From IMG/VR virus record IMGVR_UViG_3300037502_000383, positions 1 to 60,999 of that record: a stretch of 60,999 nucleotides of DNA; one strand, written 5' to 3'. This stretch comes from a virus. Lineage: Duplodnaviria > Caudoviricetes. The notes beneath the pieces are model-generated. The model was not told where the DNA came from. It made no database searches and saw only the letters and a list, made by a program, of their open reading frames with translations. The stretch's first letter is position 1, and every line of letters starts with the position of its first letter. Positions 1-60,999 of this stretch are shown here, one piece after another. The translations under genes and the position numbers were made by a program.

Positions 1-1980
1 GCTGCCGAGAGGGTTCAAAATGATATGAACTATCAGCTCACGGAAGTGATGACTGAATATCGCAGTGAGCATGAGCGCATGCTGTGGGGCTTAGGGCTGT
101 CAGGTAACGCGTTCAAGAAAGTCTATTATGATCCGTCGCTGGAGCGTCAAGTATCTATCTTCGTCCCGGCTGAAGATGTGGTGGTGCCTTACGGCTCAGA
201 GAACTTGCAAAACGCACCTCGTGTAACACACGTGATGCGTAAGACTGAGAACGAACTAAAGCGACTACAAGTTGGCGGGTTCTATCGTGACATCGATCTA
301 GGTGATCCAGTCAATACGCTAGATGACGTAGAGAAAAAGATTGCTGAGAAGATGGGCTTCCGTGCTACAACGGACGACCGCTACAAACTACTTGAGATGC
401 AGGTAAATCTGAATCTCAAAGGCTATGAAGACCCAGATGGCATCGCGTTGCCATACATCGTCACGGTTGAGAAAGGTACCGGCAAGGTATTAGCTATTCG
501 CCGCAACTACGAGCCAGACGACGATACTGAACAGAAGCGCACTCACTTTGTTCACTACGGCTACATCCCCGGTTTTGGCTTTTACCATTTTGGTTTGATC
601 CACTTAATTGGTGCGTACGCCAAGAGCGGCACTTCGATCCTGCGTCAGTTGGTTGATGCGGGCACACTGGCAAACCTGCCGGGTGGCTTGAAGTCCAAAG
701 GCATGCGTACTAAAGGAGATGACACTCCTATCGCTCCGGGCGAATTTCGTGATGTGGATGTGGCGTCTGGCACCATACGCGACAACATTTTGCCTCTGCC
801 ATACAAAGAACCAAGTCAGGTCCTCAAACTTTTGATGGATCAGATTGTGGACGAAGGGCGTCGCTTTGCGTCTGCTGCTGACCTCAAAGTGTCTGATATG
901 TCGGCACAGGCTCCTGTTGGTACGACACTAGCGTTGTTGGAGCGTCAACTGAAAGTGATGAGTGCGGTGCAGGCTCGCATTCACTTTGCGATGAAGCAGG
1001 AGTTCAAACTTCTGAAGAATATCATCGCGGCTTATGCTCCGACCGAGTACAGCTACGAGCCAGAAGAAGGCCCACGTCGCGCACGTCAGCAAGACTACGA
1101 GAATGTCGATGTGATCCCGGTCAGTGATCCGAACGCTGCAACGATGTCGCAGAAAGTGGTGCAGTACCAAGCAGTCATGCAGATGGCGCAGCAAAATCCA
1201 CAAATCTACGACATGGTCGAGCTAAACAAGCAGATGTTGGAAGTGCTAGGTATTAAGAACATCCACAAGCTTGTACCCGCTGCGGAAGATCAGAAACCGA
1301 AAGACCCAGTGTCGGAAAACATGGCAGTTCTGAACATGAAGCCGGTTAAGGCATTCATATATCAGGATCATCAGGCGCATTTACAGGTGCATATGTCTGC
1401 TATGCAAGACCCAAAGATTGCACAAATTGTTGGGCAGAACCCACAAGCAGCCGTAATTATGGGCGCGATGCAAGCGCATATCGCAGAACACGTTGCGTTT
1501 GAGTACCGCAGACAGATCGAAGAGCAGTTGGGTGTGCCGCTGAATATTCCTAATTATGAAGATGGCGATACGATTCCGGAAGAAATGGAAGTACCGCTTA
1601 GCCGCATGATGGCGGTGGCTGCGGGCAAGTTGCTACAGAAAGACCAAGCCGAAGCTGCACAACAGCAGGCTCAACAGGCCGCACAAGACCCAGTCCTTCA
1701 GATGCAACAACAGGAGCTTCAGATCAAAGCACAAGAAGTTGCGCTCAAACAGCAAAAACTTCAGATCGACGCGGCGGCACAGGCCGACAAAATCCGTATC
1801 GAAGAAGAGCGGATTGCTGCGCAGAAGGAAATCGCAGGTATGCAGGTTGGTGCCAAAGTCGCAAAAGACAAGGCGGATCTGGAAGCTCGTCAAGAAGAGG
1901 CTGGCGTTCGCATGGGCATCGATATAGCCAAGTCGCGCGATCAAATGGTGCGCACGACACAGACTCGTAAGAAGGAGTAA
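1..1980 (+). CDS. Portal protein (5'-truncated by window edge)
   Basis: Frame open from base 1 (AAERVQNDMNYQL...); G-F-K-V-YYD and GFYxxGLIHLIG motifs and Q-rich coiled-coil C-terminus typical of P22/podovirus-like portals; first gene of head module. Confidence 0.85.
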   Translation, partial: AAERVQNDMNYQLTEVMTEYRSEHERMLWGLGLSGNAFKKVYYDPSLERQVSIFVPAEDVVVPYGSENLQNAPRVTHVMRKTENELKRLQVGGFYRDIDLGDPVNTLDDVEKKIAEKMGFRATTDDRYKLLEMQVNLNLKGYEDPDGIALPYIVTVEKGTGKVLAIRRNYEPDDDTEQKRTHFVHYGYIPGFGFYHFGLIHLIGAYAKSGTSILRQLVDAGTLANLPGGLKSKGMRTKGDDTPIAPGEFRDVDVASGTIRDNILPLPYKEPSQVLKLLMDQIVDEGRRFASAADLKVSDMSAQAPVGTTLALLERQLKVMSAVQARIHFAMKQEFKLLKNIIAAYAPTEYSYEPEEGPRRARQQDYENVDVIPVSDPNAATMSQKVVQYQAVMQMAQQNPQIYDMVELNKQMLEVLGIKNIHKLVPAAEDQKPKDPVSENMAVLNMKPVKAFIYQDHQAHLQVHMSAMQDPKIAQIVGQNPQAAVIMGAMQAHIAEHVAFEYRRQIEEQLGVPLNIPNYEDGDTIPEEMEVPLSRMMAVAAGKLLQKDQAEAAQQQAQQAAQDPVLQMQQQELQIKAQEVALKQQKLQIDAAAQADKIRIEEERIAAQKEIAGMQVGAKVAKDKADLEARQEEAGVRMGIDIAKSRDQMVRTTQTRKKE

Positions 1981-1983
1981 TCA

Positions 1984-2178
1984 ATGGACGCAACGCTTGA
2001 AGTGCTGCTCAAACAAGTACGAGAAAAGCGTGACCAGATAGTTGAGGCCGTATCCAACAACGCGGCTAAGGACTATTCCGAGTACCAAAAACTTTGCGGT
2101 GAGATTCGAGGTCTATCGCTGGCAGAGGGTTTTATTCTTGACCTTGCAAAACGTATGGAGCAATCAGACGATGAGTGA
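1984..2178 (+). CDS. Small head-module protein
   Basis: AAGGAG SD; DYxEYxxxxGxIxGL motif common just downstream of such portals. Confidence 0.7.
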   Translation: MDATLEVLLKQVREKRDQIVEAVSNNAAKDYSEYQKLCGEIRGLSLAEGFILDLAKRMEQSDDE

Positions 2179-2572
2179 AATAACTATCGCTACAGAAAGC
2201 GGTGAAGTATCGACATTACCGGAAACACCTGAAGAGAAGGCTAAGCAGTTGCCTGAACCTTCTGGGTACCACATTCTCGTGGCCCTTCCGGAAGTTGAGG
2301 AGAAGTTTGAGAGCGGTATCCTCAAAGCGGATCAGACTCGCCATTTTGAAGAAGTTCTTGCAACGGTATTTTTTGTGGTGAAGATGGGGCCCGATTGCTA
2401 CAAAGATGAAAAGAGGTTTCCAAATGGGCCTTGGTGCAAGGAAGGAGACTTTATCTTGGCTCGCCCAAATAGCGGCACTAGGCTGAAGATTCACGGACGA
2501 GAGTTCCGTTTGATTAACGACGATACCGTTGAGGCTGTCGTGCAAGACCCACGTGGCATTAGCCGCGCATAA
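2171..2572 (+). CDS. GroES/Cpn10-like co-chaperonin
   Basis: PxGYHILV...ESGIL...VVKMGP...KEGD...GREFRLINDDTVEAVV matches GroES pattern; GGAG SD before ATG 2171. Confidence 0.85.
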   Translation: MSEITIATESGEVSTLPETPEEKAKQLPEPSGYHILVALPEVEEKFESGILKADQTRHFEEVLATVFFVVKMGPDCYKDEKRFPNGPWCKEGDFILARPNSGTRLKIHGREFRLINDDTVEAVVQDPRGISRA

Positions 2573-2581
2573 GGAGGAGCT

Positions 2582-3529
2582 ATGGAAAAGGTTGAGTTTG
2601 AATTTCCTGATGAGAAAGAAGCAAAGGCTGCTTCGGTAGAGCCTAAAGAGGACGACTTTTCGTTCGAGATAGAGGATGACACCCCACCGGAAGATCGTGG
2701 CCGTGAGCCGATGCCGAAGGAGATTGTTGAACAACTAGACAATGATGAGTTAGATGACTACTCCGAGAATGTAAAAACTCGCCTTAAACAGATGAAGAAG
2801 GTCTGGCATGACGAGCGCCGGGAAAAAGACCAAGCCATGCGGGAGCGACAGGCCGCTGAAGAGTTAGCAAAAAAGATGCTTGAGGAGAACCGCGCCCTTA
2901 AAGCAAAGCTTTCTGAGGGGGAAAAGACCTACCTTCAGACTTACGAGTCCGCCGCCAAACTAGAACTAGACGTAGCTGAAAGAGCCTATAAAGCTGCCTA
3001 TGAGGACGGCGATAGTGAAAAGTTGCTAGAAGCGCAACGGAAGATGGCTGAGGCCAGCTATAAGTTGCAAAAGGCAAAAGATTATGTGCCTTCTTTACAA
3101 TTTGAAGAAAAAGATGTACAAAGCAACCCAGAAGTCCCAGTGGCTCGCCCTGACCCAAGGGCAATTGCGTGGCAAGAGCGCAATACTTGGTTCGGTCAGG
3201 ACGAGGAAATGACCAGTCTAGCACTTGGACTACACCAAAAATTGGTCAAACAGTATGGCGCTAGTTATCCGTCCACCGACGAATACTGGCAGAGAATTGA
3301 CGGGACTATGCGTCAACGCTTCCCGGACTATTTTCAAGCTTCTCCGCAGCAGGCCGAAAAGCCCGTTACGCGCACCGAAAAACCTGCGACGGTCGTAGCT
3401 CCTGCGTCTCGCAGTACATCCTCCAAAAAGATAGTACTAAAGCAGTCAGAGTTAAATTTAGCTAAAAGGCTTGGTTTAAGTCCTGAGCAATACGCCCGTG
3501 AGAAACTTTTACTTAATGGAGGCCAATAA
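2582..3529 (+). CDS. Capsid scaffolding protein
   Basis: Acidic N-terminus, long coiled coil, C-terminal AKRLGLSPEQYA helix-turn-helix; between portal and MCP; AAGGAG SD. Confidence 0.7.
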   Translation: MEKVEFEFPDEKEAKAASVEPKEDDFSFEIEDDTPPEDRGREPMPKEIVEQLDNDELDDYSENVKTRLKQMKKVWHDERREKDQAMRERQAAEELAKKMLEENRALKAKLSEGEKTYLQTYESAAKLELDVAERAYKAAYEDGDSEKLLEAQRKMAEASYKLQKAKDYVPSLQFEEKDVQSNPEVPVARPDPRAIAWQERNTWFGQDEEMTSLALGLHQKLVKQYGASYPSTDEYWQRIDGTMRQRFPDYFQASPQQAEKPVTRTEKPATVVAPASRSTSSKKIVLKQSELNLAKRLGLSPEQYAREKLLLNGGQ

Positions 3530-3978
3530 TGGGCACCAACAGACTAGAACGTGAATTGGAAACCCGTGCCATGCAGGAACGTCCCAAGCAGTGGACACCA
3601 CCTGAGCTTTTGCCTGAACCAGATAAGCAGCCCGGTTTTCGATACAGATGGATTCGCACCTCAATACTTGGAAAGACCGATGCCCGTAACATGTCTGCAA
3701 AGATTCGTGAGGGCTGGGAGCCAGTAAAAATCGAGGAGCAGCCAAAATTCCAACTGCTAGTTGATCCCGATAGTCGCTTCAAAGACAACGTCGAGATCGG
3801 CGGATTACTACTCTGCAAGACCCCTGAAGAGTTTGTTGAACAGCGTAATTCTTATTACCAACGACAAGCTGAAGATCAGATTCAGTCTGTAGATAATAGT
3901 CTTATGAAGCAAAGCGACCCTCGTATGCCTCTATTTAAGGAACGTAAATCTACTACGTCCTTTGGTAAGGGCAATTAA
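3529..3978 (+). CDS. Conserved head-module protein
   Basis: Coupled to scaffold stop; YRWIR...EGWEPV...GGLLLC motif. Confidence 0.6.
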   Translation: MGTNRLERELETRAMQERPKQWTPPELLPEPDKQPGFRYRWIRTSILGKTDARNMSAKIREGWEPVKIEEQPKFQLLVDPDSRFKDNVEIGGLLLCKTPEEFVEQRNSYYQRQAEDQIQSVDNSLMKQSDPRMPLFKERKSTTSFGKGN

Positions 3979-3995
3979 ATTTTCTGGAGCTTAAT

Positions 3996-4667
3996 ATGTC
4001 ATATCCGACTGTAGAAGCCCCTTACGGGCTAAAGCCGATCAATCTGATCGGCGGTCAGGTGTTTGCGGGTCAGACTCGTGAACTCCCGATTGCCAGCAAT
4101 ACTGCTGGTGCTATCTATAACGGCGACATCGTTCGCCTATCGTCTGGCTTCATCGTCAAAGAGACTGGTACTACGACTGTCTCGGCAACCGGTGTTGTTG
4201 GCGTGTTTGTTGGCGTATCTTATACCAACCCGTCCACAGGCCAGAAACTGTTCGCTAACTCGTACCCCGGTTCAGTTGTTGCTTCTGATATCGTGGCTTA
4301 TGTCGTTGACGATCCCGATGCGTTGTTTAAGGTCGCTGTGACTGGTGGTGCAACTTCGACCACTATCACCCCGATTTCGGGCACTATCTTAGGCAATAAC
4401 TTGGCGATTTCGCAGCCTTCGACGAACACCACTATTTCGGGTAACTCGAATATTGGCGCGTATGACTCGGGCGGTAACACCGCTTTCACTTTGCCTTTCC
4501 GTGTTGTTGGTTTGGTTGAAGAGACCACCAACTCCGCTGGTAACTACAGCGAAGTGATCGTTAAGTGGAACATGCCGTATATCACTCTGACGGAAGGTGC
4601 TCCTAACGTCGTGGCGTATAACGGCGGTCATTCGTATTACAACCCGACCGGCACTGCCAACGTATAA
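3996..4667 (+). CDS. Capsid decoration/cement protein (probable)
   Basis: PYGLKP, IYNGDIV, GVFVG, VDDPD motifs; beta-rich; directly upstream of MCP; highly expressed codon bias. Confidence 0.6.
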   Translation: MSYPTVEAPYGLKPINLIGGQVFAGQTRELPIASNTAGAIYNGDIVRLSSGFIVKETGTTTVSATGVVGVFVGVSYTNPSTGQKLFANSYPGSVVASDIVAYVVDDPDALFKVAVTGGATSTTITPISGTILGNNLAISQPSTNTTISGNSNIGAYDSGGNTAFTLPFRVVGLVEETTNSAGNYSEVIVKWNMPYITLTEGAPNVVAYNGGHSYYNPTGTANV

Positions 4668-4678
4668 GGAGCTGAATA

Positions 4679-5593
4679 ATGGCTATTTCACGCGCACAAC
4701 TACTGAAAGAGCTGCTCCCCGGCTTGAACGCATTGTTCGGCATGGAGTACGCTCGCTACGGCGAAGAGCACAAGGAAATCTACGAAACCGAGACTTCCGA
4801 GCGTTCGTTCGAAGAAGAAACCAAACTGTCTGGCTTCAGTGCTGCACCGGTGAAGAACGAAGGTTCTGCAATCGCGTACGACAACGGTCAGGAAGCTTGG
4901 ACTGCTCGATACAACCACGAAACCATCGCACTGGGTTTCTCGCTGACCGAAGAGGCCATCGAAGATAACCTGTATGACAGCCTGTCGGCTCGTTATACCA
5001 AAGCGCTGGCTCGTGCTATGTCTTACACCAAGCAGGTTAAGGCGGCATCGGTTCTGAACAACGGCTTTACCAACTCGTCCCAGTACTACGGCGGCGACGG
5101 CAAGCCACTGTTCTCGGCTACCCACCCGCTCGTTTCCGGTGGCACTAACTCGAACATCCCTTCGACACCTGCTGACCTGAACGAAACCTCGTTGGAAAAC
5201 GCTGTGATCCAAATCGCAGCATGGACCGACGAACGCGGCCTGCTGATCGCAGCTAAGCCACGCAAGCTGATCGTTCCACCAGCTCTCCAGTTCGTTGCTA
5301 CTCGTCTGTTGGAAACCGAACTCCGCGTCGGCACCAACGACAACGACATCAACGCGCTGAAGAACAACGGTTCGATCCCAGAAGGCTATACGATCAACCA
5401 CTTCTTGACCGATACGAACGCATGGTTCCTGACCACCGACGTTCCTAACGGCATGAAGCACTTTGTTCGTACTCCGTTGCAGCAGTCAATGGACGGGGAC
5501 TTCGATACAGGGAACGTTCGTTACAAGGCTCGTGAGAGATATTCTTTCGGCTGGAGTGACCCGCTCGGAATGTACGGCTCACAGGGTGCTTAA
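4679..5593 (+). CDS. Major capsid protein (HK97 fold, Mu gpT-like family)
   Basis: MAISRAQLLKELLPGLNALFG N-terminus, DGKPLFS, LIVPPAL motifs; strong SD, strong codon bias, followed by terminator. Confidence 0.9.
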   Translation: MAISRAQLLKELLPGLNALFGMEYARYGEEHKEIYETETSERSFEEETKLSGFSAAPVKNEGSAIAYDNGQEAWTARYNHETIALGFSLTEEAIEDNLYDSLSARYTKALARAMSYTKQVKAASVLNNGFTNSSQYYGGDGKPLFSATHPLVSGGTNSNIPSTPADLNETSLENAVIQIAAWTDERGLLIAAKPRKLIVPPALQFVATRLLETELRVGTNDNDINALKNNGSIPEGYTINHFLTDTNAWFLTTDVPNGMKHFVRTPLQQSMDGDFDTGNVRYKARERYSFGWSDPLGMYGSQGA

Positions 5594-5623
5594 TTGAAGT
5601 AAATCAAGCACTTAGCAGCATTG

Positions 5624-5653
5624 AGAACCCCGCCTTGCGCGGGGTTTTCTTTT
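5624..5653 (+). terminator. Rho-independent terminator after MCP
   Basis: AACCCCGC-loop-GCGGGGTT followed by TTCTTTT. Confidence 0.8.
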
Positions 5654-5694
5654 GCTGTATCATTGCCCGTGTCATATACGACAGGGAGGATAAT

Positions 5695-6273
5695 ATGGAT
5701 TACTCTGCATTTCCAGTAGATCGCGCAACCGCCAAAGCAACTGGGGCCAAGTATTACTACACAGGCAAGCCATGTTTGAGAGGGCACATTACTCTGCGAA
5801 AAACGAAAGGCTCATGCGTTGATTGCATGAAAGAAGACTGGGCGCTGGACAACAAAAAGCGCAGCGAGAAGCCGAAGTCGGAAGCGTCCAAGGCTGCTGG
5901 TAGGCGGTACTATGAGAAGAACAAAGAGGCTGTGAAGGCTCGCGCAAATGCCAGACCAATAGAAGAGCGCCGTGGGCATAGATACAAATACAAAGAGGCC
6001 AATCCAGAACTGTATAAAGCTTTAACCAGCGTGCGTAAAAGGCGGCATCGAAGCGCCACGCCCAAGTGGATTACGCCGGAGCAAAAGCTTGCAATGCGGC
6101 AACTGTATCTTCAGGCAATGGAGCTGACCAAGCTGACCGGCGAGCGCTATGTCGTGGATCACATCGTGCCGCTGATCTCCGATGAGGTGTGCGGCCTGCA
6201 CGTTCCGTGGAACCTGCGGGTGATCACGCAGGAGGAGAATCTGCGCAAGTCGAATAAGCTGCTTGACGCATAG
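5695..6273 (+). CDS. Free-standing HNH homing endonuclease
   Basis: VDHIVPL...CGLHVPWNLRVI...ENLRKSN HNH motif; N-terminal YYTGKPCxRGH...CVDC zinc motif; GGAGG SD. Confidence 0.9.
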   Translation: MDYSAFPVDRATAKATGAKYYYTGKPCLRGHITLRKTKGSCVDCMKEDWALDNKKRSEKPKSEASKAAGRRYYEKNKEAVKARANARPIEERRGHRYKYKEANPELYKALTSVRKRRHRSATPKWITPEQKLAMRQLYLQAMELTKLTGERYVVDHIVPLISDEVCGLHVPWNLRVITQEENLRKSNKLLDA

Positions 6274-6281
6274 CCTTCCTC

Positions 6282-6310
6282 TTGCATTTCCCTTGCGCGC
6301 ATAGTATAAG
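6282..6310 (+). promoter_or_regulatory. sigma70-like promoter
   Basis: TTGCAT-17 bp-TATAAG in intergenic region. Confidence 0.5.
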
Positions 6311-6395
6311 ACTATGAAACCGGGTTACCCGGCGCGAACGAACAGTCCCGGCTGACTTCATGCAGATCGTCGCGCTTAACCGCATGAGGGAAAAC

Positions 6396-6878
6396 ATGGC
6401 TCTTTCTACTACCCAAAGTATTTGGCGTTCGGGTGGCGGCGACACAACTCGCACCGCATATTGTGGTTCGGGCATGATGGCTGCTACTTTCTACATCGCT
6501 GACGTTGCTGCTGCTAGTGCTACAAACGTCAAAGTTTCTTCTACATCTGGCGCTCCTAACTTAATTCTTCCTGCGGGCGCACGGATCATGGCAATCACTT
6601 TCACAGGTGACTCTGCTACAGGCCAAACTGACTTGGGCTTTACGCTCTATAACACCGGCACGAATACTCCGGCAGGTCTGCTAGACAACGCAAACAACGT
6701 CGTAAGTCAAATCACTCCGGGGGCTACAGGTTCTGGCACTGCATTAGGTACAGTTATGTCTGCTACTGAAATGGTGTACATCACGGCGCGCGTAGGCGGC
6801 AGTGCTGGCACTGGCAATATGACCGGTGTGATCCAATACTTCGTTGCTGATCCGCTCGAAGGCCAGCAGAACGTCTGA
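6396..6878 (+). CDS. Virion structural protein (minor capsid/decoration)
   Basis: GAGG SD; beta-rich, LPAGA motif; post-MCP position. Confidence 0.6.
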   Translation: MALSTTQSIWRSGGGDTTRTAYCGSGMMAATFYIADVAAASATNVKVSSTSGAPNLILPAGARIMAITFTGDSATGQTDLGFTLYNTGTNTPAGLLDNANNVVSQITPGATGSGTALGTVMSATEMVYITARVGGSAGTGNMTGVIQYFVADPLEGQQNV

Positions 6879-6890
6879 TAGGAGGTCATT

Positions 6891-7166
6891 ATGACCATGC
6901 AAACAGACGTAAAAGCCGCGCAAGTAACCTCGACCAACACAGCGTACGCTGCTCCAACCCGTGTAAAAGCGGTGACGGTCAGCTACGCCTCTGCGGGTAC
7001 GGTTGTCTTGAAGGACGGCGGCTCTGGCGGTACCACACGGTTTTCGTTTACAGCCCCGGCAGCGGCGGGATCAGAGCATATCCTGTTCCCCGGTGAGGGC
7101 ATCAAGTTCAACACTGATGTCCACGCCACACTAGCGAACGCAACCATTGTGGTGTTCTATGGCTAA
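6891..7166 (+). CDS. Small virion protein
   Basis: AGGAGG SD; PGEGIxF C-terminal motif. Confidence 0.6.
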   Translation: MTMQTDVKAAQVTSTNTAYAAPTRVKAVTVSYASAGTVVLKDGGSGGTTRFSFTAPAAAGSEHILFPGEGIKFNTDVHATLANATIVVFYG

Positions 7167-7413
7167 GACTCCGGCGTGGCAGCGAGCAGAGGGTAAGAAC
7201 CCCAAGGGTGGCTTGAACGCCAAGGGGCGGGCTTCGTACAACAAAGCGAATCCCGGCAAGCCCGGACTGAAAGCGCCGCAGCCGGAGGGTGGTCCTCGTA
7301 AGAAATCATTCTGCGCCCGGATGGAAGGGATGAAGAAGAAGCTGACGAGCGCCAAGACTGCCAAAGATCCTAACAGCCGTATTAACAAAAGTTTAAGAGC
7401 GTGGAAGTGCTAA
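7159..7413 (+). CDS. Small basic conserved phage protein
   Basis: GKNPKGGLNAKGRASYN...SFCARM...SRINKSLRAWKC. Confidence 0.65.
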   Translation: MAKTPAWQRAEGKNPKGGLNAKGRASYNKANPGKPGLKAPQPEGGPRKKSFCARMEGMKKKLTSAKTAKDPNSRINKSLRAWKC

Positions 7414-7664
7414 CCGTGGATCTCGCATTCGTTTGGAACGGCGCGCTGTCGTTGTTTGTGGGCTTGTTTGCGTATATCGCCCACGAGAAGTTTTCCGAGC
7501 TTGCCCGCATCACGATCTTGTTGAACAAGACGCGTGAGGAGATTGCACGAGATACCGCGACTAAAGCTGAAGTTGATCGTGTTACAGATCATATTGATCA
7601 GCGATTTAACCGACTGGAGACGAAGATCGACCAGTTGCTTGAATCGAACAGGAGAGTTTTATGA
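7401..7664 (+). CDS. Membrane protein with one TM and coiled coil (start uncertain)
   Basis: Hydrophobic N-terminus then RFNRLETKIDQL. Confidence 0.55.
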   Translation: MEVLTVDLAFVWNGALSLFVGLFAYIAHEKFSELARITILLNKTREEIARDTATKAEVDRVTDHIDQRFNRLETKIDQLLESNRRVL

Positions 7665-8473
7665 AGAAGCGCAAGGTAAAGCGTTACGAAGAGGGCGGAA
7701 TTCTGCGGGATAGCTCTGGCAATCCTGTGCGGTCTGGTTCTGGCGAAGTTGTGCGTACAAGATTTCCTGAGCGTACGTATAACGAGGAAGCGCCTGCCTC
7801 AATGATTGAGAGTAGCGACTACACCGGCAGACGCATGAAGAGTCCAGAAGTTGAAAAGACTGCCGAGGACAGGGGCGATAGCAGCTATGCACCAAAAAGC
7901 AGGGTGAGCGCCTCTGACATCGGATTTACTGGTGGCGATGAAGGTCCCACATTGACTGAGAAAAAAGCTCAACGCGAGACAGAGCGTAGAGATGCTCAAC
8001 GTCGTGCGGCAGCTCGTCAGAAGGCCGAAGCTGATCGTGCTGCAAAAGCCGCCGAGCAAACAAGGGCTGCGCGCGAGATGGGCGAGGCATACAAAAAATC
8101 TGCGTACGACACAGAGAAGCAGCGTCAGGCGCGCATGGCAAAAGAGCAGGCGCTGGAAACAGTATCACCAGAATCTTCATTAATTGGCGGCTTCGGTTTG
8201 CGCGCGATGAAGATGTTGGCGCAAGGCCTAGCTGGTAGACAAGCTGCAAAAGAAGCTGCCCAAACAATAGGCAAGCGCGCGGAGAGGGACATCACCCCTC
8301 GCGCACCTCAGTTGACGAATGAGCCGCTAAAGATTGGCCGTGAGCCGCTCAAGCTGGGCATGAAGAAGGGCGGCGCAGTTAAGAAGATGGCGTCCGGCGG
8401 CAAAGTGTCGTCAGCATCTAAACGCGCTGACGGTATTGCTCAACGCGGCAAAACTCGTGGAAAGATCTGCTAA
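7661..8473 (+). CDS. Basic protein with xxGG motifs and C-terminal SASxRADGIAQRGKTxG tag
   Basis: AGGAG SD; ATGA overlap with upstream gene. Confidence 0.7.
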   Translation: MKKRKVKRYEEGGILRDSSGNPVRSGSGEVVRTRFPERTYNEEAPASMIESSDYTGRRMKSPEVEKTAEDRGDSSYAPKSRVSASDIGFTGGDEGPTLTEKKAQRETERRDAQRRAAARQKAEADRAAKAAEQTRAAREMGEAYKKSAYDTEKQRQARMAKEQALETVSPESSLIGGFGLRAMKMLAQGLAGRQAAKEAAQTIGKRAERDITPRAPQLTNEPLKIGREPLKLGMKKGGAVKKMASGGKVSSASKRADGIAQRGKTRGKIC

Positions 8474-9093
8474 TGACTGACATGGCAAAAATGGGTGCGC
8501 GCATTCGCGAGCTTGAAGGCCGTCGCGCAAGGGGTGAGTCCGTTCCAGAGCTTGATGCGCTGTATCAAAGAATGGATGCGTTGACCAACAAGGGCTACGC
8601 CGAGGCTACAAAATCGGTGACAGGCGAAACGCCTACTGCGCCAGTTAGAAAAGCTGCTGGCGGTCAAGCTAAAGTCGGCAAAGTGATGAGAGAATTTAAA
8701 GCTGGAAGTCTCAAGTCATCGTCCGGTCAGAAGGTAACAAATCCAAAACAGGCCATCGCAATCGGTCTTTCCGAAGCAGGCCTTTCTCGCAAAGCCAAAG
8801 GAGGCGAAATGAAAGAGTCAAAGGCAATGATGAAGAAGGAAGTGTCGTTCATGAAAAAGAAGGGCGCTCCTAAGTCAATGATCAAACATGAAATGGCTGA
8901 AGCCGGTATGAAGTACGGCGGCAAGGTCAAGAAGATGGCGATGGGTGGCGTTGCTGCATCGAAGATGGGCAAGGTTGTCGCAGGCGGCATGAAGCCTCAC
9001 GGCGAGCATACCGTTCAGAAGAAGGGTCATACCAAGGGCGCGATGGTCAAGATGGCTGGTGCTAAAGGTATGCGTAAGGGCGGTTACTGCTAA
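8473..9093 (+). CDS. Lys/Met/Gly-rich basic protein with several KxGG-type motifs
   Basis: KVGKVMREFKAGSLKSSSGQKVTNPKQAIAIGLSEAG core; coupled start. Confidence 0.7.
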   Translation: MTDMAKMGARIRELEGRRARGESVPELDALYQRMDALTNKGYAEATKSVTGETPTAPVRKAAGGQAKVGKVMREFKAGSLKSSSGQKVTNPKQAIAIGLSEAGLSRKAKGGEMKESKAMMKKEVSFMKKKGAPKSMIKHEMAEAGMKYGGKVKKMAMGGVAASKMGKVVAGGMKPHGEHTVQKKGHTKGAMVKMAGAKGMRKGGYC

Positions 9094-9105
9094 TAGGAGG
9101 ACGCG

Positions 9106-9486
9106 ATGGCTGATTACAGAAGCGAAGGCGTTGAAAATATTAACGAGCGCAAGCGCCATTTAAACAAGGCGGATGCTGCTGCTGCACAACGCAAACGAGA
9201 AGATACTTACAACAGAGAAGTGCGTAAGTATGAAAAAGAGTTACGGCTAAATCCACCCGGCACTGCGGATTATGATGTTGTTAAAGGCATGGATTCAATT
9301 GGTGATGCGATTCGGTCCTTGGGTAAGGCGATGGGAAGCAACACTATGACCAGCCTTGACGATGAAGAGCAGATGAAAGCTCGTCGAGATGTGAAGGGCT
9401 ACAAGAAAGGCGGCAAAGTATCCTCCGCCTCTGCTCGTGCTGACGGTATTGCTCAACGCGGTAAAACTAAGGGTCGCATCGTATGA
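9106..9486 (+). CDS. Protein with C-terminal YKKGG-SASARADGIAQRGKTKG tag
   Basis: AGGAGG SD; shared C-terminal tag. Confidence 0.7.
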   Translation: MADYRSEGVENINERKRHLNKADAAAAQRKREDTYNREVRKYEKELRLNPPGTADYDVVKGMDSIGDAIRSLGKAMGSNTMTSLDDEEQMKARRDVKGYKKGGKVSSASARADGIAQRGKTKGRIV

Positions 9487-9764
9487 TGGCCTCACGCGGG
9501 ATGGGTGACATTAACCCAGCCAAGATTCGGAAGATCAAGAAACGGGACGGCAACGAGCCTGTGACGGTCTACAAGGATGGCGGGGCTACCAAGTCCCGCG
9601 TGAATGAAGCTGGCAATTACACCAAGCCGGGTATGCGCAAAGCCCTGTTCAACCAGATCAAGAACTCGGCTACGCAGGGCACGGCGGCAGGTCAATGGTC
9701 GGCCCGCAAAGCGCAGCTATTAGCAAAGAAGTACAAGGAAAAGGGTGGAGGTTACCGTGGCTAG
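9483..9764 (+). CDS. Small basic conserved phage protein
   Basis: NYTKPGMRK...GQWSARKAQLLAKKYKEKGGGYR. Confidence 0.7.
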   Translation: MMASRGMGDINPAKIRKIKKRDGNEPVTVYKDGGATKSRVNEAGNYTKPGMRKALFNQIKNSATQGTAAGQWSARKAQLLAKKYKEKGGGYRG

Positions 9765-10026
9765 TAAATTCCCAGACCTGACCGGTGATGGCAAGGTCAC
9801 GCAAGCAGATGTGCTGAAAGGCCGTGGCGTTGAAGGCATGAAGAAGGGCGGTTCCACAAAAAAGTGGATATCCGAGGCGATCAAGAAACCCGGCGCACTA
9901 CGCGCTCAGCTTGGCGCAAAAGAGGGCAAGCCAATCCCGGCAAAGAAGCTGGCAGCGGCTGCGAAGAAGCCGGGTAAGCTGGGTCAGCGGGCAAGATTGG
10001 CTCAGACGCTGAAGAAGATGAAGTGA
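9757..10026 (+). CDS. Small basic protein
   Basis: GGAGG SD before GTG; PDLTGDGKVTQADVL (EF-hand/dockerin-like loop) and WISEAIKKPGAL motifs. Confidence 0.65.
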   Translation: MASKFPDLTGDGKVTQADVLKGRGVEGMKKGGSTKKWISEAIKKPGALRAQLGAKEGKPIPAKKLAAAAKKPGKLGQRARLAQTLKKMK

Positions 10027-10027
10027 T

Positions 10028-10630
10028 ATGAAGAAGCGCAAGAAATTTGACGGCGGTGGTTCGGTGATGGATAAGCCGAGCCAAGATATGCGCGATCCCG
10101 CATACCGTCGTCAACTGGAGCGCCAACAAGCATTAGAAGCATCCCCGGTAGGGCCAGAAGATTTAATTGGTTTGGGTTTGGGCAAGAGGGCTTTGAGTGC
10201 TGCGGAAATGGCAACTCGCCCTTATGTAAAGAATAAAGTGGTTGTGGCAGAAGGGTTGCGGTTAAAAAACTCGCCTGTGCGTATGCCGAGCAGTGATAAA
10301 GATATTACACACGCATACAGGAATATGTCGCAAGCTGAATACGAAGCAGCAAAAAAGAGCGGCTATTTTCAACGCAACCCAGAACCCAAGCATGGCGCTG
10401 GGGACGAAAAGTGGTGGAGCGGCGGCGATAAAGCTGGCAAGTTTGGTAGAGAGTGGAAAGGCGGAGAGGGTAGCGTTACCGTACGCGCACCCAAGAGCAA
10501 AGTGCCAGAGGATAAGGCTGTCAGATTTAAAGATGTAGAGCTAATGAAGCGCGGGGGCAAAGTAAAGTCAGCTTCCGTCCGAGCTGATGGTATAGCGCAG
10601 CGTGGTAAGACGCGGGGTAAGATGTTGTGA
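10028..10630 (+). CDS. Tagged protein with variable central domain
   Basis: N-terminal KKFDGGG, C-terminal MKRGG-SASVRADGIAQRGKTRG. Confidence 0.7.
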   Translation: MKKRKKFDGGGSVMDKPSQDMRDPAYRRQLERQQALEASPVGPEDLIGLGLGKRALSAAEMATRPYVKNKVVVAEGLRLKNSPVRMPSSDKDITHAYRNMSQAEYEAAKKSGYFQRNPEPKHGAGDEKWWSGGDKAGKFGREWKGGEGSVTVRAPKSKVPEDKAVRFKDVELMKRGGKVKSASVRADGIAQRGKTRGKML

Positions 10631-11280
10631 GTGTGCTGCGCGTTCGCCCTGACCTGATATTTATTGGTCAGGCACATGGCAAAGGCGTAGTAGTACCGCC
10701 GGAAGCCAAAGCCGCCATAGATAAGTACGGGGCTTGGTATGAAGGCAGCGGGGATGACCGGATACCGGGAGTTAAGTACCAAGGCTCATGGGATGATGCG
10801 CTGGCAAAAGACGTAAAGGGGTACCCAAAAGAATTTTTGTTTGTTATTTTTACAAACACAGCAGTAAACAAGCAGAAAGAAATACTCCCCGGCTCCGGTA
10901 CCATTTTTGACCGGCTGCTTGAAACGCAAGGGCAGTACGGATATTTTAAAAGTCGTAAGTTTGATGCGGATACGCTGACCGCTTTTTTAAAAGAAATGGG
11001 CGGGGCGTACTTAAAAAACAGCAAGGCCGAGGCGACAAAGGCAAATGTGGCAGCTTTCATAGGTGGTGGCGAGAAGGACATGTGGGAGTCTGGCAGTACG
11101 CCAGCAAAAAAGATGGCAGACAAGGCAAACAAGCACCGAGACATGTGGCTGTTGTCGCAGCCCAAAGGGGTTTATTTTGTTGGGTCAGACCACCTGAAAG
11201 ATCTAAAATTGCTGCAAACAGGCAAAAGTTCTGACGTTGAAAAAAGCGACATGAACCGAAAAGGGATTAAGCTAATATGA
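10627..11280 (+). CDS. Hypothetical globular protein (possible Tiki/TraB/EreA-like fold)
   Basis: GTGA and ATGA overlaps on both sides; IFIGQAHG...WYEG...YFVGSDHL. Confidence 0.55.
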   Translation: MSVLRVRPDLIFIGQAHGKGVVVPPEAKAAIDKYGAWYEGSGDDRIPGVKYQGSWDDALAKDVKGYPKEFLFVIFTNTAVNKQKEILPGSGTIFDRLLETQGQYGYFKSRKFDADTLTAFLKEMGGAYLKNSKAEATKANVAAFIGGGEKDMWESGSTPAKKMADKANKHRDMWLLSQPKGVYFVGSDHLKDLKLLQTGKSSDVEKSDMNRKGIKLI

Positions 11281-11510
11281 AAGCCCCGCAGCAAAGCCTA
11301 AAGGCGTGGACACAGCAGAAATGGCGCACAAAGAGTGGCAAGCCGTCATCAAAGACCGGCGAGAGATATCTGCCGGAGGCGGCTATCAAGTCACTCAGCC
11401 CAGCAGAGTATGCAGCCACAACGAAGGCGAAGCGGGCAGGAAAGAAGTCTGGCAAGCAGTTCGTCGCGCAACCAAAACGCATAGCCCAGAAGACCGCGAG
11501 GTTTAGATAA
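11277..11510 (+). CDS. Small basic conserved phage protein
   Basis: QQSLKAWTQQKWRTKSGKPS..TGERYLP. Confidence 0.7.
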   Translation: MKAPQQSLKAWTQQKWRTKSGKPSSKTGERYLPEAAIKSLSPAEYAATTKAKRAGKKSGKQFVAQPKRIAQKTARFR

Positions 11511-12253
11511 TGGCTGTTACTACCTCAACTACGAGCTTTAATCCAGATCTCAACGAGCTGTTTGAAGAAGCTTTTGAGAGATGTGGGCGCGAGTTGCGTA
11601 CTGGCTATGATTTCCGCACGGCGCGACGTACTCTCAACTTCTTGATCACAGAGTGGGCCAACCGTGGCATCAACCTGTGGACAATTGAGCAAGGTCAGAT
11701 TCCATTAGTGCAAGGGACAATCACCTATGATCTACCTATTGATACCGTTGATCTTCTGGAACATGTTATTCGCACTAATCCCGGACAGATATCTAATCAG
11801 ACCGACATCAACATAAGCCGGATTTCGGTATCGACGTACTCGACTATCCCGAACAAGCTGACACAAGGTCGTCCGATTCAGGTGTGGGTCAACCGCCAGA
11901 GCGGGCAGACAACTGATTTATTGGGCGCTACGCCGAAGTATCCGCAGATCAATGTGTGGCCGTCACCGGATCAGGGTACACAAGGCAATCCGTATTACTA
12001 CTTTGTGTACTGGCGGCTGCGTCGGATGTACGATGCTGGCAACGGCACCAACGTAGAAGACATCCCATTTCGCTTTCAAAACTGCATGGTCGCTGGATTG
12101 GCGTACATGCTGGCTATGAAGCTACCAGAGATAACGGTAGACCGCATAACTATGCTGAAGGCGCAGTACGACGAGGCGTGGGACTTGGCAGCATCTGAAG
12201 ACAGGGAGAAAGCACCAGACCGGTTTGTGCCGCGTATGACTTTCTACAGGTGA
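11510..12253 (+). CDS. Head-tail adaptor / tail tubular protein A-like
   Basis: EEAFERCG...ARRxLN...WANRG...GRP...VWPSPD...AGLAY pattern of podoviral adaptors. Confidence 0.65.
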   Translation: MAVTTSTTSFNPDLNELFEEAFERCGRELRTGYDFRTARRTLNFLITEWANRGINLWTIEQGQIPLVQGTITYDLPIDTVDLLEHVIRTNPGQISNQTDINISRISVSTYSTIPNKLTQGRPIQVWVNRQSGQTTDLLGATPKYPQINVWPSPDQGTQGNPYYYFVYWRLRRMYDAGNGTNVEDIPFRFQNCMVAGLAYMLAMKLPEITVDRITMLKAQYDEAWDLAASEDREKAPDRFVPRMTFYR

Positions 12254-12256
12254 TGT

Positions 12257-12679
12257 ATGCCGAGCAAGTATGCTAGTGGCAAACACAGTATTGCAGAGTG
12301 CGACCGTTGCGGGTTTCGCTTTAAGCTGAAAGAATTACGCAAACTGACGATCAAGACGAAAAACGTCAACATCAAAGTTTGCAAGAGTTGTTGGGAGCCT
12401 GACCAGCCGCAGTTAAGTCTTGGCCTGTATCCAGTGAATGACCCGCAGGCAGTGCGCGAGCCGAGACCGGATATAAGTTACCTGCAATCTGGCTACAGCG
12501 GATTGCAGCTTACGGAAACGCCGGGGACATCTGTTGATGCTGATGGGTTCCCGGAAGGTGGTAGCCGGGTGTTTCAGTGGGGTTGGTATCCGGTGGGTGG
12601 GGCAAGTGCAAACGATGCAGGGCTGACGCCGAATAATTTAACGTCAAGAGCTGCGATAGGCAGTGTGACAATCTCGTAG
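12257..12679 (+). CDS. Conserved virion-module protein with CxxC pairs
   Basis: CDRCGF...VCKSCWEPDQPQL...DPQAVREPRPD. Confidence 0.65.
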   Translation: MPSKYASGKHSIAECDRCGFRFKLKELRKLTIKTKNVNIKVCKSCWEPDQPQLSLGLYPVNDPQAVREPRPDISYLQSGYSGLQLTETPGTSVDADGFPEGGSRVFQWGWYPVGGASANDAGLTPNNLTSRAAIGSVTIS

Positions 12680-12687
12680 GAGTAAAT

Positions 12688-12849
12688 ATGGACAGCATGA
12701 AGAAAATTGCCAAGGCAGAAGTCAAGGCTCATGAGCGCCGTATGCACAAGGGCATGGCAAAGGGCGGTGTGACTGGTGAGGCGATGCGCAAGTATGGCCG
12801 CAACCTAGCGCGCGCGATGAATCAGCGTGGTACTTCGAGGGGCAAATAA
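12688..12849 (+). CDS. 53-aa basic protein with MAKGG motif (not in ORF track)
   Basis: AGGAG SD; MDSMKKIAKAEVKAHERRMHKGMAKGG...; stop coupled to next ATG. Confidence 0.65.
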   Translation: MDSMKKIAKAEVKAHERRMHKGMAKGGVTGEAMRKYGRNLARAMNQRGTSRGK

Positions 12850-13037
12850 TGGCTACGAAACCAGCACAGAAAGCGCAGGTGCCGGAGAAGTCTGGCGCTC
12901 AGTACATGAACGAAATGAACATTGCCGCTGGCACTGTCAGTAAAGGCAACTACAAAGAAGCCAAAACGACCGGCATCAAGATTCGCGGTACCGGTGCGGC
13001 AACTAAAGGCGTAATGGCGCGTGGCCCGATGGGTTGA
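12849..13037 (+). CDS. Small basic protein
   Basis: GIKIRGTGAATKG..ARGPMG. Confidence 0.65.
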   Translation: MATKPAQKAQVPEKSGAQYMNEMNIAAGTVSKGNYKEAKTTGIKIRGTGAATKGVMARGPMG

Positions 13038-13039
13038 TC

Positions 13040-13714
13040 ATGACGTATACAGAACTTGTTGCTGAAATTCAGTCGTACACCCAGAACTACGAGTCTGACT
13101 TCGTAGCGAACATTCCTACGTTCGTAGATCAGGCTGAGACGCGCATCTATAACACGGTGCAGATTCCTGCACTGCGTAAGAACGTGACAGGCGTGACGAC
13201 TAACGGCAATAAGTATCTGTCTTGCCCAAATGACTTCTTGTCGGTGTTCTCGATAGCAGTGATTGATGGTAACGGCGACTACGAGTACCTGCTGAACAAA
13301 GATGTCAACTTCATACGGGCAGCGTATCCTAATCCAAACGATACGGGGCTTCCTAAATACTACGCACTGTTTGGCCCGACGGTGGTGTCGAGTACAGTAA
13401 CGGATGAGTTGAGCTTTATTCTTGGCCCCACACCCGACTCTAGCTACAGCGTAGAACTGCACTACAACTACTACCCTGAGTCAATCACAACCGCCGCTGA
13501 TGGACGCACATGGCTGGGCGATAACTACTCACCTGTATTGTTGTATGGCTCTTTGGTAGAGGCTTATACCTTCATGAAGGGTGAGCAGGACATGATGGGA
13601 TACTACGAGAAAAAGTATCAGGATGCGCTGGCACAACTCAACCGTCTGGGTACAGGTCTTGAGCGTGGTGACGCATACCGCGATGGGCAGGCAAAGATTA
13701 AGGTGAATCCGTGA
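13040..13714 (+). CDS. Tail adaptor/tubular protein
   Basis: MTYxEL...AExRI...GxPKYYA...LGPTPD..YxVELHY...LLYGSLVEA. Confidence 0.7.
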   Translation: MTYTELVAEIQSYTQNYESDFVANIPTFVDQAETRIYNTVQIPALRKNVTGVTTNGNKYLSCPNDFLSVFSIAVIDGNGDYEYLLNKDVNFIRAAYPNPNDTGLPKYYALFGPTVVSSTVTDELSFILGPTPDSSYSVELHYNYYPESITTAADGRTWLGDNYSPVLLYGSLVEAYTFMKGEQDMMGYYEKKYQDALAQLNRLGTGLERGDAYRDGQAKIKVNP

Positions 13715-14133
13715 TCCAACAAGGACTGACAAACAGTTTCAAGCAGGAGATGCTCCAAGCGGGGCAGAACCTTGCTACGGATACGCTGAGGATGGCGCTG
13801 TACACAGCTTTTTCCGATATTGGGCAACTGACCACTGCTTACACCACAAGTAATGAAGTGGTGGGTACAGGCTATACCGCTGGTGGCGAGTTAGTAACAG
13901 GCGCAACTATCTCAACGGATACGCAGACCGGCACTGTATATGTAGACTTCAATGATGTATCGTGGCCCGGCGCTAGTTTTACTGCGCGTGGTGCTTTGAT
14001 CTACAACGTCACGCGGTCAAACAAGTCTGTGGCTGTACTTGATTTTGGTTCAGACAAGACGTTTACTTCCAGCAACAGCACCGTCACGATGCCTGCAAAT
14101 ACAGCGACGACGGCTTTAATTCGTTTTCCTTGA
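13711..14133 (+). CDS. Tail structural protein
   Basis: SFKQE...ALYT...GYTAGG...ARGALIYN...VLDFG. Confidence 0.65.
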   Translation: MIQQGLTNSFKQEMLQAGQNLATDTLRMALYTAFSDIGQLTTAYTTSNEVVGTGYTAGGELVTGATISTDTQTGTVYVDFNDVSWPGASFTARGALIYNVTRSNKSVAVLDFGSDKTFTSSNSTVTMPANTATTALIRFP

Positions 14134-14142
14134 GGAGTTGAT

Positions 14143-14715
14143 ATGAACAACGTAAAAGCAATTGCGGGCGATAGTGTTGATGCCGCAGTGATCAGACCAA
14201 CCGCAGGATTTGAACAAGTCCATGCTGGTGGCGTGTTCCACATTCTTTGCTACGACAAAGATGGTAACTTGAAGTGGGAAGAAAAAGGCCCCAACCTTGT
14301 GGTAAACACTGGCTTGCAATACATGGTTTCCACTTCACTGGACGCTGCTGCGCAAACAACGGTGTGGTATTTGGGTTTGATAGGTACTCTGACTTCAATT
14401 GTAGGCGGTGACACAATGTTGTCACACACGGGTTGGACTGAGGACACTACGTACTCGCAAGCAAACCGTCCGACAGCGACATTCGGTACAGCAACAACGG
14501 CAAACCCATCGGTGCTTGATAACTCTGCGTCGGTAGCTGTGTTCTCGATTAACGGCACAACCACGATTAACGGTGCGTTCCTAACTAGCAGCAATACCAA
14601 GGGCGGCACAACCGGTACGCTGTTTTCAGCCAAAGCATTTACTGGTGGCTCTCGTGGCGTAATCAGCGGCGACACTTTGAACGTAACTTACACCTTCAGC
14701 TTGACCGGCACCTAA
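14143..14715 (+). CDS. Tail structural protein
   Basis: NLVVNxG...GDTLNVTYT beta-sandwich family; GAGGAG SD. Confidence 0.6.
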   Translation: MNNVKAIAGDSVDAAVIRPTAGFEQVHAGGVFHILCYDKDGNLKWEEKGPNLVVNTGLQYMVSTSLDAAAQTTVWYLGLIGTLTSIVGGDTMLSHTGWTEDTTYSQANRPTATFGTATTANPSVLDNSASVAVFSINGTTTINGAFLTSSNTKGGTTGTLFSAKAFTGGSRGVISGDTLNVTYTFSLTGT

Positions 14716-14717
14716 TT

Positions 14718-14891
14718 ATGAAGCTCGACTTTTGCTTTGATACTCAGTACGGTAAGTTCTGCGATGCCTTGCATCTGCCGGATAATCACACGTTTACTGA
14801 CGAAGAAATCCAAGCAATGAAACAACAACGGTTAGACAACTGGATAGCCGTTGTTACCGCCCCTCCTTCAGAAGAGCCACCGGCGGAGTAA
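14718..14891 (+). CDS. 57-aa protein (not in ORF track)
   Basis: MKLDFCFDTQYGKFCDALHLPD...RLDNW; fills the gap between flanking genes. Confidence 0.6.
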   Translation: MKLDFCFDTQYGKFCDALHLPDNHTFTDEEIQAMKQQRLDNWIAVVTAPPSEEPPAE

Positions 14892-14894
14892 TGA

Positions 14895-17800
14895 ATGGCA
14901 GATCGCTATTGGGTTGGTGGCACTGGTACATGGAGTAGCACCAACACGGCTAACTGGTCAGCATCTAGCGGTGGGGCTAGTGGTGCGTCTGTTCCTACGT
15001 CAGCAGATAACGTATTCTTTGATGCTGGTAGCGATTCTGGCGGTATCTTCACCGTCACGATGGCAAACACGCCACGGGTTTGCAACGACATCACGATTAG
15101 CGGTCTTGATTTTACAATGACCCTAGCAGGAACAAGCATTGGCTTGACTGTTAGCGGTAGTTTGTCCTTTCCTGCGACAAATTTCACCCGTACCTATACA
15201 GGCACAACGACATTCAATGCCACAACTACAGGCAAGACAATAACTACTAATGGTGTAGCGTTTGGTGGGGCAGTTACGCTTGATGGAGTAGGTGGTGCTT
15301 GGACGTTAGGTTCAGCGTTTAGCTGTGGTTCTAGCACACTAACACTTACCAATGGAACGTTTGATACATCAACAAGTAATTATGCGGTTACTGCTGGAGT
15401 ATTTTCATCAAATAATTCAAACACAAGAACCATAAATTTAAATGGTTCTACTATTACTTTAAGTTCAAGTAATTTTTGGTCTATGACAACCAGCACTAAT
15501 GCAACATTAAATGCTGGAACATCAACAATAAATTCTACAATTACGTCTACGGGACTTTTTTCTGGTGGCGGTCTTACTTACTATAACGTATCTTTTTCTA
15601 CATCAACAGCAACAACAACAACAAAATCAATTACAGGCGCAAACACATTTAACAACTTGACGTTTTCTACGATTGCTTCTGCCGGACTAAACAACATAAG
15701 CATAGCCGCAAACCAGACAATTACTGGAACATTTACTGTTAATGGCGATAATGGTAACCAAAGGCAATTTGTCCGGTCTGACGCAACAGGCATATCTCGT
15801 ACATTAACTTGCGCTGCTATTGCGGCTATGACCGATGTTGATTTCCGTGACATCACAATAGCTGGTGCCGCATCTCCGTTGTCTGGTACGCGATTAGGCG
15901 ATTGCGGCGGTAATAGCAATATTACGTTTGTAGCTGGCGTAAATAAATATTGGAACTTAGCGGCAGGTGGCAACTGGAACGCAACTGCTTGGGCAACAAG
16001 TTCAGGTGGCGGTGTGGCAGATACAAACTATCCATTACCTCAAGACACCGCAATTATTGAAAACACGGGATTAAATACAAGCGCAACAATTACGATCAAT
16101 GGTGCTTGGAACATTGGTACGTTAGACGCATCAACACGCACCAATGCAATGACATTAGCGTCAAGCACAAACACACCAACATTTTATGGAAACTTTACTT
16201 ACGGGTCAGGTGTAACTCCTACTGGTACTGGCACGTATACATTTTCCAATAGAGCTACTAAAACACTTAACTCTGGTGGAATAACATTTACTCAGCCAGT
16301 AACGATAGATGCGCCCGGCGGCGGTATTCAGCTTGTTACAAACAATCTGACATTAGGCTCAACAATTACAACGACACTAACGCGAGGTACGTTAGACCTG
16401 AACAACCTGACGCACTCAACGGGCAGATTTCAGTCAACTAATAGCAATACACGCTCTATAGCATTTGGTACAACAGGTTCTATTGTAACTACTACAACCA
16501 CAGCAACAGCAAAAGTACTGGAGATGGCAATTGCCACAAACTTCACGTTTACCGGTACGTCAAACATATCGGCAGCAATGTCTGCAACAAAAACATTTGA
16601 ATTTGGCAGTACTGCTGGTGCAACGGTTTCAAACAGACTCAACATAAATCTAACGTCCGGAAATTCAGCCCCTACATTTACAGGATCGTTTAGACAAATC
16701 GATTTTACAGGTTCAACCAGTAATACTGGCAGCAACACTATTTCTTGTCACGGGTTTACGCTGGCGTCTGGCGGAACTTATACAAGCACTACTTTTACAA
16801 CAGTAGGCACAGGCACATTAACGTCAACTGGAAAATCAATATCAACTCTTAGGGTTAATGCGTCTGGCATAACAACTACGCTTTCTGATGCTTTGGTTTG
16901 CCTTAGCATATGGTATTTGACCCAAGGCACAATTGATCTTAATGGGTTTACTTTAACTACGCCCGCTTATTGGGGAGATAGCAGCTCTGCAAAAAATATA
17001 ACTTTTAACGGCGGGACTATTGTTATAACAGCAGCTAATGCTTTTGCGTGGGATAACGTTAGCGGTGCTGGAAATCTTACCACGACAGCAGGTACTGGCA
17101 CAGGCACAATCTCGATGACTGCAGCAACTGGCAAGGGGTTTCAAGGTGGAGGGGCTACGTATAACTGCACATTGAATCAAGGTGGTGCCGGAACGCTGAC
17201 AATTACTGGCGCAAATACGTTTAACGACATCACTAGAACTAGCGCCACAGCAAGTCAGATCACGTTTCCTGCTAGTACAACAAACACGTTTAATAACTTT
17301 ACCTTGTCTGGCACATCCGGAAACTTAGTATCGCTTCGCAGTTCTACGCCGGGCACGCGGTTCACGCTATCCAAGTCTTCTGGCACAGTATCCGTTTCCT
17401 ATCTTAATATTCAAGACAGTAACGCAACAGGCGGTGCTACTTGGGAAGCGTTTACATCAAATGGAAACGTCAACTCTGGTAATAATCTTGGCTGGGATTT
17501 TGGCGGGGTTACGTATGCTGTAAGCGTCAGCGAAACAGCTACGGGTACCGATACTATTACGTTGTTTTTGACGCGTGTTGGTGCAATCGATGAAACAGCT
17601 ACCGGTGCGGACACTACAGTCAGTCAATTAGATGCGGCAGGCGCAGTATCTGAAACAGCTACCGGTGCAGACACAACAGCCAGCCAATTAACTACATCAG
17701 GCGCAGTAGCCGAAACAGCTACGGGAACAGATACAGCGGTTGGCAATATAAGCAGTACGTCAACAGTCTCAGAAACAGCCACGGGCGCAGACGATCTTAC

Positions 17801-18296
17801 AGTTACTGCGTCACTACAATTGTTTGTAGCCGAAACAGCCACGGGCACAGACACTACAGCCAGCCAATTAGATGCGGTAAGCGCAATATCTGAATCAGCT
17901 ACAGGTACAGATACCGAAGCCGCTACTTTGACCAGAGTAGGCGCAGTAGACGAAACAGCAACCGGAGCGGACGATACTACAAGCCAGCTTGATGCGTTTG
18001 GTGGTGTTGACGAAACGGCAACAGCGGAGGATACACTAGCCACCCAGTTGGACGGGGTTGCCGCTATTGACGAAACGGTAATAGGCGTAGACTCACCCCT
18101 CGGCAACATCATAACTACTTTGCAAATTAGCGAAGGCGCGACTATCCTAGATGCTGCGCTGGCGCGGCTTTTGTGGGAACTGATCAATGACAATCAGTTA
18201 CCGGGTTGGCAACTAATACCGAATAATCAAGGGTCTGGCTGGACTATAATCAACACGCAGGCTGGCGGATCGTGGACAAATATCGACACTGTGTAA
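14895..18296 (+). CDS. Large tail fibre/adhesin, beta-helix-like with C-terminal 20-aa repeats
   Basis: RYWVGGTGTW..TxNW start, T/G/S/N-rich repeats, ETATGxD repeats. Confidence 0.7.
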   Translation: MADRYWVGGTGTWSSTNTANWSASSGGASGASVPTSADNVFFDAGSDSGGIFTVTMANTPRVCNDITISGLDFTMTLAGTSIGLTVSGSLSFPATNFTRTYTGTTTFNATTTGKTITTNGVAFGGAVTLDGVGGAWTLGSAFSCGSSTLTLTNGTFDTSTSNYAVTAGVFSSNNSNTRTINLNGSTITLSSSNFWSMTTSTNATLNAGTSTINSTITSTGLFSGGGLTYYNVSFSTSTATTTTKSITGANTFNNLTFSTIASAGLNNISIAANQTITGTFTVNGDNGNQRQFVRSDATGISRTLTCAAIAAMTDVDFRDITIAGAASPLSGTRLGDCGGNSNITFVAGVNKYWNLAAGGNWNATAWATSSGGGVADTNYPLPQDTAIIENTGLNTSATITINGAWNIGTLDASTRTNAMTLASSTNTPTFYGNFTYGSGVTPTGTGTYTFSNRATKTLNSGGITFTQPVTIDAPGGGIQLVTNNLTLGSTITTTLTRGTLDLNNLTHSTGRFQSTNSNTRSIAFGTTGSIVTTTTTATAKVLEMAIATNFTFTGTSNISAAMSATKTFEFGSTAGATVSNRLNINLTSGNSAPTFTGSFRQIDFTGSTSNTGSNTISCHGFTLASGGTYTSTTFTTVGTGTLTSTGKSISTLRVNASGITTTLSDALVCLSIWYLTQGTIDLNGFTLTTPAYWGDSSSAKNITFNGGTIVITAANAFAWDNVSGAGNLTTTAGTGTGTISMTAATGKGFQGGGATYNCTLNQGGAGTLTITGANTFNDITRTSATASQITFPASTTNTFNNFTLSGTSGNLVSLRSSTPGTRFTLSKSSGTVSVSYLNIQDSNATGGATWEAFTSNGNVNSGNNLGWDFGGVTYAVSVSETATGTDTITLFLTRVGAIDETATGADTTVSQLDAAGAVSETATGADTTASQLTTSGAVAETATGTDTAVGNISSTSTVSETATGADDLTVTASLQLFVAETATGTDTTASQLDAVSAISESATGTDTEAATLTRVGAVDETATGADDTTSQLDAFGGVDETATAEDTLATQLDGVAAIDETVIGVDSPLGNIITTLQISEGATILDAALARLLWELINDNQLPGWQLIPNNQGSGWTIINTQAGGSWTNIDTV
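17521..18150 (+). repeat. About 10 degenerate tandem 60-bp (20-aa) repeats
   Basis: GAAACAGC-like words recur every 60 nt (17532, 17592 ... 18072). Confidence 0.85.
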
Positions 18297-18305
18297 GGAC
18301 AGATC

Positions 18306-19496
18306 ATGGCGACTACGTACAACAATAACCTGCGGATTGCAGAGATTGGTACAGGCGACCAAGCCGGTGTGTGGGGTAACACAACCAACTACAACCTAGC
18401 GACGCTGCTGACTGAAGCGATTACGGGCGTTGCTTCTATTACTGTTACAGGCAACCAAGCACTCACGGCGCTCGATGGTGCAACAGACCAATCGCGTCAA
18501 GCGGTATTGCTATTGACGGGCACACCTGCGGCAAACTTTACGTTATATACCCCGCCGACAGATAAGATTTACATCATCAAAAATAACACCGGCAGAACGG
18601 CGACGATCTCTGCGGCAACGACTGCCAACGGCACCACACCGACTGGCGGCACCACAATCACCATCCCCGATGGCTACACCACACTACTGTTCTGTGACGG
18701 TAGCAACATAACGGGCGGCGTTAATAGAATCAATGGCGATCTGTCCGTATCAGGCAATGGCGCGTTTGGTGGTACCGGTAGTTTAGTAGTTCCATCAGGC
18801 ACGACTGTTCAACGTGCTGGTACAGGCATCCGATACAACACGACGTTCGGGCAATACGAAGGTTACGATACCAATACTTCACAGTGGAGTTCGATTGGCG
18901 GTGGCGCGACAGGCAGTGCAGGTAATCAGGTCTTCTACGAGAACGATCAGGTTGTTACTGCTAACTACACCATCCCTACCGATAAGTACGCAAGCTCTAC
19001 AGGGCCAATCATAATCGACGCAATTAGCTGCACGGGAACTATTAACGACGGCGGGGTATTAGCAGGTACGACATTGACTGTGCTTGCAGAATCGTCATTT
19101 ACCGCGTCTATTGCAAGTAATACGATGACGGTGTCCGCAGTTGGGTCAGGCACGATTGGAATAAATCAATATATCAGTGGTACCAACGTGCAGCCGGGCA
19201 CAAAGATACTTGAGCAGTTAACAGGAACTACCGGAAGCACAGGCACGTATAGAGTCAATGTTTCTCAAACAGTTTCGTCCACAACAATAACTACGATAAC
19301 GTCTGGTGTTCTCTATGTCGGTGCTGTGATTACTGGCGGAAGTATCGATGCAGGCACAACCATCACAGCTTTTGGTACGGGTTCTGGCGGCACTGGTACA
19401 TACACTGTAAGCATATCTCAACTGCGTGGGTCAACCGCAATTACATCCGCAGTTGCTGTCACGGTATCTACCGGCGCACGTTGGGTGATTCAATAA
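18306..19496 (+). CDS. Tail fibre protein
   Basis: GxQxGxWGxTTNxNL N-terminus; IRYNTT...EGY; GTGTY modules. Confidence 0.7.
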
Positions 19497-19505
19497 GAGG
19501 CGATT

Positions 19506-20300
19506 ATGGCAACGACAATCACAGCGGGTAACGCAACAAACGGCGCGGCGGTCAGTAGTGACAACACCGGCACACTTCAGTTAAAAACGGGTACTGGCGC
19601 GGGCACAACGGCGATAAGTATTGATGCGTCACAAGTGGTGACTATGCCGGGGCCTGTAGCGATACCGGGTAATTTGGTTGTTACAGGCACAATTACTGCG
19701 GGCGCTGGTAGCCCCTATGTATTAAATTCTTACGTTGCGCCAGCTACATGGACAAAACCGACGGGGCTGAAATCTATCAAAGTTACCGTAGTGGGTGCTG
19801 GTGGTGCGGGTGGCCCTGTTACGCCATCAACACCAAGTAATAGTTCTGGTGGTGGCGGTGGCGGAGCGGGCGGTGCAGCTATTGAATACATTCCAGCCCC
19901 CTCAATTCCCGGCCCCGTGGCAGTAACCGCTGGCCCCGGCACAAACAGTTTTGGCGCTTTTTGTTCAGCAACTGCTGGAAGCAACGGAGCAACTGCTGGA
20001 GGTGGTGACTCCGGTGCTGGCGGTGCTGGCGGAGTTGGTAGTGGTGGAACTATTGATTTTACTGGCGGCGGCGGTGTCTCTGGAGTGGCTTCTGGAGGTG
20101 TTGGCGGCGCTGGAGGTAATTCATTATTTGGCTCAGGCGCACGAGGGATTACAACCCCCGGCCCGGTTACGAATACGGCAGGAGCGTCTGGCGGTAATTA
20201 TGGCGGTGGTGGTAGTGGGGCCGGAAAAATTACAACAACAGGAGGGGCATCTGGCGGTGCAGGCGCACCCGGAATCGTTATTGTTGAGGAGTTCTACTAA
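19506..20300 (+). CDS. Glycine-rich tail fibre domain protein (paralog 1)
   Basis: TWTKP...KVTVVGAGGAGG...GAPGIVIVEEFY. Confidence 0.7.
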   Translation: MATTITAGNATNGAAVSSDNTGTLQLKTGTGAGTTAISIDASQVVTMPGPVAIPGNLVVTGTITAGAGSPYVLNSYVAPATWTKPTGLKSIKVTVVGAGGAGGPVTPSTPSNSSGGGGGGAGGAAIEYIPAPSIPGPVAVTAGPGTNSFGAFCSATAGSNGATAGGGDSGAGGAGGVGSGGTIDFTGGGGVSGVASGGVGGAGGNSLFGSGARGITTPGPVTNTAGASGGNYGGGGSGAGKITTTGGASGGAGAPGIVIVEEFY

Positions 20301-21052
20301 TGAGCGCAGGAATTAAAGCAAACGCAGACGGCTCCGGCGCTATACAAGTCGGCGGCACGGATTACATACAGATTGCGTCTACTGGGCCGGTCACGATACC
20401 GGGGAATTTAGTTGTTACTGGCACCGCAACTGTCGGTGGACAACCCGTTGGTGGCAACTACGCACTTAACTCTTATGTCGCTCCTGCTACGTGGACTAAA
20501 CCTGCTGGGTTGAAAGCGGTGAAGGTAACGGTTGTTGGTGCTGGTGGCGCGGGTGGAGCTGCTCCGACGACTACACCCACTCTTGTAAACGTCGGAGCAG
20601 GTGGTGGAGGTGCTGGCGGTGCAGCTATTTACTACGCTCCAGCTCCTTCTATTCCCGGTCCAGTAGCTGTAACTGCGGGTCCCGGTACCAATTCGTTCGG
20701 TGCATTTTGTTCAGCTACTGCGGGAGCAACCGGCGGTTCTGTTGCGGGAACTACTACCTCGGGAGCGCCGGGTGGCGCAGGTGGTGCGGGATCAGGAGGG
20801 TCAATAAATTTTACTGGCGGCGGCGGCGGCGGCGCCACGGGGGGAACCTTTGGGGCAAGTGGTGTTGGTGGGAGTTCAGTATTTGGCGCAGGTGCGCAAG
20901 GCGTACAAGGAGGCCCCGCTGCCGCAACGGCTGGTGTTGCTGGTGGTAATTATGGCGGCGGAGGTAGCGGGGCTGCTAAAAACTCTGTAGGTGCAGGTGC
21001 GGCAGGTGGCACAGGCGCACCCGGTATTGTTATTGTCGAAGAATTTTATTGA
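20300..21052 (+). CDS. Glycine-rich tail fibre domain protein (paralog 2)
   Basis: Same motifs and C-terminus as 19506-20300. Confidence 0.7.
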   Translation: MSAGIKANADGSGAIQVGGTDYIQIASTGPVTIPGNLVVTGTATVGGQPVGGNYALNSYVAPATWTKPAGLKAVKVTVVGAGGAGGAAPTTTPTLVNVGAGGGGAGGAAIYYAPAPSIPGPVAVTAGPGTNSFGAFCSATAGATGGSVAGTTTSGAPGGAGGAGSGGSINFTGGGGGGATGGTFGASGVGGSSVFGAGAQGVQGGPAAATAGVAGGNYGGGGSGAAKNSVGAGAAGGTGAPGIVIVEEFY

Positions 21053-21068
21053 TTAACAGGAGGTAAAT

Positions 21069-21281
21069 ATGAAAGCACTTGTTGCACCTAACGAGAAGCG
21101 CACTGACTACCAAGGCAACGTCGGTGATCGTATTGCACAGGTTGAACAAAACGAATTCCCTGTTGCCGCACCGTTGTTCTGGACTGACTGCCCGGATGAC
21201 TGCGTTGCCGATGTCTGGTGGTACTACAACGGCACATGTGAAGTGATGCCAACCCCACCAGAGCCAACCCCGGAGGCTTAA
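21069..21281 (+). CDS. Small tail-fibre-associated protein
   Basis: AGGAGG SD; FPVAxPLFWxDCPD. Confidence 0.6.
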   Translation: MKALVAPNEKRTDYQGNVGDRIAQVEQNEFPVAAPLFWTDCPDDCVADVWWYYNGTCEVMPTPPEPTPEA

Positions 21282-21284
21282 TTT

Positions 21285-22409
21285 ATGTGCGATCCTGTCT
21301 CGCAGTTTGCGGTACAGAAGTATGTCCACTTGACCGAGTTCTTGGACAAGGATAACTGCGCCCAGCTAACGGCTGAGTTGAAGAAGCTCGTCGCTCAAAA
21401 GCAAACGACGCAAGATATTCAGTGCCCGAAGTCCGAAGCGATTCACGGTGCACAGGTATTTGACTCGCTGCTAGTGCAGCTTCTGCCGCATTTCGAGACA
21501 GCATCAGGCAAGCGCCTTTTGCCGACCTACTCCTACGCTCGGCTATACGCACCGGGCGATGAGCTAAAGAACCATACCGACCGCGAGTCCTGCGAGATCA
21601 GTGCGACTGTGACGCTCGGTTTTGAAGGCGATGTCTGGCCCATCTATATGGGCGACAGTATGGAGAAGGATAACGCCAGCGAGATTCGCATGGGCGTGGG
21701 TGACGCAGTGCTGTACCGTGGCATGGATAAGCATCATTGGCGTGAGGTCTATACCGAGGGTAAGTGGCAAGCGCAGGTATTCCTGCATTACGTCGATGCT
21801 GACGGTAAATATGCCGAATGGAAATTCGATAAAAGAAAAAGCCTAAACCTGCCGCAGCAAGAGCCTGAGAACATGCGGCACTGGATATATACCGACATCC
21901 TAACGCCCGAGGCTTGCGACATTATCGTCAAAACCTATACGCAAGAAATGATTGAAACCCTGCCGCCGGTAATCGGCACAGGCGAAGGCGCGATCAATAC
22001 CGAGATTAGAAACGTCGAGCGCGTAATGCTGCCGGTCTACAAGGACATCGGTGGGCGCTTGGCTGCTGCTGGCTTTGCTGCAAACAACCGTGCGTGGAAG
22101 TTCAATATCACCCACGCTAACCAAGGCGAGTTCTTGAAGTACCCGGCAGGTGGTCGGTATACGGCGCACATGGATACGTTCTTGAACCCAACGGACGAGT
22201 GCAGGAAGCTAACGGTATTAGCGTTCTTGAACGACGACTTCGAAGGCGGCAAGTTCTTTATTCAGGACGGACATGAGCGGTACTACCCGCCACAAGCAAA
22301 AGGTACGGTGCTTGTATTTCCATCGTTCTTGGTACACGGCGTAGAAGATATTACTGCGGGTACGCGCTATTCAGTCGTGTGCTGGCTAGTCGGCCCATTC
22401 TTTAAATGA
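21285..22409 (+). CDS. Tandem two-domain 2OG-Fe(II) oxygenase (prolyl-4-hydroxylase-like)
   Basis: Domain 1 HTD...HWR; domain 2 HMD...RKLT...FEGG...FPS..HGV...GTRYS. Confidence 0.85.
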   Translation: MCDPVSQFAVQKYVHLTEFLDKDNCAQLTAELKKLVAQKQTTQDIQCPKSEAIHGAQVFDSLLVQLLPHFETASGKRLLPTYSYARLYAPGDELKNHTDRESCEISATVTLGFEGDVWPIYMGDSMEKDNASEIRMGVGDAVLYRGMDKHHWREVYTEGKWQAQVFLHYVDADGKYAEWKFDKRKSLNLPQQEPENMRHWIYTDILTPEACDIIVKTYTQEMIETLPPVIGTGEGAINTEIRNVERVMLPVYKDIGGRLAAAGFAANNRAWKFNITHANQGEFLKYPAGGRYTAHMDTFLNPTDECRKLTVLAFLNDDFEGGKFFIQDGHERYYPPQAKGTVLVFPSFLVHGVEDITAGTRYSVVCWLVGPFFK

Positions 22410-22417
22410 GGTGATGT

Positions 22418-23149
22418 ATGGCAACAATTATTGACGGGACCACTGGTTCGAGTATTGCAGGTAATAGCACAGCAGTGGGAGATTTTTCTGTTGGCGGCAA
22501 CCAAACTGTAGCAGGCAACTTAGTTGTTACTGGTTCGCTTACTTCAGGTGGCGGAGAGCCGTATGTAATAAATGCTTATGCAACTCCGGGCAACTTTCCC
22601 GCTGCCCCAGCAAGAGGTGTGGGCTTAAAACTAATTAAGGTCACTGTGGTTGGTGGCGGTGGTAGAGGTAGCCCCGGTAACGCAAATGGTGGCTCTGGTG
22701 CCGGTGCTGGTGGAGCGGCAATAAGAATTTATCCTGCCCCGTCTCTTCCTGCTAGTGCAATTCCGTATACCGTTGGTGTTGGAGGAACAGCGCCTTCTAC
22801 AACAGGCGGTACGACAACTTTTGGTGTGGCTCCACTTACTGTGGTTCAGGCCACTGGCGGTGCTGGTGGTGGTCTACAAGCCCCCGGAGGTGCAGGAGGT
22901 GTTGGGAGTAACGGTAGTGGGGGTTTAAATTTTAACGGCGGTGCCGGAGCACAAACAACAACTGGCTCACAAAACCCCGGTAGTACCGGCGGCAACTCTA
23001 TTTTTGGTGGGGGTGGTAAGGGCAACTCTGGTGCTTCAGCAGCTGTTACTTACGGCGCAGGAGGTGGTGGGGGCCAAGCAAATACCCAACCCGCACCTGC
23101 TGGGCTTGACGGCGCACCCGGTGTAGTCATCATCGAAGAATTCTACTAA
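22418..23149 (+). CDS. Glycine-rich tail fibre domain protein (paralog 3)
   Basis: KVTVVGGGG...GAPGVVIIEEFY. Confidence 0.7.
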   Translation: MATIIDGTTGSSIAGNSTAVGDFSVGGNQTVAGNLVVTGSLTSGGGEPYVINAYATPGNFPAAPARGVGLKLIKVTVVGGGGRGSPGNANGGSGAGAGGAAIRIYPAPSLPASAIPYTVGVGGTAPSTTGGTTTFGVAPLTVVQATGGAGGGLQAPGGAGGVGSNGSGGLNFNGGAGAQTTTGSQNPGSTGGNSIFGGGGKGNSGASAAVTYGAGGGGGQANTQPAPAGLDGAPGVVIIEEFY

Positions 23150-23155
23150 CCCCAT

Positions 23156-23842
23156 GTGGACCCGCTAACGCTACTCGCCGCTGCCAACGCCGCTGTTGCT
23201 GCGGTCAAAGCTGGATGCAAGCTTTACAAGGACATCAAAGGCGCAGCGGGGGATGTAAGCGGTGTATTGAAGGACTTGAAGGAGCAATACCACAAGATAG
23301 TTGACCCAACCCCGCAGCAGAAAATGCAGTATCACGCCGAGGTTGAACGAGTTCAGCAAATAGCCAAGACGGATGCGCACGATGTGTATACCGACATTGG
23401 TGAGCAGTTAGGTAAGTTGATGGACGCGCATGACGCGATTGGTAAGTTGTTGTTGAAGGAGCAGTTGGAAGCTAAACAGGTTTACAAGGGTGAAGAGAGC
23501 GTTGGCAAGAGAGCGTTGCGTCGGATACTGATTACGTCACGGTTGGATGCAATATGGACAGAGATCAGAGAGACAATGGTGTACCAATCCCCGCCGGAAT
23601 TAGGCGCGTTGTGGGGTAAGTTTGATGAGATGCGGCAGCAAATTCTTGCAGAGCAGGAGGTAGCCCACGAGGAAGAAATTAGACAGGCGCAGATAGCATC
23701 ATGGCGACGCAGAAGAAGAATAGCGGAAGTCCGGGCAAAGGCAATGTGGGGTTTGGCAGTACTCTTCGTAATAGCATGGGCGGTGGGACTAATGTGGCTG
23801 ACGACAAGAAGCATGATTACGAGAACGTCCCTTGGTCATTGA
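23156..23842 (+). CDS. Lysis-region membrane protein
   Basis: MDPLTLLA start, coiled coil, C-terminal TM. Confidence 0.6.
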   Translation: MDPLTLLAAANAAVAAVKAGCKLYKDIKGAAGDVSGVLKDLKEQYHKIVDPTPQQKMQYHAEVERVQQIAKTDAHDVYTDIGEQLGKLMDAHDAIGKLLLKEQLEAKQVYKGEESVGKRALRRILITSRLDAIWTEIRETMVYQSPPELGALWGKFDEMRQQILAEQEVAHEEEIRQAQIASWRRRRRIAEVRAKAMWGLAVLFVIAWAVGLMWLTTRSMITRTSLGH

Positions 23843-24006
23843 TTGTCGTGGTGCTGGCAGTTGTGCTGATGTTCTTTATTGTGATGCCGGTCTTAGCGTT
23901 TATGTACTACGACATGTACTACGCCACCCAAGCGGCGGTGCATGAGGTCAGGAAGATGCGGGAACTGCGCAAAGAGATACAGATTGAAAGGATGTACGGA
24001 CAATGA
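23701..24006 (+). CDS. Small membrane protein (start uncertain, possibly 23839)
   Basis: Strong hydrophobic segment; stop overlaps endolysin start. Confidence 0.5.
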   Translation: MATQKKNSGSPGKGNVGFGSTLRNSMGGGTNVADDKKHDYENVPWSLIVVVLAVVLMFFIVMPVLAFMYYDMYYATQAAVHEVRKMRELRKEIQIERMYGQ

Positions 24007-24656
24007 TCACGCTGGCACAGTTCAAGAAGTTTGCCCCGAATACCAAATATCCTCAGCAGTGGTACGACACCCTTTTTGGTAAACAAGATGAGTTTGGCGG
24101 CAAGTCTCTCCTAGATGAGTATCAGATCAACACCCCCAAGCGCGTTGCGGCTTTCCTTGCGCAGTGCGGTCACGAGTCGGGCGGCTTTGTTTTTGTCAGC
24201 GAGAACCTGAACTACTCAGCGTCAGGCTTGATGCGTGTGTTCCCCAAGTACTTCCCAACCCTTGACCTCGCTAAACAGTATGAGCGCAACCCGAAGAAGA
24301 TCGCCAGCCGTGTGTACGCTAACCGGATGGGTAATGGTGACGAAGCGTCGGGCGAGGGTTTTGCCTACCGGGGAAGAGGAATTTTGCAGCTAACTGGCAA
24401 GGATAATTATTTTTGGTTCGCAGCCTCGTTGGACATCACACCGGCAGAAGCGGCTGAATACTTGGAGACCTTCGAGGGTGCGGCGCAGAGTGCCTGCTGG
24501 TTCTGGGAGACGAACAAGCTGAATCGGTTTGTTGACGGTAACGATTTTAAAGGGCTGACCAAAGCAATCAACGGCGGCTATATTGGATTGGCAGATAGGG
24601 AGCATCATTATGAAATTGCGTTGGCTATGCTTGATTCTGGCAGTCGTTTGGCTTAG
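24003..24656 (+). CDS. Endolysin, glycoside hydrolase family 19
   Basis: FLAQCGHESGG...ENLNYS...YRGRGxxQLTGKDNY...INGG..G..DR. Confidence 0.92.
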   Translation: MITLAQFKKFAPNTKYPQQWYDTLFGKQDEFGGKSLLDEYQINTPKRVAAFLAQCGHESGGFVFVSENLNYSASGLMRVFPKYFPTLDLAKQYERNPKKIASRVYANRMGNGDEASGEGFAYRGRGILQLTGKDNYFWFAASLDITPAEAAEYLETFEGAAQSACWFWETNKLNRFVDGNDFKGLTKAINGGYIGLADREHHYEIALAMLDSGSRLA

Positions 24657-24861
24657 TGGGTGTGACCGCTTTAGGTACCCTTGTCAGGATCCCGAGAACT
24701 GGGAAAAGAAAGAATGTAAGAGGCCGTACTGTAGTAGCACCGGAACTTGCCCGGATCAGTTGATTAAACCTGAAGATGCAAAGGTAGAACCGTATGAACC
24801 CGCTAAAGTTGATCAGTCAGTTCCTTGCGCTAACTCAGGAACAGCACGATGCGGTAATTAA
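24610..24861 (+). CDS. Lipoprotein (o-spanin candidate)
   Basis: Lipobox LSGC after hydrophobic signal; Cys/Pro-rich; overlaps endolysin end. Confidence 0.65.
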   Translation: MKLRWLCLILAVVWLSGCDRFRYPCQDPENWEKKECKRPYCSSTGTCPDQLIKPEDAKVEPYEPAKVDQSVPCANSGTARCGN

Positions 24862-25258
24862 GTTTTGTATTGCCCTGACGTTCTGCTGCACCGTGATCAT
24901 CATGGTGGGCGTAAGTTTATATAGTGTCGTTTTTGTAACCCAGCCGATGTCGGGCATGGCTCCGGCGGACAAGCAGTTCTTCCTGATCCTGTCGGATATG
25001 TCCAAGTACATCCTCGGTTCTCTGGCTACGCTACTAGCAGTTAAGGGTAAGGACGCGCTGCCGATGTTCACACCGCCGGGGCTATCGACCAAGGAAGAGC
25101 GGGAAGATAAGCCGACTCCACCGGCACCCAAGACCCCTGCGCCTACGCATGCACCTGTACGCATGGAGCCAGTACTAGACCCAATAACCCAACCCGTTGC
25201 CACAGGCTACGGCGGCAAGCCCGCCCCAGTTCAACCCCCTCACCCGGAGATCAACTGA
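24794..25258 (+). CDS. Holin-like two-TM protein
   Basis: Two hydrophobic segments and Pro-rich tail; in lysis cassette. Confidence 0.5.
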   Translation: MNPLKLISQFLALTQEQHDAVIKFCIALTFCCTVIIMVGVSLYSVVFVTQPMSGMAPADKQFFLILSDMSKYILGSLATLLAVKGKDALPMFTPPGLSTKEEREDKPTPPAPKTPAPTHAPVRMEPVLDPITQPVATGYGGKPAPVQPPHPEIN

Positions 25259-25443
25259 TGTTTATCTATCTACGCATGGCAGTTACTGTTTTGCTAAGTG
25301 CATTCTTGGTGTTCCAGATTCACGCTGCCGAGACCAAGAAGGTCTGCAACAAGCAGAAAGACAGCAAGGGCAAAGAGGTGCAGGTCTGCAAAGAAGTTAA
25401 GGTACACAAGAAGCTGGACGGAACGAAAGTACCGCCAAAGTGA
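25258..25443 (+). CDS. Small secreted basic protein
   Basis: Signal peptide then AETKKVC...QVCK. Confidence 0.55.
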   Translation: MFIYLRMAVTVLLSAFLVFQIHAAETKKVCNKQKDSKGKEVQVCKEVKVHKKLDGTKVPPK

Positions 25444-25919
25444 CAGCGTTTTTCAACCCGTGGGTCTTGCTGACGTTTGTGCTTGCTATTGGCGCGGCGG
25501 CTGGGGGCGGGTATTATAAAGGCAACTCTGCGGGTAAAGCAGAAGTGCAGGCTGAATGGGCCAAGGAAAAGGCCGAGCAGTATGCTGAGTATGCCAAAGG
25601 GCAGGAAGCTGCCAGAGCGCGTGAGCAAGAAATGCAACAAGCGGCAGACAAGCTGCGGAGGGAAAAAGATGCGCAGATCAGGGAAATTAATGCTCGTGCT
25701 ACCGCTCTTACTAACAGCCTGCGCGACAGGCAGGCCCGCCCCACCGAAACAAGTACCGTGTCCAGTGCTGCCGGAAATAGATCAGCGTGTAGTGGAAGAG
25801 AGCTTTATAAAGAGGATGGAGAGTTTCTTGTCAGGATCGCTACCGAAGCAGACGAACTCAGAGCCGCCCTCAAGCAATGCTACGCCCAATACAACGCCGC
25901 AAGACAAACGGTGAAATAA
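25440..25919 (+). CDS. Rz-like i-spanin
   Basis: N-terminal TM, Ala-rich coiled coil, C-terminal ADxLRxAL..C..Y. Confidence 0.7.
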   Translation: MTAFFNPWVLLTFVLAIGAAAGGGYYKGNSAGKAEVQAEWAKEKAEQYAEYAKGQEAARAREQEMQQAADKLRREKDAQIREINARATALTNSLRDRQARPTETSTVSSAAGNRSACSGRELYKEDGEFLVRIATEADELRAALKQCYAQYNAARQTVK

Positions 25920-28439
25920 ATGCCACTACAAAAACTTCAGTTTCGTCCGGGGGTTAACAGAGAAGGAACTACGCTTGCCAATGAAGGTGGGTGGTACGAC
26001 TGCGACAAGGTGCGCTTTCGCTCTGGCTACCCTGAAAAGATTGGTGGCTGGACACGGTTATCTAATACGACATTCGTCGGTACCTGCCGGTCTCTGTGGA
26101 ACTGGATCACGCTGAAGTTTTTCAACCTGATGGGTGTCGGCACCGAGCGCAAGTTCTATATTGAGTACGGTGGCGTTTACTATGACATCACCCCTATCCG
26201 TGCGTATGCAACGCTAACCAATCCATTTACCACAACCATTAACGTCAGTATTGTCGTTGTCACCGATGCTGATCATGGCGCTATTTCTGGCGACTATGTA
26301 ACCTTCTCAGGTGCGTCGCTTGTGGGGGGCTTAAACCTAAACGGTGAGTACGAGATTACGTACGTCGATACCAACACCTACACCATTAATGCGGGTATCA
26401 ATGCTTCATCAACCGCAACGGGCGGCGGTACAGTTACAGCGGCGTATCAGCTAAATAACGGCACAACTACTGGCACCGCGCAGGTTGGCTGGGGCGCAGG
26501 TCTATGGGGTGGAGTAGTTACAGGTACGGCGTTAACGCAGTTAAATATGGCGGGCGGTACGATAGGTACAACGCTGACTACAGCAGTTCCATCGGCTACT
26601 TCAACAGCAGATATTGATGTCGTATCAACCACGGGCTTCGCTGCTTCGGGCACGATTGTCATCGGCTCAGAAATCATCACATACTCGGGCATAACAGCTA
26701 CGTCGTTTACTGGCATTACTCGCGGTGCTAATGCTCAAATTTATTACCCCATAGGGCAGCATGTTGCTGCTAACAACGTCACGCTAACGGTTGACGATAC
26801 AACAAGCTTTTCTCCTGCGGGTACTATGATTATCGGTACCGAACTTATTTCGTACTCCGGTAAGACACTAACAACATTTACGGGATGCACTCGTGGAGCG
26901 CAAGGTACGATAGCCGCAGCACATGCAGATAACTCAGTAATCCAAGAAGCCACTGCGTATTATGGGTGGGGGCAGTCTGCATCGACCACGACAAACACAC
27001 AGCTTCGCTTGTGGAGTCAAAGTAACTTTGGTCAAGACTTATTGTTTAGCCCGCGTGGTGGTGGGCTGTATTACTGGTCGCCGGGTAGTGGCACAGCGCC
27101 GGATGTAGGTACGCGGGGCATTTTGATCGGTTCGTTCTCCGGCACAGCGGATGTTAACGCCACCACTACGCTAACAGTTCAGTCTGTTGTGTCAGGCTCT
27201 ATTCACGTAGGCATGACGGTAGCTGGTTCTAACATACCGCTTGGCACAACCATCACAGCGTTTGGCACAGGCACAGGCGGTACAGGCACTTACACGATGA
27301 GCGCCACTGCCACGGGTACAACAACAGGGCTAACGCTTACGGGCACTTCCGATGTCCCATCAGCGATCAATGAGATTCTAGTATCCGACTCTTCACGTAT
27401 TGTTATTGCGTTTGGCGCTAATGACTACGGCAGTTCGGAACAAGACCCGTTGCTGGTGCGCTGGTCTGCGCAGGAGAGCTACACCGACTGGACTCCGGTA
27501 GCCACTAATCAAGCTGGTAGTTACAGACTGTCTCACGGCTCGTTGATTGTGGGTGCGCTACAAACTCGTCAAGAAATTGTAATTTGGACGGACGCTGCTA
27601 TCTACTCAATGCAGTATCTCGGCCCACCTCTGGTATGGGGCTTTACCTTACTTGCTGACAACATCTCTATCGTGTCTCAAAACGCGATGGCAACTGCGGC
27701 AGGTGTTGTGTACTGGATGGGTACAGATAAATTTTACGTGTACTCTGGTCGGGTTGAAACTTTACCCTGCGCAGTGCGTACCTACATATACAACGACATT
27801 AACCGTGATCAGTTCTCGCAGTGCTTTGCCAGCACTAACGAGGGTTTTAGCGAGATATGGTGGTTCTACTGCTCGGCTAACTCAAGTGTCATAGACCGGT
27901 ATGTGGTGTTCAATTACCTCGACCGCGTCTGGTATTACGGTTCGATGGGGCGCAGTGCGTGGATTGACTCTCCATTGCGTGAGTACCCGATGGCAGCAGG
28001 TTTAGATAACAGGCTGTACTTCCACGAGCTTGGCAATGATGACGGCACAACCAACCCACCTAGCCCGATAACGGCATACATCCAATCGTCAGACTTTGAT
28101 ATTGGCGACGGACATAACTACGGGTTCGTATGGCGGATGATTCCAGACATTACGTTTGATGGGTCAACCACACCGTCTCCGTTGTATCCACAAGTTACAA
28201 TGACAATGCGCCCTCGACAGAACCCCGGCGCACCTTACGGCACAGCACCTAGCCCAACGGTTGAAGCAGCGCAAAGTTATGCCATCACACACAACTACAC
28301 CGTGCAAGAGTTTACCGAGATTGTGTATACACGCGTACGTGGACGGCAGTTGGCGTTAAAAGTGGAGTCAAATATTTTAGGGGCGCAGTGGCAGTTGGGT
28401 GTGCCCAGACTTGATGTACGTCCTGATGGTCGGCGCTGA
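25920..28439 (+). CDS. Tail nozzle / tubular protein B-like
   Basis: PGVNRE..EGGW..DKVRFR..PEKIGGW; VRWS; beta-propeller-like; ends PDGRR. Confidence 0.7.
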   Translation: MPLQKLQFRPGVNREGTTLANEGGWYDCDKVRFRSGYPEKIGGWTRLSNTTFVGTCRSLWNWITLKFFNLMGVGTERKFYIEYGGVYYDITPIRAYATLTNPFTTTINVSIVVVTDADHGAISGDYVTFSGASLVGGLNLNGEYEITYVDTNTYTINAGINASSTATGGGTVTAAYQLNNGTTTGTAQVGWGAGLWGGVVTGTALTQLNMAGGTIGTTLTTAVPSATSTADIDVVSTTGFAASGTIVIGSEIITYSGITATSFTGITRGANAQIYYPIGQHVAANNVTLTVDDTTSFSPAGTMIIGTELISYSGKTLTTFTGCTRGAQGTIAAAHADNSVIQEATAYYGWGQSASTTTNTQLRLWSQSNFGQDLLFSPRGGGLYYWSPGSGTAPDVGTRGILIGSFSGTADVNATTTLTVQSVVSGSIHVGMTVAGSNIPLGTTITAFGTGTGGTGTYTMSATATGTTTGLTLTGTSDVPSAINEILVSDSSRIVIAFGANDYGSSEQDPLLVRWSAQESYTDWTPVATNQAGSYRLSHGSLIVGALQTRQEIVIWTDAAIYSMQYLGPPLVWGFTLLADNISIVSQNAMATAAGVVYWMGTDKFYVYSGRVETLPCAVRTYIYNDINRDQFSQCFASTNEGFSEIWWFYCSANSSVIDRYVVFNYLDRVWYYGSMGRSAWIDSPLREYPMAAGLDNRLYFHELGNDDGTTNPPSPITAYIQSSDFDIGDGHNYGFVWRMIPDITFDGSTTPSPLYPQVTMTMRPRQNPGAPYGTAPSPTVEAAQSYAITHNYTVQEFTEIVYTRVRGRQLALKVESNILGAQWQLGVPRLDVRPDGRR

Positions 28440-29830
28440 TGGCAAACAACTTAGTTACAACCGCAGTCACGACACTATCGCAGACAAAGGCTCCGGCTTT
28501 ACCGTTTGCACCTGTGCAGTATGACCGGGGGTATCACGACACACTTAACAACATCCTGCGTCAATACTTTAATACGCTGGATAACTTCATAGGGCAGCTT
28601 ATGGCTTCAGGTGGCGCGACTATTGGCGTATACGGGGCTGGCACAGGGGCAGATGCTTTTGGTCGGCTGCGCGTATCTAATCCTTACACACTGTTTGATA
28701 GCCAGAATCGTTTTGCTAAAGACAATCAGTTCAGCGAAACCACAGCGACGGGTGGCACATCTACATACAACAGCAATGAGTCTTCGGTAGACATGGCTGT
28801 TACTACCTCATCTGGATCTAGCGTCGTTCGTCAATCTTTGCGCTGTATGCCGTATCAACCGGGTAAGGGGTTGTTGGTTTTGTGTACGTTTGTAATGAAC
28901 GCAAGGAAAGATGGACTACGGCAGCGTGTAGGGTATTTCAACACCAACAACGGTGTGTTTTTACAACTAGCAGGTACGGGCGAACCGGAATTTATTTTGC
29001 GTACAGCTACGAGTGGTAGCCCAAGTGATGCGCGCGCTGTAGCTCAGTCTGCATGGAATGGCGATAAGCTTAACGGTACAGGCGCGTCAGGTAAAACGCT
29101 TGACCTCACCAAAGCGCAGATTCTCTGGATGGACTTTGAGTGGTTGGGTGTAGGCTCGGTTCGCTGCGGATTCATCATCGACGGGGAATACATCGTCTGC
29201 CATACATTCAACAACGCTAACGACATTGACAAGGTTTACATGACCACGGCAATTTTGCCAGTTCGTTATGAGATTGAAAATACAGCGGGTACGGCTTCCG
29301 CATCAACGCTGACACAAATCTGTTCAACTGTTATATCGGAAGGCGGATACGGGCAAGTTGTGGCAGCTAACACCGCAAGACGAACGACGGTCAAGGCAAC
29401 TATTGGTACGACGTTTTTGCCTTTGGTGGCGATTCGTTTGAAGACCGGACGCACAGGTGCAGTGGTGCTGCCACAAACTGTTAATGTAATGCCAACAACT
29501 GCCGGTAACTACGAGGTGGTGTTGGCACGGCTTGATGATGCTACTTCGTTAACAAGCGCAAGTTGGGTGACTGCGGATTTTGAAAACGTAGAGTACGACG
29601 TATCAGCCACGGCGGTAACGATTGCCGCTAATCAGATTGTTGATCAATTTTTTATCACGGCAACCAATCAAAGTGCTGGAGCAAGTGCGGAACCCGTGGG
29701 ATATAACTTTGACACGCAGATAGGCGCAACCATCGGCGGCACGAGCCAAGTTTATGTAGTGGCTGTGCGGGTTTTGTCAGGCACAGGCGACGCTGTAGGT
29801 GCCTTGACTTTCTATGATTTGACGCAGTGA
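28439..29830 (+). CDS. Tail needle/spike-associated protein
   Basis: LPxAPxxY...LRxYF N-terminus fused to DAFGRLRVS...YQPGK...EWLGVG beta domain. Confidence 0.55.
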   Translation: MANNLVTTAVTTLSQTKAPALPFAPVQYDRGYHDTLNNILRQYFNTLDNFIGQLMASGGATIGVYGAGTGADAFGRLRVSNPYTLFDSQNRFAKDNQFSETTATGGTSTYNSNESSVDMAVTTSSGSSVVRQSLRCMPYQPGKGLLVLCTFVMNARKDGLRQRVGYFNTNNGVFLQLAGTGEPEFILRTATSGSPSDARAVAQSAWNGDKLNGTGASGKTLDLTKAQILWMDFEWLGVGSVRCGFIIDGEYIVCHTFNNANDIDKVYMTTAILPVRYEIENTAGTASASTLTQICSTVISEGGYGQVVAANTARRTTVKATIGTTFLPLVAIRLKTGRTGAVVLPQTVNVMPTTAGNYEVVLARLDDATSLTSASWVTADFENVEYDVSATAVTIAANQIVDQFFITATNQSAGASAEPVGYNFDTQIGATIGGTSQVYVVAVRVLSGTGDAVGALTFYDLTQ

Positions 29831-29868
29831 AGTGCTACACTTCTTGCAATTGACATTGAGGTAGAACT

Positions 29869-31485
29869 ATGGCCTTTTTAGCCCCTCTTGCTGCTACTGG
29901 CGCTGGTGCTGCCGGAACTGCCGCTGCTTTAGGTACAGGCGCTGCCGCCGCAGGTGCTGGCACGGCGTTAGGCGCTGGTTTAAGTGCAGGCACTATCCTT
30001 GGAACTGGAGCAGCTAGTTCTGGTGTGCTAGGCAGTCTTGGATTAAATGCACTAGGCGGTATGGCTTCGACACTCCCAGCTAGTGCTGGGCTAATGGCTG
30101 CTACGCCCGCAGCATTAACCAGTGGCGCTGCCGCGCTTGCGCCAACTGCGGGGATCTTTTCTCAGGCCACGCCCGCGCTTGCTGGTTTGCCTTCGTTGGC
30201 CCCCGCTGCTGCACAAGCAGCGCCGGGTCTGCTCCAAACCGCTGGCATGAGTCCATTAGGCGGGATGCAATCAATACTACCCGCTGGCACTTCTAACTTG
30301 GCAGGTAGCGCTGGTTCTCAATTAGCAGGGCAGGCAGGCAACATTAGCAACCAGATGTATTCTGAGTTAGCAAATCAGTTTGCGCGTCCTAATTTGGGGC
30401 GGGGCTTTACGCAACTTGGGCCTCAATTAGCAGAAGTGGGGCGGACTGGTTCTGCAACCGCAGATGCAATTAATAAAGCAGCGGGACTTGATACAACATT
30501 ATCAAGAGCAGATTTGCTTAAATTGCAATCGGGTCAAGTTGCAAATACTCCGCAAGCAATTAATCTTGCACAACAGGCCCAAGTGGGGCAGCAGCTATCT
30601 GATGTGGCTAGAGCGCAAAAAATGGCGCAGTTACATGGTTATGAAAGCGCTATTCAGCCGGGCGAAAATTTTCTTACTAACGCAATGAATTTAGTCCAAA
30701 ACCCTAGTATGCAAGGGGCGATGGATTACGTCAAAGAACATCCCTACGCTACTGCTGGTGCGGCATACGGTTTGTACAATTTGATGAAGCCGAAGCCAAA
30801 AGAACCGCCGAAAGACAAATCGCTTATTCGCCCGTATGAGTTTGAGCGCACACAACAACCTGAAGCATACGCAGTTAGCCCAGTCTCGGACACAAGTGAG
30901 CGCACTTATTTTACTGACACATTTACTCCGCTAGAGCCATACGAAGCGCCGGGTCCTGAGTACAAGAAAGCTGCTGCTGGCGGGTTGATGAAGTTGGCAG
31001 TTGGCGGTCCAATTGAAACTATGGCTGCGATGAATGCTGTTGGTGCCAACACTGGATATCCGCAGGCTGGCATTAATACGCCGATGTATTCCAACCCAAT
31101 GGTACAGCGTCCTGAAGCGGTGAATGTTTTAGCTCCGTCTAGTGATGCTGGCGTTGGTGCATATAGTGGGGAACCTAAGTTTGCAAGTGGTGGCCTGTCT
31201 GATTTGGGTGGCTATTCTGATGGTGGGCGCTTGTTGAAAGGACCCGGCGATGGAGTTTCTGATTCTATTCCTGCTGTTATTGGGGAGCGCCAACCTGCTC
31301 GTCTCGCTGATGGTGAGTTTGTAGTGCCAGCGCGTATCGTGTCTGAACTGGGTAACGGTTCCACAGAAGCGGGCGCACGTAAGCTCTACGCCATGATGGA
31401 TCGAGTGCAGAAGGCTAGGCGCAAGACGGTTGGCAAAGATCGAGTAGCAACAAATACCAGAGCCGATAAACACTTACCTGCATGA
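29869..31485 (+). CDS. Internal virion/ejection protein
   Basis: Ala/Gly-rich N-terminus; FASGG, GPGDGVSDSIPA...LADGEFVVPA motifs. Confidence 0.65.
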   Translation: MAFLAPLAATGAGAAGTAAALGTGAAAAGAGTALGAGLSAGTILGTGAASSGVLGSLGLNALGGMASTLPASAGLMAATPAALTSGAAALAPTAGIFSQATPALAGLPSLAPAAAQAAPGLLQTAGMSPLGGMQSILPAGTSNLAGSAGSQLAGQAGNISNQMYSELANQFARPNLGRGFTQLGPQLAEVGRTGSATADAINKAAGLDTTLSRADLLKLQSGQVANTPQAINLAQQAQVGQQLSDVARAQKMAQLHGYESAIQPGENFLTNAMNLVQNPSMQGAMDYVKEHPYATAGAAYGLYNLMKPKPKEPPKDKSLIRPYEFERTQQPEAYAVSPVSDTSERTYFTDTFTPLEPYEAPGPEYKKAAAGGLMKLAVGGPIETMAAMNAVGANTGYPQAGINTPMYSNPMVQRPEAVNVLAPSSDAGVGAYSGEPKFASGGLSDLGGYSDGGRLLKGPGDGVSDSIPAVIGERQPARLADGEFVVPARIVSELGNGSTEAGARKLYAMMDRVQKARRKTVGKDRVATNTRADKHLPA

Positions 31486-31892
31486 AGATACAACACGTAG
31501 ACATTAACTATGTGAATCAGATATGGCCGCAGGTGGAGAAATTCATTGCTGCGGCCTTAGAGTATCAAGATGACTACAACATTGAGCATGTAAAAGTATT
31601 TGTAGCAAATGGCACATGGATATTAATTGTTGCGCTAGATGAAGAAGGTGTTATTCATGGCGCGGCGACGGTGCAGTTTTACAACCGTCCGAACGATAGG
31701 GTGGCGTTTGTTATAACAACAGGTGGGCGAATGATTGTGAACCAAGATACGTTTGATAAGTTCGCTGCGCTACTAAAAGCATTTGGCGCTACATACGTTG
31801 AGTGTGCGACCCGGGAGTCAACAGCGCGACTGTATGAACGAGTTGGTATGCAAGAAAAATACCGGGTGGTGGGGGCAAAACTACCTATATGA
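31482..31892 (+). CDS. GNAT-like virion assembly protein (P22 gp14-like position)
   Basis: Size, position among ejection genes and motif pattern. Confidence 0.5.
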   Translation: MKIQHVDINYVNQIWPQVEKFIAAALEYQDDYNIEHVKVFVANGTWILIVALDEEGVIHGAATVQFYNRPNDRVAFVITTGGRMIVNQDTFDKFAALLKAFGATYVECATRESTARLYERVGMQEKYRVVGAKLPI

Positions 31893-32335
31893 ACAACTAC
31901 GGCAAACTTGAGTGGTTTGGGGGTAATGCTGATGCGTTACAAATGTACCGTATGTTGGTAGACCTTGCCCACCTTTGGGATGACTTGGTTGACAAAGATA
32001 AAGAAGTAACCGAATTTGATATTAATAATTCTTTTTTAATTTGCTTGGTGTACCTGCCGCTTAATCCGTTTTATCAACAGATACAGCGGGATGTACTGCC
32101 AATGTGGATAACGGTGGTTTCTGCGTATCAAACTGCAAACAAGTTTGAGCGAGAGAAAGATGAACATGGACTTGAGGCGGCGCACATGCTTCGGTATGCC
32201 GCAGGAAACATCCTTGCTTACGCTATACATATGTGTGTTGGGCCAGAAAAAGCGGCGGAGTATGTACCCGAGATGTGGAAAGATGTGGTTAACGAACGCT
32301 TTGCCGATTATCGTGAGGAGCATCTAAATGCTTAG
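31889..32335 (+). CDS. Helical protein with WDDLVDKD motif
   Basis: ATGA overlap; DDxxD motif. Confidence 0.6.
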   Translation: MNNYGKLEWFGGNADALQMYRMLVDLAHLWDDLVDKDKEVTEFDINNSFLICLVYLPLNPFYQQIQRDVLPMWITVVSAYQTANKFEREKDEHGLEAAHMLRYAAGNILAYAIHMCVGPEKAAEYVPEMWKDVVNERFADYREEHLNA

Positions 32336-33335
32336 CATTTTTAAATTTATCTTTAACCCCGACTGGTTCACTTTTAGTTTTGGTGGTGGCCCCGGTGGGA
32401 ATCAGCCACGCGAAACCGTTCAGACGCAAACCACCATTCCAGAATATGCGCGTCCGTATGTCGAGCGGATGCTTGGCAAAGCGGAAGCCGCAACAAACGC
32501 TCCTTACCAAGCCTACGGTGGTCAGCGTATAGCTGAGTTCAATCCGTTACAGCAGCAGGCATTCCAAGGCGCAGCTAATCTCGGCCCAGCACAGCAGGTA
32601 GGCGTAGGATCACAATTCGCTGGTCTTGCTGGCTTGCAAGGATTGGGCGCTGGTCAGCAGTATGCGCAACAAGCCACATCTCCCGGCTCGATGCAAGCTT
32701 ATATGTCGCCGTACACCAACCTAGCGTTAGAACCGCAGATGCGTGAAGCCGCTCGTCGCTCGGCGATGGAGGGGCAAATGAACCAAGCGCAAGCAGTGCA
32801 GCGTGGAGCGTTTGGCGGGTCCCGTTCTGCGATTATGGAAGCAGAGCGTCAGCGCAATCTTGGTCAGCTTCAGTCTGACATTTACGGCAAAGGTATGCAG
32901 ACTGCGTTCGAGCAGGCTCGTCAGGCACAGCAATTTGGTGCCGACCTTGGGCTGCGCGGCGCAGGTCTAGGCTTGCAGGGTGCAAGTACTTTGGGTCAGT
33001 TAGGCCAGACTCAGTTCGGTCAGGAAGAAGCCGCTATGCGGGCGCAGGCAGGTGCGGGTGCTTTGCAGCAACAGCAATCACAACGCGCTTTGGATCAGGC
33101 GTATCAAGACTTCTTGTCGCAGCGTGGTTACCCACAACAGCAGTTGGCGTTCATGTCGGACATTCTACGTGGTGTGCCATTATCACAATCAACGCAGTCG
33201 GTTTATTCAGCACCACCATCATTAATGGGTCAGCTTGGTGGCGCTGGATTGACGTATCTAGGTGCCAAGCAGGCTGGGCTATTTGCTGCTGGTGGTCTTG
33301 CCGGTCTTGCGGCAGACAAATTGATGCAGGAATAA
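32328..33335 (+). CDS. DNA ejection/pilot protein
   Basis: Q/A/G-rich; YMSPY, GAFGGSR motifs; C-terminal FAAGG. Confidence 0.7.
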   Translation: MLSIFKFIFNPDWFTFSFGGGPGGNQPRETVQTQTTIPEYARPYVERMLGKAEAATNAPYQAYGGQRIAEFNPLQQQAFQGAANLGPAQQVGVGSQFAGLAGLQGLGAGQQYAQQATSPGSMQAYMSPYTNLALEPQMREAARRSAMEGQMNQAQAVQRGAFGGSRSAIMEAERQRNLGQLQSDIYGKGMQTAFEQARQAQQFGADLGLRGAGLGLQGASTLGQLGQTQFGQEEAAMRAQAGAGALQQQQSQRALDQAYQDFLSQRGYPQQQLAFMSDILRGVPLSQSTQSVYSAPPSLMGQLGGAGLTYLGAKQAGLFAAGGLAGLAADKLMQE

Positions 33336-33338
33336 ATC

Positions 33339-35048
33339 ATGGATAGACAGATTGCAGAAGTCCAAGCATTAGCGACCAAGTACTCGAAGGCAGAACTTGG
33401 CCGGATGGTGAAGATGGGTCTGTTAGATCCGCAGAAAGCCATGATGGCTGGGATGATGATTGACCGCATCCAGAAACAGAACGCGCAGCCGCCGCAGACT
33501 ACTGTGGCAGAAGATGTGTTCGGTGCGCAACAGCCTCAACCGCGACCAATGCAACAACCTGCTGGTCTGGAAACGCTGCCGGCGGAGAACATCGGCGAAT
33601 ACGCTGGTGGTGGCATTGTGGCATTTGCAGATGGTGGCGAAGCTGATGTGCCGGGATATGCCGGGCGCGATGAAAGCTGGGTGATTGATCCTGCTGTACA
33701 GCGTCAGCGTGACATGCAGTGGAGATTGCCTATACTGAAGCAAGAACTGAAAGAAGCACAGGCGCGTGGTAGCGCGGCAGATGTCGCAGCAGTACAGCGT
33801 GAAATTCGTAGACTGATTCCCCGCGCAGATGCTGATGCTGGTATCGGCGCTTTGATTCCTGCTGCCCAAGCGGCAGAGCGCACATCAACTCGTGCAGCTC
33901 CAGCAACAGCTGACATGGATTATTTCCAAGATCCGTTTGGCGCGCCTAGTTACACAGGCGGTCCTGATTCACTCAAGCAGGAAGTTGAAGCAGGCAAGCC
34001 ATACGATCCTAGTCTGCAAGGCATGATATTTGGCTACAAGCAGATTGCTCCTAAACCACCTGCGCCTCCCGCTGCGCCTAAAGCAAAGACAACTGAAGCG
34101 CCGCCGCCTGAAGCCCCGCCTGCGCCGAAGAAGGAAGCTGCTCCAGTGCCGCGCGCAGAAGAGCGGAAGGATGAATTTGCTAACGTTTCTGGCGGGTTGA
34201 AAGCGGAAAAGATTGAAGCGCCGAAGAGGATGTCCCTGCAAGAACTTGCAAAAGAGCAGGAAGAGGCCGACAGACTGATGGGTGTGGACAAAGAAATCTT
34301 CAACAAGATCCGCCAAGATTATAAAAACATGACTGGCAAGTTTGAAGAGCGTCGCAACAAAGCGGCTGGCATGGCGTTGGCGATGGCCGGTCTTGGATTG
34401 TTCACTGCTCGTGAAGGTCAGGAAGCGGAAGCGTTAGGCAAATACGGCACACAGGCACTTGTTGGCTACATGGGTGCGATGGAGAAGCTTAACGAGAACG
34501 AAGACAGACTGTCCGAGAAACTGCGCGATCTTGACCTTGCCGAGCAAAATTATCTGCGCAACAAATCTGATAAAGCACTGAGTGAGAAGCGGGCGATTGA
34601 GCGTGACATTCGTGGCGTACAGGCTGAGAATGCCAAGCTGCAAACAACGGTTAATCTCAAAGCCGCAGACATTGCGATTGAAAAGATTAAGGTGGACAAT
34701 CCGCCGATGTATCAGATCCTCAAGAGGATTGTGCAGGATCAACACGATGCTGGTAATTTGAAGTACGACACTCGTGATGCGCTGCGTGATTATCAGGGCG
34801 TTGCCAAGCAGGGCACCGTTACCAGAGATCAGGCATACAAAGCATGGACAGAGAACATCCAACTACAAGCTAAATATCCTGACTTTGAACAATACTATGC
34901 TGGCTTCCAGCGCAGTATGGATGGCGGCGCTCCCGCAGTTCCACCGGCAGCAGCAGTTGAATACTTGAGAAGCAATCCCGGTTTAGCGGGAGACTTCGAT
35001 GCAAAATACGGAGCGGGCGCAGCAGCTCGGGTACTAGGGGCAAAGTAA
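33339..35048 (+). CDS. Internal virion/ejection protein
   Basis: YAGGGIVAFADGG, coiled coil; position before giant protein. Confidence 0.6.
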   Translation: MDRQIAEVQALATKYSKAELGRMVKMGLLDPQKAMMAGMMIDRIQKQNAQPPQTTVAEDVFGAQQPQPRPMQQPAGLETLPAENIGEYAGGGIVAFADGGEADVPGYAGRDESWVIDPAVQRQRDMQWRLPILKQELKEAQARGSAADVAAVQREIRRLIPRADADAGIGALIPAAQAAERTSTRAAPATADMDYFQDPFGAPSYTGGPDSLKQEVEAGKPYDPSLQGMIFGYKQIAPKPPAPPAAPKAKTTEAPPPEAPPAPKKEAAPVPRAEERKDEFANVSGGLKAEKIEAPKRMSLQELAKEQEEADRLMGVDKEIFNKIRQDYKNMTGKFEERRNKAAGMALAMAGLGLFTAREGQEAEALGKYGTQALVGYMGAMEKLNENEDRLSEKLRDLDLAEQNYLRNKSDKALSEKRAIERDIRGVQAENAKLQTTVNLKAADIAIEKIKVDNPPMYQILKRIVQDQHDAGNLKYDTRDALRDYQGVAKQGTVTRDQAYKAWTENIQLQAKYPDFEQYYAGFQRSMDGGAPAVPPAAAVEYLRSNPGLAGDFDAKYGAGAAARVLGAK

Positions 35049-38000
35049 ATGGCAAACCCATTTGACCAGTTTGACGTTGCAACCAAAGCTGGCAATCCGT
35101 TTGACCAGTTCGATGCGCCAGTCAAGCGCGAGCGCACATTAGGTGAAGCTGCGACGGATATCTACGCTGGCCTCAAAGGTGGCGTAGGTTCGCTATTACA
35201 GCTACCCAGTCAGGTGGCTGGCGTAGTTACTGGTGAGTTTGAGAAACCGGGTGAAGAGACCGGTCTTGCTGCCGCTGGCAAAGGGCTACAGGCTGAAGCG
35301 CAGGCAATGAAATCTCCCGGCCTGAAAGCACGAGAAGCAGCGCGCGCGGAGAAAGTTGCAGCAGCAGAGAAGCGTGGGCAGCTAGATGCCTTCATGACCG
35401 CATTCTCGGAGACGCTTCGTGATCCCGGACTACTGACTAATTTCCTTGCCGAGCAGGCTCCACAACTTATCCCATCGCTAGGTGTTGCACGGTTGATCAA
35501 ACCGTTTGCCGGTACGGCTGCTGCCGTGCGCGGTGCCGTTGGTACTGGCGCAGTCCAGCAAGGCGCAGACATTGCCGCCGGTACATACGAGCAGGTTTAC
35601 AACGAGCTGATCAAACAAGGTGCTACTGAAGAGGAGGCCGCTGGCCGCGCTATCGGGCTGGCAAGAACGGCTGGTGCTGGTGCGCTGACTATCTCTCTGT
35701 TGGCACAACGTCTGCCCGGAGCGAAGGCAATAGAAGAGGCATTCGCTGGTCAGGAAGGCAGGCTCGGCAGAGTGTTTGGTGCTGGCCGTGCAGGGCTGGG
35801 TGAAGCGATTGGTGAGGTTGCGGAAGAGACTCCAGCCAAGGCGCTACAGAACTACCTGATGGCCTACGGTGTTGAGCCGCTGGGCATGGAAGCAGTTACA
35901 CCCGGATCATCGCTGACTGCTGGTCTGGGTGAGACGGCTGCTATGGCCGCGCTGGGCGGTGCGGGTATGGGTGCTGGTGTGGGCTTGGCACAGCGTCAAG
36001 TTGGCGCAGAACAAGTGCCGCCAAAAAGACAGCCGCCTTCTCAGTTTGCTCCTGAACCAGAAGCGCCTATTGAACCAATGCCGCCTGTGGAGCCACGAGC
36101 GCCCGCAGGAGCGGCTGCTGTACCGCCAACACCACCTGCGCCTATCGAAGCTGCCGCGCCGCCTGTAGAGCCGGGTGTGCCGCCTGTCGAACCACCTGCT
36201 CCGCCTGCACCGCCCATGCCGGAACCGCCTAGAGACGCGGTAGATGCGATGCGCAATTACTGGGTGGGTAGCCCAGCAGACTTTGGCATGTCATTCGCAG
36301 ACATCCAGAACCGTGACCGCACGAAGCCCGCATCGATCCAGCAGATGACGAGCATTGCCAGACGGCCTGATTACAACCGGCTGTCTGTGTCGAGAGACTT
36401 CGGTGCTGGTGCGCCTGTAGTTATCAGCGATATCGAGATTGATCCTAGCCGCCTTGGCCGGATTGATACCGTGTCTGCGTCCGACGGTACCAAGATTCCA
36501 GTGCAGTACGCTGTCATGGATGCGCGTGAGATTACGCCCAGCAACCGTGCGGATGGTACGACGATAGAGCAGTATGCCGATCCCGCGTTTGAGGGCATCC
36601 GCCCGGTAGCGGGGAATGGCCGTATTGCTGGCTTGCAGGAGCTGTACCGTAGTGGTCCATACGGCGACTATGTGCAGCAGATGATGGGCGATGCAGCCCA
36701 CGGTATTAATCCTGAAGTCATCTCTGCTATCGAGCAGCCCGTGCTTGTGCGCATCATGCCCAAGTCTGCGCTCACGCCTGATATTGCTGACAAGAGCAAC
36801 GTCGGTGGTCAGCTTGGCATGTCGCCGACCGAGCAGGCAAAGATCGACATGAACAGGTTCGACCTGCAAGGTATCCAGTTCCTTGCTAATGGTTCTCCTA
36901 GCTTGAACTCGCTGCGGCAATTTGTTGCCGCTATGCCGCCGGAAGAACAGGGCAATCTGCTGAACGCAGAAGGCCAGCCTAATCCACTGGCAAAGATCCG
37001 TCTGGCAAATGCACTGTTTGCTCGTGCGTATGCAAATGATTCGTTGATCGATCTGTATGCAGAAGCTACTGACCCAGAGGCGCAGCAGATCCTGCGTGGT
37101 ATGGCTATCGCTGCACCGGCCATGTCCAATCTGTCAGAAGCTGGCGACTATGACATCCGTCCGTACGTGACTAAGGCTGCGGAGCTGGCAGTCAATGCTC
37201 GTCGTCAGGGTATCGACCTCGCGGCATACATTGATCAAGGTGATCTGGAGTTAGATCTGTTGACCCGTGAAGTGGTCAGCATGTTTGCCGCCAACAAGAA
37301 CGCACCACGCAGGATTGGTGACTCGTTGGTAATGCTGGCAGCAGAAGCAAACCGTGCGGCAGAGCAGGCATCAGCACCGCCAGATATGTTTGGTGAAGTT
37401 GCGTTCAAGCGCCCGCTGGAAGATGTATTTGCCATTCTGCGCGGAGAGCCGACACAAGTAGCGCCGATAGTCGAAGAGGAGGAAGCGCCAGAAAAACTGA
37501 CCTACCAGATCGGAAAGTCAGAAGAGCAGATTGCCCAAGAAATAGATGGCATGAACGTAGTGCAGGTAGCGGACTGGCTGGTAGACAACGCGCCTAACAA
37601 TTTTAGCAAGATCGTATCCGAAGCTGTGCGCTCGCGGGTCAAGGCGATGCAAGCCCGCAAGATTCCGATGACGTTCAAACTGTTGCGAGGTGCCGAAAGG
37701 AAGGAAAAAGTTTACGGCGCTGTCGATGGTAGATACAAAGGCAATGTTCGATTTGATGTGACAATAAATGCGCCAACAGCGCCCGGAGAAAAGGCAGCAG
37801 TTGTTGGCACAGAATACAGAACATTGCTACATGAGATGTTGCATCTGGCGACGCAAGGTCAGATTCACATTGAAATAGGAAAGGGTCGTCGCCCTACTAG
37901 CGGCCCTATCTATGAATTAGAGAATTTGCGCAAGTTCATTATGAAGAAGGTACGAGAAGATCGTGCCGCTGGTCGTCCCGTACCAAGAAGATTAAATAGA

Positions 38001-41000
38001 GAGCAAGCGCTATTAGATGTCCATGAGCTGATTTCGTATGGTTTTACAGAGGTTGAGGTTCAGCAGTATCTGGCGTCCATAACCTACAAAAATAAGAATG
38101 GGTTTACCCGTTTTGTAGACGCAATTCGCAAGCTGATGGCTATTAACAAAAAAGATCAGACTGCGATGGAACGTCTTGTGTCACTGACAGATGAAATTCT
38201 GGAAGTGCCAGTCAAAGATATTGCGGCAAAACTTAAGGCTGCTGGCGTACGTTTTGGGGTTGGCGCGATTGGTACGCCATCAATGGCGGACACTCGTACG
38301 CCGGAGTTCCGCAAGTGGTTTGGCAAGAGCAAAGTAGTTGACCAGAATGGCGAACCGCGAGTGATGTATCACGGCACGGTGTCCGACTTTGATACCTTCA
38401 TTCCTGACTCGCACTTTGGAACTGCTCGTGCAGCCAACCAGCGCGCGCGATCATGGAGTGCGCAGAACGGCGAAAGACCGATGCAGATCATGCCCGTGTA
38501 TCTGCGCATCGAGAATCCGCTACGTGTCATGGATAACGAGGCTTCCGATGAGGCAGCTTTGCTCAACGCTATCAAGCGCGGCAAGTATCCACAACTTGAC
38601 TTGGGAATCGCCAATCGAGAGGGTGCATACGCTGCGGCAAAAGCTGCGGGCTACGATGGTCTTGTCTATCAAAATAAGGTAGAGGATAGAAACAAACTAT
38701 CGTATGTGGCGTTTGATCCCAACCAAATCAAATCCATCTTCAACCTGCGGCCCACCGAGAGCAAGGTAATCACCGAAGAGCGCGAAGCGCCGGAAGAACG
38801 CCCAAGCTTTTATCCCGGCATGTCTCAACTTGGCTATACCCGGATAGATGACCGTACATCGCCACGCATATATACCGATGAGGGTGGTCAGCCGTACCTG
38901 ACATTTGAAAAAAATGGTGTCAGGGTTGCGCTATCGTCCAACAATATTTTGTACGAGGATGAGCGCGGACGGGTAAATGAAGGATATGGCGAGCCAAACG
39001 AATCTATTATTCGTGCGCTAATTGTTGATCCAGAGGTGCGCGGCCAAGGCAGGGCAAAGGCTGTATTGCGGGAGATTACTGATCTAGCAGATCAATCTGG
39101 CACCGTGTTGTATATACAACCAGCGCCTATCGCGGGCGGCAAAATGTCAGTGCAACAATTGACAGCCCTATACAAACAGTTTGGATTTGTACCAGCAAAA
39201 GGCAAATCGCAAAAAGTTCTTGTGCGCGAACCCAAAGCGGAGACGGTAACCACAGAAGAGCGCGAGCCATTCGCTGACATCTCGGAAGAGAAGCTAGAGA
39301 CTCCATCCCGCATACAGGACAAGCTGGAAGAGAAGTGGGACCGGATGCGTACGGGCGCACCCAAGGCCAAGCCGTCCAGCTTCTCCGATGTTGATGAAGG
39401 TCTGTGGAAAGATATCAGTGGCGTCTTCTTCCCGCAGAACAAGAACATCGTGCAGAAGGTAGATGGTATGCGCGACCGCTTTTGGCAGCGGCTGGCGCAG
39501 GGCGTGGCAGATCAGTACCGCACCATCAAAGACTACAGCCCAGAGGCGTACATGAAAGCCCGCATGTCGAAGACTATCGACGGCGCGCTGGAAGGCATCC
39601 TGTTCGAGGGCGAGGTCAAGCTGACTGACGGCGCGCTCGACATTGCCAAGGACACGAAGGGTCTGCTGAAGGTGATGGAGCCGGTGGGTAATGAAGTAGA
39701 CCGGTATCAAATCTGGGTAGCGTTGCAACGTGATGCGCAGCTTGTGGCACAGGGTAAAGTGCCATCGGTAAGCAAAGATATTGTGGCTCGCCGCGATGAA
39801 CTATCTGCCGGGAAAATTGGAGATAAGTCGCGCCTTGAGGTGTATCAACAGGTTCAGAAGGACATGAACAAACTGAACCGCTCGGTGCTTCGTATTGCGC
39901 TCAAGCAGGGAATTATAGATAAGGAAGCGTTCAAGGTCTTTGCTCGTGACATCAATTACATCCCGTTCTACAAGGTAATGGATGAGGGTGGAAGCGTACA
40001 GGCTGCGGCCAGTAAGACTGGTCTAGTCAATCAGTACTTCTCAAAGGCGCTGCAAGGTGGAGAGAAACCGTTCGGCGATCTGATGGAAAACACGCTGCGG
40101 AACTGGAGCCACATTCTGTCTGCATCCATGAAGAACGAGGCGGCTAACGCTACTGTCAAGGCGGCGATGGATGTTGGAGGAGCGTTCCCAAATCTGAAAG
40201 TTGGCCTTGAGTGGCGACTGGATGACGACGGCAGAAACGGCAAGGTCTATAGTGCTAAGACAGGTGAGATGATAGGCGATGGTTCACTGAAGCCGCAGTA
40301 CACCAGCAGCGATGGCAAGGGTCTGGTCAAGACCATGATCGACGGCAAGCCTGCGTACTTCGAGATCGTTGATCCGTTACTGCTTGAATCCATCATGTCC
40401 ATCGGGTACATGGGTCCGAAGTCCAAGTTCCTCGATGTCGCTCGTGACTTCAAGAACATCCTGCAATTCGGTGTCACTGTCTCGCCTGCGTTCAAAGTGC
40501 GCAACCTGATCCGCGACTCCGTGCAGTCTGCTGCCGTGTCTGGCATCGGCCTGAACATCGCCAAGAACGTGACGGATGGTATTGCCGCAAGTAAGAAGGG
40601 CAACCCTGACTACATCTCTGCGCTGGCGGGCGGTGCCATCTTTAACTTCGGCTCGTACATGGAGGGTGATCAGGCCAAGATGGTCAAGCGCCTGATCGAG
40701 CAGGGCATCAAGGGCGAGAACATCCTCGACACAGATGCGAAGATCAAGGCTGGCTTGAAGAGAATGTGGGACGGCTACCAAGATTGGGGCAACCGTTCAG
40801 AAGCTGCCAACCGCATGGCGCTGTATCAACAGCTCCGGGCGAAGGGATTCAGCCATCTCGAAGCATCGTTCCAAGCGCGCGATCTGCTGGACTTCTCGAT
40901 GCAAGGCGCATGGCCTGCGGTCAGAATGGTCACGCAGGTGATCCCGTTCTTGAATGCCCGTGTGCAGGGTCTGTACAAGCTTGGCAGAGACGGCATCACA

Positions 41001-42056
41001 CCGACCAGCCGGGTGATCTACAACAGCATCACCGGCAAGCCTATCGACCTGACAGACAAGCAGAAAGCGCAGCAGTTCTCCATCGTGACCGGCGCTGTGA
41101 TGCTGGCTTCCTTGATGCTGTACATGTCGTTCAAGGATGACGACGAGTGGAAGAAGCGCGAGCAGTGGGACCGCGATAACTTCTGGTGGTTCAAGATGCC
41201 GGGTATGGATACTGCCATCCGCATACCGAAGCCATTTGAGATCGGCGCGTTTGGTACATTTGCCGAGCGTATTGCCGAGCAGATGTTTGATCAGGGTGCA
41301 GAAGGCCGAGTGCTTGAGCAGTCGATGAAGCGGATGCTGACCGATACCTTTGCGATCAACCCGATCCCGCAGGTGATCAAGCCGCTCGTAGACTTGTACG
41401 CTAACAAGGACAGCTTCACCGGCGCGCCGATTGAGACTGCGGGCATGGAGCGTCTGTCGAAAGCAGAGCGTATCGCTGTGGGTACCAGCCCGCTAGCAAA
41501 GGCGCTCTCGCAGGTGGCAAACGTATTCCTGCCAGAGTCTACGGAATTGTCGCCCGTGCAAGCTGACTATGCCATCAAGGCGTATCTCGGCTGGATGGGT
41601 GCAACGATCTCGTCCACATCGCACTATGCGGTGATGCCGTTCTCGAAGTCTGCCTACCCTGACCACAACTGGGCAGAGACGATGTCGCTGGGGTTTGTGA
41701 AGACGTTGCCTGCCACGCAGTCTGGCTACGTCACCAGCTTCTACGAGAACTCGAAGATCATCTCGCAAGCCTATGCTGACATGCGGCACTACGCGCAGAT
41801 AGGTGAATCAGAGAAGATGAGGGAGACCTTCGAGGAGAAGGGCGACAAGATCATGCTTGCCAAGCTGTACGATCAGACAAGCAAGGACATGGCAAAGCTA
41901 CGGCAGGTCATCCAGCAGATACAGATAGACGAGAGAATGAGCGGCGCTCAGAAGAAGGAAGAGATCGACCGGATCAAGATGTTGATCGGTGATCTTGCCA
42001 AGCTGGCGGAAGAGACGCGCGTGTCGGTTAAGAAGCAGTATGAAGCCGCTCGATAG
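35049..42056 (+). CDS. Giant polyvalent ejection protein (ddrB-ParB-like, zincin HExxH, ART-PolyVal-like, GNAT, LPD38-like)
   Basis: AGNGR (ParB-like), HEMLH, FRKWFGxSKVVD..GEP..YHGT...PVYL..NP...GYDG..F.PNQIKS, VDPEVRGQG, RIPKPFEIG...N..SFTGAPIE. Confidence 0.8.
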   Translation: MANPFDQFDVATKAGNPFDQFDAPVKRERTLGEAATDIYAGLKGGVGSLLQLPSQVAGVVTGEFEKPGEETGLAAAGKGLQAEAQAMKSPGLKAREAARAEKVAAAEKRGQLDAFMTAFSETLRDPGLLTNFLAEQAPQLIPSLGVARLIKPFAGTAAAVRGAVGTGAVQQGADIAAGTYEQVYNELIKQGATEEEAAGRAIGLARTAGAGALTISLLAQRLPGAKAIEEAFAGQEGRLGRVFGAGRAGLGEAIGEVAEETPAKALQNYLMAYGVEPLGMEAVTPGSSLTAGLGETAAMAALGGAGMGAGVGLAQRQVGAEQVPPKRQPPSQFAPEPEAPIEPMPPVEPRAPAGAAAVPPTPPAPIEAAAPPVEPGVPPVEPPAPPAPPMPEPPRDAVDAMRNYWVGSPADFGMSFADIQNRDRTKPASIQQMTSIARRPDYNRLSVSRDFGAGAPVVISDIEIDPSRLGRIDTVSASDGTKIPVQYAVMDAREITPSNRADGTTIEQYADPAFEGIRPVAGNGRIAGLQELYRSGPYGDYVQQMMGDAAHGINPEVISAIEQPVLVRIMPKSALTPDIADKSNVGGQLGMSPTEQAKIDMNRFDLQGIQFLANGSPSLNSLRQFVAAMPPEEQGNLLNAEGQPNPLAKIRLANALFARAYANDSLIDLYAEATDPEAQQILRGMAIAAPAMSNLSEAGDYDIRPYVTKAAELAVNARRQGIDLAAYIDQGDLELDLLTREVVSMFAANKNAPRRIGDSLVMLAAEANRAAEQASAPPDMFGEVAFKRPLEDVFAILRGEPTQVAPIVEEEEAPEKLTYQIGKSEEQIAQEIDGMNVVQVADWLVDNAPNNFSKIVSEAVRSRVKAMQARKIPMTFKLLRGAERKEKVYGAVDGRYKGNVRFDVTINAPTAPGEKAAVVGTEYRTLLHEMLHLATQGQIHIEIGKGRRPTSGPIYELENLRKFIMKKVREDRAAGRPVPRRLNREQALLDVHELISYGFTEVEVQQYLASITYKNKNGFTRFVDAIRKLMAINKKDQTAMERLVSLTDEILEVPVKDIAAKLKAAGVRFGVGAIGTPSMADTRTPEFRKWFGKSKVVDQNGEPRVMYHGTVSDFDTFIPDSHFGTARAANQRARSWSAQNGERPMQIMPVYLRIENPLRVMDNEASDEAALLNAIKRGKYPQLDLGIANREGAYAAAKAAGYDGLVYQNKVEDRNKLSYVAFDPNQIKSIFNLRPTESKVITEEREAPEERPSFYPGMSQLGYTRIDDRTSPRIYTDEGGQPYLTFEKNGVRVALSSNNILYEDERGRVNEGYGEPNESIIRALIVDPEVRGQGRAKAVLREITDLADQSGTVLYIQPAPIAGGKMSVQQLTALYKQFGFVPAKGKSQKVLVREPKAETVTTEEREPFADISEEKLETPSRIQDKLEEKWDRMRTGAPKAKPSSFSDVDEGLWKDISGVFFPQNKNIVQKVDGMRDRFWQRLAQGVADQYRTIKDYSPEAYMKARMSKTIDGALEGILFEGEVKLTDGALDIAKDTKGLLKVMEPVGNEVDRYQIWVALQRDAQLVAQGKVPSVSKDIVARRDELSAGKIGDKSRLEVYQQVQKDMNKLNRSVLRIALKQGIIDKEAFKVFARDINYIPFYKVMDEGGSVQAAASKTGLVNQYFSKALQGGEKPFGDLMENTLRNWSHILSASMKNEAANATVKAAMDVGGAFPNLKVGLEWRLDDDGRNGKVYSAKTGEMIGDGSLKPQYTSSDGKGLVKTMIDGKPAYFEIVDPLLLESIMSIGYMGPKSKFLDVARDFKNILQFGVTVSPAFKVRNLIRDSVQSAAVSGIGLNIAKNVTDGIAASKKGNPDYISALAGGAIFNFGSYMEGDQAKMVKRLIEQGIKGENILDTDAKIKAGLKRMWDGYQDWGNRSEAANRMALYQQLRAKGFSHLEASFQARDLLDFSMQGAWPAVRMVTQVIPFLNARVQGLYKLGRDGITPTSRVIYNSITGKPIDLTDKQKAQQFSIVTGAVMLASLMLYMSFKDDDEWKKREQWDRDNFWWFKMPGMDTAIRIPKPFEIGAFGTFAERIAEQMFDQGAEGRVLEQSMKRMLTDTFAINPIPQVIKPLVDLYANKDSFTGAPIETAGMERLSKAERIAVGTSPLAKALSQVANVFLPESTELSPVQADYAIKAYLGWMGATISSTSHYAVMPFSKSAYPDHNWAETMSLGFVKTLPATQSGYVTSFYENSKIISQAYADMRHYAQIGESEKMRETFEEKGDKIMLAKLYDQTSKDMAKLRQVIQQIQIDERMSGAQKKEEIDRIKMLIGDLAKLAEETRVSVKKQYEAAR

Positions 42057-42312
42057 TCATCGCCATTAGATCCCACTCTGTGAGCTTGTAGCGTGTATAA
42101 AAGCCCCTGCTACCTAGCCCGTGGTAGCCAGTCTGCCCCTGATGATGTTCCGGGCAGAGAGGGATCACCAGCCAATCAGAAGCCCGCTGCGCCCCGCCTA
42201 CCGCATCCCGAGGGTGGTGCAGGTGAGCGGGCGTATGACCGTAGCCAAGATGGTGGCAGAGAACGCAGCCTATGTTGGCTACTTCGTTCATGTACTCCTT
42301 GACTGCTTTCAT
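42028..42312 (-). CDS. Ref/DUF968-like HNH nuclease
   Basis: GCVLC...HLHH...IPLCPEHH. Confidence 0.75.
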   Translation of the reverse strand: MKAVKEYMNEVANIGCVLCHHLGYGHTPAHLHHPRDAVGGAQRASDWLVIPLCPEHHQGQTGYHGLGSRGFYTRYKLTEWDLMAMTIERLHTAS

Positions 42313-42518
42313 TCGCCGCCCTTGCGGATCATCGCCGCGATAGCCAACGTACCGTAGCCTTCCATCCCCTTGTGCTCGACCATCAAGGCGTTAAGCTCGC
42401 GCTCGGCAGCAATCACCAGCTTGGCGAAGCGTCGCAAATCAGCGATGGTGTTCGATAAACCAGTGACATCCCATCTGTTTGCTTGATGGTACAAGCGGAT
42501 GATCTCATCATCAGTCAT
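42309..42518 (-). CDS. Hypothetical (AERE-family paralog)
   Basis: Coupled ORF; RFAxLV.AAERE...AIAAMIR. Confidence 0.6.
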   Translation of the reverse strand: MTDDEIIRLYHQANRWDVTGLSNTIADLRRFAKLVIAAERELNALMVEHKGMEGYGTLAIAAMIRKGGE

Positions 42519-42699
42519 GCTGAGCCTCTGTTAAATAGTATTGGTCCCAAACCTCTTGTGAGATCTCTATCGATACGAACTTGTGATTACATTCCCGGCA
42601 GATGCGTTGTCGGCGAACGAAGTCAAAGGTTTGAGATACGTCTTGGTATTTGCGTGTGTCAATAACTTGAGTAGGTTTGTCGCAGTGAGGGCACCACAT
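42511..42699 (-). CDS. NrdR-N-like zinc-ribbon protein
   Basis: CPHC...VIDTR...RRxRxCxxCxHKF. Confidence 0.7.
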   Translation of the reverse strand: MWCPHCDKPTQVIDTRKYQDVSQTFDFVRRQRICRECNHKFVSIEISQEVWDQYYLTEAQHD

Positions 42700-42724
42700 T
42701 TTTTGACCTTAAAGTTATGGGAGT

Positions 42725-42925
42725 TCATTCGTCTCCCTTTCTTATTGCAGCAGCCATGTCACTGTGTCCCATGTCTTCACACAGTCTGGCGCACCGTTCT
42801 CTTTCGGCCACGGTAACCATCTTGGAAAACTTGCGCATCCAAGACATCGCGGCAGAGTCGGGAGCATAAACCAGCCCTTCCTCTTCTGCTACGTGGTTAG
42901 CCATTTCAAATAGTTTCCGAGTCAT
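42725..42925 (-). CDS. Hypothetical (AERE-family paralog)
   Basis: ATGA overlap; AERERCARLC...AAAIR. Confidence 0.6.
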   Translation of the reverse strand: MTRKLFEMANHVAEEEGLVYAPDSAAMSWMRKFSKMVTVAERERCARLCEDMGHSDMAAAIRKGDE

Positions 42926-43164
42926 CCGAACAGGATGCTGTACAGACCACGCAGTACTGTGATTAGCACCGCGATAAAAACATAGAGCGCAACCATCCAA
43001 GTACCAACCTCGAAAGACGACAGGTTTCTGCGGTAGAAATTTAGCCACCGCGTTTCCCGCTCAATCACATGATTGGACTCCATGACTGTCTGGTAAAACT
43101 TTGGTACGTAGTGGGAACCAATCTTGGGCGGCGGCTCCTTGATAAACCTTCCATCTCTCAACAT
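42922..43164 (-). CDS. Small membrane protein
   Basis: AGGAG SD; C-terminal TM. Confidence 0.6.
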   Translation of the reverse strand: MLRDGRFIKEPPPKIGSHYVPKFYQTVMESNHVIERETRWLNFYRRNLSSFEVGTWMVALYVFIAVLITVLRGLYSILFG

Positions 43165-43176
43165 AGAAATCTCCTA

Positions 43177-43464
43177 TCAATCTTCCTGAATCAATAGTTC
43201 CAATTCATCAATTAAATAATCAGCAACCTTGCGCTCGTTCACAGACAGAATCCTAGCAGTCTCATTGTTTTGGATTGTGTTCATGGCATCGCGTACGCCT
43301 TGTTTGTAGCCACTGTTGAACTGGTCACCGCCTTCGAGGATCATGGTGATGGCATCCCGCACGACCTTGCTGGCCTGCCGGGTGCGCGCCTTCTCCTTCA
43401 GGGCAACGTGCGTTTCCTCAGACAGATAGACCGAGTACGGGATCAGTCGCTTCGAGACTTCCAG
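43177..43464 (-). CDS. Ribbon-helix-helix-like DNA-binding protein (probable CTG start)
   Basis: YSVYLSEE...LK..A....ASKVVRDAI; AGGAG 8 nt before CTG. Confidence 0.5.
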   Translation of the reverse strand: MEVSKRLIPYSVYLSEETHVALKEKARTRQASKVVRDAITMILEGGDQFNSGYKQGVRDAMNTIQNNETARILSVNERKVADYLIDELELLIQED

Positions 43465-43868
43465 CTTGCGAACTCCTGCTTGATCCCCAGCATCTTCTCG
43501 ATTGCTTGTTGACTTTTTGAAATATCGGCGCGGCTTGCTACGTTCAGATAATTCTTTAACCATGTGCTTGCTTCCTTTTCTGTTTTATCAGTGATTTGGT
43601 TGGACTCTTGTAAGAACTGCCAGAACTGCGGGTCACGGCAGAGCATCCCGGACACGCGCACCATGTCTTTGGCTAGCTCTTGCTCGCGGTTCATGGGCTT
43701 CTCTTCCTCGTTCAGCCTGACCATGACGGTCATGTAACGTGCGCCGACGAAGTCCCGCATGATCCGCTCATCCAGATCGTCCGGGTGTATACGTAAGGTC
43801 AGGATGTAGCCGGAGTTATCCTGCTTGATGCCTACCTTGACGGACTCAAACTGTGGGTGTTCGTTCAA
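43443..43868 (-). CDS. Hypothetical protein
   Basis: Coupled ORF; LCRDPQFWQFL...SRAD. Confidence 0.6.
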   Translation of the reverse strand: MNEHPQFESVKVGIKQDNSGYILTLRIHPDDLDERIMRDFVGARYMTVMVRLNEEEKPMNREQELAKDMVRVSGMLCRDPQFWQFLQESNQITDKTEKEASTWLKNYLNVASRADISKSQQAIEKMLGIKQEFASWKSRSD

Positions 43869-44185
43869 CTTATATCCTCCACTCTCAACACATACCGCCC
43901 TTTGCTGTTCTTACCCCAGCCGTGCACTTCGATCCTGATGCCTGCATCTCGCACCTTGCCGACCGTGTCAGAGTCTTGAATCTTGCGGATTCTCTCTGCC
44001 ACATGACTGCTGCTTGTCACTTGAACGGCTAACACTTCGCCCTTCTTGATCGCCAAAATATCGCACCATGTCCACAAGTCTTTACGCTGCTTTGTGAAAC
44101 TGTTGAACCGCTCGACTATCTCCGGGTGATACCCCTGCTCCCGGAGATACTCAAGGCTGCGCTGCGTAGGTGACTTAGTAGCCAT
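43865..44185 (-). CDS. PD-(D/E)XK nuclease, Holliday junction resolvase-like
   Basis: SLEYLREQGY..EIVE...DLW..DILA...AVQV. Confidence 0.7.
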   Translation of the reverse strand: MATKSPTQRSLEYLREQGYHPEIVERFNSFTKQRKDLWTWCDILAIKKGEVLAVQVTSSSHVAERIRKIQDSDTVGKVRDAGIRIEVHGWGKNSKGRYVLRVEDIS

Positions 44186-44387
44186 CCATAACCTTCCTGA
44201 TCATGCGCACCGGGATGCCCAGTCTTTCGTGAGCAGCCAAGATGAAGGTTGGATTTACTGACATCATGCCGCTGCGGATCTTCGAAATGGCCGATGCTTT
44301 CAATCCCAACCGCTCCGCCAACCTTGCATCGTTCTTTATTTTGTAGACCGCAAGCAGGTGATCTATCAATGGATGTGCAGGCTTCAT
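44175..44387 (-). CDS. HTH transcriptional regulator
   Basis: KNDARLAERLGLKASAISKIRSG. Confidence 0.75.
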   Translation of the reverse strand: MKPAHPLIDHLLAVYKIKNDARLAERLGLKASAISKIRSGMMSVNPTFILAAHERLGIPVRMIRKVMDGY

Positions 44388-44389
44388 GT

Positions 44390-44698
44390 CTAAAATGGGA
44401 TGTCCTGATCATCTACTGGCGGCTCCGGCGCTGCCGGTCTTTGCGGTGGCTTCGGAGGCGTTGCACCATCAGCAGGCTTCTTCCAAGTGTTTACCTTGAG
44501 TGAGAAGTAGGTGCCGTACTGACCATCGTTCTGCCATGCGTCGAGCTTGACGGTAATCTCATCCTCGTCAGTCTCTTCCATGAGCTGCCGCAGATAGCTA
44601 CGCTCCAGCACTAGCTCGCCGTACAGGTCGGGCGACTTCGGATGTACCTTGCGCTGGCTGTAGTTCAGCCTGCCCGAGTTGGGGAATTTAGTTGCCAT
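44390..44698 (-). CDS. Single-stranded DNA-binding protein (DUF736-like)
   Basis: NSGxL...PDxxG...AW...YFSL; acidic DDQDIPF tail. Confidence 0.7.
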   Translation of the reverse strand: MATKFPNSGRLNYSQRKVHPKSPDLYGELVLERSYLRQLMEETDEDEITVKLDAWQNDGQYGTYFSLKVNTWKKPADGATPPKPPQRPAAPEPPVDDQDIPF

Positions 44699-45392
44699 CA
44701 GCAAATGCTCCTTTGTAAGTGGCGAATGTAGCGAGCAGTTCTTTGTAGGCCGCATCATCCTGCTGCTCGATAACCTTGTAGATGTTGGCGTTCGTGCGCC
44801 AGATGCTCATCACATCTTCCTTGTTAGAGGCGGCATCAAGCGCAGTAACCGTGGACTCAACAACTACGGCCAACCAATCACCAAACTCTGTGTCAGGCTG
44901 GGCAGATACCTTCAACTGCCACTCGCCGCTCTTGCCTTCCATCTTCTTCGGTGGAGTTGGTGCAGGCGGTGTAGGTGGTGCTGGCTTTGCTACTGGCTTC
45001 GGTGCTGCTACAGGCGCAGGCTTGCTGGCAGCATTACCATCATCGTCAGCCGGAGCGAGGCCAGCCGCAACCATCAGGCTGTACCTGCGAGCGTAGGTCA
45101 GCGCACTGCCAAACCCCTGCGGGTCATGCTTTGATGCTGGCACATACAGCCAACCGGACGACAACTGTTCACCAGACTCGTGAATAAACACGGTCTGGAT
45201 CTTGATGCCGTCGAGATGCTCGTCCGTCAACTGCATCAGGTAGATGCCGTTGTTGTTCAAGCCATCGATTACCGCCTCGATGCAGGCAGACAGGTCTGCG
45301 TACTTCGTGCGGAAGTGAGGATTGCTACTGGTCTTCAGCGCAGGACCAAACTCCTTCTGCGCTTTGACCAGAGCCGTGGCGATATTTTTCAT
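44688..45392 (-). CDS. erf: ERF family ssDNA-annealing recombinase
   Basis: NPHFxxKYADL, HESGE, PQxxGSALTYARRYSL...DDDGN. Confidence 0.9.
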   Translation of the reverse strand: MKNIATALVKAQKEFGPALKTSSNPHFRTKYADLSACIEAVIDGLNNNGIYLMQLTDEHLDGIKIQTVFIHESGEQLSSGWLYVPASKHDPQGFGSALTYARRYSLMVAAGLAPADDDGNAASKPAPVAAPKPVAKPAPPTPPAPTPPKKMEGKSGEWQLKVSAQPDTEFGDWLAVVVESTVTALDAASNKEDVMSIWRTNANIYKVIEQQDDAAYKELLATFATYKGAFADGN

Positions 45393-45404
45393 TTGTTCTC
45401 CTGA

Positions 45405-45554
45405 TTAGCTGCAAGTGGTATTGCATGAGCCTGCATAGCAGCAGGTAGTACAGAAGGTGCAGCGGCCATTGTTATCGCAGAACGTATGCGAAGTGCAGCT
45501 TGCGTATGCCAATGATGCTGCCGAGATAGCCCAGATAGCAATTAGGTATTTCAT
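45405..45554 (-). CDS. 49-aa secreted Cys-rich peptide (not in ORF track)
   Basis: MKYLIAIWAISAASLAYA|SCTSHTFCDNNGRCTFCTTCCYAGSCNTTCS; AAGGAG SD and ATGA overlap. Confidence 0.65.
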   Translation of the reverse strand: MKYLIAIWAISAASLAYASCTSHTFCDNNGRCTFCTTCCYAGSCNTTCS

Positions 45555-46426
45555 GATTGACTCTCCTTATAGGATTGGTACTGCTGACAAAATGGTGCGA
45601 CCTGACAGAAACTATCGCATCGTGTCCTGCCGCCCTCTCTCGTTTCCATGTAGTGCGTTCCCTTTTGATCAGCCATGAACGCTTCGGCTTCCTGCTTAAT
45701 CGTGAATACTTTCTTTGCCCGCTTGCCGCCTTCCTTCATTACGGCGTAAGTAGTGGGCTTCTCCCACATTTCTTCCGGCGTACACTCCGGCATCTCACCG
45801 CTGACCGCCGAGAAGTTGGCCTCGTTGTGCAGAGACAGTCGTGTTCTAACAAACTGCTCCCGCGCCTCGAAGTCCCACAGCGGAATCGTGATGGTGACAA
45901 TCGGTGCCTGCGGGTAGCCTTCTTTGTTCGCTGCTTCCCTGCGATTCCAATCCCGGACGATGCCAATGATCTGTAGACCGGTAACAGGCAGACCCTTCAC
46001 GCGCTCCACCAGCCATGCGTACAGATTCAACTGATCTATCCACTCGGTCTTCTCCTGCTGGACTGCCCACGCGGAGGTGACTTTGTAGTCGCTGATGACG
46101 ATGGATCCATCTGGCTGGAATGTCTGCAAGTCGATAGCACCGCTGATGCGCCAGCTTTCGAACGTGGTGAACAGCCGCTCCTCGACAACATGGTGATCAT
46201 CCTTACCATGCTGGAGAATGTTGTGGACTGCGCTGCCAAACAAAGACCAGACCTGATCTGCTGCATCTACCTCAATGTCGTCGGCATGACGGCGGCGCAA
46301 GAGGACAAGCTGCGGTGGCGAGAGGATCTCGGTGACGCTGATCTCGCTGCTGCCCCGGCTGTATGTCGGGCGCGTTATAACATTGATAAACGTCTCGGGC
46401 AGATTGAATTTGTTTGTCAGTTTCAT
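45551..46426 (-). CDS. PD-(D/E)XK exonuclease (Cas4/RecB-like partner of ERF)
   Basis: GSAVH, ISGAID, DYK, QLNLY, C-terminal RC..FC...FC. Confidence 0.8.
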   Translation of the reverse strand: MKLTNKFNLPETFINVITRPTYSRGSSEISVTEILSPPQLVLLRRRHADDIEVDAADQVWSLFGSAVHNILQHGKDDHHVVEERLFTTFESWRISGAIDLQTFQPDGSIVISDYKVTSAWAVQQEKTEWIDQLNLYAWLVERVKGLPVTGLQIIGIVRDWNRREAANKEGYPQAPIVTITIPLWDFEAREQFVRTRLSLHNEANFSAVSGEMPECTPEEMWEKPTTYAVMKEGGKRAKKVFTIKQEAEAFMADQKGTHYMETREGGRTRCDSFCQVAPFCQQYQSYKESQS

Positions 46427-46626
46427 AGTCGGCGTTGGCAGTTAAAAGCTTGGATATCTACACGGAATGCGTTGGCAAACTTGCAGTCGGAAGCGATGCG
46501 GCTTTCTGTGTTGACGCTGCCAATCCACAGACCCAACAGAAATAGCAAGATAGCTATCATGGATCTTGCCCATACCGCCTGCACCCATGCCCAGATTGCT
46601 TTGTAGTTGATGGTGTCTACGATCAC
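46423..46626 (-). CDS. Small membrane protein
   Basis: GTGA overlap; TM segment. Confidence 0.5.
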   Translation of the reverse strand: MIVDTINYKAIWAWVQAVWARSMIAILLFLLGLWIGSVNTESRIASDCKFANAFRVDIQAFNCQRRL

Positions 46627-46811
46627 TGTTCTCTCGCTTTCATCATTGCGTCTGCTATTTTGTAGGACTCGGATGCGATCCATTCATAGCCATGCTGCAC
46701 TAGTACTCCAGCCTCATCTCTACCAGCACAAATTCCCTGCATCGCCTTCGCCGCAAAATAGTCCCGCAATTCCATGCCGAGTTGTCCAACCAAGTTTGGG
46801 AATGCTTTCAT
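46623..46811 (-). CDS. Conserved phage protein
   Basis: GMxLRDYFAAKAMQG...ADAMMKAR family motif. Confidence 0.75.
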   Translation of the reverse strand: MKAFPNLVGQLGMELRDYFAAKAMQGICAGRDEAGVLVQHGYEWIASESYKIADAMMKAREQ

Positions 46812-47023
46812 ACATCCTCCCATGTTCCGTCTTTGCGGATAAAGCGCACACTAATCAAGTCGTTGTTCTCGTCATAGAACCCGCAGATCAACGGTGCATC
46901 TGTCCACGGCGCGATTGTGTGCGCGATGCTTGAGTACTTCTTTGGCGGTGTGAAGTAACAAGTGACCTTTGTGCCTTTGGGAATTGCCCCTCGCTGGTAA
47001 TCGTAGAGTTTGATGTCAGGCAT
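46808..47023 (-). CDS. Hypothetical protein
   Basis: GGAG SD, overlapping neighbours. Confidence 0.5.
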   Translation of the reverse strand: MPDIKLYDYQRGAIPKGTKVTCYFTPPKKYSSIAHTIAPWTDAPLICGFYDENNDLISVRFIRKDGTWEDV

Positions 47024-47189
47024 CGTTCTTCTCCCGATACTCAATGCACCCGCGCTCACAGCACACATCGCCTATATGGGGCAGGTGTTTATCAAGCACT
47101 TCCAACAGCTTGTACGGAAGCTCCTGACTTGCATGGAACAGGATTGCTATATCGCGTAGCTCACGTATGAGTTCCTTTTTATATTGCAT
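47016..47189 (-). CDS. 57-aa hypothetical (not in ORF track)
   Basis: MQYKKELIRELRD...; AAGGAG SD; fills gap. Confidence 0.5.
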   Translation of the reverse strand: MQYKKELIRELRDIAILFHASQELPYKLLEVLDKHLPHIGDVCCERGCIEYREKNDA

Positions 47190-47418
47190 GATTCTTCTCC
47201 TTTAGTTTGGCTTCGATGGCGCGGTAAATGTCGTTTGTTGAATACGCCCCTATGCCTTTTACTTTGATCTCGTGGTGCATATCGGCTATCTCCTCATCCG
47301 TCAGCCCGACCCACGTATCACCGCGATCCCACGGCAGCGGGTGTCCCGACAACTCATACGCTTTGTGCCGCCAATTCTTTGCGCTCTCTTTGTATCGTTC
47401 GCAGTCTGGGCAGGTCAT
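47179..47418 (-). CDS. Hypothetical with W-x-GLTDEEI...RAIEAKLKEKN tail
   Basis: Shared C-terminal module. Confidence 0.6.
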   Translation of the reverse strand: MTCPDCERYKESAKNWRHKAYELSGHPLPWDRGDTWVGLTDEEIADMHHEIKVKGIGAYSTNDIYRAIEAKLKEKNHAI

Positions 47419-47615
47419 GTGTTTTTCTCCTTTAACTTGGCTTCTATGGCGCGGGCAAAGGTCAAAATTTCATGGTCACCAGATACAGCGATTTCATCTA
47501 CTTCAGCGTCGGTTAATGTTTTCCACTCACGGTCACATTTAATCTCTACGCCCTCTTCGTCATCTGGGTCAAAGCGTTTACACCCATCAAGATAACACCC
47601 TGTGTTTATTCTCAT
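47415..47615 (-). CDS. Hypothetical with RAIEAKLKEKN tail
   Basis: Shared C-terminal module; ATGA overlap. Confidence 0.6.
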   Translation of the reverse strand: MRINTGCYLDGCKRFDPDDEEGVEIKCDREWKTLTDAEVDEIAVSGDHEILTFARAIEAKLKEKNT

Positions 47616-47935
47616 GTGTTCTTCTCCTTCAGCTTGGCTTCGATGGCACGGATTAAATCGTGAACTTCTGGTGTCCACTTACATATCTCCTCATCCGTCA
47701 GCCCCTGCCATTCTTTCATCAGCACCGTACCGTACTGGCTCGGTTGGTTTTCCGGGTCTGTAACGGACTGCTCGAAACTCTCGCGCATCTTCTGCACCTG
47801 CGTCTCTGTGTACAAACCTTCGTCATCAGGCTCAGGCTTCAAACCAAGGTTCGTCTGCCAATCGTCTTTGCCATACGCTTTAACGGCTTGCATATATGTA
47901 AGTTCTCGTATCTTTATCCATGCGATTGGTTTCAT
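47612..47935 (-). CDS. Hypothetical with RAIEAKLKEKN tail
   Basis: AAGGAG SD; shared C-terminal module. Confidence 0.6.
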   Translation of the reverse strand: MKPIAWIKIRELTYMQAVKAYGKDDWQTNLGLKPEPDDEGLYTETQVQKMRESFEQSVTDPENQPSQYGTVLMKEWQGLTDEEICKWTPEVHDLIRAIEAKLKEKNT

Positions 47936-47937
47936 TG

Positions 47938-48459
47938 TTAAACTCCTTTGCTGTAAAGCGGCAACCACTTATTTTCTTCAGCCCATTTTTTATACACAGT
48001 CACGTTACTGTACGAGCCGGGTTCATGCCACGCCACCGGCTCTTGCTTCACCGCGTCCTTCAAGCTCACACACGTACCACACAGCGCACCATCATCAGGC
48101 ACGATACCGTCACCGCATGAACAATAGACGCGTTGTGGTGAGGCGGACAACCACTTCTCAGGGGCTTTACGAAACACTGGATCACGCCCCTCTGCCAAAG
48201 CCACCATCAGTTCCATGCCGTTGTACATACCTTGCATATACGGGTCTAAGTTCCAGTTGCCGTCCCGTCCCTGAACTTCCAGCAGTTCTTTCATCTTTAC
48301 CACCGGCTCCACGCTGGGTTCAGGCTGCGCAAGTCGAGCGCGAAGGGTTCTCCTAGCAACACCAATCGCATCGTCATCGTCAGGACAGCCGATATGATCT
48401 GCCGCATCTTCCAACGCATCCAGCACCTGCTGCGCTTCCTCGCGTGTTAGTGTGATCAT
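47938..48459 (-). CDS. Mosaic hypothetical protein
   Basis: ALE...AQPEP...EPVAW modules typical of small phage accessory genes. Confidence 0.6.
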   Translation of the reverse strand: MITLTREEAQQVLDALEDAADHIGCPDDDDAIGVARRTLRARLAQPEPSVEPVVKMKELLEVQGRDGNWNLDPYMQGMYNGMELMVALAEGRDPVFRKAPEKWLSASPQRVYCSCGDGIVPDDGALCGTCVSLKDAVKQEPVAWHEPGSYSNVTVYKKWAEENKWLPLYSKGV

Positions 48460-48698
48460 GGCGCACCCCTTTCTCTAACCAACAGCGCTGCGGCTAACGT
48501 GCCGTAGCCATCAACCCCTGCTTGCTCAACAACCTTGGCGCAGGCTTCGCGCTCTGCTGCTGCAACTAGGTTGGCAAAGCGTTCAAGCGGTTCAATCGGC
48601 GGACAAGATACAATTCTTGACCCACCATCAGGCGCGATGCTTATTGTCTGCTCTAACCCCGCTTCCCGCGCCATGCGGATAATGTCATCTCTGTTCAT
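48456..48698 (-). CDS. Hypothetical (AERE-family paralog)
   Basis: DIIRMAREAG...RFANLVAAAEREACAK. Confidence 0.65.
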   Translation of the reverse strand: MNRDDIIRMAREAGLEQTISIAPDGGSRIVSCPPIEPLERFANLVAAAEREACAKVVEQAGVDGYGTLAAALLVRERGAP

Positions 48699-48868
48699 GC
48701 TCTCTCCCTCGCCTTAACAGCATCAGCTCTATGGCTCTTGTATATGCTCTCGGACTTGCGCTCGATGCAGGCTCGGCATATCCAACGCGGGACGCCGCGC
48801 GTGATCCTGCGCTCTCCGCCTTCTACTGACTTCGTGGCTTGGCAACTAGTGCAAAATTTGGTTTCCAT
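48695..48868 (-). CDS. 57-aa zinc-finger protein (not in ORF track)
   Basis: FCTSC...WICRAC; ATGA overlap; ATG close to promoter, possibly leaderless. Confidence 0.6.
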   Translation of the reverse strand: METKFCTSCQATKSVEGGERRITRGVPRWICRACIERKSESIYKSHRADAVKARERA

Positions 48869-48875
48869 AAAAGTG

Positions 48876-48904
48876 ATCGTAACCCTAGATGTAGATCATG
48901 TCAA
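48876..48904 (-). promoter_or_regulatory. Leftward sigma70 promoter
   Basis: TTGACA-17 bp-TACGAT on - strand. Confidence 0.7.
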
Positions 48905-49126
48905 TAGTTAAGATGATACAGGAACAATGTGTTGCATAACAAGATACAAAATGAGCAACATGGCAACGTTGCCACGTTTATAGATTGACAAGTTGCGAGG
49001 GATAGGTGGATGGAGTATTGTGTGCGTGGGTGCGCTGGCGGAATCTCCTCTCTCAGTGCTTTTCACGTACGTCGGTTGCACCCGTCTCCAAGTTGGCGAC
49101 GGCAGCGAAAGTGAGACGCTGCTCTT

Positions 49127-49161
49127 GACCCCGGCTCCTCCCCTTGTCGGGGTCTTTTTTT
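49127..49161 (+). terminator. Rho-independent terminator
   Basis: GACCCCGGC...GTCGGGGTC then T7. Confidence 0.7.
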
Positions 49162-49377
49162 GTTCCGGTATAATTACAGGTGACGAAAGCGGATGCTGGC
49201 GGTCTGTGACTACACGGGCTGGCGCAACCAGTGCAGCGAGTAGTCATCAAGACGCATGAGGATTGCCCTCGGTAAAACGGGGGATGAGCCAGTCCTCAGT
49301 CGTGTTGGTTAAGTTTATAGTAGGTTTGTTTTAAGTTTACAGTGGGCTTGTTTTAAGTTTACAGTCCCAGCAACCAC

Positions 49378-49406
49378 TTGCATCACATTTGAATCTGTCC
49401 TACACT
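49378..49406 (+). promoter_or_regulatory. Rightward sigma70-like promoter
   Basis: TTGCAT-17 bp-TACACT. Confidence 0.55.
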
Positions 49407-49417
49407 GTGCGCGTCAC

Positions 49418-49518
49418 TGTATCGGGCAGAGACAATAATCGAACCCTTAAAGTTTGGTTCTTATCCCTAAGGGGGAACGTGCCCGATACACGGAGAGCCA
49501 GACTTTAAGGGTTTTTTT
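49418..49518 (+). promoter_or_regulatory. Structured leader: terminator hairpin with competing/pseudoknot pairing
   Basis: 49442-49461 pairs 49494-49513 then T run; 49418-49428 pairs 49480-49490. Confidence 0.65.
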
Positions 49519-49551
49519 ATGGCCTCCGCAACCTTTGATTAGGACGGGAAC

Positions 49552-49818
49552 GTGGAAGAGCCGACAAACAGACAAGCCGTGCTGCGATTGCACGAAGCAA
49601 CGTCTCCAAAGTACGCCGTCTTTGCGCGTTCCCCATCTGGCCTTCGTGCCAACTTTAAATTTCTTCACGACTCACTTGAGTCAGCCATAGAACGCTGCCG
49701 TGAATATGCTGCTGACAAGGCAGCTCATGGTTACGTGGACTTTACGTATTACGCCATTGAGATTAAGCACCGCGTGGGTATTGAACGCGGCAAGATTGTT
49801 GACGAGCCAACGAAGTAA
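49552..49818 (+). CDS. Hypothetical protein
   Basis: 88-aa ORF downstream of structured leader. Confidence 0.5.
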   Translation: MEEPTNRQAVLRLHEATSPKYAVFARSPSGLRANFKFLHDSLESAIERCREYAADKAAHGYVDFTYYAIEIKHRVGIERGKIVDEPTK

Positions 49819-50148
49819 GTTACCTGTCCCGGCAGGTAGCCGGGCGCGCCTCCCGCGATAGCAGTGAGCCTGCATGGGCTGCTGGAGAGAGAACACTGGC
49901 CGAGGTCTCACCCGCCTGCGAGCCACGCCACCTGTCAGCGAGGGATGGCACAAGAGGGAAGGGCCAGTGGTGAGACATACCTTCCATCGAGATAATCGCT
50001 GCCTTCTGGGATTGCTAGGCTGCTAACACGTTTCAGTAGCTGGGCAGGGAGGATAACCCCGCCAGTGCTCCGCAAGGAGGGGGGCTATCACCCATGGGGG
50101 AACTAAACGCGGAACATACAATACATGGATGTTGACAGGAACAATGTG

Positions 50149-50177
50149 TTGACATACACTAGATCTAGATGTACATT
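50149..50177 (+). promoter_or_regulatory. Rightward sigma70 promoter upstream of the pentamer-array locus
   Basis: TTGACA-17 bp-TACATT; GGAGG SD downstream. Confidence 0.7.
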
Positions 50178-50201
50178 AAGTCCTAGATATAGGGAGGTGC
50201 G

Positions 50202-50408
50202 ATGACACAAGCAGAGTTGCTGGAGTTAGCGAAGCAAGCGGGCGGCGATGACTGGGGGATCTTCCGGGACTTCATGCCGGAGGTAGAGAAGCTGGCAGCG
50301 CTGATTGTGGAACGTGAGCGCGAACGTGCGGCCATGATTTGCCACCAGTGCCGGGACTGGGAATACGCCAGCGAGGAGATCGCGTACAGAATTTTGAATC
50401 AAGGGTGA
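50202..50408 (+). CDS. Hypothetical (AERE-family-like)
   Basis: GGGAGG SD; ERERERAAMIC. Confidence 0.65.
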   Translation: MTQAELLELAKQAGGDDWGIFRDFMPEVEKLAALIVERERERAAMICHQCRDWEYASEEIAYRILNQG

Positions 50409-50797
50409 GGCGAGCTTGGGTGCGGAATGGCCGGGCGAGGTGGCATCAGGTTTGGACTGGTAGGGCAGAGCTAGGAATGGCTGGGTCTGGTTCGGTGAGG
50501 AAGGGCGGGGCAGTGGGTAGTTCATTCGATGAGTGAACTATCCAATGCTGGGTCAGGTTAGGCAGAGTTGGGCAGGGATTGGAGAGGCGAGGCAAGTCGA
50601 TGTAAGGTAGGGCGAGGTCAGGTTAGGCTTGGCGGGGTCTGGTTTGGTGCAGCAAGGCGAGGTATGTAGTGGTTGGGTAAGGGCTGCTGTGCAGCGTATA
50701 GACGGTTCTCTGAGCCGTTTATGCGATGCGCGAGCATCATCGGGTACGGCGTGGCAAGTCACGGCGGGGCAAGCCCCGGTTCGGTTAGGTAAGGGTT
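50404..50797 (+). ncRNA. Putative guide-RNA array: three phased GG(Y)NN pentamer tracts separated by two conserved hairpins
   Basis: Tracts 50404-50513 (19/22 pentamers start GG), 50551-50680 (21/26), 50743-50792 (8/10); hairpins 50510-50548 and 50691-50729. Confidence 0.7.
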
Positions 50798-50816
50798 TTT
50801 AACTTTGGAGAACAAA

Positions 50817-51431
50817 ATGTCAAAAGCAAAACAAGTCGCAGAGGTAACTAACGGTGGTGCAGAAACAATTGAATCTGGCATCCCGTACATCGCTCACATC
50901 ACCATCGAGGGCAGTGCTGACTTCCTATTCCATCGATGGAATTGTGAAGCGGTAGAGACCAAAGCTAAAGCAGCCAAGAATTCTGCGGCTAAGAAGACGG
51001 ACGATATTGAGTCTTACGTTTGGCGCAATGACGACGGTGAGCTGTGCTGCCCCGGCGAATACCTGAGACAGTCAGTCATCATGGCGGCGAAGTTTAAGCA
51101 AGATCCACGCAGCCCAAGGAAGAGCGCGATGGATTTGACGAAGGCAGGCGTAGTCAGCCTGACCAATCTGGCTTCGTTTGGTAAAGAGAAATGGGATTAC
51201 GAAGACAAGCGCCGTGTCGTGATCCAGCGGGCTGGTGTCAATCGAGTGCGGCCTGCAATGAAAGCGGGATACCGGTTGGACTTTGATCTGATGATCTTGA
51301 CGCCGGAATATCTGGATCGGTTTTGGATTCAGGACACGCTGTCTACGGCTGGCCGATTGGTTGGGATTGGCGATTTCCGCCCGACGTTTGGCCGGTTCAA
51401 TGTAGTGAAGTTTGAAGTATCAGAAGGATAA
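50817..51431 (+). CDS. Solo RAMP/Cas7-like RNA-binding protein (204 aa)
   Basis: GGAG SD; HITIEGSADFLFH first strand, LCCPGEYLRQSV (cf. RAMP IPGSSLKG), C-terminal Gly-rich loop AGRLVGIGDFRPTFGRFNV; flanked by pentamer arrays. Confidence 0.65.
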   Translation: MSKAKQVAEVTNGGAETIESGIPYIAHITIEGSADFLFHRWNCEAVETKAKAAKNSAAKKTDDIESYVWRNDDGELCCPGEYLRQSVIMAAKFKQDPRSPRKSAMDLTKAGVVSLTNLASFGKEKWDYEDKRRVVIQRAGVNRVRPAMKAGYRLDFDLMILTPEYLDRFWIQDTLSTAGRLVGIGDFRPTFGRFNVVKFEVSEG

Positions 51432-51437
51432 AAACTA

Positions 51438-51492
51438 GGCGTGGCTTGGTGCGGCGAGATCCGGTACGCCAAGGTCAGGCAAGGCAAGGGTT
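51438..51492 (+). ncRNA. Fourth GG(Y)NN pentamer tract directly downstream of the RAMP-like gene
   Basis: GGCGT GGCTT GGTGC GGCGA GATCC GGTAC GCCAA GGTCA GGCAA GGCAA GGGTT. Confidence 0.65.
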
Positions 51493-51508
51493 CTTTAAGG
51501 GGACAATA

Positions 51509-52591
51509 GTGATTCAATTTAACCGCAGTTCAAGCCTTCGTGTTGATTCAGAGATCAACATGATGATCGCAGGGATGACCGCTGGTATCAGTACGCGGCC
51601 ACACCTAGTCACTGACACTCTGCTGGAGCTAGGTGCCAAGTATCCAGAGAATCTGAGATTGGCAGCGATTGCAGCGCGCATGGCGTGGTGGGCAGCGATT
51701 GATTGGGAAGACATAGACTTCATGCTGCCCATCATCCTGCCGCAGAACTTTACCTACAAGCAGGAGATCGTCGCTTGTGCTGGGTTCGAGCGCGCCAACC
51801 GCAAGTGGGGCATCGAAGAGGATCAGTGGTATTTGTACTGCGGCTTTGCTCCGAAGCTGATTACACCCGGCGGTCGAGTGATTCACGGCCACGTTGTGCA
51901 TCGCCCGAAGACCGGCACTGTGTTTGAAATACTTGAAGAGCTGGTGAACACGGCAATCTACGCTGAGATGCAAGGCTATTCGCTGAAGGTGGAAATGACG
52001 GGCGACTGGTGGAAATACGAGGAACCCTTCGAGGAGATCTTTGCGGATGTGTTCGAGTTCTGCCACGGCAAGCTGCCACGCAGTTTGATGGATGGTGCGC
52101 GAACAGAGATGCTCAAGGCATCGGATGCCACGATAGCAGAGTTTGCCTGCCTGAAAGAAGGTTGGTACAACGATATCACCGTGGCTATCAATGATGCGGT
52201 GTCGTATCCATTCCCGCTTGAGCCGGACATTGGCATCATGTATCTGCGCGGTGGCAACGCTTTGCATACGAAGACAGTGCTGCCGCCTGCTGGTCTGATC
52301 TGGCAAGAGCTATCATGGATGAGCAAGTTTGTCCGCCGCCGGGTGGTCATGTCAGATGATCCATCGCTCGGCCAGATGATTCATACCGGCGATGCTTGGG
52401 TGCAGGATCGTACCGATCAGGGCAGCAGCACTTCCTGCTTGCCTGAGATGCAGCACTTTCTTGATATGTACGAGGCCAAGCTGAACTGGTCTTGCCCATC
52501 GGCACCGATAGTCAATTCAGTGCAATGGAGTCGCGTTGACCGTGAGAATTACAGCCAAGTTAATCCTGTCTGGAGGTACATGATCTTATGA
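51509..52591 (+). CDS. Hypothetical, possibly degenerate fucosyltransferase-like (GT-B) protein
   Basis: AAGGGG SD before GTG; IGIMYLRGG and VVMSDD resemble NodZ/GT11/GT23 motifs. Confidence 0.45.
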   Translation: MIQFNRSSSLRVDSEINMMIAGMTAGISTRPHLVTDTLLELGAKYPENLRLAAIAARMAWWAAIDWEDIDFMLPIILPQNFTYKQEIVACAGFERANRKWGIEEDQWYLYCGFAPKLITPGGRVIHGHVVHRPKTGTVFEILEELVNTAIYAEMQGYSLKVEMTGDWWKYEEPFEEIFADVFEFCHGKLPRSLMDGARTEMLKASDATIAEFACLKEGWYNDITVAINDAVSYPFPLEPDIGIMYLRGGNALHTKTVLPPAGLIWQELSWMSKFVRRRVVMSDDPSLGQMIHTGDAWVQDRTDQGSSTSCLPEMQHFLDMYEAKLNWSCPSAPIVNSVQWSRVDRENYSQVNPVWRYMIL

Positions 52592-52710
52592 GTTGGTACG
52601 ACATCATTAGTCAGATACCCTTCGTCGCCGGTGTATTAGTCGGAGCGGGATTGTTTTTATTAATCGCTTTACTCGCAGTGATAGCCTTTTTTTGGGACAG
52701 TGAATCATGA
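52588..52710 (+). CDS. 40-aa single-TM protein (not in ORF track)
   Basis: GGAGG SD; ATGA overlaps on both sides. Confidence 0.55.
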   Translation: MSWYDIISQIPFVAGVLVGAGLFLLIALLAVIAFFWDSES

Positions 52711-53519
52711 ATATCAGCCTAGACAAATTAATAATCAACGCAGGCACACAGTCACGCGCCAAGATTGATGAGAACGTAGTTGCAGATTACGCGGACAGGA
52801 TGAAGGAGGGGGCGCAGTTCCCGCCCGCAATCGTGTTTCATGATGGAGCGGAGTATTTTCTTGCCGACGGTTTCCATCGTTACTTCGCAGCCAAGAAGGT
52901 TGGCAGTCCGGGCATTGCCTGCGATGTGCGCGAAGGAACCCTGCGCGATGCGATTCTGTTTTCATTCTCGGCAAATGGTACGCACGGATTGCAACGCACG
53001 GCGGCAGACAAGCGCAAAGCAATCATGTCTATGCTCACCGATATTGAATGGCAAGACTGGTCTGATCGGGAAATCGCCCGCCAATGCTGCGTCAGTCACA
53101 CATTTGTATCAGCACTTCGCAAAGAAGTCGGCGCAACCAAAGACAAAACAAAGATGAACGTGCGCGGCAAGCCGACAACGCTGATCCGCAAACCAGCAGA
53201 GAAGCAAGAAGAAGAGCAGGCGGAGATGAGCGAGGCAGATATCCAAGCCGAGACCATGAAGTTTGCAGTGCAAGAATTACAAAAGCAGAACGAAGAGTTG
53301 CAAGATCAACTAACAATTGCACAAGCGACAAGCTCTGATGAGATCCAAAGAGAAAAAGCAGAGTCAATCATCAAAGATTTACGCGCACAGATCAGGCTAT
53401 TGGAGATAGAATTAAAAGCAGTCACGATTAGCCGCGATCAGTTCCAAGCAGAGAACGCGCAGCTAATGAAGCAAGTGGCTATGTTGCAGAAGAAGTTGAA
53501 AAAACTCGAAGCGAATTAA
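52707..53519 (+). CDS. ParB/Srx-like N-terminal domain + HTH + coiled coil
   Basis: FPPAIVF...LADGFHRYFA; WSDREIARQCCVSHTFV. Confidence 0.8.
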   Translation: MNISLDKLIINAGTQSRAKIDENVVADYADRMKEGAQFPPAIVFHDGAEYFLADGFHRYFAAKKVGSPGIACDVREGTLRDAILFSFSANGTHGLQRTAADKRKAIMSMLTDIEWQDWSDREIARQCCVSHTFVSALRKEVGATKDKTKMNVRGKPTTLIRKPAEKQEEEQAEMSEADIQAETMKFAVQELQKQNEELQDQLTIAQATSSDEIQREKAESIIKDLRAQIRLLEIELKAVTISRDQFQAENAQLMKQVAMLQKKLKKLEAN

Positions 53520-53565
53520 TTAATCAAGCCCAAGCCAGCGGGTGTGCTGGCAGTTAAGGAGAGTT

Positions 53566-55041
53566 ATGACACTCAATCTCCGCTCCTATCAGGAGCAGAC
53601 GTTGAACGCCCTTCGTGAAGGGTTTGCAAAGGGGAAACGGGCGCAGATACTTTACGCGCCCACAGGCGCAGGCAAGACTGAGATGGCAATCGAACTCATG
53701 CGAGCGACGAAAGCCAAAGGTAACAAAGCGGCCATGCTTCTTGATCGTATCGTTCTGTGCGATCAAACATCCAAGCGACTGGAGAAATACAAGATCGACC
53801 ACGGCGTGATGCAAGCTGGTCACTGGCGCTATCGACCGTATGAACCGCTGCAAGTTTGTTCAGCGCAGACGCTGGAGAAGCGCGGCTCATTCCCCGGATT
53901 GAATCTTCTGATCGTTGATGAAGCGCACCAGACGCGCGAGCAGACTATCGAGTTCATCAAGAACAATCCAGAGATCCGCGTCATTGGCCTGACCGCAACA
54001 CCGTTTACAAAAGGACTCGGCAAGGTTTACGACAATGTGGTCAGCACCGTCACCACAAAAGAACTGGTAGAGCAGAACATCCTTGTCCCGCTGCGCGTGT
54101 TCATCGCAAAAGAAATTGACATGGCCGGAGCGAAGAAGGTTGCGGGCGAATGGTCGCAGCAGGAAGCAAGCACTCGCGGCATGAAGATCACCGGCGATGT
54201 GGTTGCAGAGTGGGTGAAGAAGACGCATGAGATATTTGGCAGACCGCGCAAGACCATTGTGTTTGCAAGCGGCGTAGATCACGGCGCTCACCTTGCCAAT
54301 AAGTTTCAAGAGCAAGGGTTCAATTTCATTTGCATCAGCTACAAAGATGATGACGAGTGGAAGAAGCAGGTCATCGAAGACTTCAGCAAACCGGACACAA
54401 AGATCGTGGGTCTGATCGCAACGGACATTTTGACCAAAGGATTTGATGTGCCGGATGTAATGATCGGCGTGTCGGCCAGACCATTTAGCAAGAGCCTGTC
54501 ATCACACATTCAGCAGATGGGCAGGGTCATGCGTGGTTGTGAGGGCAAAGAGTTTGCGATCTGGTTGGATCATTCCGGTAACTACCTGCGTTTCCGCGAG
54601 GATTGGGATGAGGTATTCGAGGAAGGCGTTGACAAGTTAGACGAGGGCAAAGAGAAGCCGAAGAAGGAACCGACTGAGCGCCTGAAAGAAGCAAGCAAGT
54701 GTCCGGTATGCAGCGCGCTGTGGCCGAGCAATTCTGACACTTGCTACAACTGCGGCCATGTGCGGGAGCGCAAGAACAAAGTCATCGCGGTCGATGGTGA
54801 GATGGTCGAGCTGTCCGGCAGCGCGTCGCGCGAGAGCAAGCAGTCATTCTGGAATCAAATGATCTGGCTACAGCGCTATCAAGGTTGGAGCAAAGGCAGG
54901 GCAGCGCACACATACAAAGATAAGTTTGGCGTTTGGCCGAGGGGTCTGAATGACAACACGCCGGAGATGATTACGTCGGAGACAAAGGCGTTCATCGATA
55001 AGAAGATGCGTCAGTTCCTTAAATCAATCGGGAAACGATAA
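53566..55041 (+). CDS. Superfamily II DEAH helicase with C-terminal Zn finger
   Basis: APTGAGKT, DEAH, GLTATP, QQMGRVMR, CPVC..CYNC. Confidence 0.92.
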   Translation: MTLNLRSYQEQTLNALREGFAKGKRAQILYAPTGAGKTEMAIELMRATKAKGNKAAMLLDRIVLCDQTSKRLEKYKIDHGVMQAGHWRYRPYEPLQVCSAQTLEKRGSFPGLNLLIVDEAHQTREQTIEFIKNNPEIRVIGLTATPFTKGLGKVYDNVVSTVTTKELVEQNILVPLRVFIAKEIDMAGAKKVAGEWSQQEASTRGMKITGDVVAEWVKKTHEIFGRPRKTIVFASGVDHGAHLANKFQEQGFNFICISYKDDDEWKKQVIEDFSKPDTKIVGLIATDILTKGFDVPDVMIGVSARPFSKSLSSHIQQMGRVMRGCEGKEFAIWLDHSGNYLRFREDWDEVFEEGVDKLDEGKEKPKKEPTERLKEASKCPVCSALWPSNSDTCYNCGHVRERKNKVIAVDGEMVELSGSASRESKQSFWNQMIWLQRYQGWSKGRAAHTYKDKFGVWPRGLNDNTPEMITSETKAFIDKKMRQFLKSIGKR

Positions 55042-55895
55042 TGGACTTCGTAGAATTTGCCCGCAGCCACGGCATCATCATCAACGATTTGCCGCCGGTC
55101 GGCGTGTGGAAGCGGTATCCAACAGAGGATCACCCGCGCAAGCGCAACGGCGCGGTTAAGTTTATGGGTACGCATGGGTTCGTTCAGAATCATGCGCTCA
55201 GTACGGTCACAAGTTTATGGAAGCCTGACTCAAGCGACCGTCTGAACTTAGATATGCGCGCGATTGTCATCAGCCAAGCGCAAGCAGAGCAGCAGCGCCG
55301 GAAGCTGGCAACGGAAGCGGTGGGCAAGGCGGTGCGTATGCTCAACGATAGCGGCTATAGCACTCACGCATACCTCACGGTCAAAGGTTTTCCAGATGAG
55401 CAGGGGTCTGTGCTGAACATTGAGAACAAGCCTGTCCTTCTGATCCCGATGCGAATGGGCAAGTCGCTCGTCGGAATCCAACAGATTTGGGAAGATGGCA
55501 CGAAGAAGTTTCTGTACGGTCAGCGCACTAGCGGCGCTACCTTCACGTTCGACAACAAAGGTCTGAACATCGTATGCGAAGGGTATGCTACTGCGCTTTC
55601 GGTTCGTGCGGCCATGAAGCAATTGAAGCGGCGCTACACAATTCATGTTTGCTTTTCGGCGGGTAACATGGTGCGCGTGGCCGACAGTCTGGAGCAGGGT
55701 CTAGTCATCGCGGACAATGATGAAAGCGGTACAGGGCAGCGCGCAGCGGAGGAAATAGGCTGGCCGGTCTGGATGTCTGATCGTGTAGGCGAAGATGCCA
55801 ACGACTGTCACCGTCGGATCGGTTTGTTCGCGTTCAGTCAAAGCCTGACCCAATCAATGCTCGGCATCAGTTACGCTCGGCATGGCGAAAGATAA
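55041..55895 (+). CDS. TOPRIM primase
   Basis: CEGYATA, ADND, GEDAND motifs; HAYL..KG. Confidence 0.85.
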   Translation: MDFVEFARSHGIIINDLPPVGVWKRYPTEDHPRKRNGAVKFMGTHGFVQNHALSTVTSLWKPDSSDRLNLDMRAIVISQAQAEQQRRKLATEAVGKAVRMLNDSGYSTHAYLTVKGFPDEQGSVLNIENKPVLLIPMRMGKSLVGIQQIWEDGTKKFLYGQRTSGATFTFDNKGLNIVCEGYATALSVRAAMKQLKRRYTIHVCFSAGNMVRVADSLEQGLVIADNDESGTGQRAAEEIGWPVWMSDRVGEDANDCHRRIGLFAFSQSLTQSMLGISYARHGER

Positions 55896-56054
55896 TCCGC
55901 CATGTGTATATGGCTGCATGATGGCAAGCGACTGCATGATCTCGCAGCCAAGCGCGAGACAACGGTCGCCTGATCCGGTGTAATCAGTAACTACCCTGAC
56001 CTGACCATCGTCTGATTCGATCAGGTACAGGGTGAACATCTTTTGATTTGTCAT
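55854..56054 (-). CDS. Hypothetical protein
   Basis: Last gene of leftward array; MTNQKMFTLYL. Confidence 0.5.
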   Translation of the reverse strand: MTNQKMFTLYLIESDDGQVRVVTDYTGSGDRCLALGCEIMQSLAIMQPYTHGGLSFAMPSVTDAEH

Positions 56055-56248
56055 GGTGCGAGTGTATCCTGCTGCGCCCACAACATACAGCGCACCAGCA
56101 TTTCGGCCATGTTATCCGTCTGCTCTTCTACCCATGCTTCGGGGTAGTGTTCAAATGGTTCCCAAGCGATTTTATCGTCTGGGTCTGCGTAGAAGTGTGA
56201 CTCTGCCATGCCAGCGGCAAGCGCTTCAATCTGTGCGAGTGTTCTCAT
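56051..56248 (-). CDS. Small early protein
   Basis: Starts at ATG within AGGAGATCAGACGATG repeat. Confidence 0.65.
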   Translation of the reverse strand: MRTLAQIEALAAGMAESHFYADPDDKIAWEPFEHYPEAWVEEQTDNMAEMLVRCMLWAQQDTLAP

Positions 56249-56262
56249 CGTCTGATCTCCTG

Positions 56263-56430
56263 TTAACTGTCCAAAAATGCGGCGGCTGCGGCTTTGCATT
56301 GCTTCACCTGATCGGCGGTCATATCCTCGGCCAAGTGTTCAGCAATAGCGGAAAGTCTGTCGGCGTATATATCTGTCGGCGCTGCTACTGCCAGCACCAA
56401 TAATTGAGTGAGTGCGTCTGATCGTTCCAT
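56263..56430 (-). CDS. Small early protein
   Basis: Repeat-associated start. Confidence 0.65.
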   Translation of the reverse strand: MERSDALTQLLVLAVAAPTDIYADRLSAIAEHLAEDMTADQVKQCKAAAAAFLDS

Positions 56431-56507
56431 CGTCTGATCTCCTGTTAACAATTGTGAAACGTGGCAACGTTGCCATGTTTATAGTTTGATAAGCGTCTGA
56501 TCTACTG

Positions 56508-56666
56508 TCAGGTATGGTCGGCTGCGCCGCCGATGTACGCAAAAATCGCGTCACAAATCAGGCTCGAATCAACTTCTGCGGCGTTTTCCTCGGCGAGATA
56601 ATCGGCGATGTATGACGCAAATTTGTTTAGTTCCATTTGTGTAAATTTTTCGTTGAAAATGTCCAT
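56508..56666 (-). CDS. 52-aa acidic early protein (not in ORF track)
   Basis: Repeat-associated start; MDIFNEKFTQMELNKF. Confidence 0.6.
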   Translation of the reverse strand: MDIFNEKFTQMELNKFASYIADYLAEENAAEVDSSLICDAIFAYIGGAADHT

Positions 56667-56680
56667 CGTCTGATCTCCTG

Positions 56681-56878
56681 TTAGGCTAGTTCATGGTCAA
56701 ATGCGTAGGTCGATGCAACTGGTTCCGCGAAAGGCTCGGCGCGGAGTTGCTCGGCGTTGAAAACGTCAACAATTATTCCCTCGTCGGTTGTGTGTAGGTA
56801 AACGGTAAACCCGCGAACATCTACCCATACAGCGCAGCTATCGTCGGCTTTGTAATCTCCATCGGCTAGTGGTTTCAT
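56681..56878 (-). CDS. Small early protein
   Basis: Repeat-associated start; TDEGIIVDV. Confidence 0.65.
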   Translation of the reverse strand: MKPLADGDYKADDSCAVWVDVRGFTVYLHTTDEGIIVDVFNAEQLRAEPFAEPVASTYAFDHELA

Positions 56879-57060
56879 ATCGTCTGATCTCCTATCAGTT
56901 CAATGCCGATGGTTTCCTCGTTGTAACTCTCAGGCCACACAAAATCGGGCGCGACTGTAAACAGTTCATGCGCGGCGATGTAGGCTGCATCTTCGTCGGC
57001 TGCGTTGACCGTTATCGTTTTATAAACTTCTGCTTTGATTGTCACGTTGTAAATGTTCAT
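56875..57060 (-). CDS. Small early protein
   Basis: Repeat-associated start; VxAxxEDxA motif. Confidence 0.6.
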   Translation of the reverse strand: MNIYNVTIKAEVYKTITVNAADEDAAYIAAHELFTVAPDFVWPESYNEETIGIELIGDQTI

Positions 57061-57071
57061 CGTCTGATCTC

Positions 57072-57242
57072 CTATCGGCTGGCGGGTAATCCTGCGCGGC
57101 GCGCGCGGGTGATTGCTATCTTGGCGGCGTGAATGCTCTTGAATCGCTGGCCGCAGAAGTGGTCTGAATCGTCGGTAACGTAGCAGTCTGATTCGGCAAA
57201 GCTGCCGTTGATATAGCTGCCGTTATAGCGAATTGTGTACAT
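57072..57242 (-). CDS. Small early protein
   Basis: Repeat-associated start; FKSIHAAKIAIT. Confidence 0.6.
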   Translation of the reverse strand: MYTIRYNGSYINGSFAESDCYVTDDSDHFCGQRFKSIHAAKIAITRARRAGLPASR

Positions 57243-57256
57243 CGTCTGATCTCCCT

Positions 57257-57442
57257 TCAGGATTGCAGCAGGATTAAAAGTTTTCCGCGTGAATCGTCTG
57301 ACCATTCGCGGAGCCAATGGTGAAAAAGCGCGCTGCGTTCTGCTTGCGCGGCGGTCATGTCTTGCCAGTCATCATCGGCCATCTGTTCGTTGAAAGCTGG
57401 CAGATAGTGGGCAAGCAAAATATCTTTGCGGTTGAATGGCAT
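57257..57442 (-). CDS. Small early protein
   Basis: Repeat-associated start. Confidence 0.6.
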   Translation of the reverse strand: MPFNRKDILLAHYLPAFNEQMADDDWQDMTAAQAERSALFHHWLREWSDDSRGKLLILLQS

Positions 57443-57548
57443 CGTCTGATCTCCTTATCAAAATTACAATGTGGTAACGTTACCATGTTTCATGTTTGAT
57501 AACCGTCTGATCTGCTATCAGGTGACAGGCGCGCGTGTCATGTGTTGC

Positions 57549-57577
57549 ATGGTACGTTGCGCGCGTGCCATCGTCAA
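57549..57577 (-). promoter_or_regulatory. Leftward sigma70 promoter
   Basis: TTGACG-17 bp-TACCAT. Confidence 0.65.
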
Positions 57578-57586
57578 GCGTCTGAT

Positions 57587-57904
57587 CTACTGGTTGGCGG
57601 TGGCGCGTTCGATGATTTCGAGGGCGCGCTCCACGGCTTGCCAAGCGGCTTCGGCGGCTGCTTCTGCGGCTTCTGAATCGCGGAGTTCCTGCAGGGCGTG
57701 TGCTTCATTCTCGGCGTATGGCAGAAGCGCGCGCAGGGCGGCTAAAAGTTCCGGCGCGGCTGCTATTAGTCGGGCGTGGTTTATTTCCTGCTCTACTGTT
57801 GCCTCGCCCATACTGTCGCAGATACATATCGGGGTGGTATCGGCGGCGTAAACGGCGCGATTAATTGGGATGCCCATTTTCCAAGGTGTCGGCGCAATAT
57901 TCAT
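57587..57904 (-). CDS. Conserved phage protein
   Basis: TPW...ARLIAAAPELLAAL family motif; repeat-associated start. Confidence 0.7.
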   Translation of the reverse strand: MNIAPTPWKMGIPINRAVYAADTTPICICDSMGEATVEQEINHARLIAAAPELLAALRALLPYAENEAHALQELRDSEAAEAAAEAAWQAVERALEIIERATANQ

Positions 57905-57919
57905 CGGTCTGATCTCCTG

Positions 57920-58213
57920 TTAATTGCCGAAAGCTAGAATGGGCAAGCGCATGGAGCGTTCCCGAATCCAAACCCAATAATTCGAGAGTGGAACATTGCA
58001 GCGCAAGCCTTCGCCGGTCGCAAGCTCGAATTCTTCTGGCGGCTGGCTGGATTCGGCAACTAGAATTAATCCACCGTTTTCCTTCTCTGTGCTTCGTCTG
58101 AAGTACAAATAAAGCGGCTCATAAAATCCGTTGTTGGCGCGGTCTTGCGCTAATTTCTGTCCGGCTTCGGCGCAAGCGGACACAATGTCATTAAATTGAG
58201 CGAATGGTTTCAT
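57920..58213 (-). CDS. Small early protein
   Basis: Repeat-associated start. Confidence 0.6.
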   Translation of the reverse strand: MKPFAQFNDIVSACAEAGQKLAQDRANNGFYEPLYLYFRRSTEKENGGLILVAESSQPPEEFELATGEGLRCNVPLSNYWVWIRERSMRLPILAFGN

Positions 58214-58228
58214 CGGTCTGATCTCCTA

Positions 58229-58426
58229 TCAAGCGGTCAAGTGGGCGAACGTGCGCGGCATGGTCTGCTCGATTTCAATCTCAATACCGAGCGCGGCGAT
58301 ATCGCGCAGCGCGTGGCGGGTGAGGGTCTTGGTTCCTGCTATGCGCGCGAATATCTGCGCGCGGTCACAAGCTGGGTAAGCGGTTTCGATGCCGTAATTT
58401 TTATCGACGCGAATAGTGATTTTCAT
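58229..58426 (-). CDS. Small early protein
   Basis: GGAG SD; YG...YP.C..A..FA.IAGTKTLT. Confidence 0.65.
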   Translation of the reverse strand: MKITIRVDKNYGIETAYPACDRAQIFARIAGTKTLTRHALRDIAALGIEIEIEQTMPRTFAHLTA

Positions 58427-58439
58427 TTTAATAACTCCA

Positions 58440-58847
58440 TTAAACGCAGCGGATTAGATATTCAACGCCATCAAAATCGACGGTCATGTAATCTTGCTCG
58501 GCCTCGTTTGCGGCGGCCTCATAGTCGATAGTCATGTGTCGGTAAGGCCATTGGCCGGAGTTCATTTCCTTCGGCATTTCATAGCAGTCGTTGATTAACT
58601 CGGCGATATAGTCCACAAAATAAGACCGGCGAATGAGGGTTTCGCCGTGTATCCAGTCCGGCGAATCCTCGGCCTCGTCTGCCAGCGCGCGGAGTGCTGC
58701 AAGTTCGGCGGCATCCTCGTCGGAAAAATGTCCGCCTGTTGGGTCGGCCTCGTGGTCATCGCGGCAGGATTCAAGCTCATCCAGTCGGGCGATAACGTCG
58801 CGGCTGTCGATAACATCTTCGGTGTTTTCAATGGTGGTCTTGTGCAT
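58440..58847 (-). CDS. Acidic early protein, possible ArdA-like antirestriction/DNA mimic
   Basis: Very acidic; FVDYxxE...IDYE.AA..A..DY..VDFDG..Y. Confidence 0.5.
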   Translation of the reverse strand: MHKTTIENTEDVIDSRDVIARLDELESCRDDHEADPTGGHFSDEDAAELAALRALADEAEDSPDWIHGETLIRRSYFVDYIAELINDCYEMPKEMNSGQWPYRHMTIDYEAAANEAEQDYMTVDFDGVEYLIRCV

Positions 58848-58859
58848 GGTCGGCTCCGT

Positions 58860-59144
58860 TTAGTTTAGGTCGAGGGCGTGTTGCTGCGGGTAGTGCGCGT
58901 GGTTCGTGAAATAGAATCGAACGGTGTAGCAGTCGGCGTGCAGTCCGGATACAGCGTCAACGGTGAAGCTGGGCTCATCGTCGGCGGTGCTGATAGTCAA
59001 ATCCGGCAGCGCGCAGTACGTCATCATGTAAGCGTCAAGCTCGGCGGCTTCGTCGTCGGATAGTCCAGAATAATCCGCATTGATAAGCGCAGACAGATAA
59101 TGTCCGGCAATGGTTTCTTCGTAATAGTCGTTTAAGCGGTGCAT
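58860..59144 (-). CDS. Small early protein
   Basis: ALINADYSGLSDDE motif. Confidence 0.6.
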   Translation of the reverse strand: MHRLNDYYEETIAGHYLSALINADYSGLSDDEAAELDAYMMTYCALPDLTISTADDEPSFTVDAVSGLHADCYTVRFYFTNHAHYPQQHALDLN

Positions 59145-59156
59145 GGTCGGTTCCGA

Positions 59157-59240
59157 TCAGAAAAGAAAAAGCGCAAAGAAAAAAGCCCACAAAAGCACAG
59201 CGCCAAAAGCGCCGATAAGCATTTCTAAAAGGGTTTGCAT
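59157..59240 (-). CDS. 27-aa hydrophobic peptide (not in ORF track)
   Basis: GGAG SD; MQTLLEMLIGAFGAVLLWAFFFALFLF. Confidence 0.45.
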   Translation of the reverse strand: MQTLLEMLIGAFGAVLLWAFFFALFLF

Positions 59241-59284
59241 GGCGGCTCCAATGGTGGCCGAGCGCAGCGGCTCGGCCTAGTGGG

Positions 59285-59449
59285 TCAGTAGTCGTATTCA
59301 TCCTCAAGGGCAGTTACAAGCCCGTCGAAGTCCTCGGAAGGGCCAAGCATTGATGCCAGCGCGAAAACAGCGTCACGCGGGTAATCTTCGGCGAGTGATT
59401 CGAGATACTCGCGGCGGTTGGCAAAACCTTCAGCTTGATAGTCGTTCAT
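59285..59449 (-). CDS. 54-aa acidic protein (not in ORF track)
   Basis: AAGGA SD; YLESLAEDY...LGPSEDFDGLVTALED. Confidence 0.6.
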   Translation of the reverse strand: MNDYQAEGFANRREYLESLAEDYPRDAVFALASMLGPSEDFDGLVTALEDEYDY

Positions 59450-59461
59450 GATGGCGGTTCC

Positions 59462-59713
59462 TTATGGTTGGAAGCGTGGCAGGTTGCGAATAAAAGTATT
59501 TTCCTGGTAGAGCTCGGTGTACTTAACAGGCTCTCCGGCGGCGGCTTTGGCGGCTGCAAAGCGGGAAAAATCGCAGTCCTCCTCCAGGTAAACCAGGTCG
59601 GCGCGCTGATATGAGTATTCGCTGATTGAGTGGCGGATGCCGAGCGCGTCAAGTTCAGCGCGTGGCACTTCTAACCATCCGTGGCCTGGGTCGGTAATAA
59701 AGCGGTATGTCAT
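59462..59713 (-). CDS. Conserved early phage protein
   Basis: DPGHGWL...ISxYSY...YLEEDCD motif. Confidence 0.7.
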   Translation of the reverse strand: MTYRFITDPGHGWLEVPRAELDALGIRHSISEYSYQRADLVYLEEDCDFSRFAAAKAAAGEPVKYTELYQENTFIRNLPRFQP

Positions 59714-59738
59714 GGGTCGATTTCCTTTCAGCGGTGGG

Positions 59739-59984
59739 TTAAACAAGGTTTTTTGCAGCGATTAGCGCGAAGATATGCTCTCCGTCTTGATCGTCGCTGC
59801 AGTCAATCTCGCCGAGTATCTGGTGCGGCGGGTTGATATCGCAGCATGATTCGAGAATGTCGAACTGCTGCCCGTAGTAATTGACAATGTGCGCGCGCGC
59901 TATTTTTTCGGTTCTAGCGGTTGCACGAATTCGCTCTACGTTTCCACGAGTGCGGTTAATTGCTTCGAATTCGTATTGCTTCAT
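59739..59984 (-). CDS. Small early protein
   Basis: GGAG SD; first gene after leftward promoter. Confidence 0.55.
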   Translation of the reverse strand: MKQYEFEAINRTRGNVERIRATARTEKIARAHIVNYYGQQFDILESCCDINPPHQILGEIDCSDDQDGEHIFALIAAKNLV

Positions 59985-60056
59985 GCGTTTTCTCCCTGGT
60001 GGTTTACATGGGGACATTCTACACAATACACAAGGGGCGTGTCATGTATTGCTTGC

Positions 60057-60085
60057 ATGGTAGCGTATTGCATCAATCATGCCAA
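60057..60085 (-). promoter_or_regulatory. Leftward early promoter
   Basis: TTGGCA-17 bp-TACCAT; downstream sequence resembles that of the 57549 promoter. Confidence 0.55.
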
Positions 60086-60315
60086 GCGAAAATGCGCATT
60101 AATTGGTGGTCGAGTGTCACAAAATGTGACAGTCGGTGTAACAAGGTGTCACATTGTGTAACAGGTGTAACAGGCAATTGATCTGGTCGAATCGATAGCG
60201 GTTGACTATTCCGCACTTGTTCCGGTATTGTCGCGCCATGTAATGCCGAGCGCGGTTGTCATAGTGGCAACGGCAAGGGCGGCGGCGGGATAGTGAGCGG
60301 AGCGAACATCAGGCC

Positions 60316-60999
60316 ATGATGAAATCACCTAGTAGAAAACAACTAAGGGAAGCATTAAAGACAAAAGATATCGGGACAGTCTTAAACGTTCCGCGCGGAT
60401 CCCTGACTGCCAAGCAAAAACGGTTTGCCGAAGCTATAGCGCTGGAAGGGATGACGGGCGCTGATGCGTACAGGGCAGCGTACAGCGCGAAGGGTTCGCC
60501 CAAGTCAGTAGGAACGAATGCAAGCAAGTTGAAGGCACAAGCCCGAATCCAACTAGAACTAGCCGCGCTGGAACAGGCTAAACAGGTGGCTGCGTTGCAT
60601 ACTGCCGAAGCTTTGCGGTCTTTGGTGATTTCTTCGCTCACTTCGGCGCTCATTGACCCCGACACAAAACCGGCAACGCGCATCCAAGCGGCTAAAGTTC
60701 TCGGACAGGTGACAGAAGTGGCGGCATTCACCGAGCGCAAGGAAATCCGGCACATCAAGGATAGCGGCGCGATACGCGAGCAGATACTAGACCAGCTAAA
60801 AGGGTTGATGCTTGGCACAGCGGACGCGGAGACAGTCGAAGCGAATGACCTGCTAGCGGAGTTGTCAGGTGAGCAACCCCACCCCGACCCCACCCCCGCC
60901 GCGCCAGAATGGGACTCCGCCGCGCATGTACATAGTAATGAGCACGAACCATCCGCAGAAATATCGGAACCCCCCCAAGAATTTTCCGATCCCAGCGAA
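60316..60999 (+). CDS. terS: Terminase small subunit (3'-truncated; absent from ORF track)
   Basis: Open frame to window end: LTAKQKRFAEAIA...ADAYRAAY...ASKL HTH motif. Confidence 0.75.
   Translation, partial: MMKSPSRKQLREALKTKDIGTVLNVPRGSLTAKQKRFAEAIALEGMTGADAYRAAYSAKGSPKSVGTNASKLKAQARIQLELAALEQAKQVAALHTAEALRSLVISSLTSALIDPDTKPATRIQAAKVLGQVTEVAAFTERKEIRHIKDSGAIREQILDQLKGLMLGTADAETVEANDLLAELSGEQPHPDPTPAAPEWDSAAHVHSNEHEPSAEISEPPQEFSDPSE

What the first reader, a model, noticed from the sequence alone, without database searches (positions are those of the whole stretch)
50404..51492. Solo RAMP/Cas7-like gene flanked by 5-nt-periodic GG(Y)NN arrays: candidate minimal phage RNA-guided system
Seen: four non-coding tracts keep a strict 5-nt register, with GG (usually GGC/GGT) fixed and the last two bases variable. 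They are 50404-50513 (22 units, 19 GG), 50551-50680 (26, 21 GG), 50743-50792 (10, 8 GG) and 51438-51487 (10, 8 GG). They bracket one 204-aa gene and sit downstream of a TTGACA-17-TACATT promoter. Established: RAMP proteins (Cas5/6/7, Csm3) have an N-terminal strand, an IPGSSLKG-like motif and a C-terminal Gly-rich loop, and Cas7 filaments read RNA with fixed periodicity; this protein shows loose equivalents (HITIEGSADFLFH, CCPGEYLRQSV, GIGDFRPTFGRF). No cas1/cas2/cas3 or CRISPR array was seen. Inference: each protomer binds a constant GGY and displays the variable NN, giving a non-contiguous guide that could silence competing phage or host DNA without a nuclease. I recall a recent description of a similar GGY/NN viral system (VIPR), but could not verify it.
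Basis: partly seen in the sequence, partly recalled or inferred. Interest (0 to 1): 0.95.

Follow-up and report, generated by a model that had tools for sequence, protein, structure and literature searches.

The report
VIPR RNA-guided silencing locus in phage
This phage carries a small Cas7-like gene flanked by GGYNN repeat arrays, a further example of the recently described VIPR system that phages use to silence rival phages, so it is real but no longer new.

Summary
Four strand-specific tracts with a 5-nt period (56 of 68 units start with GG) bracket a 204-aa gene, and no shuffle of the window gives anything similar. The gene is a homologue of the solved SUSP1 Vipr protein (PDB 36pp, profile E 5.5e-18). 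The residues that SUSP1 Vipr uses to bind GGY are conserved, and the model (pLDDT 94) has a Cas7/Csm3-type fold. Among loci encoding relatives, 75 of 80 viral and 33 of 33 genomic loci carry the same arrays on the gene's strand. One tail is a structured RNA with compensatory base changes. Under the published one-base-skip code, array 3 matches 19 of 20 positions in the 3' end of a phrog_2480-family gene. That gene is the first of a rival phage's replication module. The match is in frame, with the skipped base at the codon wobble position. Guides from four related phages hit the same fragment. The window has no self-target. Targets of the other three arrays were not established, and no accessory (vap) gene was recognised. 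This is a new member of a known kind, from a freshwater-type tailed phage.

The parts
50132..50177 (+). two overlapping sigma-70-like promoter matches (TTGACA-17-TACACT and TTGACA-17-TACATT) upstream of the operon
   Evidence: The count is no higher than in shuffles, so this is position-based inference only.
50202..50408 (+). 68-aa ORF of unknown function; its stop codon overlaps the first repeat unit
   Evidence: No Pfam, PHROG or PADLOC family. Homologues lie upstream of vipr in only 2 of the 83 loci held at that point, L003 and L004.
50404..50513 (+). vrRNA array 1: 22 GGYNN units, 19 starting with GG
50509..50549 (+). hairpin tail after array 1
   Evidence: -24.2 kcal/mol, z -6.8, 0 of 200 shuffles fold as well.
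50551..50680 (+). vrRNA array 2: 26 GGYNN units, 21 starting with GG
50681..50742 (+). conserved three-hairpin tail after array 2 (P1 GCUGC/GCAGC, a 10-bp P2, and P3 with a GNRA-type loop)
   Evidence: 19 tails from 11 sources (the window and 10 loci), 95.3% of cells paired, 8 of 20 pairs changed on both sides (7 of them in P2), 0 of 500 shuffles reach the observed score. No Rfam family.
50743..50792 (+). vrRNA array 3: 10 units; predicted guide against the phrog_2480-family gene of rival phages; followed by GGGTTTTTAAC and the vipr ribosome-binding site
   Evidence: The 3' flank is unstructured.
50817..51431 (+). vipr: 204-aa minimal RAMP protein
   Evidence: SUSP1 Vipr, PDB 36pp; pLDDT 94; Cas7/Csm3 fold; phrog_4652; large family.
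51438..51492 (+). vrRNA array 4: 10 units plus a terminal GGGTT
   Evidence: Target not established.

Best explanation
The locus is a VIPR (Viral Interference Programmable Repeat) system in the early/replication region of a tailed phage of about 61 kb. By homology and inference, a transcript from upstream of 50202 carries four GGYNN repeat tracts and the vipr gene. Vipr protomers would polymerise one per 5-nt unit. Each would bury GGY in pockets formed by His39, Arg145, Asp186, Phe187 and Arg188 and expose the NN dinucleotides. The exposed NN bases would pair with double-stranded target DNA two bases at a time, skipping every third target base, and the bound filament would block transcription. 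For array 3 the predicted natural target is the 3' end of a phrog_2480-family gene, coding for ...TVKTGKP(T/S)YK. This is the first gene of the replication/recombination module of rival phages. The skipped base falls on the codon wobble position, so synonymous mutations would not allow escape. Shown here: the repeats, homology to a solved Vipr, the fold, co-occurrence of gene and arrays across relatives, structured tails, the target match, and the absence of self-targets. Inferred from the published SUSP1 work: RNA processing, filament formation and silencing.
For: Repeats: counts and shuffle controls are. The arrays are strand-specific.

Homology: phmmer against PDB gives 36pp_D 'SUSP1 Vipr protein' at E 6.5e-5. 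A 68-sequence profile gives E 5.5e-18 over profile positions 35-208 against chain residues 5-189 of 202.

Functional residues: the SUSP1 residues named in 10.64898/2026.04.26.720927 section 5 align to identical or similar residues. H17 aligns with H39 (H in 54 of 68 family members), R138 with R145 (67 of 68), D177 with D186 (62 of 68), W178 with F187 (F, Y or H in 55 of 68) and R179 with R188 (66 of 68).

Fold: the AlphaFold2 model has pLDDT 94.0 and pTM 0.87. Foldseek against PDB gives 166 matches at E <= 0.001, led by type VII Cas7 (8z4j_J, E 2.6e-8), then Csm3 and gRAMP.

Co-occurrence: 75 of 80 IMG/VR loci encoding relatives (52-92% identity) have period-5 GG arrays within 400 nt on the vipr strand, and 3 of 80 have any on the other strand. 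33 of 33 bacterial-genome loci have arrays on the vipr strand and none on the other strand. Phage DSL-LC04 (70% identity) also has them.

NN variability: the NN content differs between loci whose vipr genes are 84-92% identical.

Tail: covariation supports a structured RNA.

The code works in this clade: 31 of 273 called guides score >= 16 against the loci, compared with 5 of 273 reversed decoys.

Target of array 3: it matches 19 of 20 positions at L084 6034-6062, in frame, with the skipped base at wobble. It matches 15-16 of 20 positions at the homologous motif in L015, L016, L017, L023 and L024; these matches were found independently and earlier. The variant guides of L005 and L006 match the same L084 site at 22 of 22 and 21 of 22. 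A different L004 guide matches 22 of 26 positions just upstream of the same gene.

Self-targeting: no self-target exceeds the shuffled-guide null, and the window has no homologue of the target gene.

Context: the window is a viral record estimated 95% complete, with portal, major head, tail fibre, exonuclease, helicase and primase genes.
Against: No direct evidence of transcription, processing or RNA binding was obtained.

Arrays 1 and 2 have 22 and 26 units, above the 9-16 reported for the SUSP1 and P. fulva clades. They may be composite.

Arrays 3 and 4 have no structured tail, although the paper describes a conserved tail.

No vap accessory gene was recognised. The downstream 360-aa gene has only 12 relatives and a weak glycosyltransferase-like fold.

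No convincing targets were found for arrays 1, 2 and 4. The hits are at chance level or fall in unrelated genes.

The best array-3 target, L084, has 66.5% GC against 52% for the window. That particular phage may therefore not share a host, and the real target may be an unsampled homologue.

The VIPR type (I-VII) could not be assigned, because the classification data are in supplements that were closed.
Confidence: 0.93

Rival explanations
1. The system is a VIPR system, but its main role is against the host or in hijacking it: some guides silence bacterial genes or bind decoy sites rather than rival phages.
For: Array 4 matches 18 of 20 positions, in frame, in an alkyl-sulfatase-like gene on a 52.8% GC contig (L118). 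It matches 20 of 20 positions at the 3' ends of a TolC-like gene and of a small ORF in metagenome contigs. Paper 10.64898/2026.10.15.759431 (abstract and section 8) reports vrRNAs directed at host genome sites.
Against: The three array-4 hits lie in unrelated genes. Their number matches what chance gives: other 18-base scans returned 0, 0, 0 and 1 stray hit, plus 3-4 strays for the array 1 seed. The host is unknown, so no host genome could be scanned.
Confidence: 0.1
2. The repeats act as DNA, for example as iterons, protein-binding sites or G-rich structural elements of a replication origin, and the adjacent protein is a DNA-binding regulator. This is how the DSL-LC04 homologue is annotated.
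For: The locus sits at the head of the replication module next to ParB-like, helicase and primase genes. GenBank labels the DSL-LC04 homologue a helix-turn-helix regulator.
Against: The arrays lie on the gene's strand in 75 of 80 and 33 of 33 loci and almost never on the other strand, which would not be expected for double-stranded binding sites. The tail shows RNA-type compensatory changes, including G-U pairs. The protein is homologous to an RNA-bound solved Vipr and has a RAMP fold, not a helix-turn-helix fold. The NN dinucleotides match rival-phage genes under the RNA-guide code.
Confidence: 0.02
3. The locus is a degenerate or orphan CRISPR-Cas remnant: a stray Cas7/Csm3 gene that has lost its array and partners, with the repeats unrelated to it.
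For: The top structural matches are Cas7-family subunits.
Against: There is no CRISPR array and no other cas gene. Sequence identity to Cas7 structures is 9-15%, whereas a profile finds SUSP1 Vipr at E 5.5e-18. The repeats travel with the gene across more than 100 loci.
Confidence: 0.02

Closest known systems
SUSP1 VIPR system of Escherichia phage SUSP1 (type II VIPR; Vipr structure PDB 36pp; bioRxiv 10.64898/2026.04.26.720920 and 10.64898/2026.04.26.720927)
   Same: The protein is about 200 aa with detectable sequence homology over nearly its full length, and the GGY-binding residues are conserved. GGYNN arrays lie both upstream and downstream of vipr. The locus is in a phage genome. The predicted target is in another mobile element, in frame, with the skipped base at wobble, and there is no self-target.
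   Different: The relationship is distant: single-sequence E is only 6.5e-5, and tblastn of the phage collection at E 1e-5 does not find SUSP1. Two arrays have 22 and 26 units rather than 9-16. The tails are three plain hairpins or a single hairpin, and two arrays have none; SUSP1 has a pseudoknot tail. No adjacent vap1-like gene was recognised. The target is the replication-module gene of another phage, not a satellite recombinase.
Unannotated VIPR loci of Phage DSL-LC04 (GenBank OR003939.1) and of IMG/VR phages L003-L014
   Same: The Vipr proteins are 70-92% identical. The array layout is the same, and L003-L014 share the same tail types. The array 3 guide is shared with variants in L003, L005 and L006. 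L003 and L004 share the flanking genes.
   Different: The NN content of the other arrays differs completely. The downstream gene differs outside L003 and L004. DSL-LC04 has a 147-aa lysine-rich ORF overlapping the vipr stop codon, which the window lacks.
CRISPR-Cas Cas7-family backbone subunits (type VII Cas7, type III Csm3/Cmr4, gRAMP)
   Same: They share the RRM core, thumb and glycine-rich loop, and they bind one protomer per fixed RNA step with periodic base flipping.
   Different: Here there is no CRISPR array, adaptation genes, Cas5/Cas6 or large subunit. The RNA step is 5 nt with 2 informative bases, against 6 nt with 5. The guide is encoded within the repeats themselves. Sequence identity is 9-15%.

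Membership tests
VIPR system | Vipr protein: a minimal single-RRM RAMP with thumb and G-loop, homologous to characterised Vipr | tested here: met
   PDB 36pp_D SUSP1 Vipr at E 6.5e-5 and profile E 5.5e-18 over about 90% of the chain. Model pLDDT 94. Cas7/Csm3-type fold.
VIPR system | Residues that recognise G1, G2 and Y3 of the repeat (SUSP1 H17, R138, D177, W178, R179) | tested here: met
   They align to H39, R145, D186, F187 and R188. These are conserved in 54-67 of 68 family members. The aromatic residue is Phe instead of Trp.
VIPR system | Tandem GGYNN (YNNGG) repeats of at least 4 units flanking vipr on its strand, with constant GGY and variable NN | tested here: met
   Four arrays total 68 units, 56 starting with GG and 50 of those 56 with Y at position 3; all 16 NN dinucleotides are used. 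Related loci keep GGY but differ in NN.
VIPR system | 9-16 repeats per vrRNA (stated for the SUSP1 and P. fulva clades) | tested here: inconclusive
   Arrays 3 and 4 have 10 units. Arrays 1 and 2 have 22 and 26. Relatives have arrays of 6 to more than 40 units. The ends of the RNAs are unknown, and long arrays may hold several guides.
VIPR system | Conserved structured 3' tail after the repeat tract | tested here: inconclusive
   Met for array 2 (covariation) and array 1 (stable hairpin). Not met for arrays 3 and 4, whose 3' flanks fold no better than shuffles.
VIPR system | Targets follow the one-base-skip rule at >= 80% NN match, usually with the skip at codon wobble, and there is no self-target | tested here: met
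   Array 3 matches 19 of 20 in frame at L084. The target is supported by variant guides of four related phages. No self-target was found. Arrays 1, 2 and 4 are unresolved.
VIPR system | Adjacent vap accessory gene | tested here: inconclusive
   No neighbour has a DNA-binding or nuclease family hit next to vipr. The 360-aa neighbour has 12 relatives and a weak GT-B-like fold. A helicase lies downstream in 34 of 80 loci but also in the vipr-less L084, so it belongs to the replication module. Reference Vap sequences are in supplements I could not open.
VIPR system | Arrays are transcribed into about 100-nt RNAs that co-purify with Vipr and repress targets | not testable with these tools
   Only assembled contigs of one RNA library were available. 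They cannot show transcription.
CRISPR-Cas | CRISPR array of direct repeats separated by spacers | tested here: not met
   Tandem Repeats Finder finds no such array in the window.
CRISPR-Cas | Other cas genes (cas1, cas2, cas5, cas6, large subunit or nuclease) | tested here: not met
   Pfam, PHROG and PADLOC scans of the five genes at 50202-55041 give only generic SF2-helicase similarity. The rest of the window was not scanned against cas models.

The most novel reading that the evidence does not exclude
This clade is a distinct, vap-less VIPR architecture. It has long composite arrays of 22-27 or more units, modular hairpin tails of at least two kinds, and a tail-less guide fused to the vipr leader. 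Guide cassettes move between positions and between phages: the same guide is vipr-proximal in the window and L003 but internal and tailed in L005 and L006. Its array 3 guide binds the 3' end of the gene lying 55-200 nt upstream of the rival's own vrRNA array and vipr in L015-L024-type phages. It would therefore act as a roadblock that silences both the rival's VIPR and its replication genes.
Probability: 0.3. Interest if true: 0.5.

Novelty: new member of a known kind. Interest (0 to 1): 0.35.

Why it matters
The result shows that a sequence-only reader can recognise a VIPR locus. It adds a well-delimited example from an uncultured freshwater-type phage to a system so far characterised only in SUSP1 and a Pseudomonas prophage. 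It gives a concrete, testable guide-target pair: array 3 against the TVKTGKP(T/S)YK-coding end of a phrog_2480-family gene. It shows that the one-base-skip code predicts targets in a clade only distantly related to SUSP1. It also flags deviations worth testing: array length, tail types and the lack of a vap gene. The family is large, with 6283 clusters at 90% identity and 919 representatives at 50% identity, and it remains unannotated or mis-annotated in public records, for example as an HTH regulator in DSL-LC04.

Tried and rejected
Hammerhead or other known RNA families in the tails: Rfam at E <= 10 gave only three chance-level hits.

Self-regulation: no guide matches the window above the shuffled-guide maxima. 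The best matches were 25/44, 29/52, 14/20 and 14/20, against null means of 24.9, 27.9, 14.3 and 14.3.

Array 1, units 1-9 (18-base seed, IMG/VR): 14 hits. Ten lie in one structural gene of more than 2000 aa in AT-rich phages (34-35% GC), in frame, 18 of 18, then random beyond unit 9. Four others lie in non-coding or stop-containing frames. I judged this chance-level or unresolved, because the GC contents are mismatched and no other guide converges on that phage group.

Array 1 units 14-22 and array 2 units 1-9 and 12-20: 0 hits each. A 7-unit match of array 2 in L127 is out of frame and at decoy level.

Array 4: one 18-base hit (L118, sulfatase-like gene) and two 20 of 20 metagenome hits in unrelated genes. 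No convergence, so unresolved.

The exact 20 of 20 array 3 pattern had 0 hits in IMG/VR. The relaxed pattern gave L084, which is real, and L083, a stray not in the homologous gene.

Helicase as an accessory gene: rejected, because the same module occurs without vipr in L084.

Downstream 360-aa gene as vap: it has only 12 relatives. The model has pLDDT 77, its best fold matches are fucosyltransferases at TM 0.30, and the Atlas leads score below 0.9. It is not DNA-binding by any test used.

Expression: one RNA library (X20, assembled contigs only) holds a 242-nt contig over 50544-50769 and contigs over vipr, and none beyond 51528. The tool states that contigs cannot show transcription and that DNA may be present in such libraries, so this is not used as evidence.

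Habitat: metagenomes labelled freshwater, aquatic or drinking water hold 32-48% of the sampled words. Only X2, X3, X6 and X20 were laid.

Host: not determined. There are no tRNA genes, and the nearest genomic relatives (72-74% identity) are in Tepidimonas, Thermomonas, Caldimonas and Burkholderiales records.

VIPR type I-VII could not be assigned. The supplements of all three preprints were closed, so the tables of loci, types and Vap sequences may already list this clade.

Whether more papers exist: the only completed search is (terms vipr, rna-guided, phage, from 2023), which found 17 papers and listed 15, three of them relevant.
Full report
OBSERVATION

A sliding count of in-register GG (at least 7 of 10 units) marks only these four places in the 60,999-base window on the + strand and nothing on the - strand. 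None of 30 dinucleotide-preserving shuffles reaches 7; their maxima are 5-6, against an observed 9. Across the 68 units, position 1 is G in 63 and position 2 is G in 60. Position 3 is a pyrimidine in 50 of the 56 GG units. Positions 4-5 use all 16 dinucleotides.

The tracts bracket a 204-codon ORF at 50817-51431. Two such matches are what shuffled sequence also gives. A 68-codon ORF (50202-50408) lies between the promoter and the first tract.

THE PROTEIN

Pfam and PADLOC give nothing, and PHROGs gives only phrog_4652 of unknown function. Against the sequences of solved structures, the single protein finds 'SUSP1 Vipr protein' (36pp_D, 202 aa) at E 6.5e-5 over the C-terminal 70 residues, including the glycine-rich loop. 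A profile of 68 family members (A1) finds it at E 5.5e-18 over profile positions 35-208 against chain residues 5-189.

The cryo-EM preprint 10.64898/2026.04.26.720927 (sections 5 and 6 read) names the residues that hold the repeat. H17 and D177 hold G1. R138 and W178 hold G2. R179, E71 and M72 hold Y3. In the alignments these correspond to H39, D186, R145, F187, R188, E81 and Y82 of the window protein. Five of these were counted in the family alignment: H39 is kept in 54 of 68 members, R145 in 67, D186 in 62 and R188 in 66, and position 187 is F, Y or H in 55.

AlphaFold2 with this alignment gives pLDDT 94.0 and pTM 0.87. Foldseek against PDB gives 166 matches at E <= 0.001, led by type VII Cas7 (8z4j_J, E 2.6e-8), followed by Csm3 and gRAMP chains at 9-15% identity. 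The Foldseek library stops at 8 April 2026 and does not hold the Vipr entry.

THE FAMILY AND ITS ARRAYS

The protein has 6283 relatives among 90%-identity clusters and 919 representatives at 50% identity.

- In IMG/VR, 80 loci encoding relatives (52-92% identity) were fetched. 75 of the 80 have period-5 GG arrays within 400 nt of the gene on its strand, and 3 of 80 have any such array on the opposite strand. Of the five misses, L059 is cut at the gene's end, L067 has an array further downstream, and L069, L079 and L080 have none.
- In one-per-species bacterial genomes, 33 loci were found, in Tepidimonas, Thermomonas, Caldimonas, Burkholderiales, many Phycisphaerales and others. All 33 have arrays on the gene's strand, and none has arrays on the other strand.
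- The only relative in the GenBank phage collection is Phage DSL-LC04 (70% identity, annotated as a helix-turn-helix regulator). It has arrays directly upstream.
- Loci whose proteins are 84-92% identical keep GGY but have different NN strings.

TAILS

After array 2 lies a 62-nt element (50681-50742) that recurs behind arrays in L003-L014. I aligned 19 copies and proposed a structure of three hairpins. That structure has 95.3% of cells paired, against 23-53% when the partners are slid. Eight of 20 pairs change on both sides, 7 of them in the 10-bp middle helix. None of 500 shuffles reaches the observed score. The minimum-free-energy fold of the window copy alone prefers a long-range alternative to the two outer hairpins, so only the middle helix is firmly supported.

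Array 1 is followed by a different, very stable hairpin (-24.2 kcal/mol, z -6.8). The 3' flanks of arrays 3 and 4 fold no better than shuffles. The flank of array 3 is GGGTTTTTAAC followed by the vipr ribosome-binding site, and this arrangement is conserved in relatives. No Rfam family matches, so these are not the hammerhead-interspersed arrays mentioned in the paper.

TARGETS

The discovery preprint 10.64898/2026.04.26.720920 establishes four points (Results, Discussion and methods 18, 20, 26 and 27 read). The NN dinucleotides pair with double-stranded DNA while skipping one target base per unit. Natural targets reach at least 80% NN match. The skipped base usually falls on codon wobble. Guides do not match their own contig.

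I applied this rule. No window guide matches the window above shuffled-guide maxima.

In an all-against-all search, 273 arrays were scored against the window and 83 loci. These were the arrays of at most 45 units among 284 called; the 11 longer arrays were dropped. 31 guides score >= 16, compared with 5 reversed-guide decoys. The code therefore works in this clade. One low-complexity 'array' (L015 5921-6050) scores high as a decoy too and was ignored.

Array 3 of the window first showed partial matches (15-16 of 20) on the + strand of L015, L016, L017, L023 and L024. All of them lie in the same codons...ARTVK(P/A)GKP(S/T)(F/Y)..., of a 160-aa gene just upstream of those phages' own arrays. That gene matches phrog_2480 at E 2e-31, with a weak match to DUF7173.

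A relaxed 18-base scan of IMG/VR then gave two hits. One (L083) is a stray. The other, L084 6034-6062, is a 19 of 20 match inside a homologue of the same gene (…ARTVKTGKPTYKLEV…), in frame, with every skipped base at wobble.

The guide has variants in related phages. The L005 variant matches L084 at 22 of 22, the L006 variant at 21 of 22, and the L003 variant partially. A different guide from L004 matches 22 of 26 in the 566-nt gap just upstream of the same gene.

L084 has no vipr and no arrays. Its phrog_2480 gene is followed directly by an AAA_24 ATPase, then a helicase and a primase. The window has no homologue of the target gene.

I read this as array 3 being directed at the head of the replication module of rival phages. 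Because L084 has 66.5% GC against the window's 52%, the true rival may be an unsampled homologue with the same peptide motif.

For arrays 1, 2 and 4, five further IMG/VR scans and one metagenome scan gave either nothing or hits consistent with chance. Details are in Tried and rejected.

CONTEXT

The window is a whole IMG/VR virus record, linear, estimated 95% complete. It has portal, major head, virion and tail-fibre proteins, an exonuclease, a ParB-like protein, an SF2 helicase and a primase. It has no tRNA genes. It has no near-identical record in the GenBank phage collection.

The VIPR locus opens the + strand block that continues with a 360-aa gene, then ParB-like, helicase and primase genes. 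The 68-aa and 360-aa neighbours are shared only with L003 and L004. The 360-aa protein has 12 relatives in 5.8 billion clusters and a weak GT-B/fucosyltransferase-like fold. No vap-like gene was recognised. The helicase recurs downstream in 34 of 80 loci, but it is also present in the vipr-less L084 and so belongs to the replication module.

COMPARISON AND NOVELTY

The defining features of VIPR that can be tested on sequence are met:

- homology to Vipr and conserved GGY-binding residues;
- GGYNN arrays on the gene's strand with variable NN;
- viral context and no CRISPR array;
- a target under the one-base-skip rule with wobble register, and no self-target.

Three features are inconclusive: array length (22 and 26 units against 9-16), tails on only two of four arrays, and the vap gene. 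Transcription and RNA binding could not be tested.

The system was published in April-October 2026 in three bioRxiv preprints found. Two later literature searches timed out. The authors collected 2,664 Vipr sequences from NCBI nr, so this clade may already be in their tables, which I could not open. The window itself is an IMG/VR record and so was not among their NCBI-derived loci. The finding is therefore a correct recognition of a known kind of system, and a new member of it, with a specific predicted target.

CAVEATS

- All mechanistic steps beyond sequence and fold are inferred from the SUSP1 work.
- The chance rate of the collection scans is estimated only from my own handful of scans.
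- The array boundaries are set by a simple caller.
- The RNA-library contigs cannot show transcription.

Noticed in passing
L001 (GenBank OR003939.1, Phage DSL-LC04) 3690-4609: A published phage genome carries an unannotated VIPR locus. The vipr homologue (70% identity) is labelled 'helix-turn-helix transcriptional regulator', and period-5 GG arrays lie directly upstream. A 147-aa lysine-rich ORF overlaps the vipr stop codon and has no Pfam hit.
   Followed up: partly
L084 (IMGVR_UViG_3300003964_000012) 5042-6132: This vipr-less phage fragment is hit by guides from five different VIPR phages (the window, L003, L004, L005, L006). The hits are at the 3' end of its phrog_2480-family gene and in the gap upstream of that gene.
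   Followed up: yes
L028-L074, e.g. L030 6101-6130; L084 9783-9840: Guides of L082, L073, L062 and L063 match the codons of a conserved helicase motif (…NVLTTGF…). L082 and L073 have 9-10 perfect units in more than 20 related loci, and L062, L063 and L082 give weaker matches (score 15.5) at the same motif in L084. A conserved replication gene therefore appears to be a common target in this family.
   Followed up: partly
L040, L055, L056 near 4553-4556: A guide of L053 (951-1035) matches inside the 3' end of the vipr genes of three other phages, with 10 of its first 11 units perfect. This fits the published report that VIPR systems target each other.
   Followed up: no
related loci, e.g. L043, L046, L049, L051, L066: Some relatives carry very long uninterrupted GG-register runs. 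The caller gives arrays of 47 to 143 units, far beyond the 9-16 units described for SUSP1-type vrRNAs.
   Followed up: no
window 51509-52591: The 360-aa gene downstream of the locus has only 12 relatives in the large protein collection. It has a weak GT-B/fucosyltransferase-like fold (Foldseek E 1.6e-4, TM 0.30). It may be a phage glycosyltransferase.
   Followed up: partly
window 49309-49365: A 22-nt unit (TTAAGTTTACAGTAGGCTTGTT) is repeated 2.6 times at 91% match in the region between the divergent gene blocks upstream of the locus. It may be an operator or origin-type repeat.
   Followed up: no
window 50552-50555 and 51476: Contigs of relatives differ from the window by insertions inside the arrays: 15 nt in the metagenome run X2 and 5 nt in the RNA-library run X20, both whole numbers of repeat units.
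   Followed up: no
window 19821-20804 and 44911-44960: A low-complexity G-rich repeat from L015 matches these window stretches at 3-nt periodicity, and TRF finds short GGT/GCT-type repeats at 20012 and 44949. This suggests glycine-rich coding repeats in a tail-fibre region.
   Followed up: no

Follow-up and report, generated by a model that had tools for sequence, protein, structure and literature searches.

The window analyzed here, a 60,999-nucleotide stretch of DNA from an uncultured Caudoviricetes virus, carries four in-phase, plus-strand arrays of the 5-nucleotide (nt) unit GG-Y-N-N on both sides of a gene encoding a 204-amino-acid (aa) protein. This gene (positions 50817 to 51431, plus strand), called vipr below, encodes a minimal RAMP protein of the Cas7/Csm3-like kind with the G-loop GIGDFRPTFGRF. 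Tract 1 (T1) (50404 to 50513) contains 22 GGYNN units, with units 3, 9, and 14 being degenerate, and tract 2 (T2) (50551 to 50680) contains 26, with units 4, 10, 11, 21, and 24 being degenerate. Tract 3 (T3) (50743 to 50797) and tract 4 (T4) (51438 to 51492) each have 10 units (50743 to 50792 and 51438 to 51487) and then a terminal GGGTT. T3 ends about 20 nt upstream of the vipr start codon, and T4 starts directly 3' of the vipr stop codon and fills the space up to the ribosome binding site of the next gene. Both of these tracts run into a ribosome binding site and have no hairpin tail. Upstream of the array-bearing operon, two overlapping sigma-70-like promoter matches (50132 to 50177, plus strand; TTGACA-17-TACACT and TTGACA-17-TACATT, each matching at 10 of 12 positions) are predicted from the consensus match alone. 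They are followed by a 68-aa open reading frame (ORF) (50202 to 50408, plus strand) whose stop codon overlaps the first unit of T1. A 360-aa gene (51509 to 52591, plus strand) lies downstream of T4, at the position where an accessory (vap) gene would sit, and may be a candidate by position. Neither of these two proteins belongs to a Pfam or PHROG family or has an assigned function, and among 80 related loci (L001 to L080), both genes are conserved in L002 and L003 only. An Atlas search with the 360-aa protein returned only hypothetical proteins, with a best score of 0.89. The remaining flanking genes encode a ParB-like protein, a helicase, and a Toprim primase; a helicase is found downstream in 31 of the 80 loci, where it may merely be a phage replication gene, and no accessory gene is common to all of them.

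The long tracts are each followed by a putative RNA tail. Directly after T1, a short stretch (50514 to 50550, plus strand) can form a hairpin (TAGTTCA...TGAACTA), and its layout resembles that of the 'CAGCGGATAGG...TCCTTCC' tails behind the arrays of some relatives, suggesting that it is probably the 3' tail of the T1 RNA. T2 is followed by a structured 3' tail, 'GGGCTGCTRTGCAGCGTAYAG...CTRTGCGATGCGTAAGCATC' (50681 to 50742, plus strand), which is conserved clade-wide. In an RNAalifold analysis of 17 copies of this tail type, a single hairpin of 17 pairs is predicted, 8 of which show compensatory changes. Metagenome contigs share the T2 tail, but the arrays flanking it on its two sides differ, with loose ends at 50683 and 50737 to 50749. 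The sole hint of RNA from this locus is a 242-nt contig from a metatranscriptome library (Logan) that spans positions 50544 to 50769, and it may represent DNA carryover. Rfam at gathering thresholds reported no family in the window, and a search of the window for tRNA and tmRNA genes found none.

The GG periodicity of the tracts is far above chance expectation. Within 50404 to 50792, a GG is followed by another GG at a distance of 5 bases 39 times, versus a mean of 13.5 (standard deviation, 3.7; maximum, 27) in 1,000 shuffles. When the whole window was scanned for at least seven in-phase GGs in eight units, 19 start positions were found, all of them in T1 and T2 and on the plus strand, and only 1 of 100 whole-window shuffles had any such position. 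The GG is kept in 19/22, 21/26, 8/10, and 8/10 units of T1 to T4, and the full GGY is kept in 15/22, 19/26, 8/10, and 8/10 units, respectively. Read in 5-nt steps, the arrays within 50404 to 50792 (22, 26, and 10 units) yield letter for letter the three strings of variable dinucleotides (NN) listed by a previous sequence-only reading of this DNA. That reading also described the NN content as nonrepetitive and unlike that of a slippage microsatellite, which agrees with the 12, 12, 7, and 8 distinct dinucleotides in T1 to T4 and with the 0 to 2 adjacent identical units per tract, and it put T1 and T2 at about twice the length of T3 and T4, the actual ratio being 2.2 to 2.6. The fourth tract that it mentioned corresponds to 51438 to 51487, beyond the interval from 50404 to 50792 that it covered. 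Tandem Repeats Finder (TRF) did not report the arrays in the window. In one environmental contig (run X2) with a variant of T2, seven of nine substitutions fall at NN positions, and the tract is extended at its 5' end by an insertion of three units.

The 204-aa protein has no Pfam family and was assigned to phrog_4652. Its AF2 model (pLDDT, 84.3; pTM, 0.77) is of lower confidence in the putative thumb, with pLDDT blocks of 56 to 72. In Foldseek searches against the PDB, the model produced 126 matches at E values of ≤1e-3, with type VII Cas7 and Csm3 at the top (E values from 9e-7), and VIA-align placed residues 19 to 204 closest to Csm3 (6ae2_B; Z = 11.5), followed by Cmr4, Cas7-11, and type IV Csf2. 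The Vipr protein of Escherichia phage SUSP1 (GenBank accession number KT454805.2; 28474 to 29061, minus strand), on which residue numbering was checked, matched the window in tblastn with 35.7% identity over 70 aa (E = 3.9e-6), and it matched relatives with E values down to 1.9e-9. In the reverse direction, a tblastn search of 50,697 phage records with the 204-aa protein as the query recovered phage DSL-LC04 (GenBank accession number OR003939) as the sole match and missed SUSP1, and the homology therefore needed profile comparison. An hhalign comparison between the family of the window protein (A1; 44 sequences) and SUSP1 Vipr gave a probability of 97.3 and an E value of 2.3e-11 over 156 columns, with the G-loop included. 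The gene in DSL-LC04 is annotated in GenBank as a "helix-turn-helix transcriptional regulator," an annotation that looks wrong. The C-terminal G-loop residues G183, D186, R188, P189, G192, R193, and F194 are invariant in the 44 sequences. According to the cryo-EM preprint on VIPR, G1 of the unit is held in SUSP1 by H17 and D177, G2 by R138 and W178, and Y3 by E71, M72, and R179. These residues align with H39 and D186, R145 and F187, and E81, Y82, and R188 of the window protein, each of which is invariant or shows at least 90% conservation across the family; in place of W178 there is another aromatic residue, and in place of M72 a tyrosine. SUSP1 K33, which contacts the target backbone, aligns with A52, within a low-confidence stretch.

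VIPR (Viral Interference Programmable Repeat) is a CRISPR-like, RNA-guided DNA binder described in 2026 preprints (10.64898/2026.04.26.720920, 10.64898/2026.04.26.720927, and 10.64898/2026.10.15.759431), with seven types published and SUSP1 representing type II. Its features are a minimal RAMP protein built from an RRM core, glycine-rich loop, and thumb; an invariable structured 3' tail; and a vap gene. Its guide RNAs (vrRNAs) are recognized as runs of four or more tandem GGY/NN (YNNGG) units in which NN varies, lying on the strand of vipr and in flanking intergenic DNA. The array caller used for the window also recovers the four arrays of SUSP1. We conclude, with a probability of about 0.93, that the four GG-Y-N-N arrays are vrRNA guide genes of a phage VIPR system and that the 204-aa gene encodes its Vipr protein. 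In the published mechanism, the operon transcript would give rise to RNAs on which one Vipr protomer sits per 5-nt unit, burying GGY and presenting both N bases, and the NN string would pair with double-stranded DNA with every third target base skipped. A guide of this kind would consequently follow codon positions 1 and 2 and ignore wobble changes, and its binding would repress the transcription of a competing mobile element. At the window locus, expression, RNA processing, RNP formation, and repression are inferences, and so is how many guides T1 and T2 hold.

The link between gene and arrays, as well as the skipping rule, can be observed in the clade of the window. Same-strand GGYNN arrays lie beside the homologous gene in 76 of the 80 loci, and when 211 arrays (3,796 units) from the window and its relatives are combined, the unit logo reads G (0.97), G (0.93), Y (0.90), N, N. 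Counting arrays of 8 units or more, 4,183 units are on the gene strand (including about 100 units from a poly-G artifact at the end of L014) versus 35 on the opposite strand. The sequence-only reading had proposed that the NN string pairs with a gapped target, with one base skipped after each NN and wobble changes tolerated, and that a comparison of spacings with shuffled controls should reveal it. The search for such matches used guides from 220 arrays (3,794 units), skips of 0 to 3, and NN-shuffled guides as the control, and it covered the window plus 518,839 nt of related loci with the arrays masked. Exact 8-unit matches at skips 0, 1, 2, and 3 numbered 4, 81, 1, and 4, versus shuffle means of 0.6, 0.2, 0.6, and 0.5, and 7-unit seeds gave 12, 203, 7, and 15 matches, versus about 10 in shuffles. 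The 8-unit matches at skip 1 stem from about six independent guide families. Guides with skip-1 matches fit other loci with at most one mismatch, and their own locus is matched at the background level; among relatives, eight guide blocks find matches in other loci and not in their own. The 1-nt-skip rule is thus confirmed in the window's own clade. The same "1 nt skip rule" was shown experimentally for VIPR in bioRxiv 10.64898/2026.04.26.720920 and in the cryo-EM preprint, and the gapped-target idea is therefore right but already in print.

Of the window's own guides, T3 fits a family of wobble-skipping targets. Its 16-nt gapped seed occurs in at least 40 IMG/VR loci, and in 32 of the 40 loci listed, the ninth unit is also matched, all at one homologous site. 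The 9 of 10 matched units fall in one prophage gene, present in at least 32 IMG/VR contigs and 9 genome contigs, where the codons of the site read T-V-K-T-G-K-P-S-Y and the bases skipped are those at wobble positions. This gene belongs to phrog_2480, and the target site in it is 27 nt long. When genome contigs were scanned with 9 units, 15 sites were found, 9 of them in that same gene. The genome-contig targets belong to Limnohabitans sp. 2KL-1, uncultured Limnohabitans, Polynucleobacter, Burkholderiales/Betaproteobacteria metagenome-assembled genomes (MAGs), and other MAG contigs, and target contigs are mostly of freshwater Burkholderiales. The 9-unit match is not compelling alone, since a 16-nt seed scan yields about 10 unrelated matches each time, with a probability near 0.5 of a one-unit extension by chance. 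The case is carried instead by the conserved site, the wobble variation, and the homologous guides. All skipped positions vary among 41 copies of the target, and homologs of the T3 guide are found in L002, L004, and L005. The L002 guide has one extra 5' unit (CG), which also matches the preceding target codon, and between the window and L004, 5 of 10 third positions differ, compared with 1 of 20 NN positions. Judged from these sequence comparisons, the best candidate for a natural target is a wobble-skipping site in an early gene carried by prophages of freshwater Burkholderiales. When the 10-unit T3 pattern was searched with up to two mismatches in 401 genomes of the family to which the Limnohabitans genome belongs, 4 forward matches were obtained, versus 1 for the control, and of these 4, only the known site was the real target gene. 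A Vipr profile search of 61 genomes of that Limnohabitans genome's genus did not find the protein in those searched and gave no link to a host.

For the other tracts, the spacing search at the level of the window returned weak candidates or none. The target candidates of T1 are weaker than those of T3: one match spans units 1 to 9.5 and stops after unit 9-10, and a single-contig candidate fits units 10 to 22 at 23 of 26 positions. For T2 and T4, the IMG/VR seed scans yielded no credible target. Units 1 to 8 of T4 gave 8 matches in 6 loci, with the next unit fully matched in 1, and the 10-unit T4 pattern with up to two mismatches was not found in five Burkholderiales-type genomes. Units 12 to 19 of T2 matched 2 loci without extension, and units 19 to 26 matched at least 40 loci, with the adjacent unit matched in none of the 40 listed. 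Units 1 to 8 of T2 matched 24 loci, 13 of which are one near-identical capsid-gene site; this candidate was rejected as probably due to chance, the contigs being near identical and the skipped base lying at codon position 2. In 9- to 12-unit windows at ≥83% matching, the guides of the window showed no excess over shuffles at any spacing when searched against the window together with 519 kb from related loci. The tracts did not converge on common targets in five whole target contigs (262 kb), each of which had only the match by which it was selected. The best self-matches of T1 to T4 in the phage's own 60,999 nt, at skips of 0 to 3, were no better than those of 100 shuffles.

The position of the arrays also suits a different role, in which they would serve as an mRNA-leader platform for protein binding and translation control, similar to those of TRAP or CsrA, and the NN bases would carry no target information. 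In that case, an oligomeric protein would recognize the GG at 5-nt intervals and thereby govern the ribosome binding sites downstream. The arrays lie downstream of a promoter-like site and take up entire intergenic spaces of a single operon, the tail-less T3 and T4 stop some 20 nt short of the vipr start codon and that of the next gene, and autoregulation by a Vipr filament sitting on its own leader is plausible. Such a platform, however, would not account for clade NN strings that match the genes of other phages at a 1-nt skip (81 versus 0.2 in shuffles) or for homologous guides in which NN is conserved while the Y position drifts; moreover, NN was shown experimentally to serve as a guide in the homologous SUSP1 system (10.64898/2026.04.26.720920). 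As the sole role of the arrays, it is very improbable, but a regulatory side role besides guiding may exist. Even less credible is the view that the tracts are a slippage microsatellite or a G-quadruplex spacer with no sequence-specific role. Two-tier quadruplexes are conceivable in principle with a GG every 5 nt, but the nonrepetitive NN, in which TRF detects no repeat, the strict strand bias, the strict association with a RAMP gene that holds in 76 of 80 loci, and the enrichment of skip-1 targets all stand against it. Given the RAMP gene link and this enrichment, TRAP- and CsrA-like platforms, Rho utilization sites on the opposite strand, and G-quadruplex arrays were dropped.

With the tracts read as vrRNA guide genes, a further question is how many guides T1 and T2 contain. 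The sequence-only reading suggested two guides in each. This is plausible rather than proven, and it is consistent with the matched blocks of relatives, which cover 7 to 14 units inside longer arrays, and with the stop of the T1 match. If T1 and T2 were instead one long guide each (22 and 26 units), pairing over the full length with an unsampled target, the single tail after each of them would be explained, as would matched blocks of up to 13 to 14 units in a relative (L047); the published vrRNA caller permits up to 40 units, and no full-length or second-half target was found to decide between one guide and two. Against this, the 20- to 25-unit arrays of L031, L032, L034, and L038 are matched over 9 to 10 units only, in a block that begins right after a degenerate unit and leaves the other half unmatched, and in T1, the first candidate match ends at degenerate unit 9-10 and units 10 to 22 have a separate single-contig candidate. 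A single long guide in each tract is therefore possible but not the likelier arrangement. It is somewhat more doubtful that the locus represents an uncharacterized vrRNA architecture that combines uninterrupted multiguide tracts, of 22 to 26 units in the window and up to 143 units in relatives, split by degenerate non-GG units instead of tails, with tail-less tracts at ribosome binding sites. If it did, the Vipr filament that forms on the tail-less tracts as guides could also throttle the translation of its own operon.

The window locus is confirmed as a VIPR system of the kind already described, with Vipr homology, the RAMP fold, the GGY contacts, the tracts, and the skip rule all found and self-targeting not detected in the phage's own sequence. 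The mechanism has already been published, and the locus is thus not a discovery in itself as basic biology. With this locus, VIPR is extended to a 61-kb uncultured phage from freshwater and to its clade, which comprises about 80 environmental relatives, and the one-base-skip code is confirmed independently and computationally in a Vipr lineage related to the Escherichia coli phage system only at the profile level. In addition, the fit of the T3 guide to a conserved early-operon prophage gene of Limnohabitans, Polynucleobacter, and related Burkholderiales suggests a natural conflict between mobile elements, and this target also hints at the host of the phage.

Compared with known systems, the locus resembles the backbone of class 1 CRISPR-Cas complexes (Cas7/Csm3/Cmr4 on crRNA) in its RAMP fold, G-loop, and thumb, in having one protomer per RNA repeat unit with periodic base flipping, and in the fold matches of the 204-aa model (Z of 9 to 11.5; Foldseek E of about 1e-6). 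However, the periodicity is 5 nt in VIPR and 6 nt in CRISPR, and VIPR displaces three guide bases per unit and skips one target base. The sole periodic element in the window is the 5-nt GGYNN unit, and the combination that characterizes class 1 CRISPR-Cas, a repeat-spacer array plus several cas genes (Cas5, Cas6, a large subunit, or adaptation genes), was not found. Pfam and PHROG scans named no Cas family among the flanking genes, none was named among 32 further phage proteins, and the part of the phage that is annotated showed no adaptation genes. The sites of TRAP (trp RNA-binding attenuation protein) are (G/U)AG triplets separated by 2- to 3-nt spacers. The arrays share with them a short motif about every 5 nt, variable spacers, an oligomeric protein, and a location near a ribosome binding site. 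In contrast to TRAP sites, the motif in the window is GGY instead of NAG, the adjacent protein is a RAMP instead of a TRAP-fold protein, and the variable bases carry target information in the window's clade.

The closest known system is that of SUSP1, from which the window locus differs in several respects. Identity between the Vipr proteins is only about 36% and is confined by BLAST to the C-terminal 70 aa, and no homolog of SUSP1 vap1 is found in the window. T1 and T2 have 22 and 26 units, in contrast to the 9 to 16 reported for the SUSP1 and P. fulva clades in 10.64898/2026.04.26.720920. The tails differ in sequence, with a long hairpin in the window and a pseudoknot in SUSP1 according to the paper, and T3 and T4 adjoin ribosome binding sites without a tail. 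The carrier is an uncultured freshwater phage, and its best target is an early gene of a Burkholderiales prophage rather than an E. coli satellite. Nevertheless, both systems consist of one small RAMP protein bearing a G-loop (GVGDWRPRFGRF in SUSP1 and GIGDFRPTFGRF in the window), with profile-level homology between the Vipr proteins, and of 5-nt GGY/NN units located on the gene strand upstream and downstream of vipr, in arrays that terminate in GGG before a structured tail, which in the window is the conserved tail of T2. In both, targets lie in other mobile elements, with self-targeting being absent, and the guides follow a wobble-tolerant code with a 1-nt skip.

The window carries a VIPR system, a phage RNA-guided DNA-binding system, in which four tracts of 5-nt GG-Y-N-N units (T1 to T4) flank the gene of a 204-aa protein. 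The arrays are a real feature, and the sequence-only reading, which took the NN dinucleotides as guides pairing with gapped targets, one base being skipped, was essentially correct. VIPR systems have been in print since April-October 2026. As published, a VIPR system combines a minimal RAMP protein, Vipr, with guide RNAs (vrRNAs) built of 9 to 16 GGY/NN units and a conserved 3' tail. Pairing with double-stranded DNA runs through the NN dinucleotides and skips one target base per unit, mostly the codon wobble position; satellites, prophages, and other VIPR systems serve as natural targets (bioRxiv 10.64898/2026.04.26.720920). The proposed gapped pairing is thus the published mechanism, since NN pairing with a one-base skip had already been described. 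A cryo-EM study places one Vipr protomer on each repeat, with H17 and D177 contacting G1, R138 and W178 contacting G2, and E71, M72, and R179 contacting Y3 (10.64898/2026.04.26.720927).

On the plus strand from position 50404, the sequence advances in 5-nt steps as consecutive GG-Y-N-N units, forming T1 (50404-50513, 22 units), T2 (50551-50680, 26 units), T3 (50743-50792, 10 units), and T4 (51438-51487, 10 units), the last lying outside the coordinates originally given. On re-reading, the NN strings of T1 to T3 were identical letter for letter to those first reported, and their non-repetitive content was borne out. GG is present in 19/22, 21/26, 8/10, and 8/10 units of T1 to T4, respectively, and GGY is present in 15/22, 19/26, 8/10, and 8/10. 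Within 50404-50792, 39 GG pairs lie 5 bases apart, versus 13.5 ± 3.7 (maximum, 27) in 1,000 shuffles. Across the whole window, stretches in which GG is in phase at 7 or more of 8 steps are confined to T1 and T2, on the plus strand only, and 1 of 100 whole-window shuffles contained any such stretch. TRF and Rfam reported nothing over the arrays. T3 and T4 share the end GGYAA-GGGTT-YTTTAA, about 20 nt upstream of the following start codon.

The window is a complete phage record of 60,999 nt with portal, head, tail-fibre, endolysin, Erf-like annealing protein, and 2335-aa virion protein genes. Two overlapping sigma-70-like promoter matches (50132-50177) lie upstream of a 68-aa ORF. Next come T1 with a short hairpin behind it, T2 with a structured stretch of 62 nt, T3, the 204-aa vipr gene (50817-51431), and T4, and after these a 360-aa gene conserved in two relatives only and genes for a ParB-like protein, a helicase, and a Toprim primase. 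The 62-nt stretch is a clade-wide tail, 17 copies of which fold into one hairpin with compensatory changes in 8 of its 17 pairs; the short hairpin after T1 is a different one, and no hairpin tail is present at T3 or T4. Elsewhere in the window, a 22-nt direct repeat, TTAAGTTTACAGTAGGCTTGTT (49309-49365, 2.6 copies, 91% matches), which could be an operator or iteron, occupies a gene-poor stretch separating leftward early genes from the rightward operon. The 2335-aa ORF (35049-42053) has strong matches among giant PHROG families that lack a known function and a partial match to "virion RNA polymerase" (phrog_2206, E = 1.7e-17). A 374-aa protein (21285-22406), encoded among tail-fibre-assembly-like genes, hits PHROGs annotated as ferrochelatase and as 2OG-Fe(II) oxygenase (E = 1.7e-44), and its gene might be an auxiliary metabolic one. 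A 60-nt tandem repeat (17591-17722, 2.2 copies, score 187) falls within a 1133-aa ORF (14895-18293).

No Pfam family matches the 204-aa protein, and its sole PHROG match is phrog_4652, of unknown function. Its AlphaFold2 model (44-sequence alignment; pLDDT 84.3, pTM 0.77) resembles Cas7-type backbone subunits of CRISPR effectors: Foldseek ranks type VII Cas7 and Csm3 first (E from 9e-7, with 126 matches at E ≤ 1e-3), and an independent structure search returned Csm3 6ae2_B (Z = 11.5), followed by Cmr4, Cas7-11, and type IV Csf2. The C-terminal glycine-rich loop, GIGDFRPTFGRF, is invariant in the 44-sequence alignment. Phage SUSP1 (KT454805.2), which competes with its satellite according to another preprint (10.64898/2026.10.15.759431), provided a direct comparison. 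The same array caller recovered its four arrays on the vipr strand, hhalign matched the window protein family to SUSP1 Vipr over 156 columns (Prob 97.3, E = 2.3e-11), and tblastn of SUSP1 Vipr against the window gave 35.7% identity over the C-terminal 70 aa. SUSP1 H17, E71, R138, D177, W178, and R179 align with window H39, E81, R145, D186, F187, and R188, each invariant or at least 90% conserved in the family.

The association of gene and arrays extends to relatives. An IMG/VR scan with the 204-aa protein yielded 79 loci, and GenBank phage DSL-LC04 is one more carrier; arrays of the same kind adjoin the homologue gene on the same strand at 76 of the 80 loci. The logo of 211 distinct arrays (3796 units) shows G at 0.97, G at 0.93, a pyrimidine at 0.90, and two near-uniform positions. 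Arrays of at least 8 units hold 4183 units on the gene strand, a count too high by about 100 owing to a poly-G contig end (L014:5929-6046), versus 35 on the other; this contig end mimicked GG arrays in all phases, gave false guide matches, and was removed. L077 is the only locus with sizeable arrays on the strand opposite to the vipr homologue (2524-2598 and 945-1004, 15 and 12 units). In DSL-LC04 (OR003939.1), three GGYNN arrays lie immediately upstream of the Vipr homologue (2884-3501, 70% identity), whose annotation as "helix-turn-helix transcriptional regulator" looks wrong.

The skip rule was examined with 220 arrays, comprising 3794 units, of the window and its relatives, searched as exact gapped matches against 518,839 nt of array-masked loci and the window, with NN-shuffled controls. 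Exact 8-unit matches numbered 4, 81, 1, and 4 at skips of 0, 1, 2, and 3 target bases per NN, versus shuffle means of 0.6, 0.2, 0.6, and 0.5; for 7 units the numbers were 12, 203, 7, and 15, versus about 10 each. The matches are non-independent because guides and targets both have homologues, and about six separate guide families lie behind the 8-unit matches at skip 1, versus one or two at other spacings. At the clade level, enrichment over shuffled controls is strong at the one-base skip that had been proposed, in agreement with the published rule. Matched guide blocks comprise 7 to 14 units and begin either with the first unit of an array or directly after a degenerate unit within a long one, and the final array units are usually left unmatched. 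With at most one mismatch, guide blocks of relatives match other loci, and their own locus at background level only; several targets fall in the helicase gene adjoining relatives' vipr. For T1 to T4, no match in the phage's own genome exceeded 100 NN-shuffles at skips 0 to 3, and nothing in the local related-loci set rose above shuffles.

IMG/VR was searched with one-skip seeds of 8 units (16 specified bases). Units 1 to 8 of T3 match at least 40 loci, in at least 32 of which the ninth unit also fits, at one homologous site. Read in codons, this site is T-V-K-T-G-K-P-S-Y, close to the C-terminal end of a 159-aa phrog_2480 protein (function unknown) that is absent from the window. The skipped bases are wobble positions, all variable among 41 target copies. 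The gene belongs to an early operon in which genes for a Sak4-like annealing protein and for a helicase follow it, and both of the long target contigs were classified as proviruses. A 9-unit scan of genome contigs from 185,579 species found 15 sites, 9 in the same gene. These nine come from two Limnohabitans (sp. 2KL-1, on a 278-kb contig, and an uncultured one), from one MAG of Polynucleobacter and MAGs of Burkholderiales and Betaproteobacteria, and from three MAG contigs labelled otherwise. Any 16-nt seed scan yields about 10 unrelated matches besides, so that one more matching unit has a chance probability near one half. The T3 target stands above chance because of three further observations. 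An additional 5' unit in the homologous guide of the related locus L002 fits the preceding target codon as well; copies of the guide are also present in L004 and L005, and between the window and L004, 5/10 third positions differ versus 1/20 NN positions; and the target's habitat fits that of the phage, most metagenomes with parts of its sequence being from freshwater, drinking water, or aquaculture. A more distant relative has a 7-unit array (L021:727) that matches at 14/14 positions on the other strand, 380 bp away from the T3 site, where the Sak4-like gene of these two proviruses starts (L185 [G001], ~6719-6740, minus strand); this is suggestive of convergence, and for a 7-unit seed it is within chance expectation.

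The same chance arithmetic leaves the T1 site only a candidate. Units 1 to 8 of T1 match 32 loci, 10 of which encode the motif EEWAIRDGQYG in a large protein on 72- to 87-kb contigs and fit 9.5 of the first 10 units, ending at degenerate unit 9-10. Units 15 to 22 match 7 loci, and one 4-kb contig reaches 23/26 positions over units 10 to 22. For T2, units 1 to 8 match 24 loci, 13 of them near-identical copies of a capsid-like gene in which the skipped base falls at codon position 2, so this match is probably due to chance. Units 12 to 19 of T2 and the T4 seeds gave no match that extends in IMG/VR, nor did units 19 to 26 of T2 among the matches listed. Among five target contigs taken whole, no two tracts converged on one contig.

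The suggestion that T1 and T2 may each hold two guides fared less uniformly. Blocks of 9 to 10 matched units occur within 20- to 25-unit arrays of relatives, and the first T1 candidate stops at unit 9-10, with a separate candidate spanning units 10 to 22; against this, each tract has a single tail, and blocks in relatives reach 14 units. On balance, two or more guides per tract is the somewhat favored arrangement. The T2 tail recurs on contigs of other runs (freshwater, drinking-water, and aquatic), where different GGYNN arrays flank it on both sides (loose ends: 50683 and 50737-50749). One variant contig has 9 substitutions in T2, of which 7 affect NN positions, and an insertion of 15 nt (three units) at the tract's 5' end; this strain variation resembles repeat-and-spacer turnover. 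A contig from a metatranscriptome library spans 50544-50769, which is no proof of transcription.

Relatives carry very long arrays. An uninterrupted array of 143 units lies downstream of the vipr homologue in L050 (3593-4307), far longer than the 9 to 16 units reported for the studied clades, and very long arrays occupy the same position in L042, L045, L048, L057, and L065, with several hundred GGYNN units in total in L042, L045, and L065; these may be the "staggered" or ribozyme-interspersed arrays of the preprint. Compared with VIPR as published, the window locus is without a recognizable vap gene, no vap1 homologue having been found in the window, and it is unusual in its long tracts and in the tail-less tracts placed at ribosome binding sites.

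Follow-up and report, generated by a model that had tools for sequence, protein, structure and literature searches.

The locus described here raises the question of what two RNA hairpins are doing between arrays of five-nucleotide repeats, upstream of a gene for a small RAMP-fold protein, in the genome of a phage. The window, by which we mean the whole stretch of 60,999 nucleotides that was analysed, is a near-complete 61-kb phage genome. An answer is suggested by VIPR (Viral Interference Programmable Repeat) systems, a form of RNA-guided DNA silencing first described in 2026 (bioRxiv 10.64898/2026.04.26.720920). In that preprint a vrRNA has 9-16 YNNGG repeats and then a conserved structured tail, about 40 nt long, which its section 6 likens to the repeat handle of a crRNA. 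As described, such systems have a Vipr of about 20 kDa with a minimal RAMP fold (RRM core, glycine-rich loop and thumb), tracts of no fewer than 4 units in intergenic DNA beside vipr, a neighbouring vipr-accessory (vap) gene, vrRNAs of about 100 nt that co-purify with Vipr, and natural DNA targets with no self-targeting. The window has a small RAMP-fold Vipr protein, GGY/NN pentamers on both sides of its gene, and a 39-nt structured element directly after each of the first two pentamer tracts. We consider it highly probable that it carries a VIPR system, and that the hairpins are this clade's version of the structured element closing each guide tract.

Features of the VIPR-like locus, in window coordinates
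Feature	Position	Strand	Description
Two overlapping sigma-70-like promoter matches	50132-50177	+	TTGACA-17-TACACT and TTGACA-17-TACATT; 10/12 each
Small ORF	50202-50408	+	68 aa; between promoter-like site and T1
Tract T1	50404-50513	+	22 units in one register, 19 with initial GG, 3 degenerate
Hairpin 1	50510-50548	+	GCA/UGC base, G opposite A, 14-bp stem, UUC-GAU-GAG apex
Tract T2	50551-50685	+	27 units in one register, 22 with initial GG, 5 degenerate
Full tail element 2	50683-50738	+	contains hairpin 2 (50691-50729) and two optional mini-hairpins
Optional 5' mini-hairpin, element 2	50683-50695	+	GCUGC-UGU-GCAGC
Optional 3' mini-hairpin, element 2	50725-50738	+	GAUGC-GCGA-GCAUC
Tract T3	50743-50802	+	about 12 units, no hairpin after
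vipr	50817-51431	+	204 aa; minimal RAMP protein, presumed vrRNA-binding filament subunit
Tract T4	51438-51492	+	about 11 units, no hairpin before or after
ORF downstream of vipr and T4	51509-52591	+	360 aa; directly downstream, operon position of a vipr-accessory (vap) gene

An earlier note, made from the letters of this DNA, had described the two hairpins and proposed that they function as RNA. Both sequences are present as it wrote them, at the positions given in the table, and as + strand RNA both adopt the architecture it had described, with a GCA/UGC base, a G facing an A, a 14-bp stem, a UUC-nnn-GAG apex, and two (hairpin 1) or three (hairpin 2) G·U pairs as read from the letters. Folding, which the note had named as a check, shows both to be far more stable than shuffled sequence on this strand: hairpin 1 reaches -24.3 kcal/mol (z -5.55) and hairpin 2 reaches -28.3 kcal/mol (z -6.32), values equalled by 0/200 shuffles in either case. 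The complementary strands fold less well, at -14.9 kcal/mol (z -4.81) for hairpin 1 and -11.6 kcal/mol (z -0.84, equalled by 39/200 shuffles) for hairpin 2, because the G·U pairs turn into A·C. The locus has genes for recombination (Erf, exonuclease) on one side and genes for replication (ParB-like, helicase, primase) on the other, a position that would suit DNA palindromes acting as protein-binding sites, cruciforms or elements of a replication origin. We reject this idea on the strand asymmetry and give it hardly any credence; the comparison with related phages, described below, points the same way.

The covariance model R1 rests on 16 seed hairpins taken from the window and eleven related contigs (L002-L012; alignment A2, from which the coordinates of element 2 are also taken). 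Across the window and 12 related phage contigs (L001-L012) the family comprises 31 copies at E <= 1e-6, 24 of them distinct, and every copy lies on the + strand, between GG tracts and upstream of a vipr homologue, with up to four copies per locus. This count leaves out three minus-strand matches and one match in a further locus, L058 (E 0.04-0.5). The minus-strand matches, two of them at E 0.5, all overlap + strand hairpins and score 14-18 bits against 40-85, which also speaks against a DNA palindrome. In the window the model recovers hairpin 1 (50497-50561, 54.4 bits, E 3.6e-13) and hairpin 2 (50678-50742, 77.9 bits, E 6.3e-20), with no further + strand match in the 61 kb.

This second check named by the earlier note, a covariance model across related loci, also came out in its favour. 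Across the 24 distinct copies and 17 pairs, 96.1% of the 408 cells are paired, as against 28.6-47.5% in slid controls, and both sides have changed in 11 of the 17 pairs (60 cells), so that what the changes preserve is pairing rather than sequence. None of 500 shuffles matches either the observed percentage paired or the covariation score, and RNAalifold independently gives the same 17 pairs. Hairpin 1 itself offers an example: the U-A beside its G·A is compensatory with respect to the C-G found in 22 other copies (pair 20-51). The G opposite A is invariant (24/24 copies), and the U·G wobble is kept in 24/24 copies at pair 31-39 and in 22/24 at pair 22-49, a sign of selection on RNA, since on the complementary strand an invariant U·G would be an A·C. 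Both hairpins are real, conserved RNA structures, and the proposal that they function as RNA finds support in the strand asymmetry, the retained wobbles and the compensatory changes.

The element may adopt more than one fold, as the basal stem competes with two supported flanking mini-hairpins. In 23 of the 24 distinct members, the GCAG of this "basal stem" can pair instead with an upstream CUGC, giving a 5' mini-hairpin with a UNU, UUCG, UUUG or GNRA loop, and in about 17/24 a GNRA loop lies between the GAUGC and a downstream GCAUC with which it can pair. Both options are open to hairpin 2, each competing with its basal GCA/UGC stem; hairpin 1 is a divergent member of the tail family and has neither flanking mini-hairpin.

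Searches for known RNA families set further bounds on what the element could be. No Rfam family, CRISPR families included, reaches its gathering score in the window, and no match, hammerhead or other ribozyme included, was found at E <= 1 in the window at 49750-50850 or at 2800-4255 of the related locus L047. A self-cleaving, hammerhead-punctuated array was rejected, there being no Rfam ribozyme match between the window's tracts. A single Hammerhead_II was seen in one relative (L041, 555-621), 3 kb away from that locus's arrays. Neither tRNA nor tmRNA was found, and the GC-rich non-coding stretch at 49815-50105 is not more structured than shuffles (z +0.90).

The sequences that the hairpins punctuate are equally distinctive. 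On the + strand, a GG period of 5 nt, with at least 6 of 8 in register, is confined to 50399-50524, 50546-50686, 50743-50803 and 51438-51493; the single further periodic match is a CC-periodic stretch at 60869-60919, within a region that reads as coding sequence. T1 and T2 are followed by hairpins, and the last unit of T1 (GGCAG) overlaps the base of hairpin 1. T3 continues into UUUUUAAC and vipr's GGAG ribosome-binding site, and T4 ends in AAGGGUUCUUUAA, just ahead of the start of the next ORF. The third position of the unit is a pyrimidine in 82% of 43 units in the window and in 92% of 2771 units in the family, and positions 4-5 are near-uniform. GGY/NN arrays flank the vipr homologue on its own strand in 76 of 80 related loci; chains of 5 units or more number 300 on that strand and 5 on the opposite one. 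When T3 is aligned with eight relatives, GG is invariant every 5 nt and the intervening bases vary. For T1 and T2 no nucleotide match was found in the eight relatives L001-L008, and only array-level matches of about 70% in L009-L012, a divergence that, judged from sequence, would fit hypervariable guides. T1 is presumably the guide part of one vrRNA, and T2 presumably that of a second, or of two guides.

The protein encoded by vipr is homologous to the solved Vipr of Escherichia phage phiSUSP1, as judged from sequence comparison. Against the PDB entry 36pp ("SUSP1 Vipr protein") it gives E 6.5e-5 as a single sequence and E 1.4e-9 as a profile of 39 sequences (alignment A1: the window and 38 of the 80 related loci, chosen to span 52-92% identity, with L080 dropped for an in-frame stop), and BLASTP against the SUSP1 coding sequence finds 24% identity over 187 aa (E 8e-9). 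The homology includes the G-loop motif GxGD[FW]RPxFGRF, with GIGDFRPTFGRF aligned to SUSP1 GVGDWRPRFGRF, and its H39 aligns with SUSP1 H17. The product belongs to phrog_4652 and to no Pfam family. An AF2 prediction (pLDDT 84.9, pTM 0.78) models it as having a Cas7-like fold: Foldseek returns 138 matches at E <= 0.001, the top ones being chains, about 190-220 aa long, of type VII and type III-A (Csm) CRISPR effector complexes, with probability 1.00 and a TM of about 0.5. We take these chains to be the Cas7/Csm3 subunit. The homology to Vipr, together with the GGY/NN code of the preprint, led us to set aside other ideas: a sponge for a TRAP-like or CsrA-like protein, an origin based on an R-loop or a G-quadruplex, and sites for primase.

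The closest published parallel is the type II system of phiSUSP1 (KT454805.2; vipr 28474-29061, minus strand; bioRxiv 10.64898/2026.04.26.720920). Like the window, it is phage-encoded, has a homologous small Vipr, flanks vipr on either side with GGY/NN tracts on the strand of the gene, and places a structured element immediately after the last GG unit of a tract. There are also differences, some of which count against our reading. The phiSUSP1 tails are H-type pseudoknots of about 35-40 nt, whereas the window's element is a hairpin of 17 pairs, dissimilar to them in sequence, with optional mini-hairpins beside it; the phiSUSP1 tracts have about 12 units, whereas T1 and T2 exceed the published range. 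Additionally, in phiSUSP1 vap1 directly follows vipr, where the window has an unrelated, poorly conserved ORF, and the window, unlike phiSUSP1, has tail-less tracts abutting ribosome-binding sites, with only 24% identity between the two Vipr proteins. In other clades of the same protein family, different structured elements occupy equivalent positions, and most likely, by analogy with phiSUSP1, a covarying hairpin replaces the pseudoknot as the tail in this clade. The window would thus be a new example of a recently described kind, and the supplements of the preprints may already show this clade or a hairpin tail; experiments described so far in the 2026 preprints concern few systems, chiefly SUSP1 and P. 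fulva.

By analogy with these systems, we infer that the locus is transcribed and cut, that Vipr contacts the RNA, and that DNA is targeted. A + strand transcript would contain the tracts of GGY/NN pentamers; Vipr protomers would polymerise along each tract, holding GGY and exposing the NN dinucleotides, which would read a double-stranded DNA target with one base skipped per unit and so silence it. For this phage, as in the published mechanism, the target would typically be a competing phage or satellite. The proposed tail is a 39-nt hairpin of 17 pairs built round the invariant G opposite A, with two near-invariant U·G pairs, a UUC/GAG apex, and middle pairs that may covary freely. It could mark the end of one guide and the start of the next in a multi-guide transcript, protect or define the 3' end after processing, and provide a fixed landmark beside the last GG unit for Vipr or a processing enzyme.

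That the hairpin belongs 3' to the preceding tract is inferred from SUSP1, where sRNA-seq and cryo-EM place the structured element 3' of the tract (bioRxiv 10.64898/2026.04.26.720920 and 10.64898/2026.04.26.720927), and where in the phage's own sequence the tail begins immediately after the last GG unit. The window's clade agrees in this, GG sitting two bases ahead of the element in the family alignment. The hairpin could conversely be a 5' handle of the tract that follows, with T2 and T3 as handled guides and T1 as a leader or unhandled guide. T3, the tract nearest to vipr on its upstream side, comes after a hairpin but is not itself followed by one, and nucleotide homology with relatives runs unbroken from hairpin 2 through T3 into vipr, both of which suit a 5' handle; the absence of a hairpin after T3 and T4 also counts against our reading, in that a hairpin is evidently not required after every tract. 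However, T4 has no hairpin on either side, so tail-less tracts exist in both models. In the window and two relatives (L005, L009) there is a tract before the first hairpin and another after the last, and counting tracts and hairpins cannot separate the two models because of this arrangement. The register is uninformative too, because GG keeps its phase before as well as after the hairpin (73% upstream and 70% downstream in two adjacent phases). Given the placement in SUSP1, we regard a 5' handle as quite unlikely.

The hairpin might alternatively be a substrate for a host RNase III-type enzyme that only cuts the transcript, being removed or halved in the mature guide and never bound by Vipr. 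With a helix of about 18 bp that has a single internal mismatch, it is close in size to known RNase III substrates; moreover, no terminator-like site lies between the tracts and vipr, so some processing seems needed. The preprint speaks of "processed vrRNAs" and, for other types of VIPR, of arrays interspersed with ribozymes (bioRxiv 10.64898/2026.04.26.720920). Yet a generic double-strand RNase would have no need of the kept G/A (24/24), the U·G pairs or the UUC/GAG apex, and the SUSP1 tail stays on the mature RNA, where its 3' pseudoknot is seen capping the vrRNA in cryo-EM maps (bioRxiv 10.64898/2026.04.26.720927). We therefore hold a purely processing role to be somewhat unlikely, and note that RNase III cleavage is itself compatible with a guide tail because cutting could happen beside a retained hairpin.

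The earlier note had gone further and likened the hairpins to CRISPR repeats, as processing or boundary signals between individual guides. As a boundary signal this holds up in large part: they punctuate guide-repeat tracts next to a gene for a RAMP-fold protein, and the published vrRNA tail has itself been compared to a crRNA handle. The CRISPR analogy proper is looser than the note put it. Class 1 CRISPR systems, with Cas6-type processing and Cas7 filaments, share with the window a RAMP-fold protein and, as proposed here, a multi-guide transcript in which structured element and variable guide alternate. Unlike CRISPR, the window has no near-identical direct repeats, the hairpin stems differing between copies and covarying, and what would be spacers are tandem 5-nt repeats that carry information in two of five bases and would read their target non-contiguously; unlike class 1 systems, it is phage-encoded. 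A CRISPR-Cas array is accordingly ruled out, with variable stems, pentameric intervening stretches, no Rfam CRISPR family, and no cas1/cas2, Cas6 or other cas genes nearby in the Pfam and PHROG annotation. Type I and type V VIPR arrays, which the legends of figs S18 and S19 of the preprint describe as ribozyme-interspersed and staggered, resemble the window in having tracts in a row with a structured boundary element; the window differs in having no Rfam ribozyme and a hairpin with no known catalytic core.

The surroundings of the tracts bear on how they might be expressed. The promoter-like site upstream of the small ORF is a candidate start, on sequence grounds, for a transcript carrying that ORF, the tracts, vipr and the next ORF; the matches are to a consensus, and their number in the region (2) does not exceed the shuffle mean of 2.3. 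From this site to 51303 the scan gave no terminator-like site. Since the hairpins lie in what would be the 5' leader of vipr, downstream of the promoter-like site, they might act in cis on the vipr messenger, as attenuators, stabilisers or terminators, and be unrelated to the definition of guides. This is very improbable: up to four copies per locus occur, each between two GG tracts, and the family is tied to the tracts rather than to a distance from the start codon. Intrinsic terminators in particular were rejected, since the stems lack a following U-tract and the scan for terminators gave no site at the hairpins.

The stop codon of the 68-aa ORF overlaps the first GG units; its product matches no Pfam or PHROG family, and by tblastn it is found in 2 of the 80 related loci (L001, L002). 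The 360-aa ORF has no Pfam or PHROG family either, its atlas look-alikes are unnamed clusters at 0.90 or below, and it too occurs in only two of the 80 loci (L001, 36% over 380 aa; L002, 43% over 107 aa). When the ORFs that come first after vipr in 77 loci were clustered, spurious in-array ORFs formed a 32-member cluster that confounded the result. By Pfam, PHROG, related loci and the atlas, no vap gene was recognised in the window, which counts against our reading.

Searches for DNA targets by the published 1-nt-skip rule found none in the window and the 80 loci or in seed scans of IMG/VR, and no self-target in the window. In the window and related loci (531 kb), scanned with skips of 0-3 nt, nothing rose above control: the best 10-unit match was 16/20 for a 1-nt skip, against 17/20 for the 0- and 2-nt controls. 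Five exact seeds gave 0, 7, 40, 24 and 13 matches in IMG/VR, none extending past the seed (best agreement outside it 12/28, 15/38, 16/38 and 11/28), but a scan with exact seeds has far lower sensitivity than the nhmmer search of the preprint, and this null is not evidence against targeting.

If our reading holds, the locus adds a clade of freshwater-phage VIPR systems, made up of the window, 12 closely related contigs and, at greater distance, at least 64 loci that have arrays. A simple covarying hairpin offers a clean, mutable model for the role of the tail, be it capping, processing or nucleation of the Vipr filament, and for asking which of its features Vipr or a nuclease reads. Comparison across clades shows the punctuating element to be replaced wholesale between relatives while the GGY/NN code stays, which bears on the evolution of guide biogenesis before CRISPR repeats. 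It is tempting to speculate further that the hairpin is a distinct type of vrRNA handle, not described before, with two interchangeable folds, the extended 17-pair hairpin and a set of three short helices (a central stem between a 5' mini-hairpin, whose loops are UUCG or GNRA, and a 3' GNRA mini-hairpin), the switch coupling processing to filament capping, and that T3 and T4 are not guides but autoregulatory landing pads on which Vipr filaments would shut off their own translation at the ribosome-binding sites of vipr and the next ORF. We regard this extension as unlikely; if true, the fold switch, the landing pads and the tracts of 22-27 units would together make a VIPR subtype with biogenesis and control unlike those of type II systems.

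Phage DSL-LC04 (OR003939.1) is the only named phage record with a close homologue, its Vipr being 70% identical over 98%; its genome is of similar size (61.5 kb), and GG-periodic tracts lie upstream of the homologue. The gene is annotated as "helix-turn-helix transcriptional regulator", and on our reading the record carries an unrecognised VIPR system. Its upstream region 2160-2500, read by eye, showed no hairpin of the R1 type and other inverted repeats instead.

Finally, sequencing data were consulted as Logan contigs of five runs from two studies (shares 0.10-0.38), which cannot show RNA ends, strand or level. These contigs cover relatives of the locus at 90-99% identity, and uncovered bins carry no meaning. 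In one RNA library and three probable DNA libraries, contigs match hairpin 2 and the adjoining letters are a different GG-periodic sequence; hairpin 2 accompanied by differing tracts gives a weak hint in favour of a structured element that closes variable guides.

We show that the two hairpins, which lie upstream of the 204-aa vipr gene, among pentamer tracts and at the positions given in the earlier note, are real, conserved RNA structures. On the + strand, hairpin 1 folds at -24.3 kcal/mol (z -5.55) and hairpin 2 at -28.3 kcal/mol (z -6.32), with 0 of 200 shuffles as stable in either case, whereas the complementary strand folds more weakly (-14.9 and -11.6 kcal/mol, respectively). The pentamer arrays around them were also recovered, as four + strand blocks with GG every 5 bases, in register and with a few degenerate units. 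The window holds no other GG-every-5 block, and its sole periodic match outside this locus is a C-rich stretch at 60869-60919 with CC every 5 nt, which reads as coding and is taken to be chance. Across the family, counting only chains of at least 5 units and with positions 1-2 GG by construction, the third base is C or T in 92% of 2771 units and positions 4-5 are near uniform; in the window, position 3 is a pyrimidine in 82% of 43 units. The gene's strand carries 300 of these chains and the opposite strand 5.

Features of the window and array elements of related loci
Record	Feature	Position	Strand	Remark
Window	Erf	44688-45392	minus	recombination gene
Window	PD-(D/E)XK exonuclease	45551-46426	minus	recombination gene
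Window	Non-coding stretch			between recombination genes and promoter match
Window	AAGGGTTYTTTAA motif	49507-49519	+	0-2 mismatches
Window	GC-rich stretch	49815-50105		about 290 bases
Window	Candidate promoter	50132-50177		sigma-70-like match
Window	68-aa ORF	50202-50408
Window	GG-periodic block, tract T1	50399-50524	+	22 pentamers
Window	ORF-poor interval	50404-50816		about 400 bases without credible ORF
Window	Hairpin 1	50510-50548	+
Window	GG-periodic block, tract T2	50546-50686	+	27 pentamers
Window	Hairpin 2	50691-50729	+
Window	GG-periodic block, tract T3	50743-50803	+	about 12 pentamers
Window	AAGGGTTYTTTAA motif	50791-50803	+	0-2 mismatches
Window	vipr, 204-aa gene	50817-51431
Window	GG-periodic block, tract T4	51438-51493	+	about 11 pentamers
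Window	AAGGGTTYTTTAA motif	51486-51498	+	0-2 mismatches
Window	360-aa ORF	51509-52591		75-base gap after vipr
Window	ParB-like, helicase, primase genes			after 360-aa ORF
L041	GG-periodic array	3667-5240		downstream of vipr
L044	GG-periodic array	3615-4823		downstream of vipr
L049	GG-periodic array	3588-4318		downstream of vipr
L064	GG-periodic array	3593-4992		downstream of vipr
L044	Punctuating element	within 3784-4615		13-bp hairpin, 10-nt AUAAGGAUAG-like loop
L064	Punctuating element	within 3722-4751		13-bp hairpin, 10-nt AUAAGGAUAG-like loop
L074	Punctuating element	within 3658-4080		51 nt, four copies
L047	Punctuating element	within 2919-4000		about 87 nt, folds as three-way junction

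A search of IMG/VR with the 204-aa protein retrieved 80 related loci (52-92% identity), and a stem scan found similar hairpins of 39-45 nt between the arrays of L002-L012. We built a covariance model from 16 readily aligned hairpins, with the structure of the earlier note imposed, and searched both strands of the window plus the 80 loci (531 kb in total). It returned 31 matches at E <= 1e-6, all on the + strand and confined to the window and L001-L012, whose Vipr proteins are 84-92% identical; of four marginal matches, three lie on the strand opposite hairpins already counted and one is in L058 (E 0.53). Among 24 distinct copies, in an alignment that was fitted to the model and so favours the tested structure, 96.1% of cells are paired and changes on both sides occur in 11 of 17 pairs (60 cells). 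None of 500 shuffles reaches the pairing percentage or the covariation score of the real alignment, and sliding the partner by 1-3 columns lowers pairing to 28.6-47.5%. An unfitted MAFFT alignment gives 94.9% paired with the same 11 pairs, and RNAalifold independently yields the same 17 pairs. All 24 copies have the G opposite A, U·G is retained at pair 31-39 in 24/24 and at pair 22-49 in 22/24, the UUC/GAG apex is almost fixed and the mid-stem varies freely. This looks like selection on RNA shape with a few read-out positions. The earlier argument that one shape with differing stems and G-U pairs acts as RNA is supported by the strand asymmetry, the 11 covarying pairs and the retained U·G.

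The surrounding sequence was compared by blastn (50101-51560 vs 12 close loci), and only the part from about 50671-50683, at hairpin 2, across T3 and the vipr gene shows unbroken homology. In L001-L008 nothing matches T1, hairpin 1 or T2, and in L009-L012 they match only at about 70%. In four public libraries, contigs match hairpin 2 and the adjoining letters are other GG-periodic sequence, a weak hint that the hypervariable-flank pattern also occurs in the field.

The VIPR system itself, an RNA-guided DNA-silencing system, is already published. According to the preprint text, Vipr is a protein of about 20 kDa with a minimal RAMP fold, and its guide RNA, the vrRNA, comprises 9-16 YNNGG repeats with a fixed GGY and a hypervariable NN, the NN dinucleotides reading target DNA with one base skipped per unit; an accessory vap gene is usual, and seven types include staggered and hammerhead-interspersed arrays (bioRxiv 10.64898/2026.04.26.720920). 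VIPR arrays are described as recoverable by their 5-nt periodicity (10.64898/2026.10.21.760802). In PDB, the 204-aa protein hits 36pp ('SUSP1 Vipr protein') with an E of 6.5e-5, and a 39-member family profile does so at E 1.4e-9. With this profile we located the gene of phage SUSP1 (KT454805.2), whose product aligns to ours by pairwise BLASTP at 24% identity over 187 residues (E 8e-9), pairing the glycine-rich loop GIGDFRPTFGRF with SUSP1 GVGDWRPRFGRF and H39 with H17. An AlphaFold model (pLDDT 84.9, pTM 0.78) gave 138 Foldseek matches at E <= 0.001, headed by chains from type VII and type III-A CRISPR effector complexes that are about 190-220 residues long; we take these chains to be Cas7-family backbone subunits. 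Scanning the window and 80 loci by the 1-nt-skip rule, we found no self-target of the NN guides and no DNA target, the latter search including five exact seeds in IMG/VR, a kind of scan that is much less sensitive than the published nhmmer approach. The repeat pattern, strand, phage setting and lack of self-targeting fit VIPR membership.

Within this system, the hairpins most likely close the guide RNAs, as a tail or handle specific to this clade. In the preprint text, each tract is followed by a 3' 'tail' that is invariable and structurally conserved; in the SUSP1 clade this tail is a pseudoknot, and the authors compare it with the repeat handle of crRNAs (10.64898/2026.04.26.720920); cryo-EM resolved a vrRNA capped by a 3' pseudoknot (10.64898/2026.04.26.720927), and satellites carry solo vrRNAs sharing the tail (10.64898/2026.10.15.759431). 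In the SUSP1 sequence, about 12 GG units run straight into a pseudoknot at one place upstream of vipr and vap1 and at three places downstream of them; similarly, every copy in the window's clade has GG two bases before the element. The GG phase is as regular downstream of the hairpin as upstream, and tracts lie both before the first hairpin and after the last in the window and two relatives checked. Because of the homology with SUSP1, we assign each hairpin to the preceding tract, as a probable 3' tail. The earlier suggestion, made from sequence alone, of processing or boundary signals between individual guides was the right kind of answer, with cutting of the transcript at the hairpins as a possibility. 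Relative to the preprint text, supplements aside, a hairpin in place of the pseudoknot, tracts of 22-27 units and tail-less tracts at ribosome-binding sites may be new.

The element may also adopt alternative folds. Its basal GCAG(C) can pair with an upstream (G)CUGC in 23/24 copies, with loops (UAU, UGU, UAG, UUCG, UUUG, GCAA or GAAA) whose stable-tetraloop signatures argue that this 5' small hairpin forms, and in about 17/24 the GAUGC at its 3' base has a possible GCAUC partner downstream, with GUAA, GUGA or GCGA as the loop; 91.7% and 74.2% of cells are paired in the 5' and 3' helices, respectively. The basal stem, with which these small hairpins are mutually exclusive, is paired in 94/96 cells and shows a few compensatory changes (AU replaces GC twice at pair 16-55, and UA replaces CG once at pair 20-51). 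Hairpin 2 has both alternatives available (50683-50695, 50725-50738), and hairpin 1 has the extended hairpin only.

No hairpin follows T3 or T4. Across eight relatives these two tracts keep every GG position and vary in the intervening bases, so they behave as guide tracts; they could be ordinary guides or Vipr autoregulation sites. Both end in AAGGGUU(Y)UUUAA, then a ribosome-binding site (of vipr and the next ORF, respectively). Three AAGGGTTYTTTAA copies lie within 2 kb, each 13-25 nt upstream of a start codon; over its full length the window contains 4 matches vs 1.7 expected, and at least 4 were reached in 6/100 shuffles. In SUSP1, similar GAGGGTT(Y)TTTA(A/C) strings occur in vrRNA leaders and before vipr.

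The window is a whole virus record, 60,999 bases long, with an estimated completeness of 95%. Its GC-rich stretch, which has no credible ORF, separates leftward from rightward early genes; its structure is not above shuffles (z +0.90), and an Rfam search at E <= 1 found nothing in it. For the 360-aa ORF, which occupies the vap position, neither Pfam, PHROG nor the atlas gave an assignment, and only 2/80 related loci share it, so that no vap gene was recognised; in this family the gene that follows vipr seems to be exchanged often.

GG-periodic arrays flank the homologue on its own strand in 76/80 loci, and CC-periodic arrays, equivalent to the other strand, in 4/80. Since distant loci use other elements, none with an Rfam match in the loci scanned, the punctuating element is clade-specific and the pentamer code common. 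Array DNA exceeds 1 kb in L041, L044, L049 and L064; their downstream arrays of 0.7-1.6 kb are a large non-coding share for a phage, and in L049 about 720 bases are uninterrupted. L041 also carries a type II hammerhead ribozyme (555-621; RF02276, 51.9 bits, E 1.6e-7), which lies outside the arrays, with the vipr homologue about 2.4 kb downstream. Phage DSL-LC04 (OR003939.1) is the sole named phage record with a close homologue (2492-3109, 70% identity), annotated as 'helix-turn-helix transcriptional regulator'. Upstream of it, 2190-2460 holds GG-periodic tracts and different inverted repeats: in one of these the two arms (CTTAGTGGGGC / GCCCCACTAAG) pair at long range around a tract, and another is a hairpin with a T-run immediately before the ribosome-binding site.
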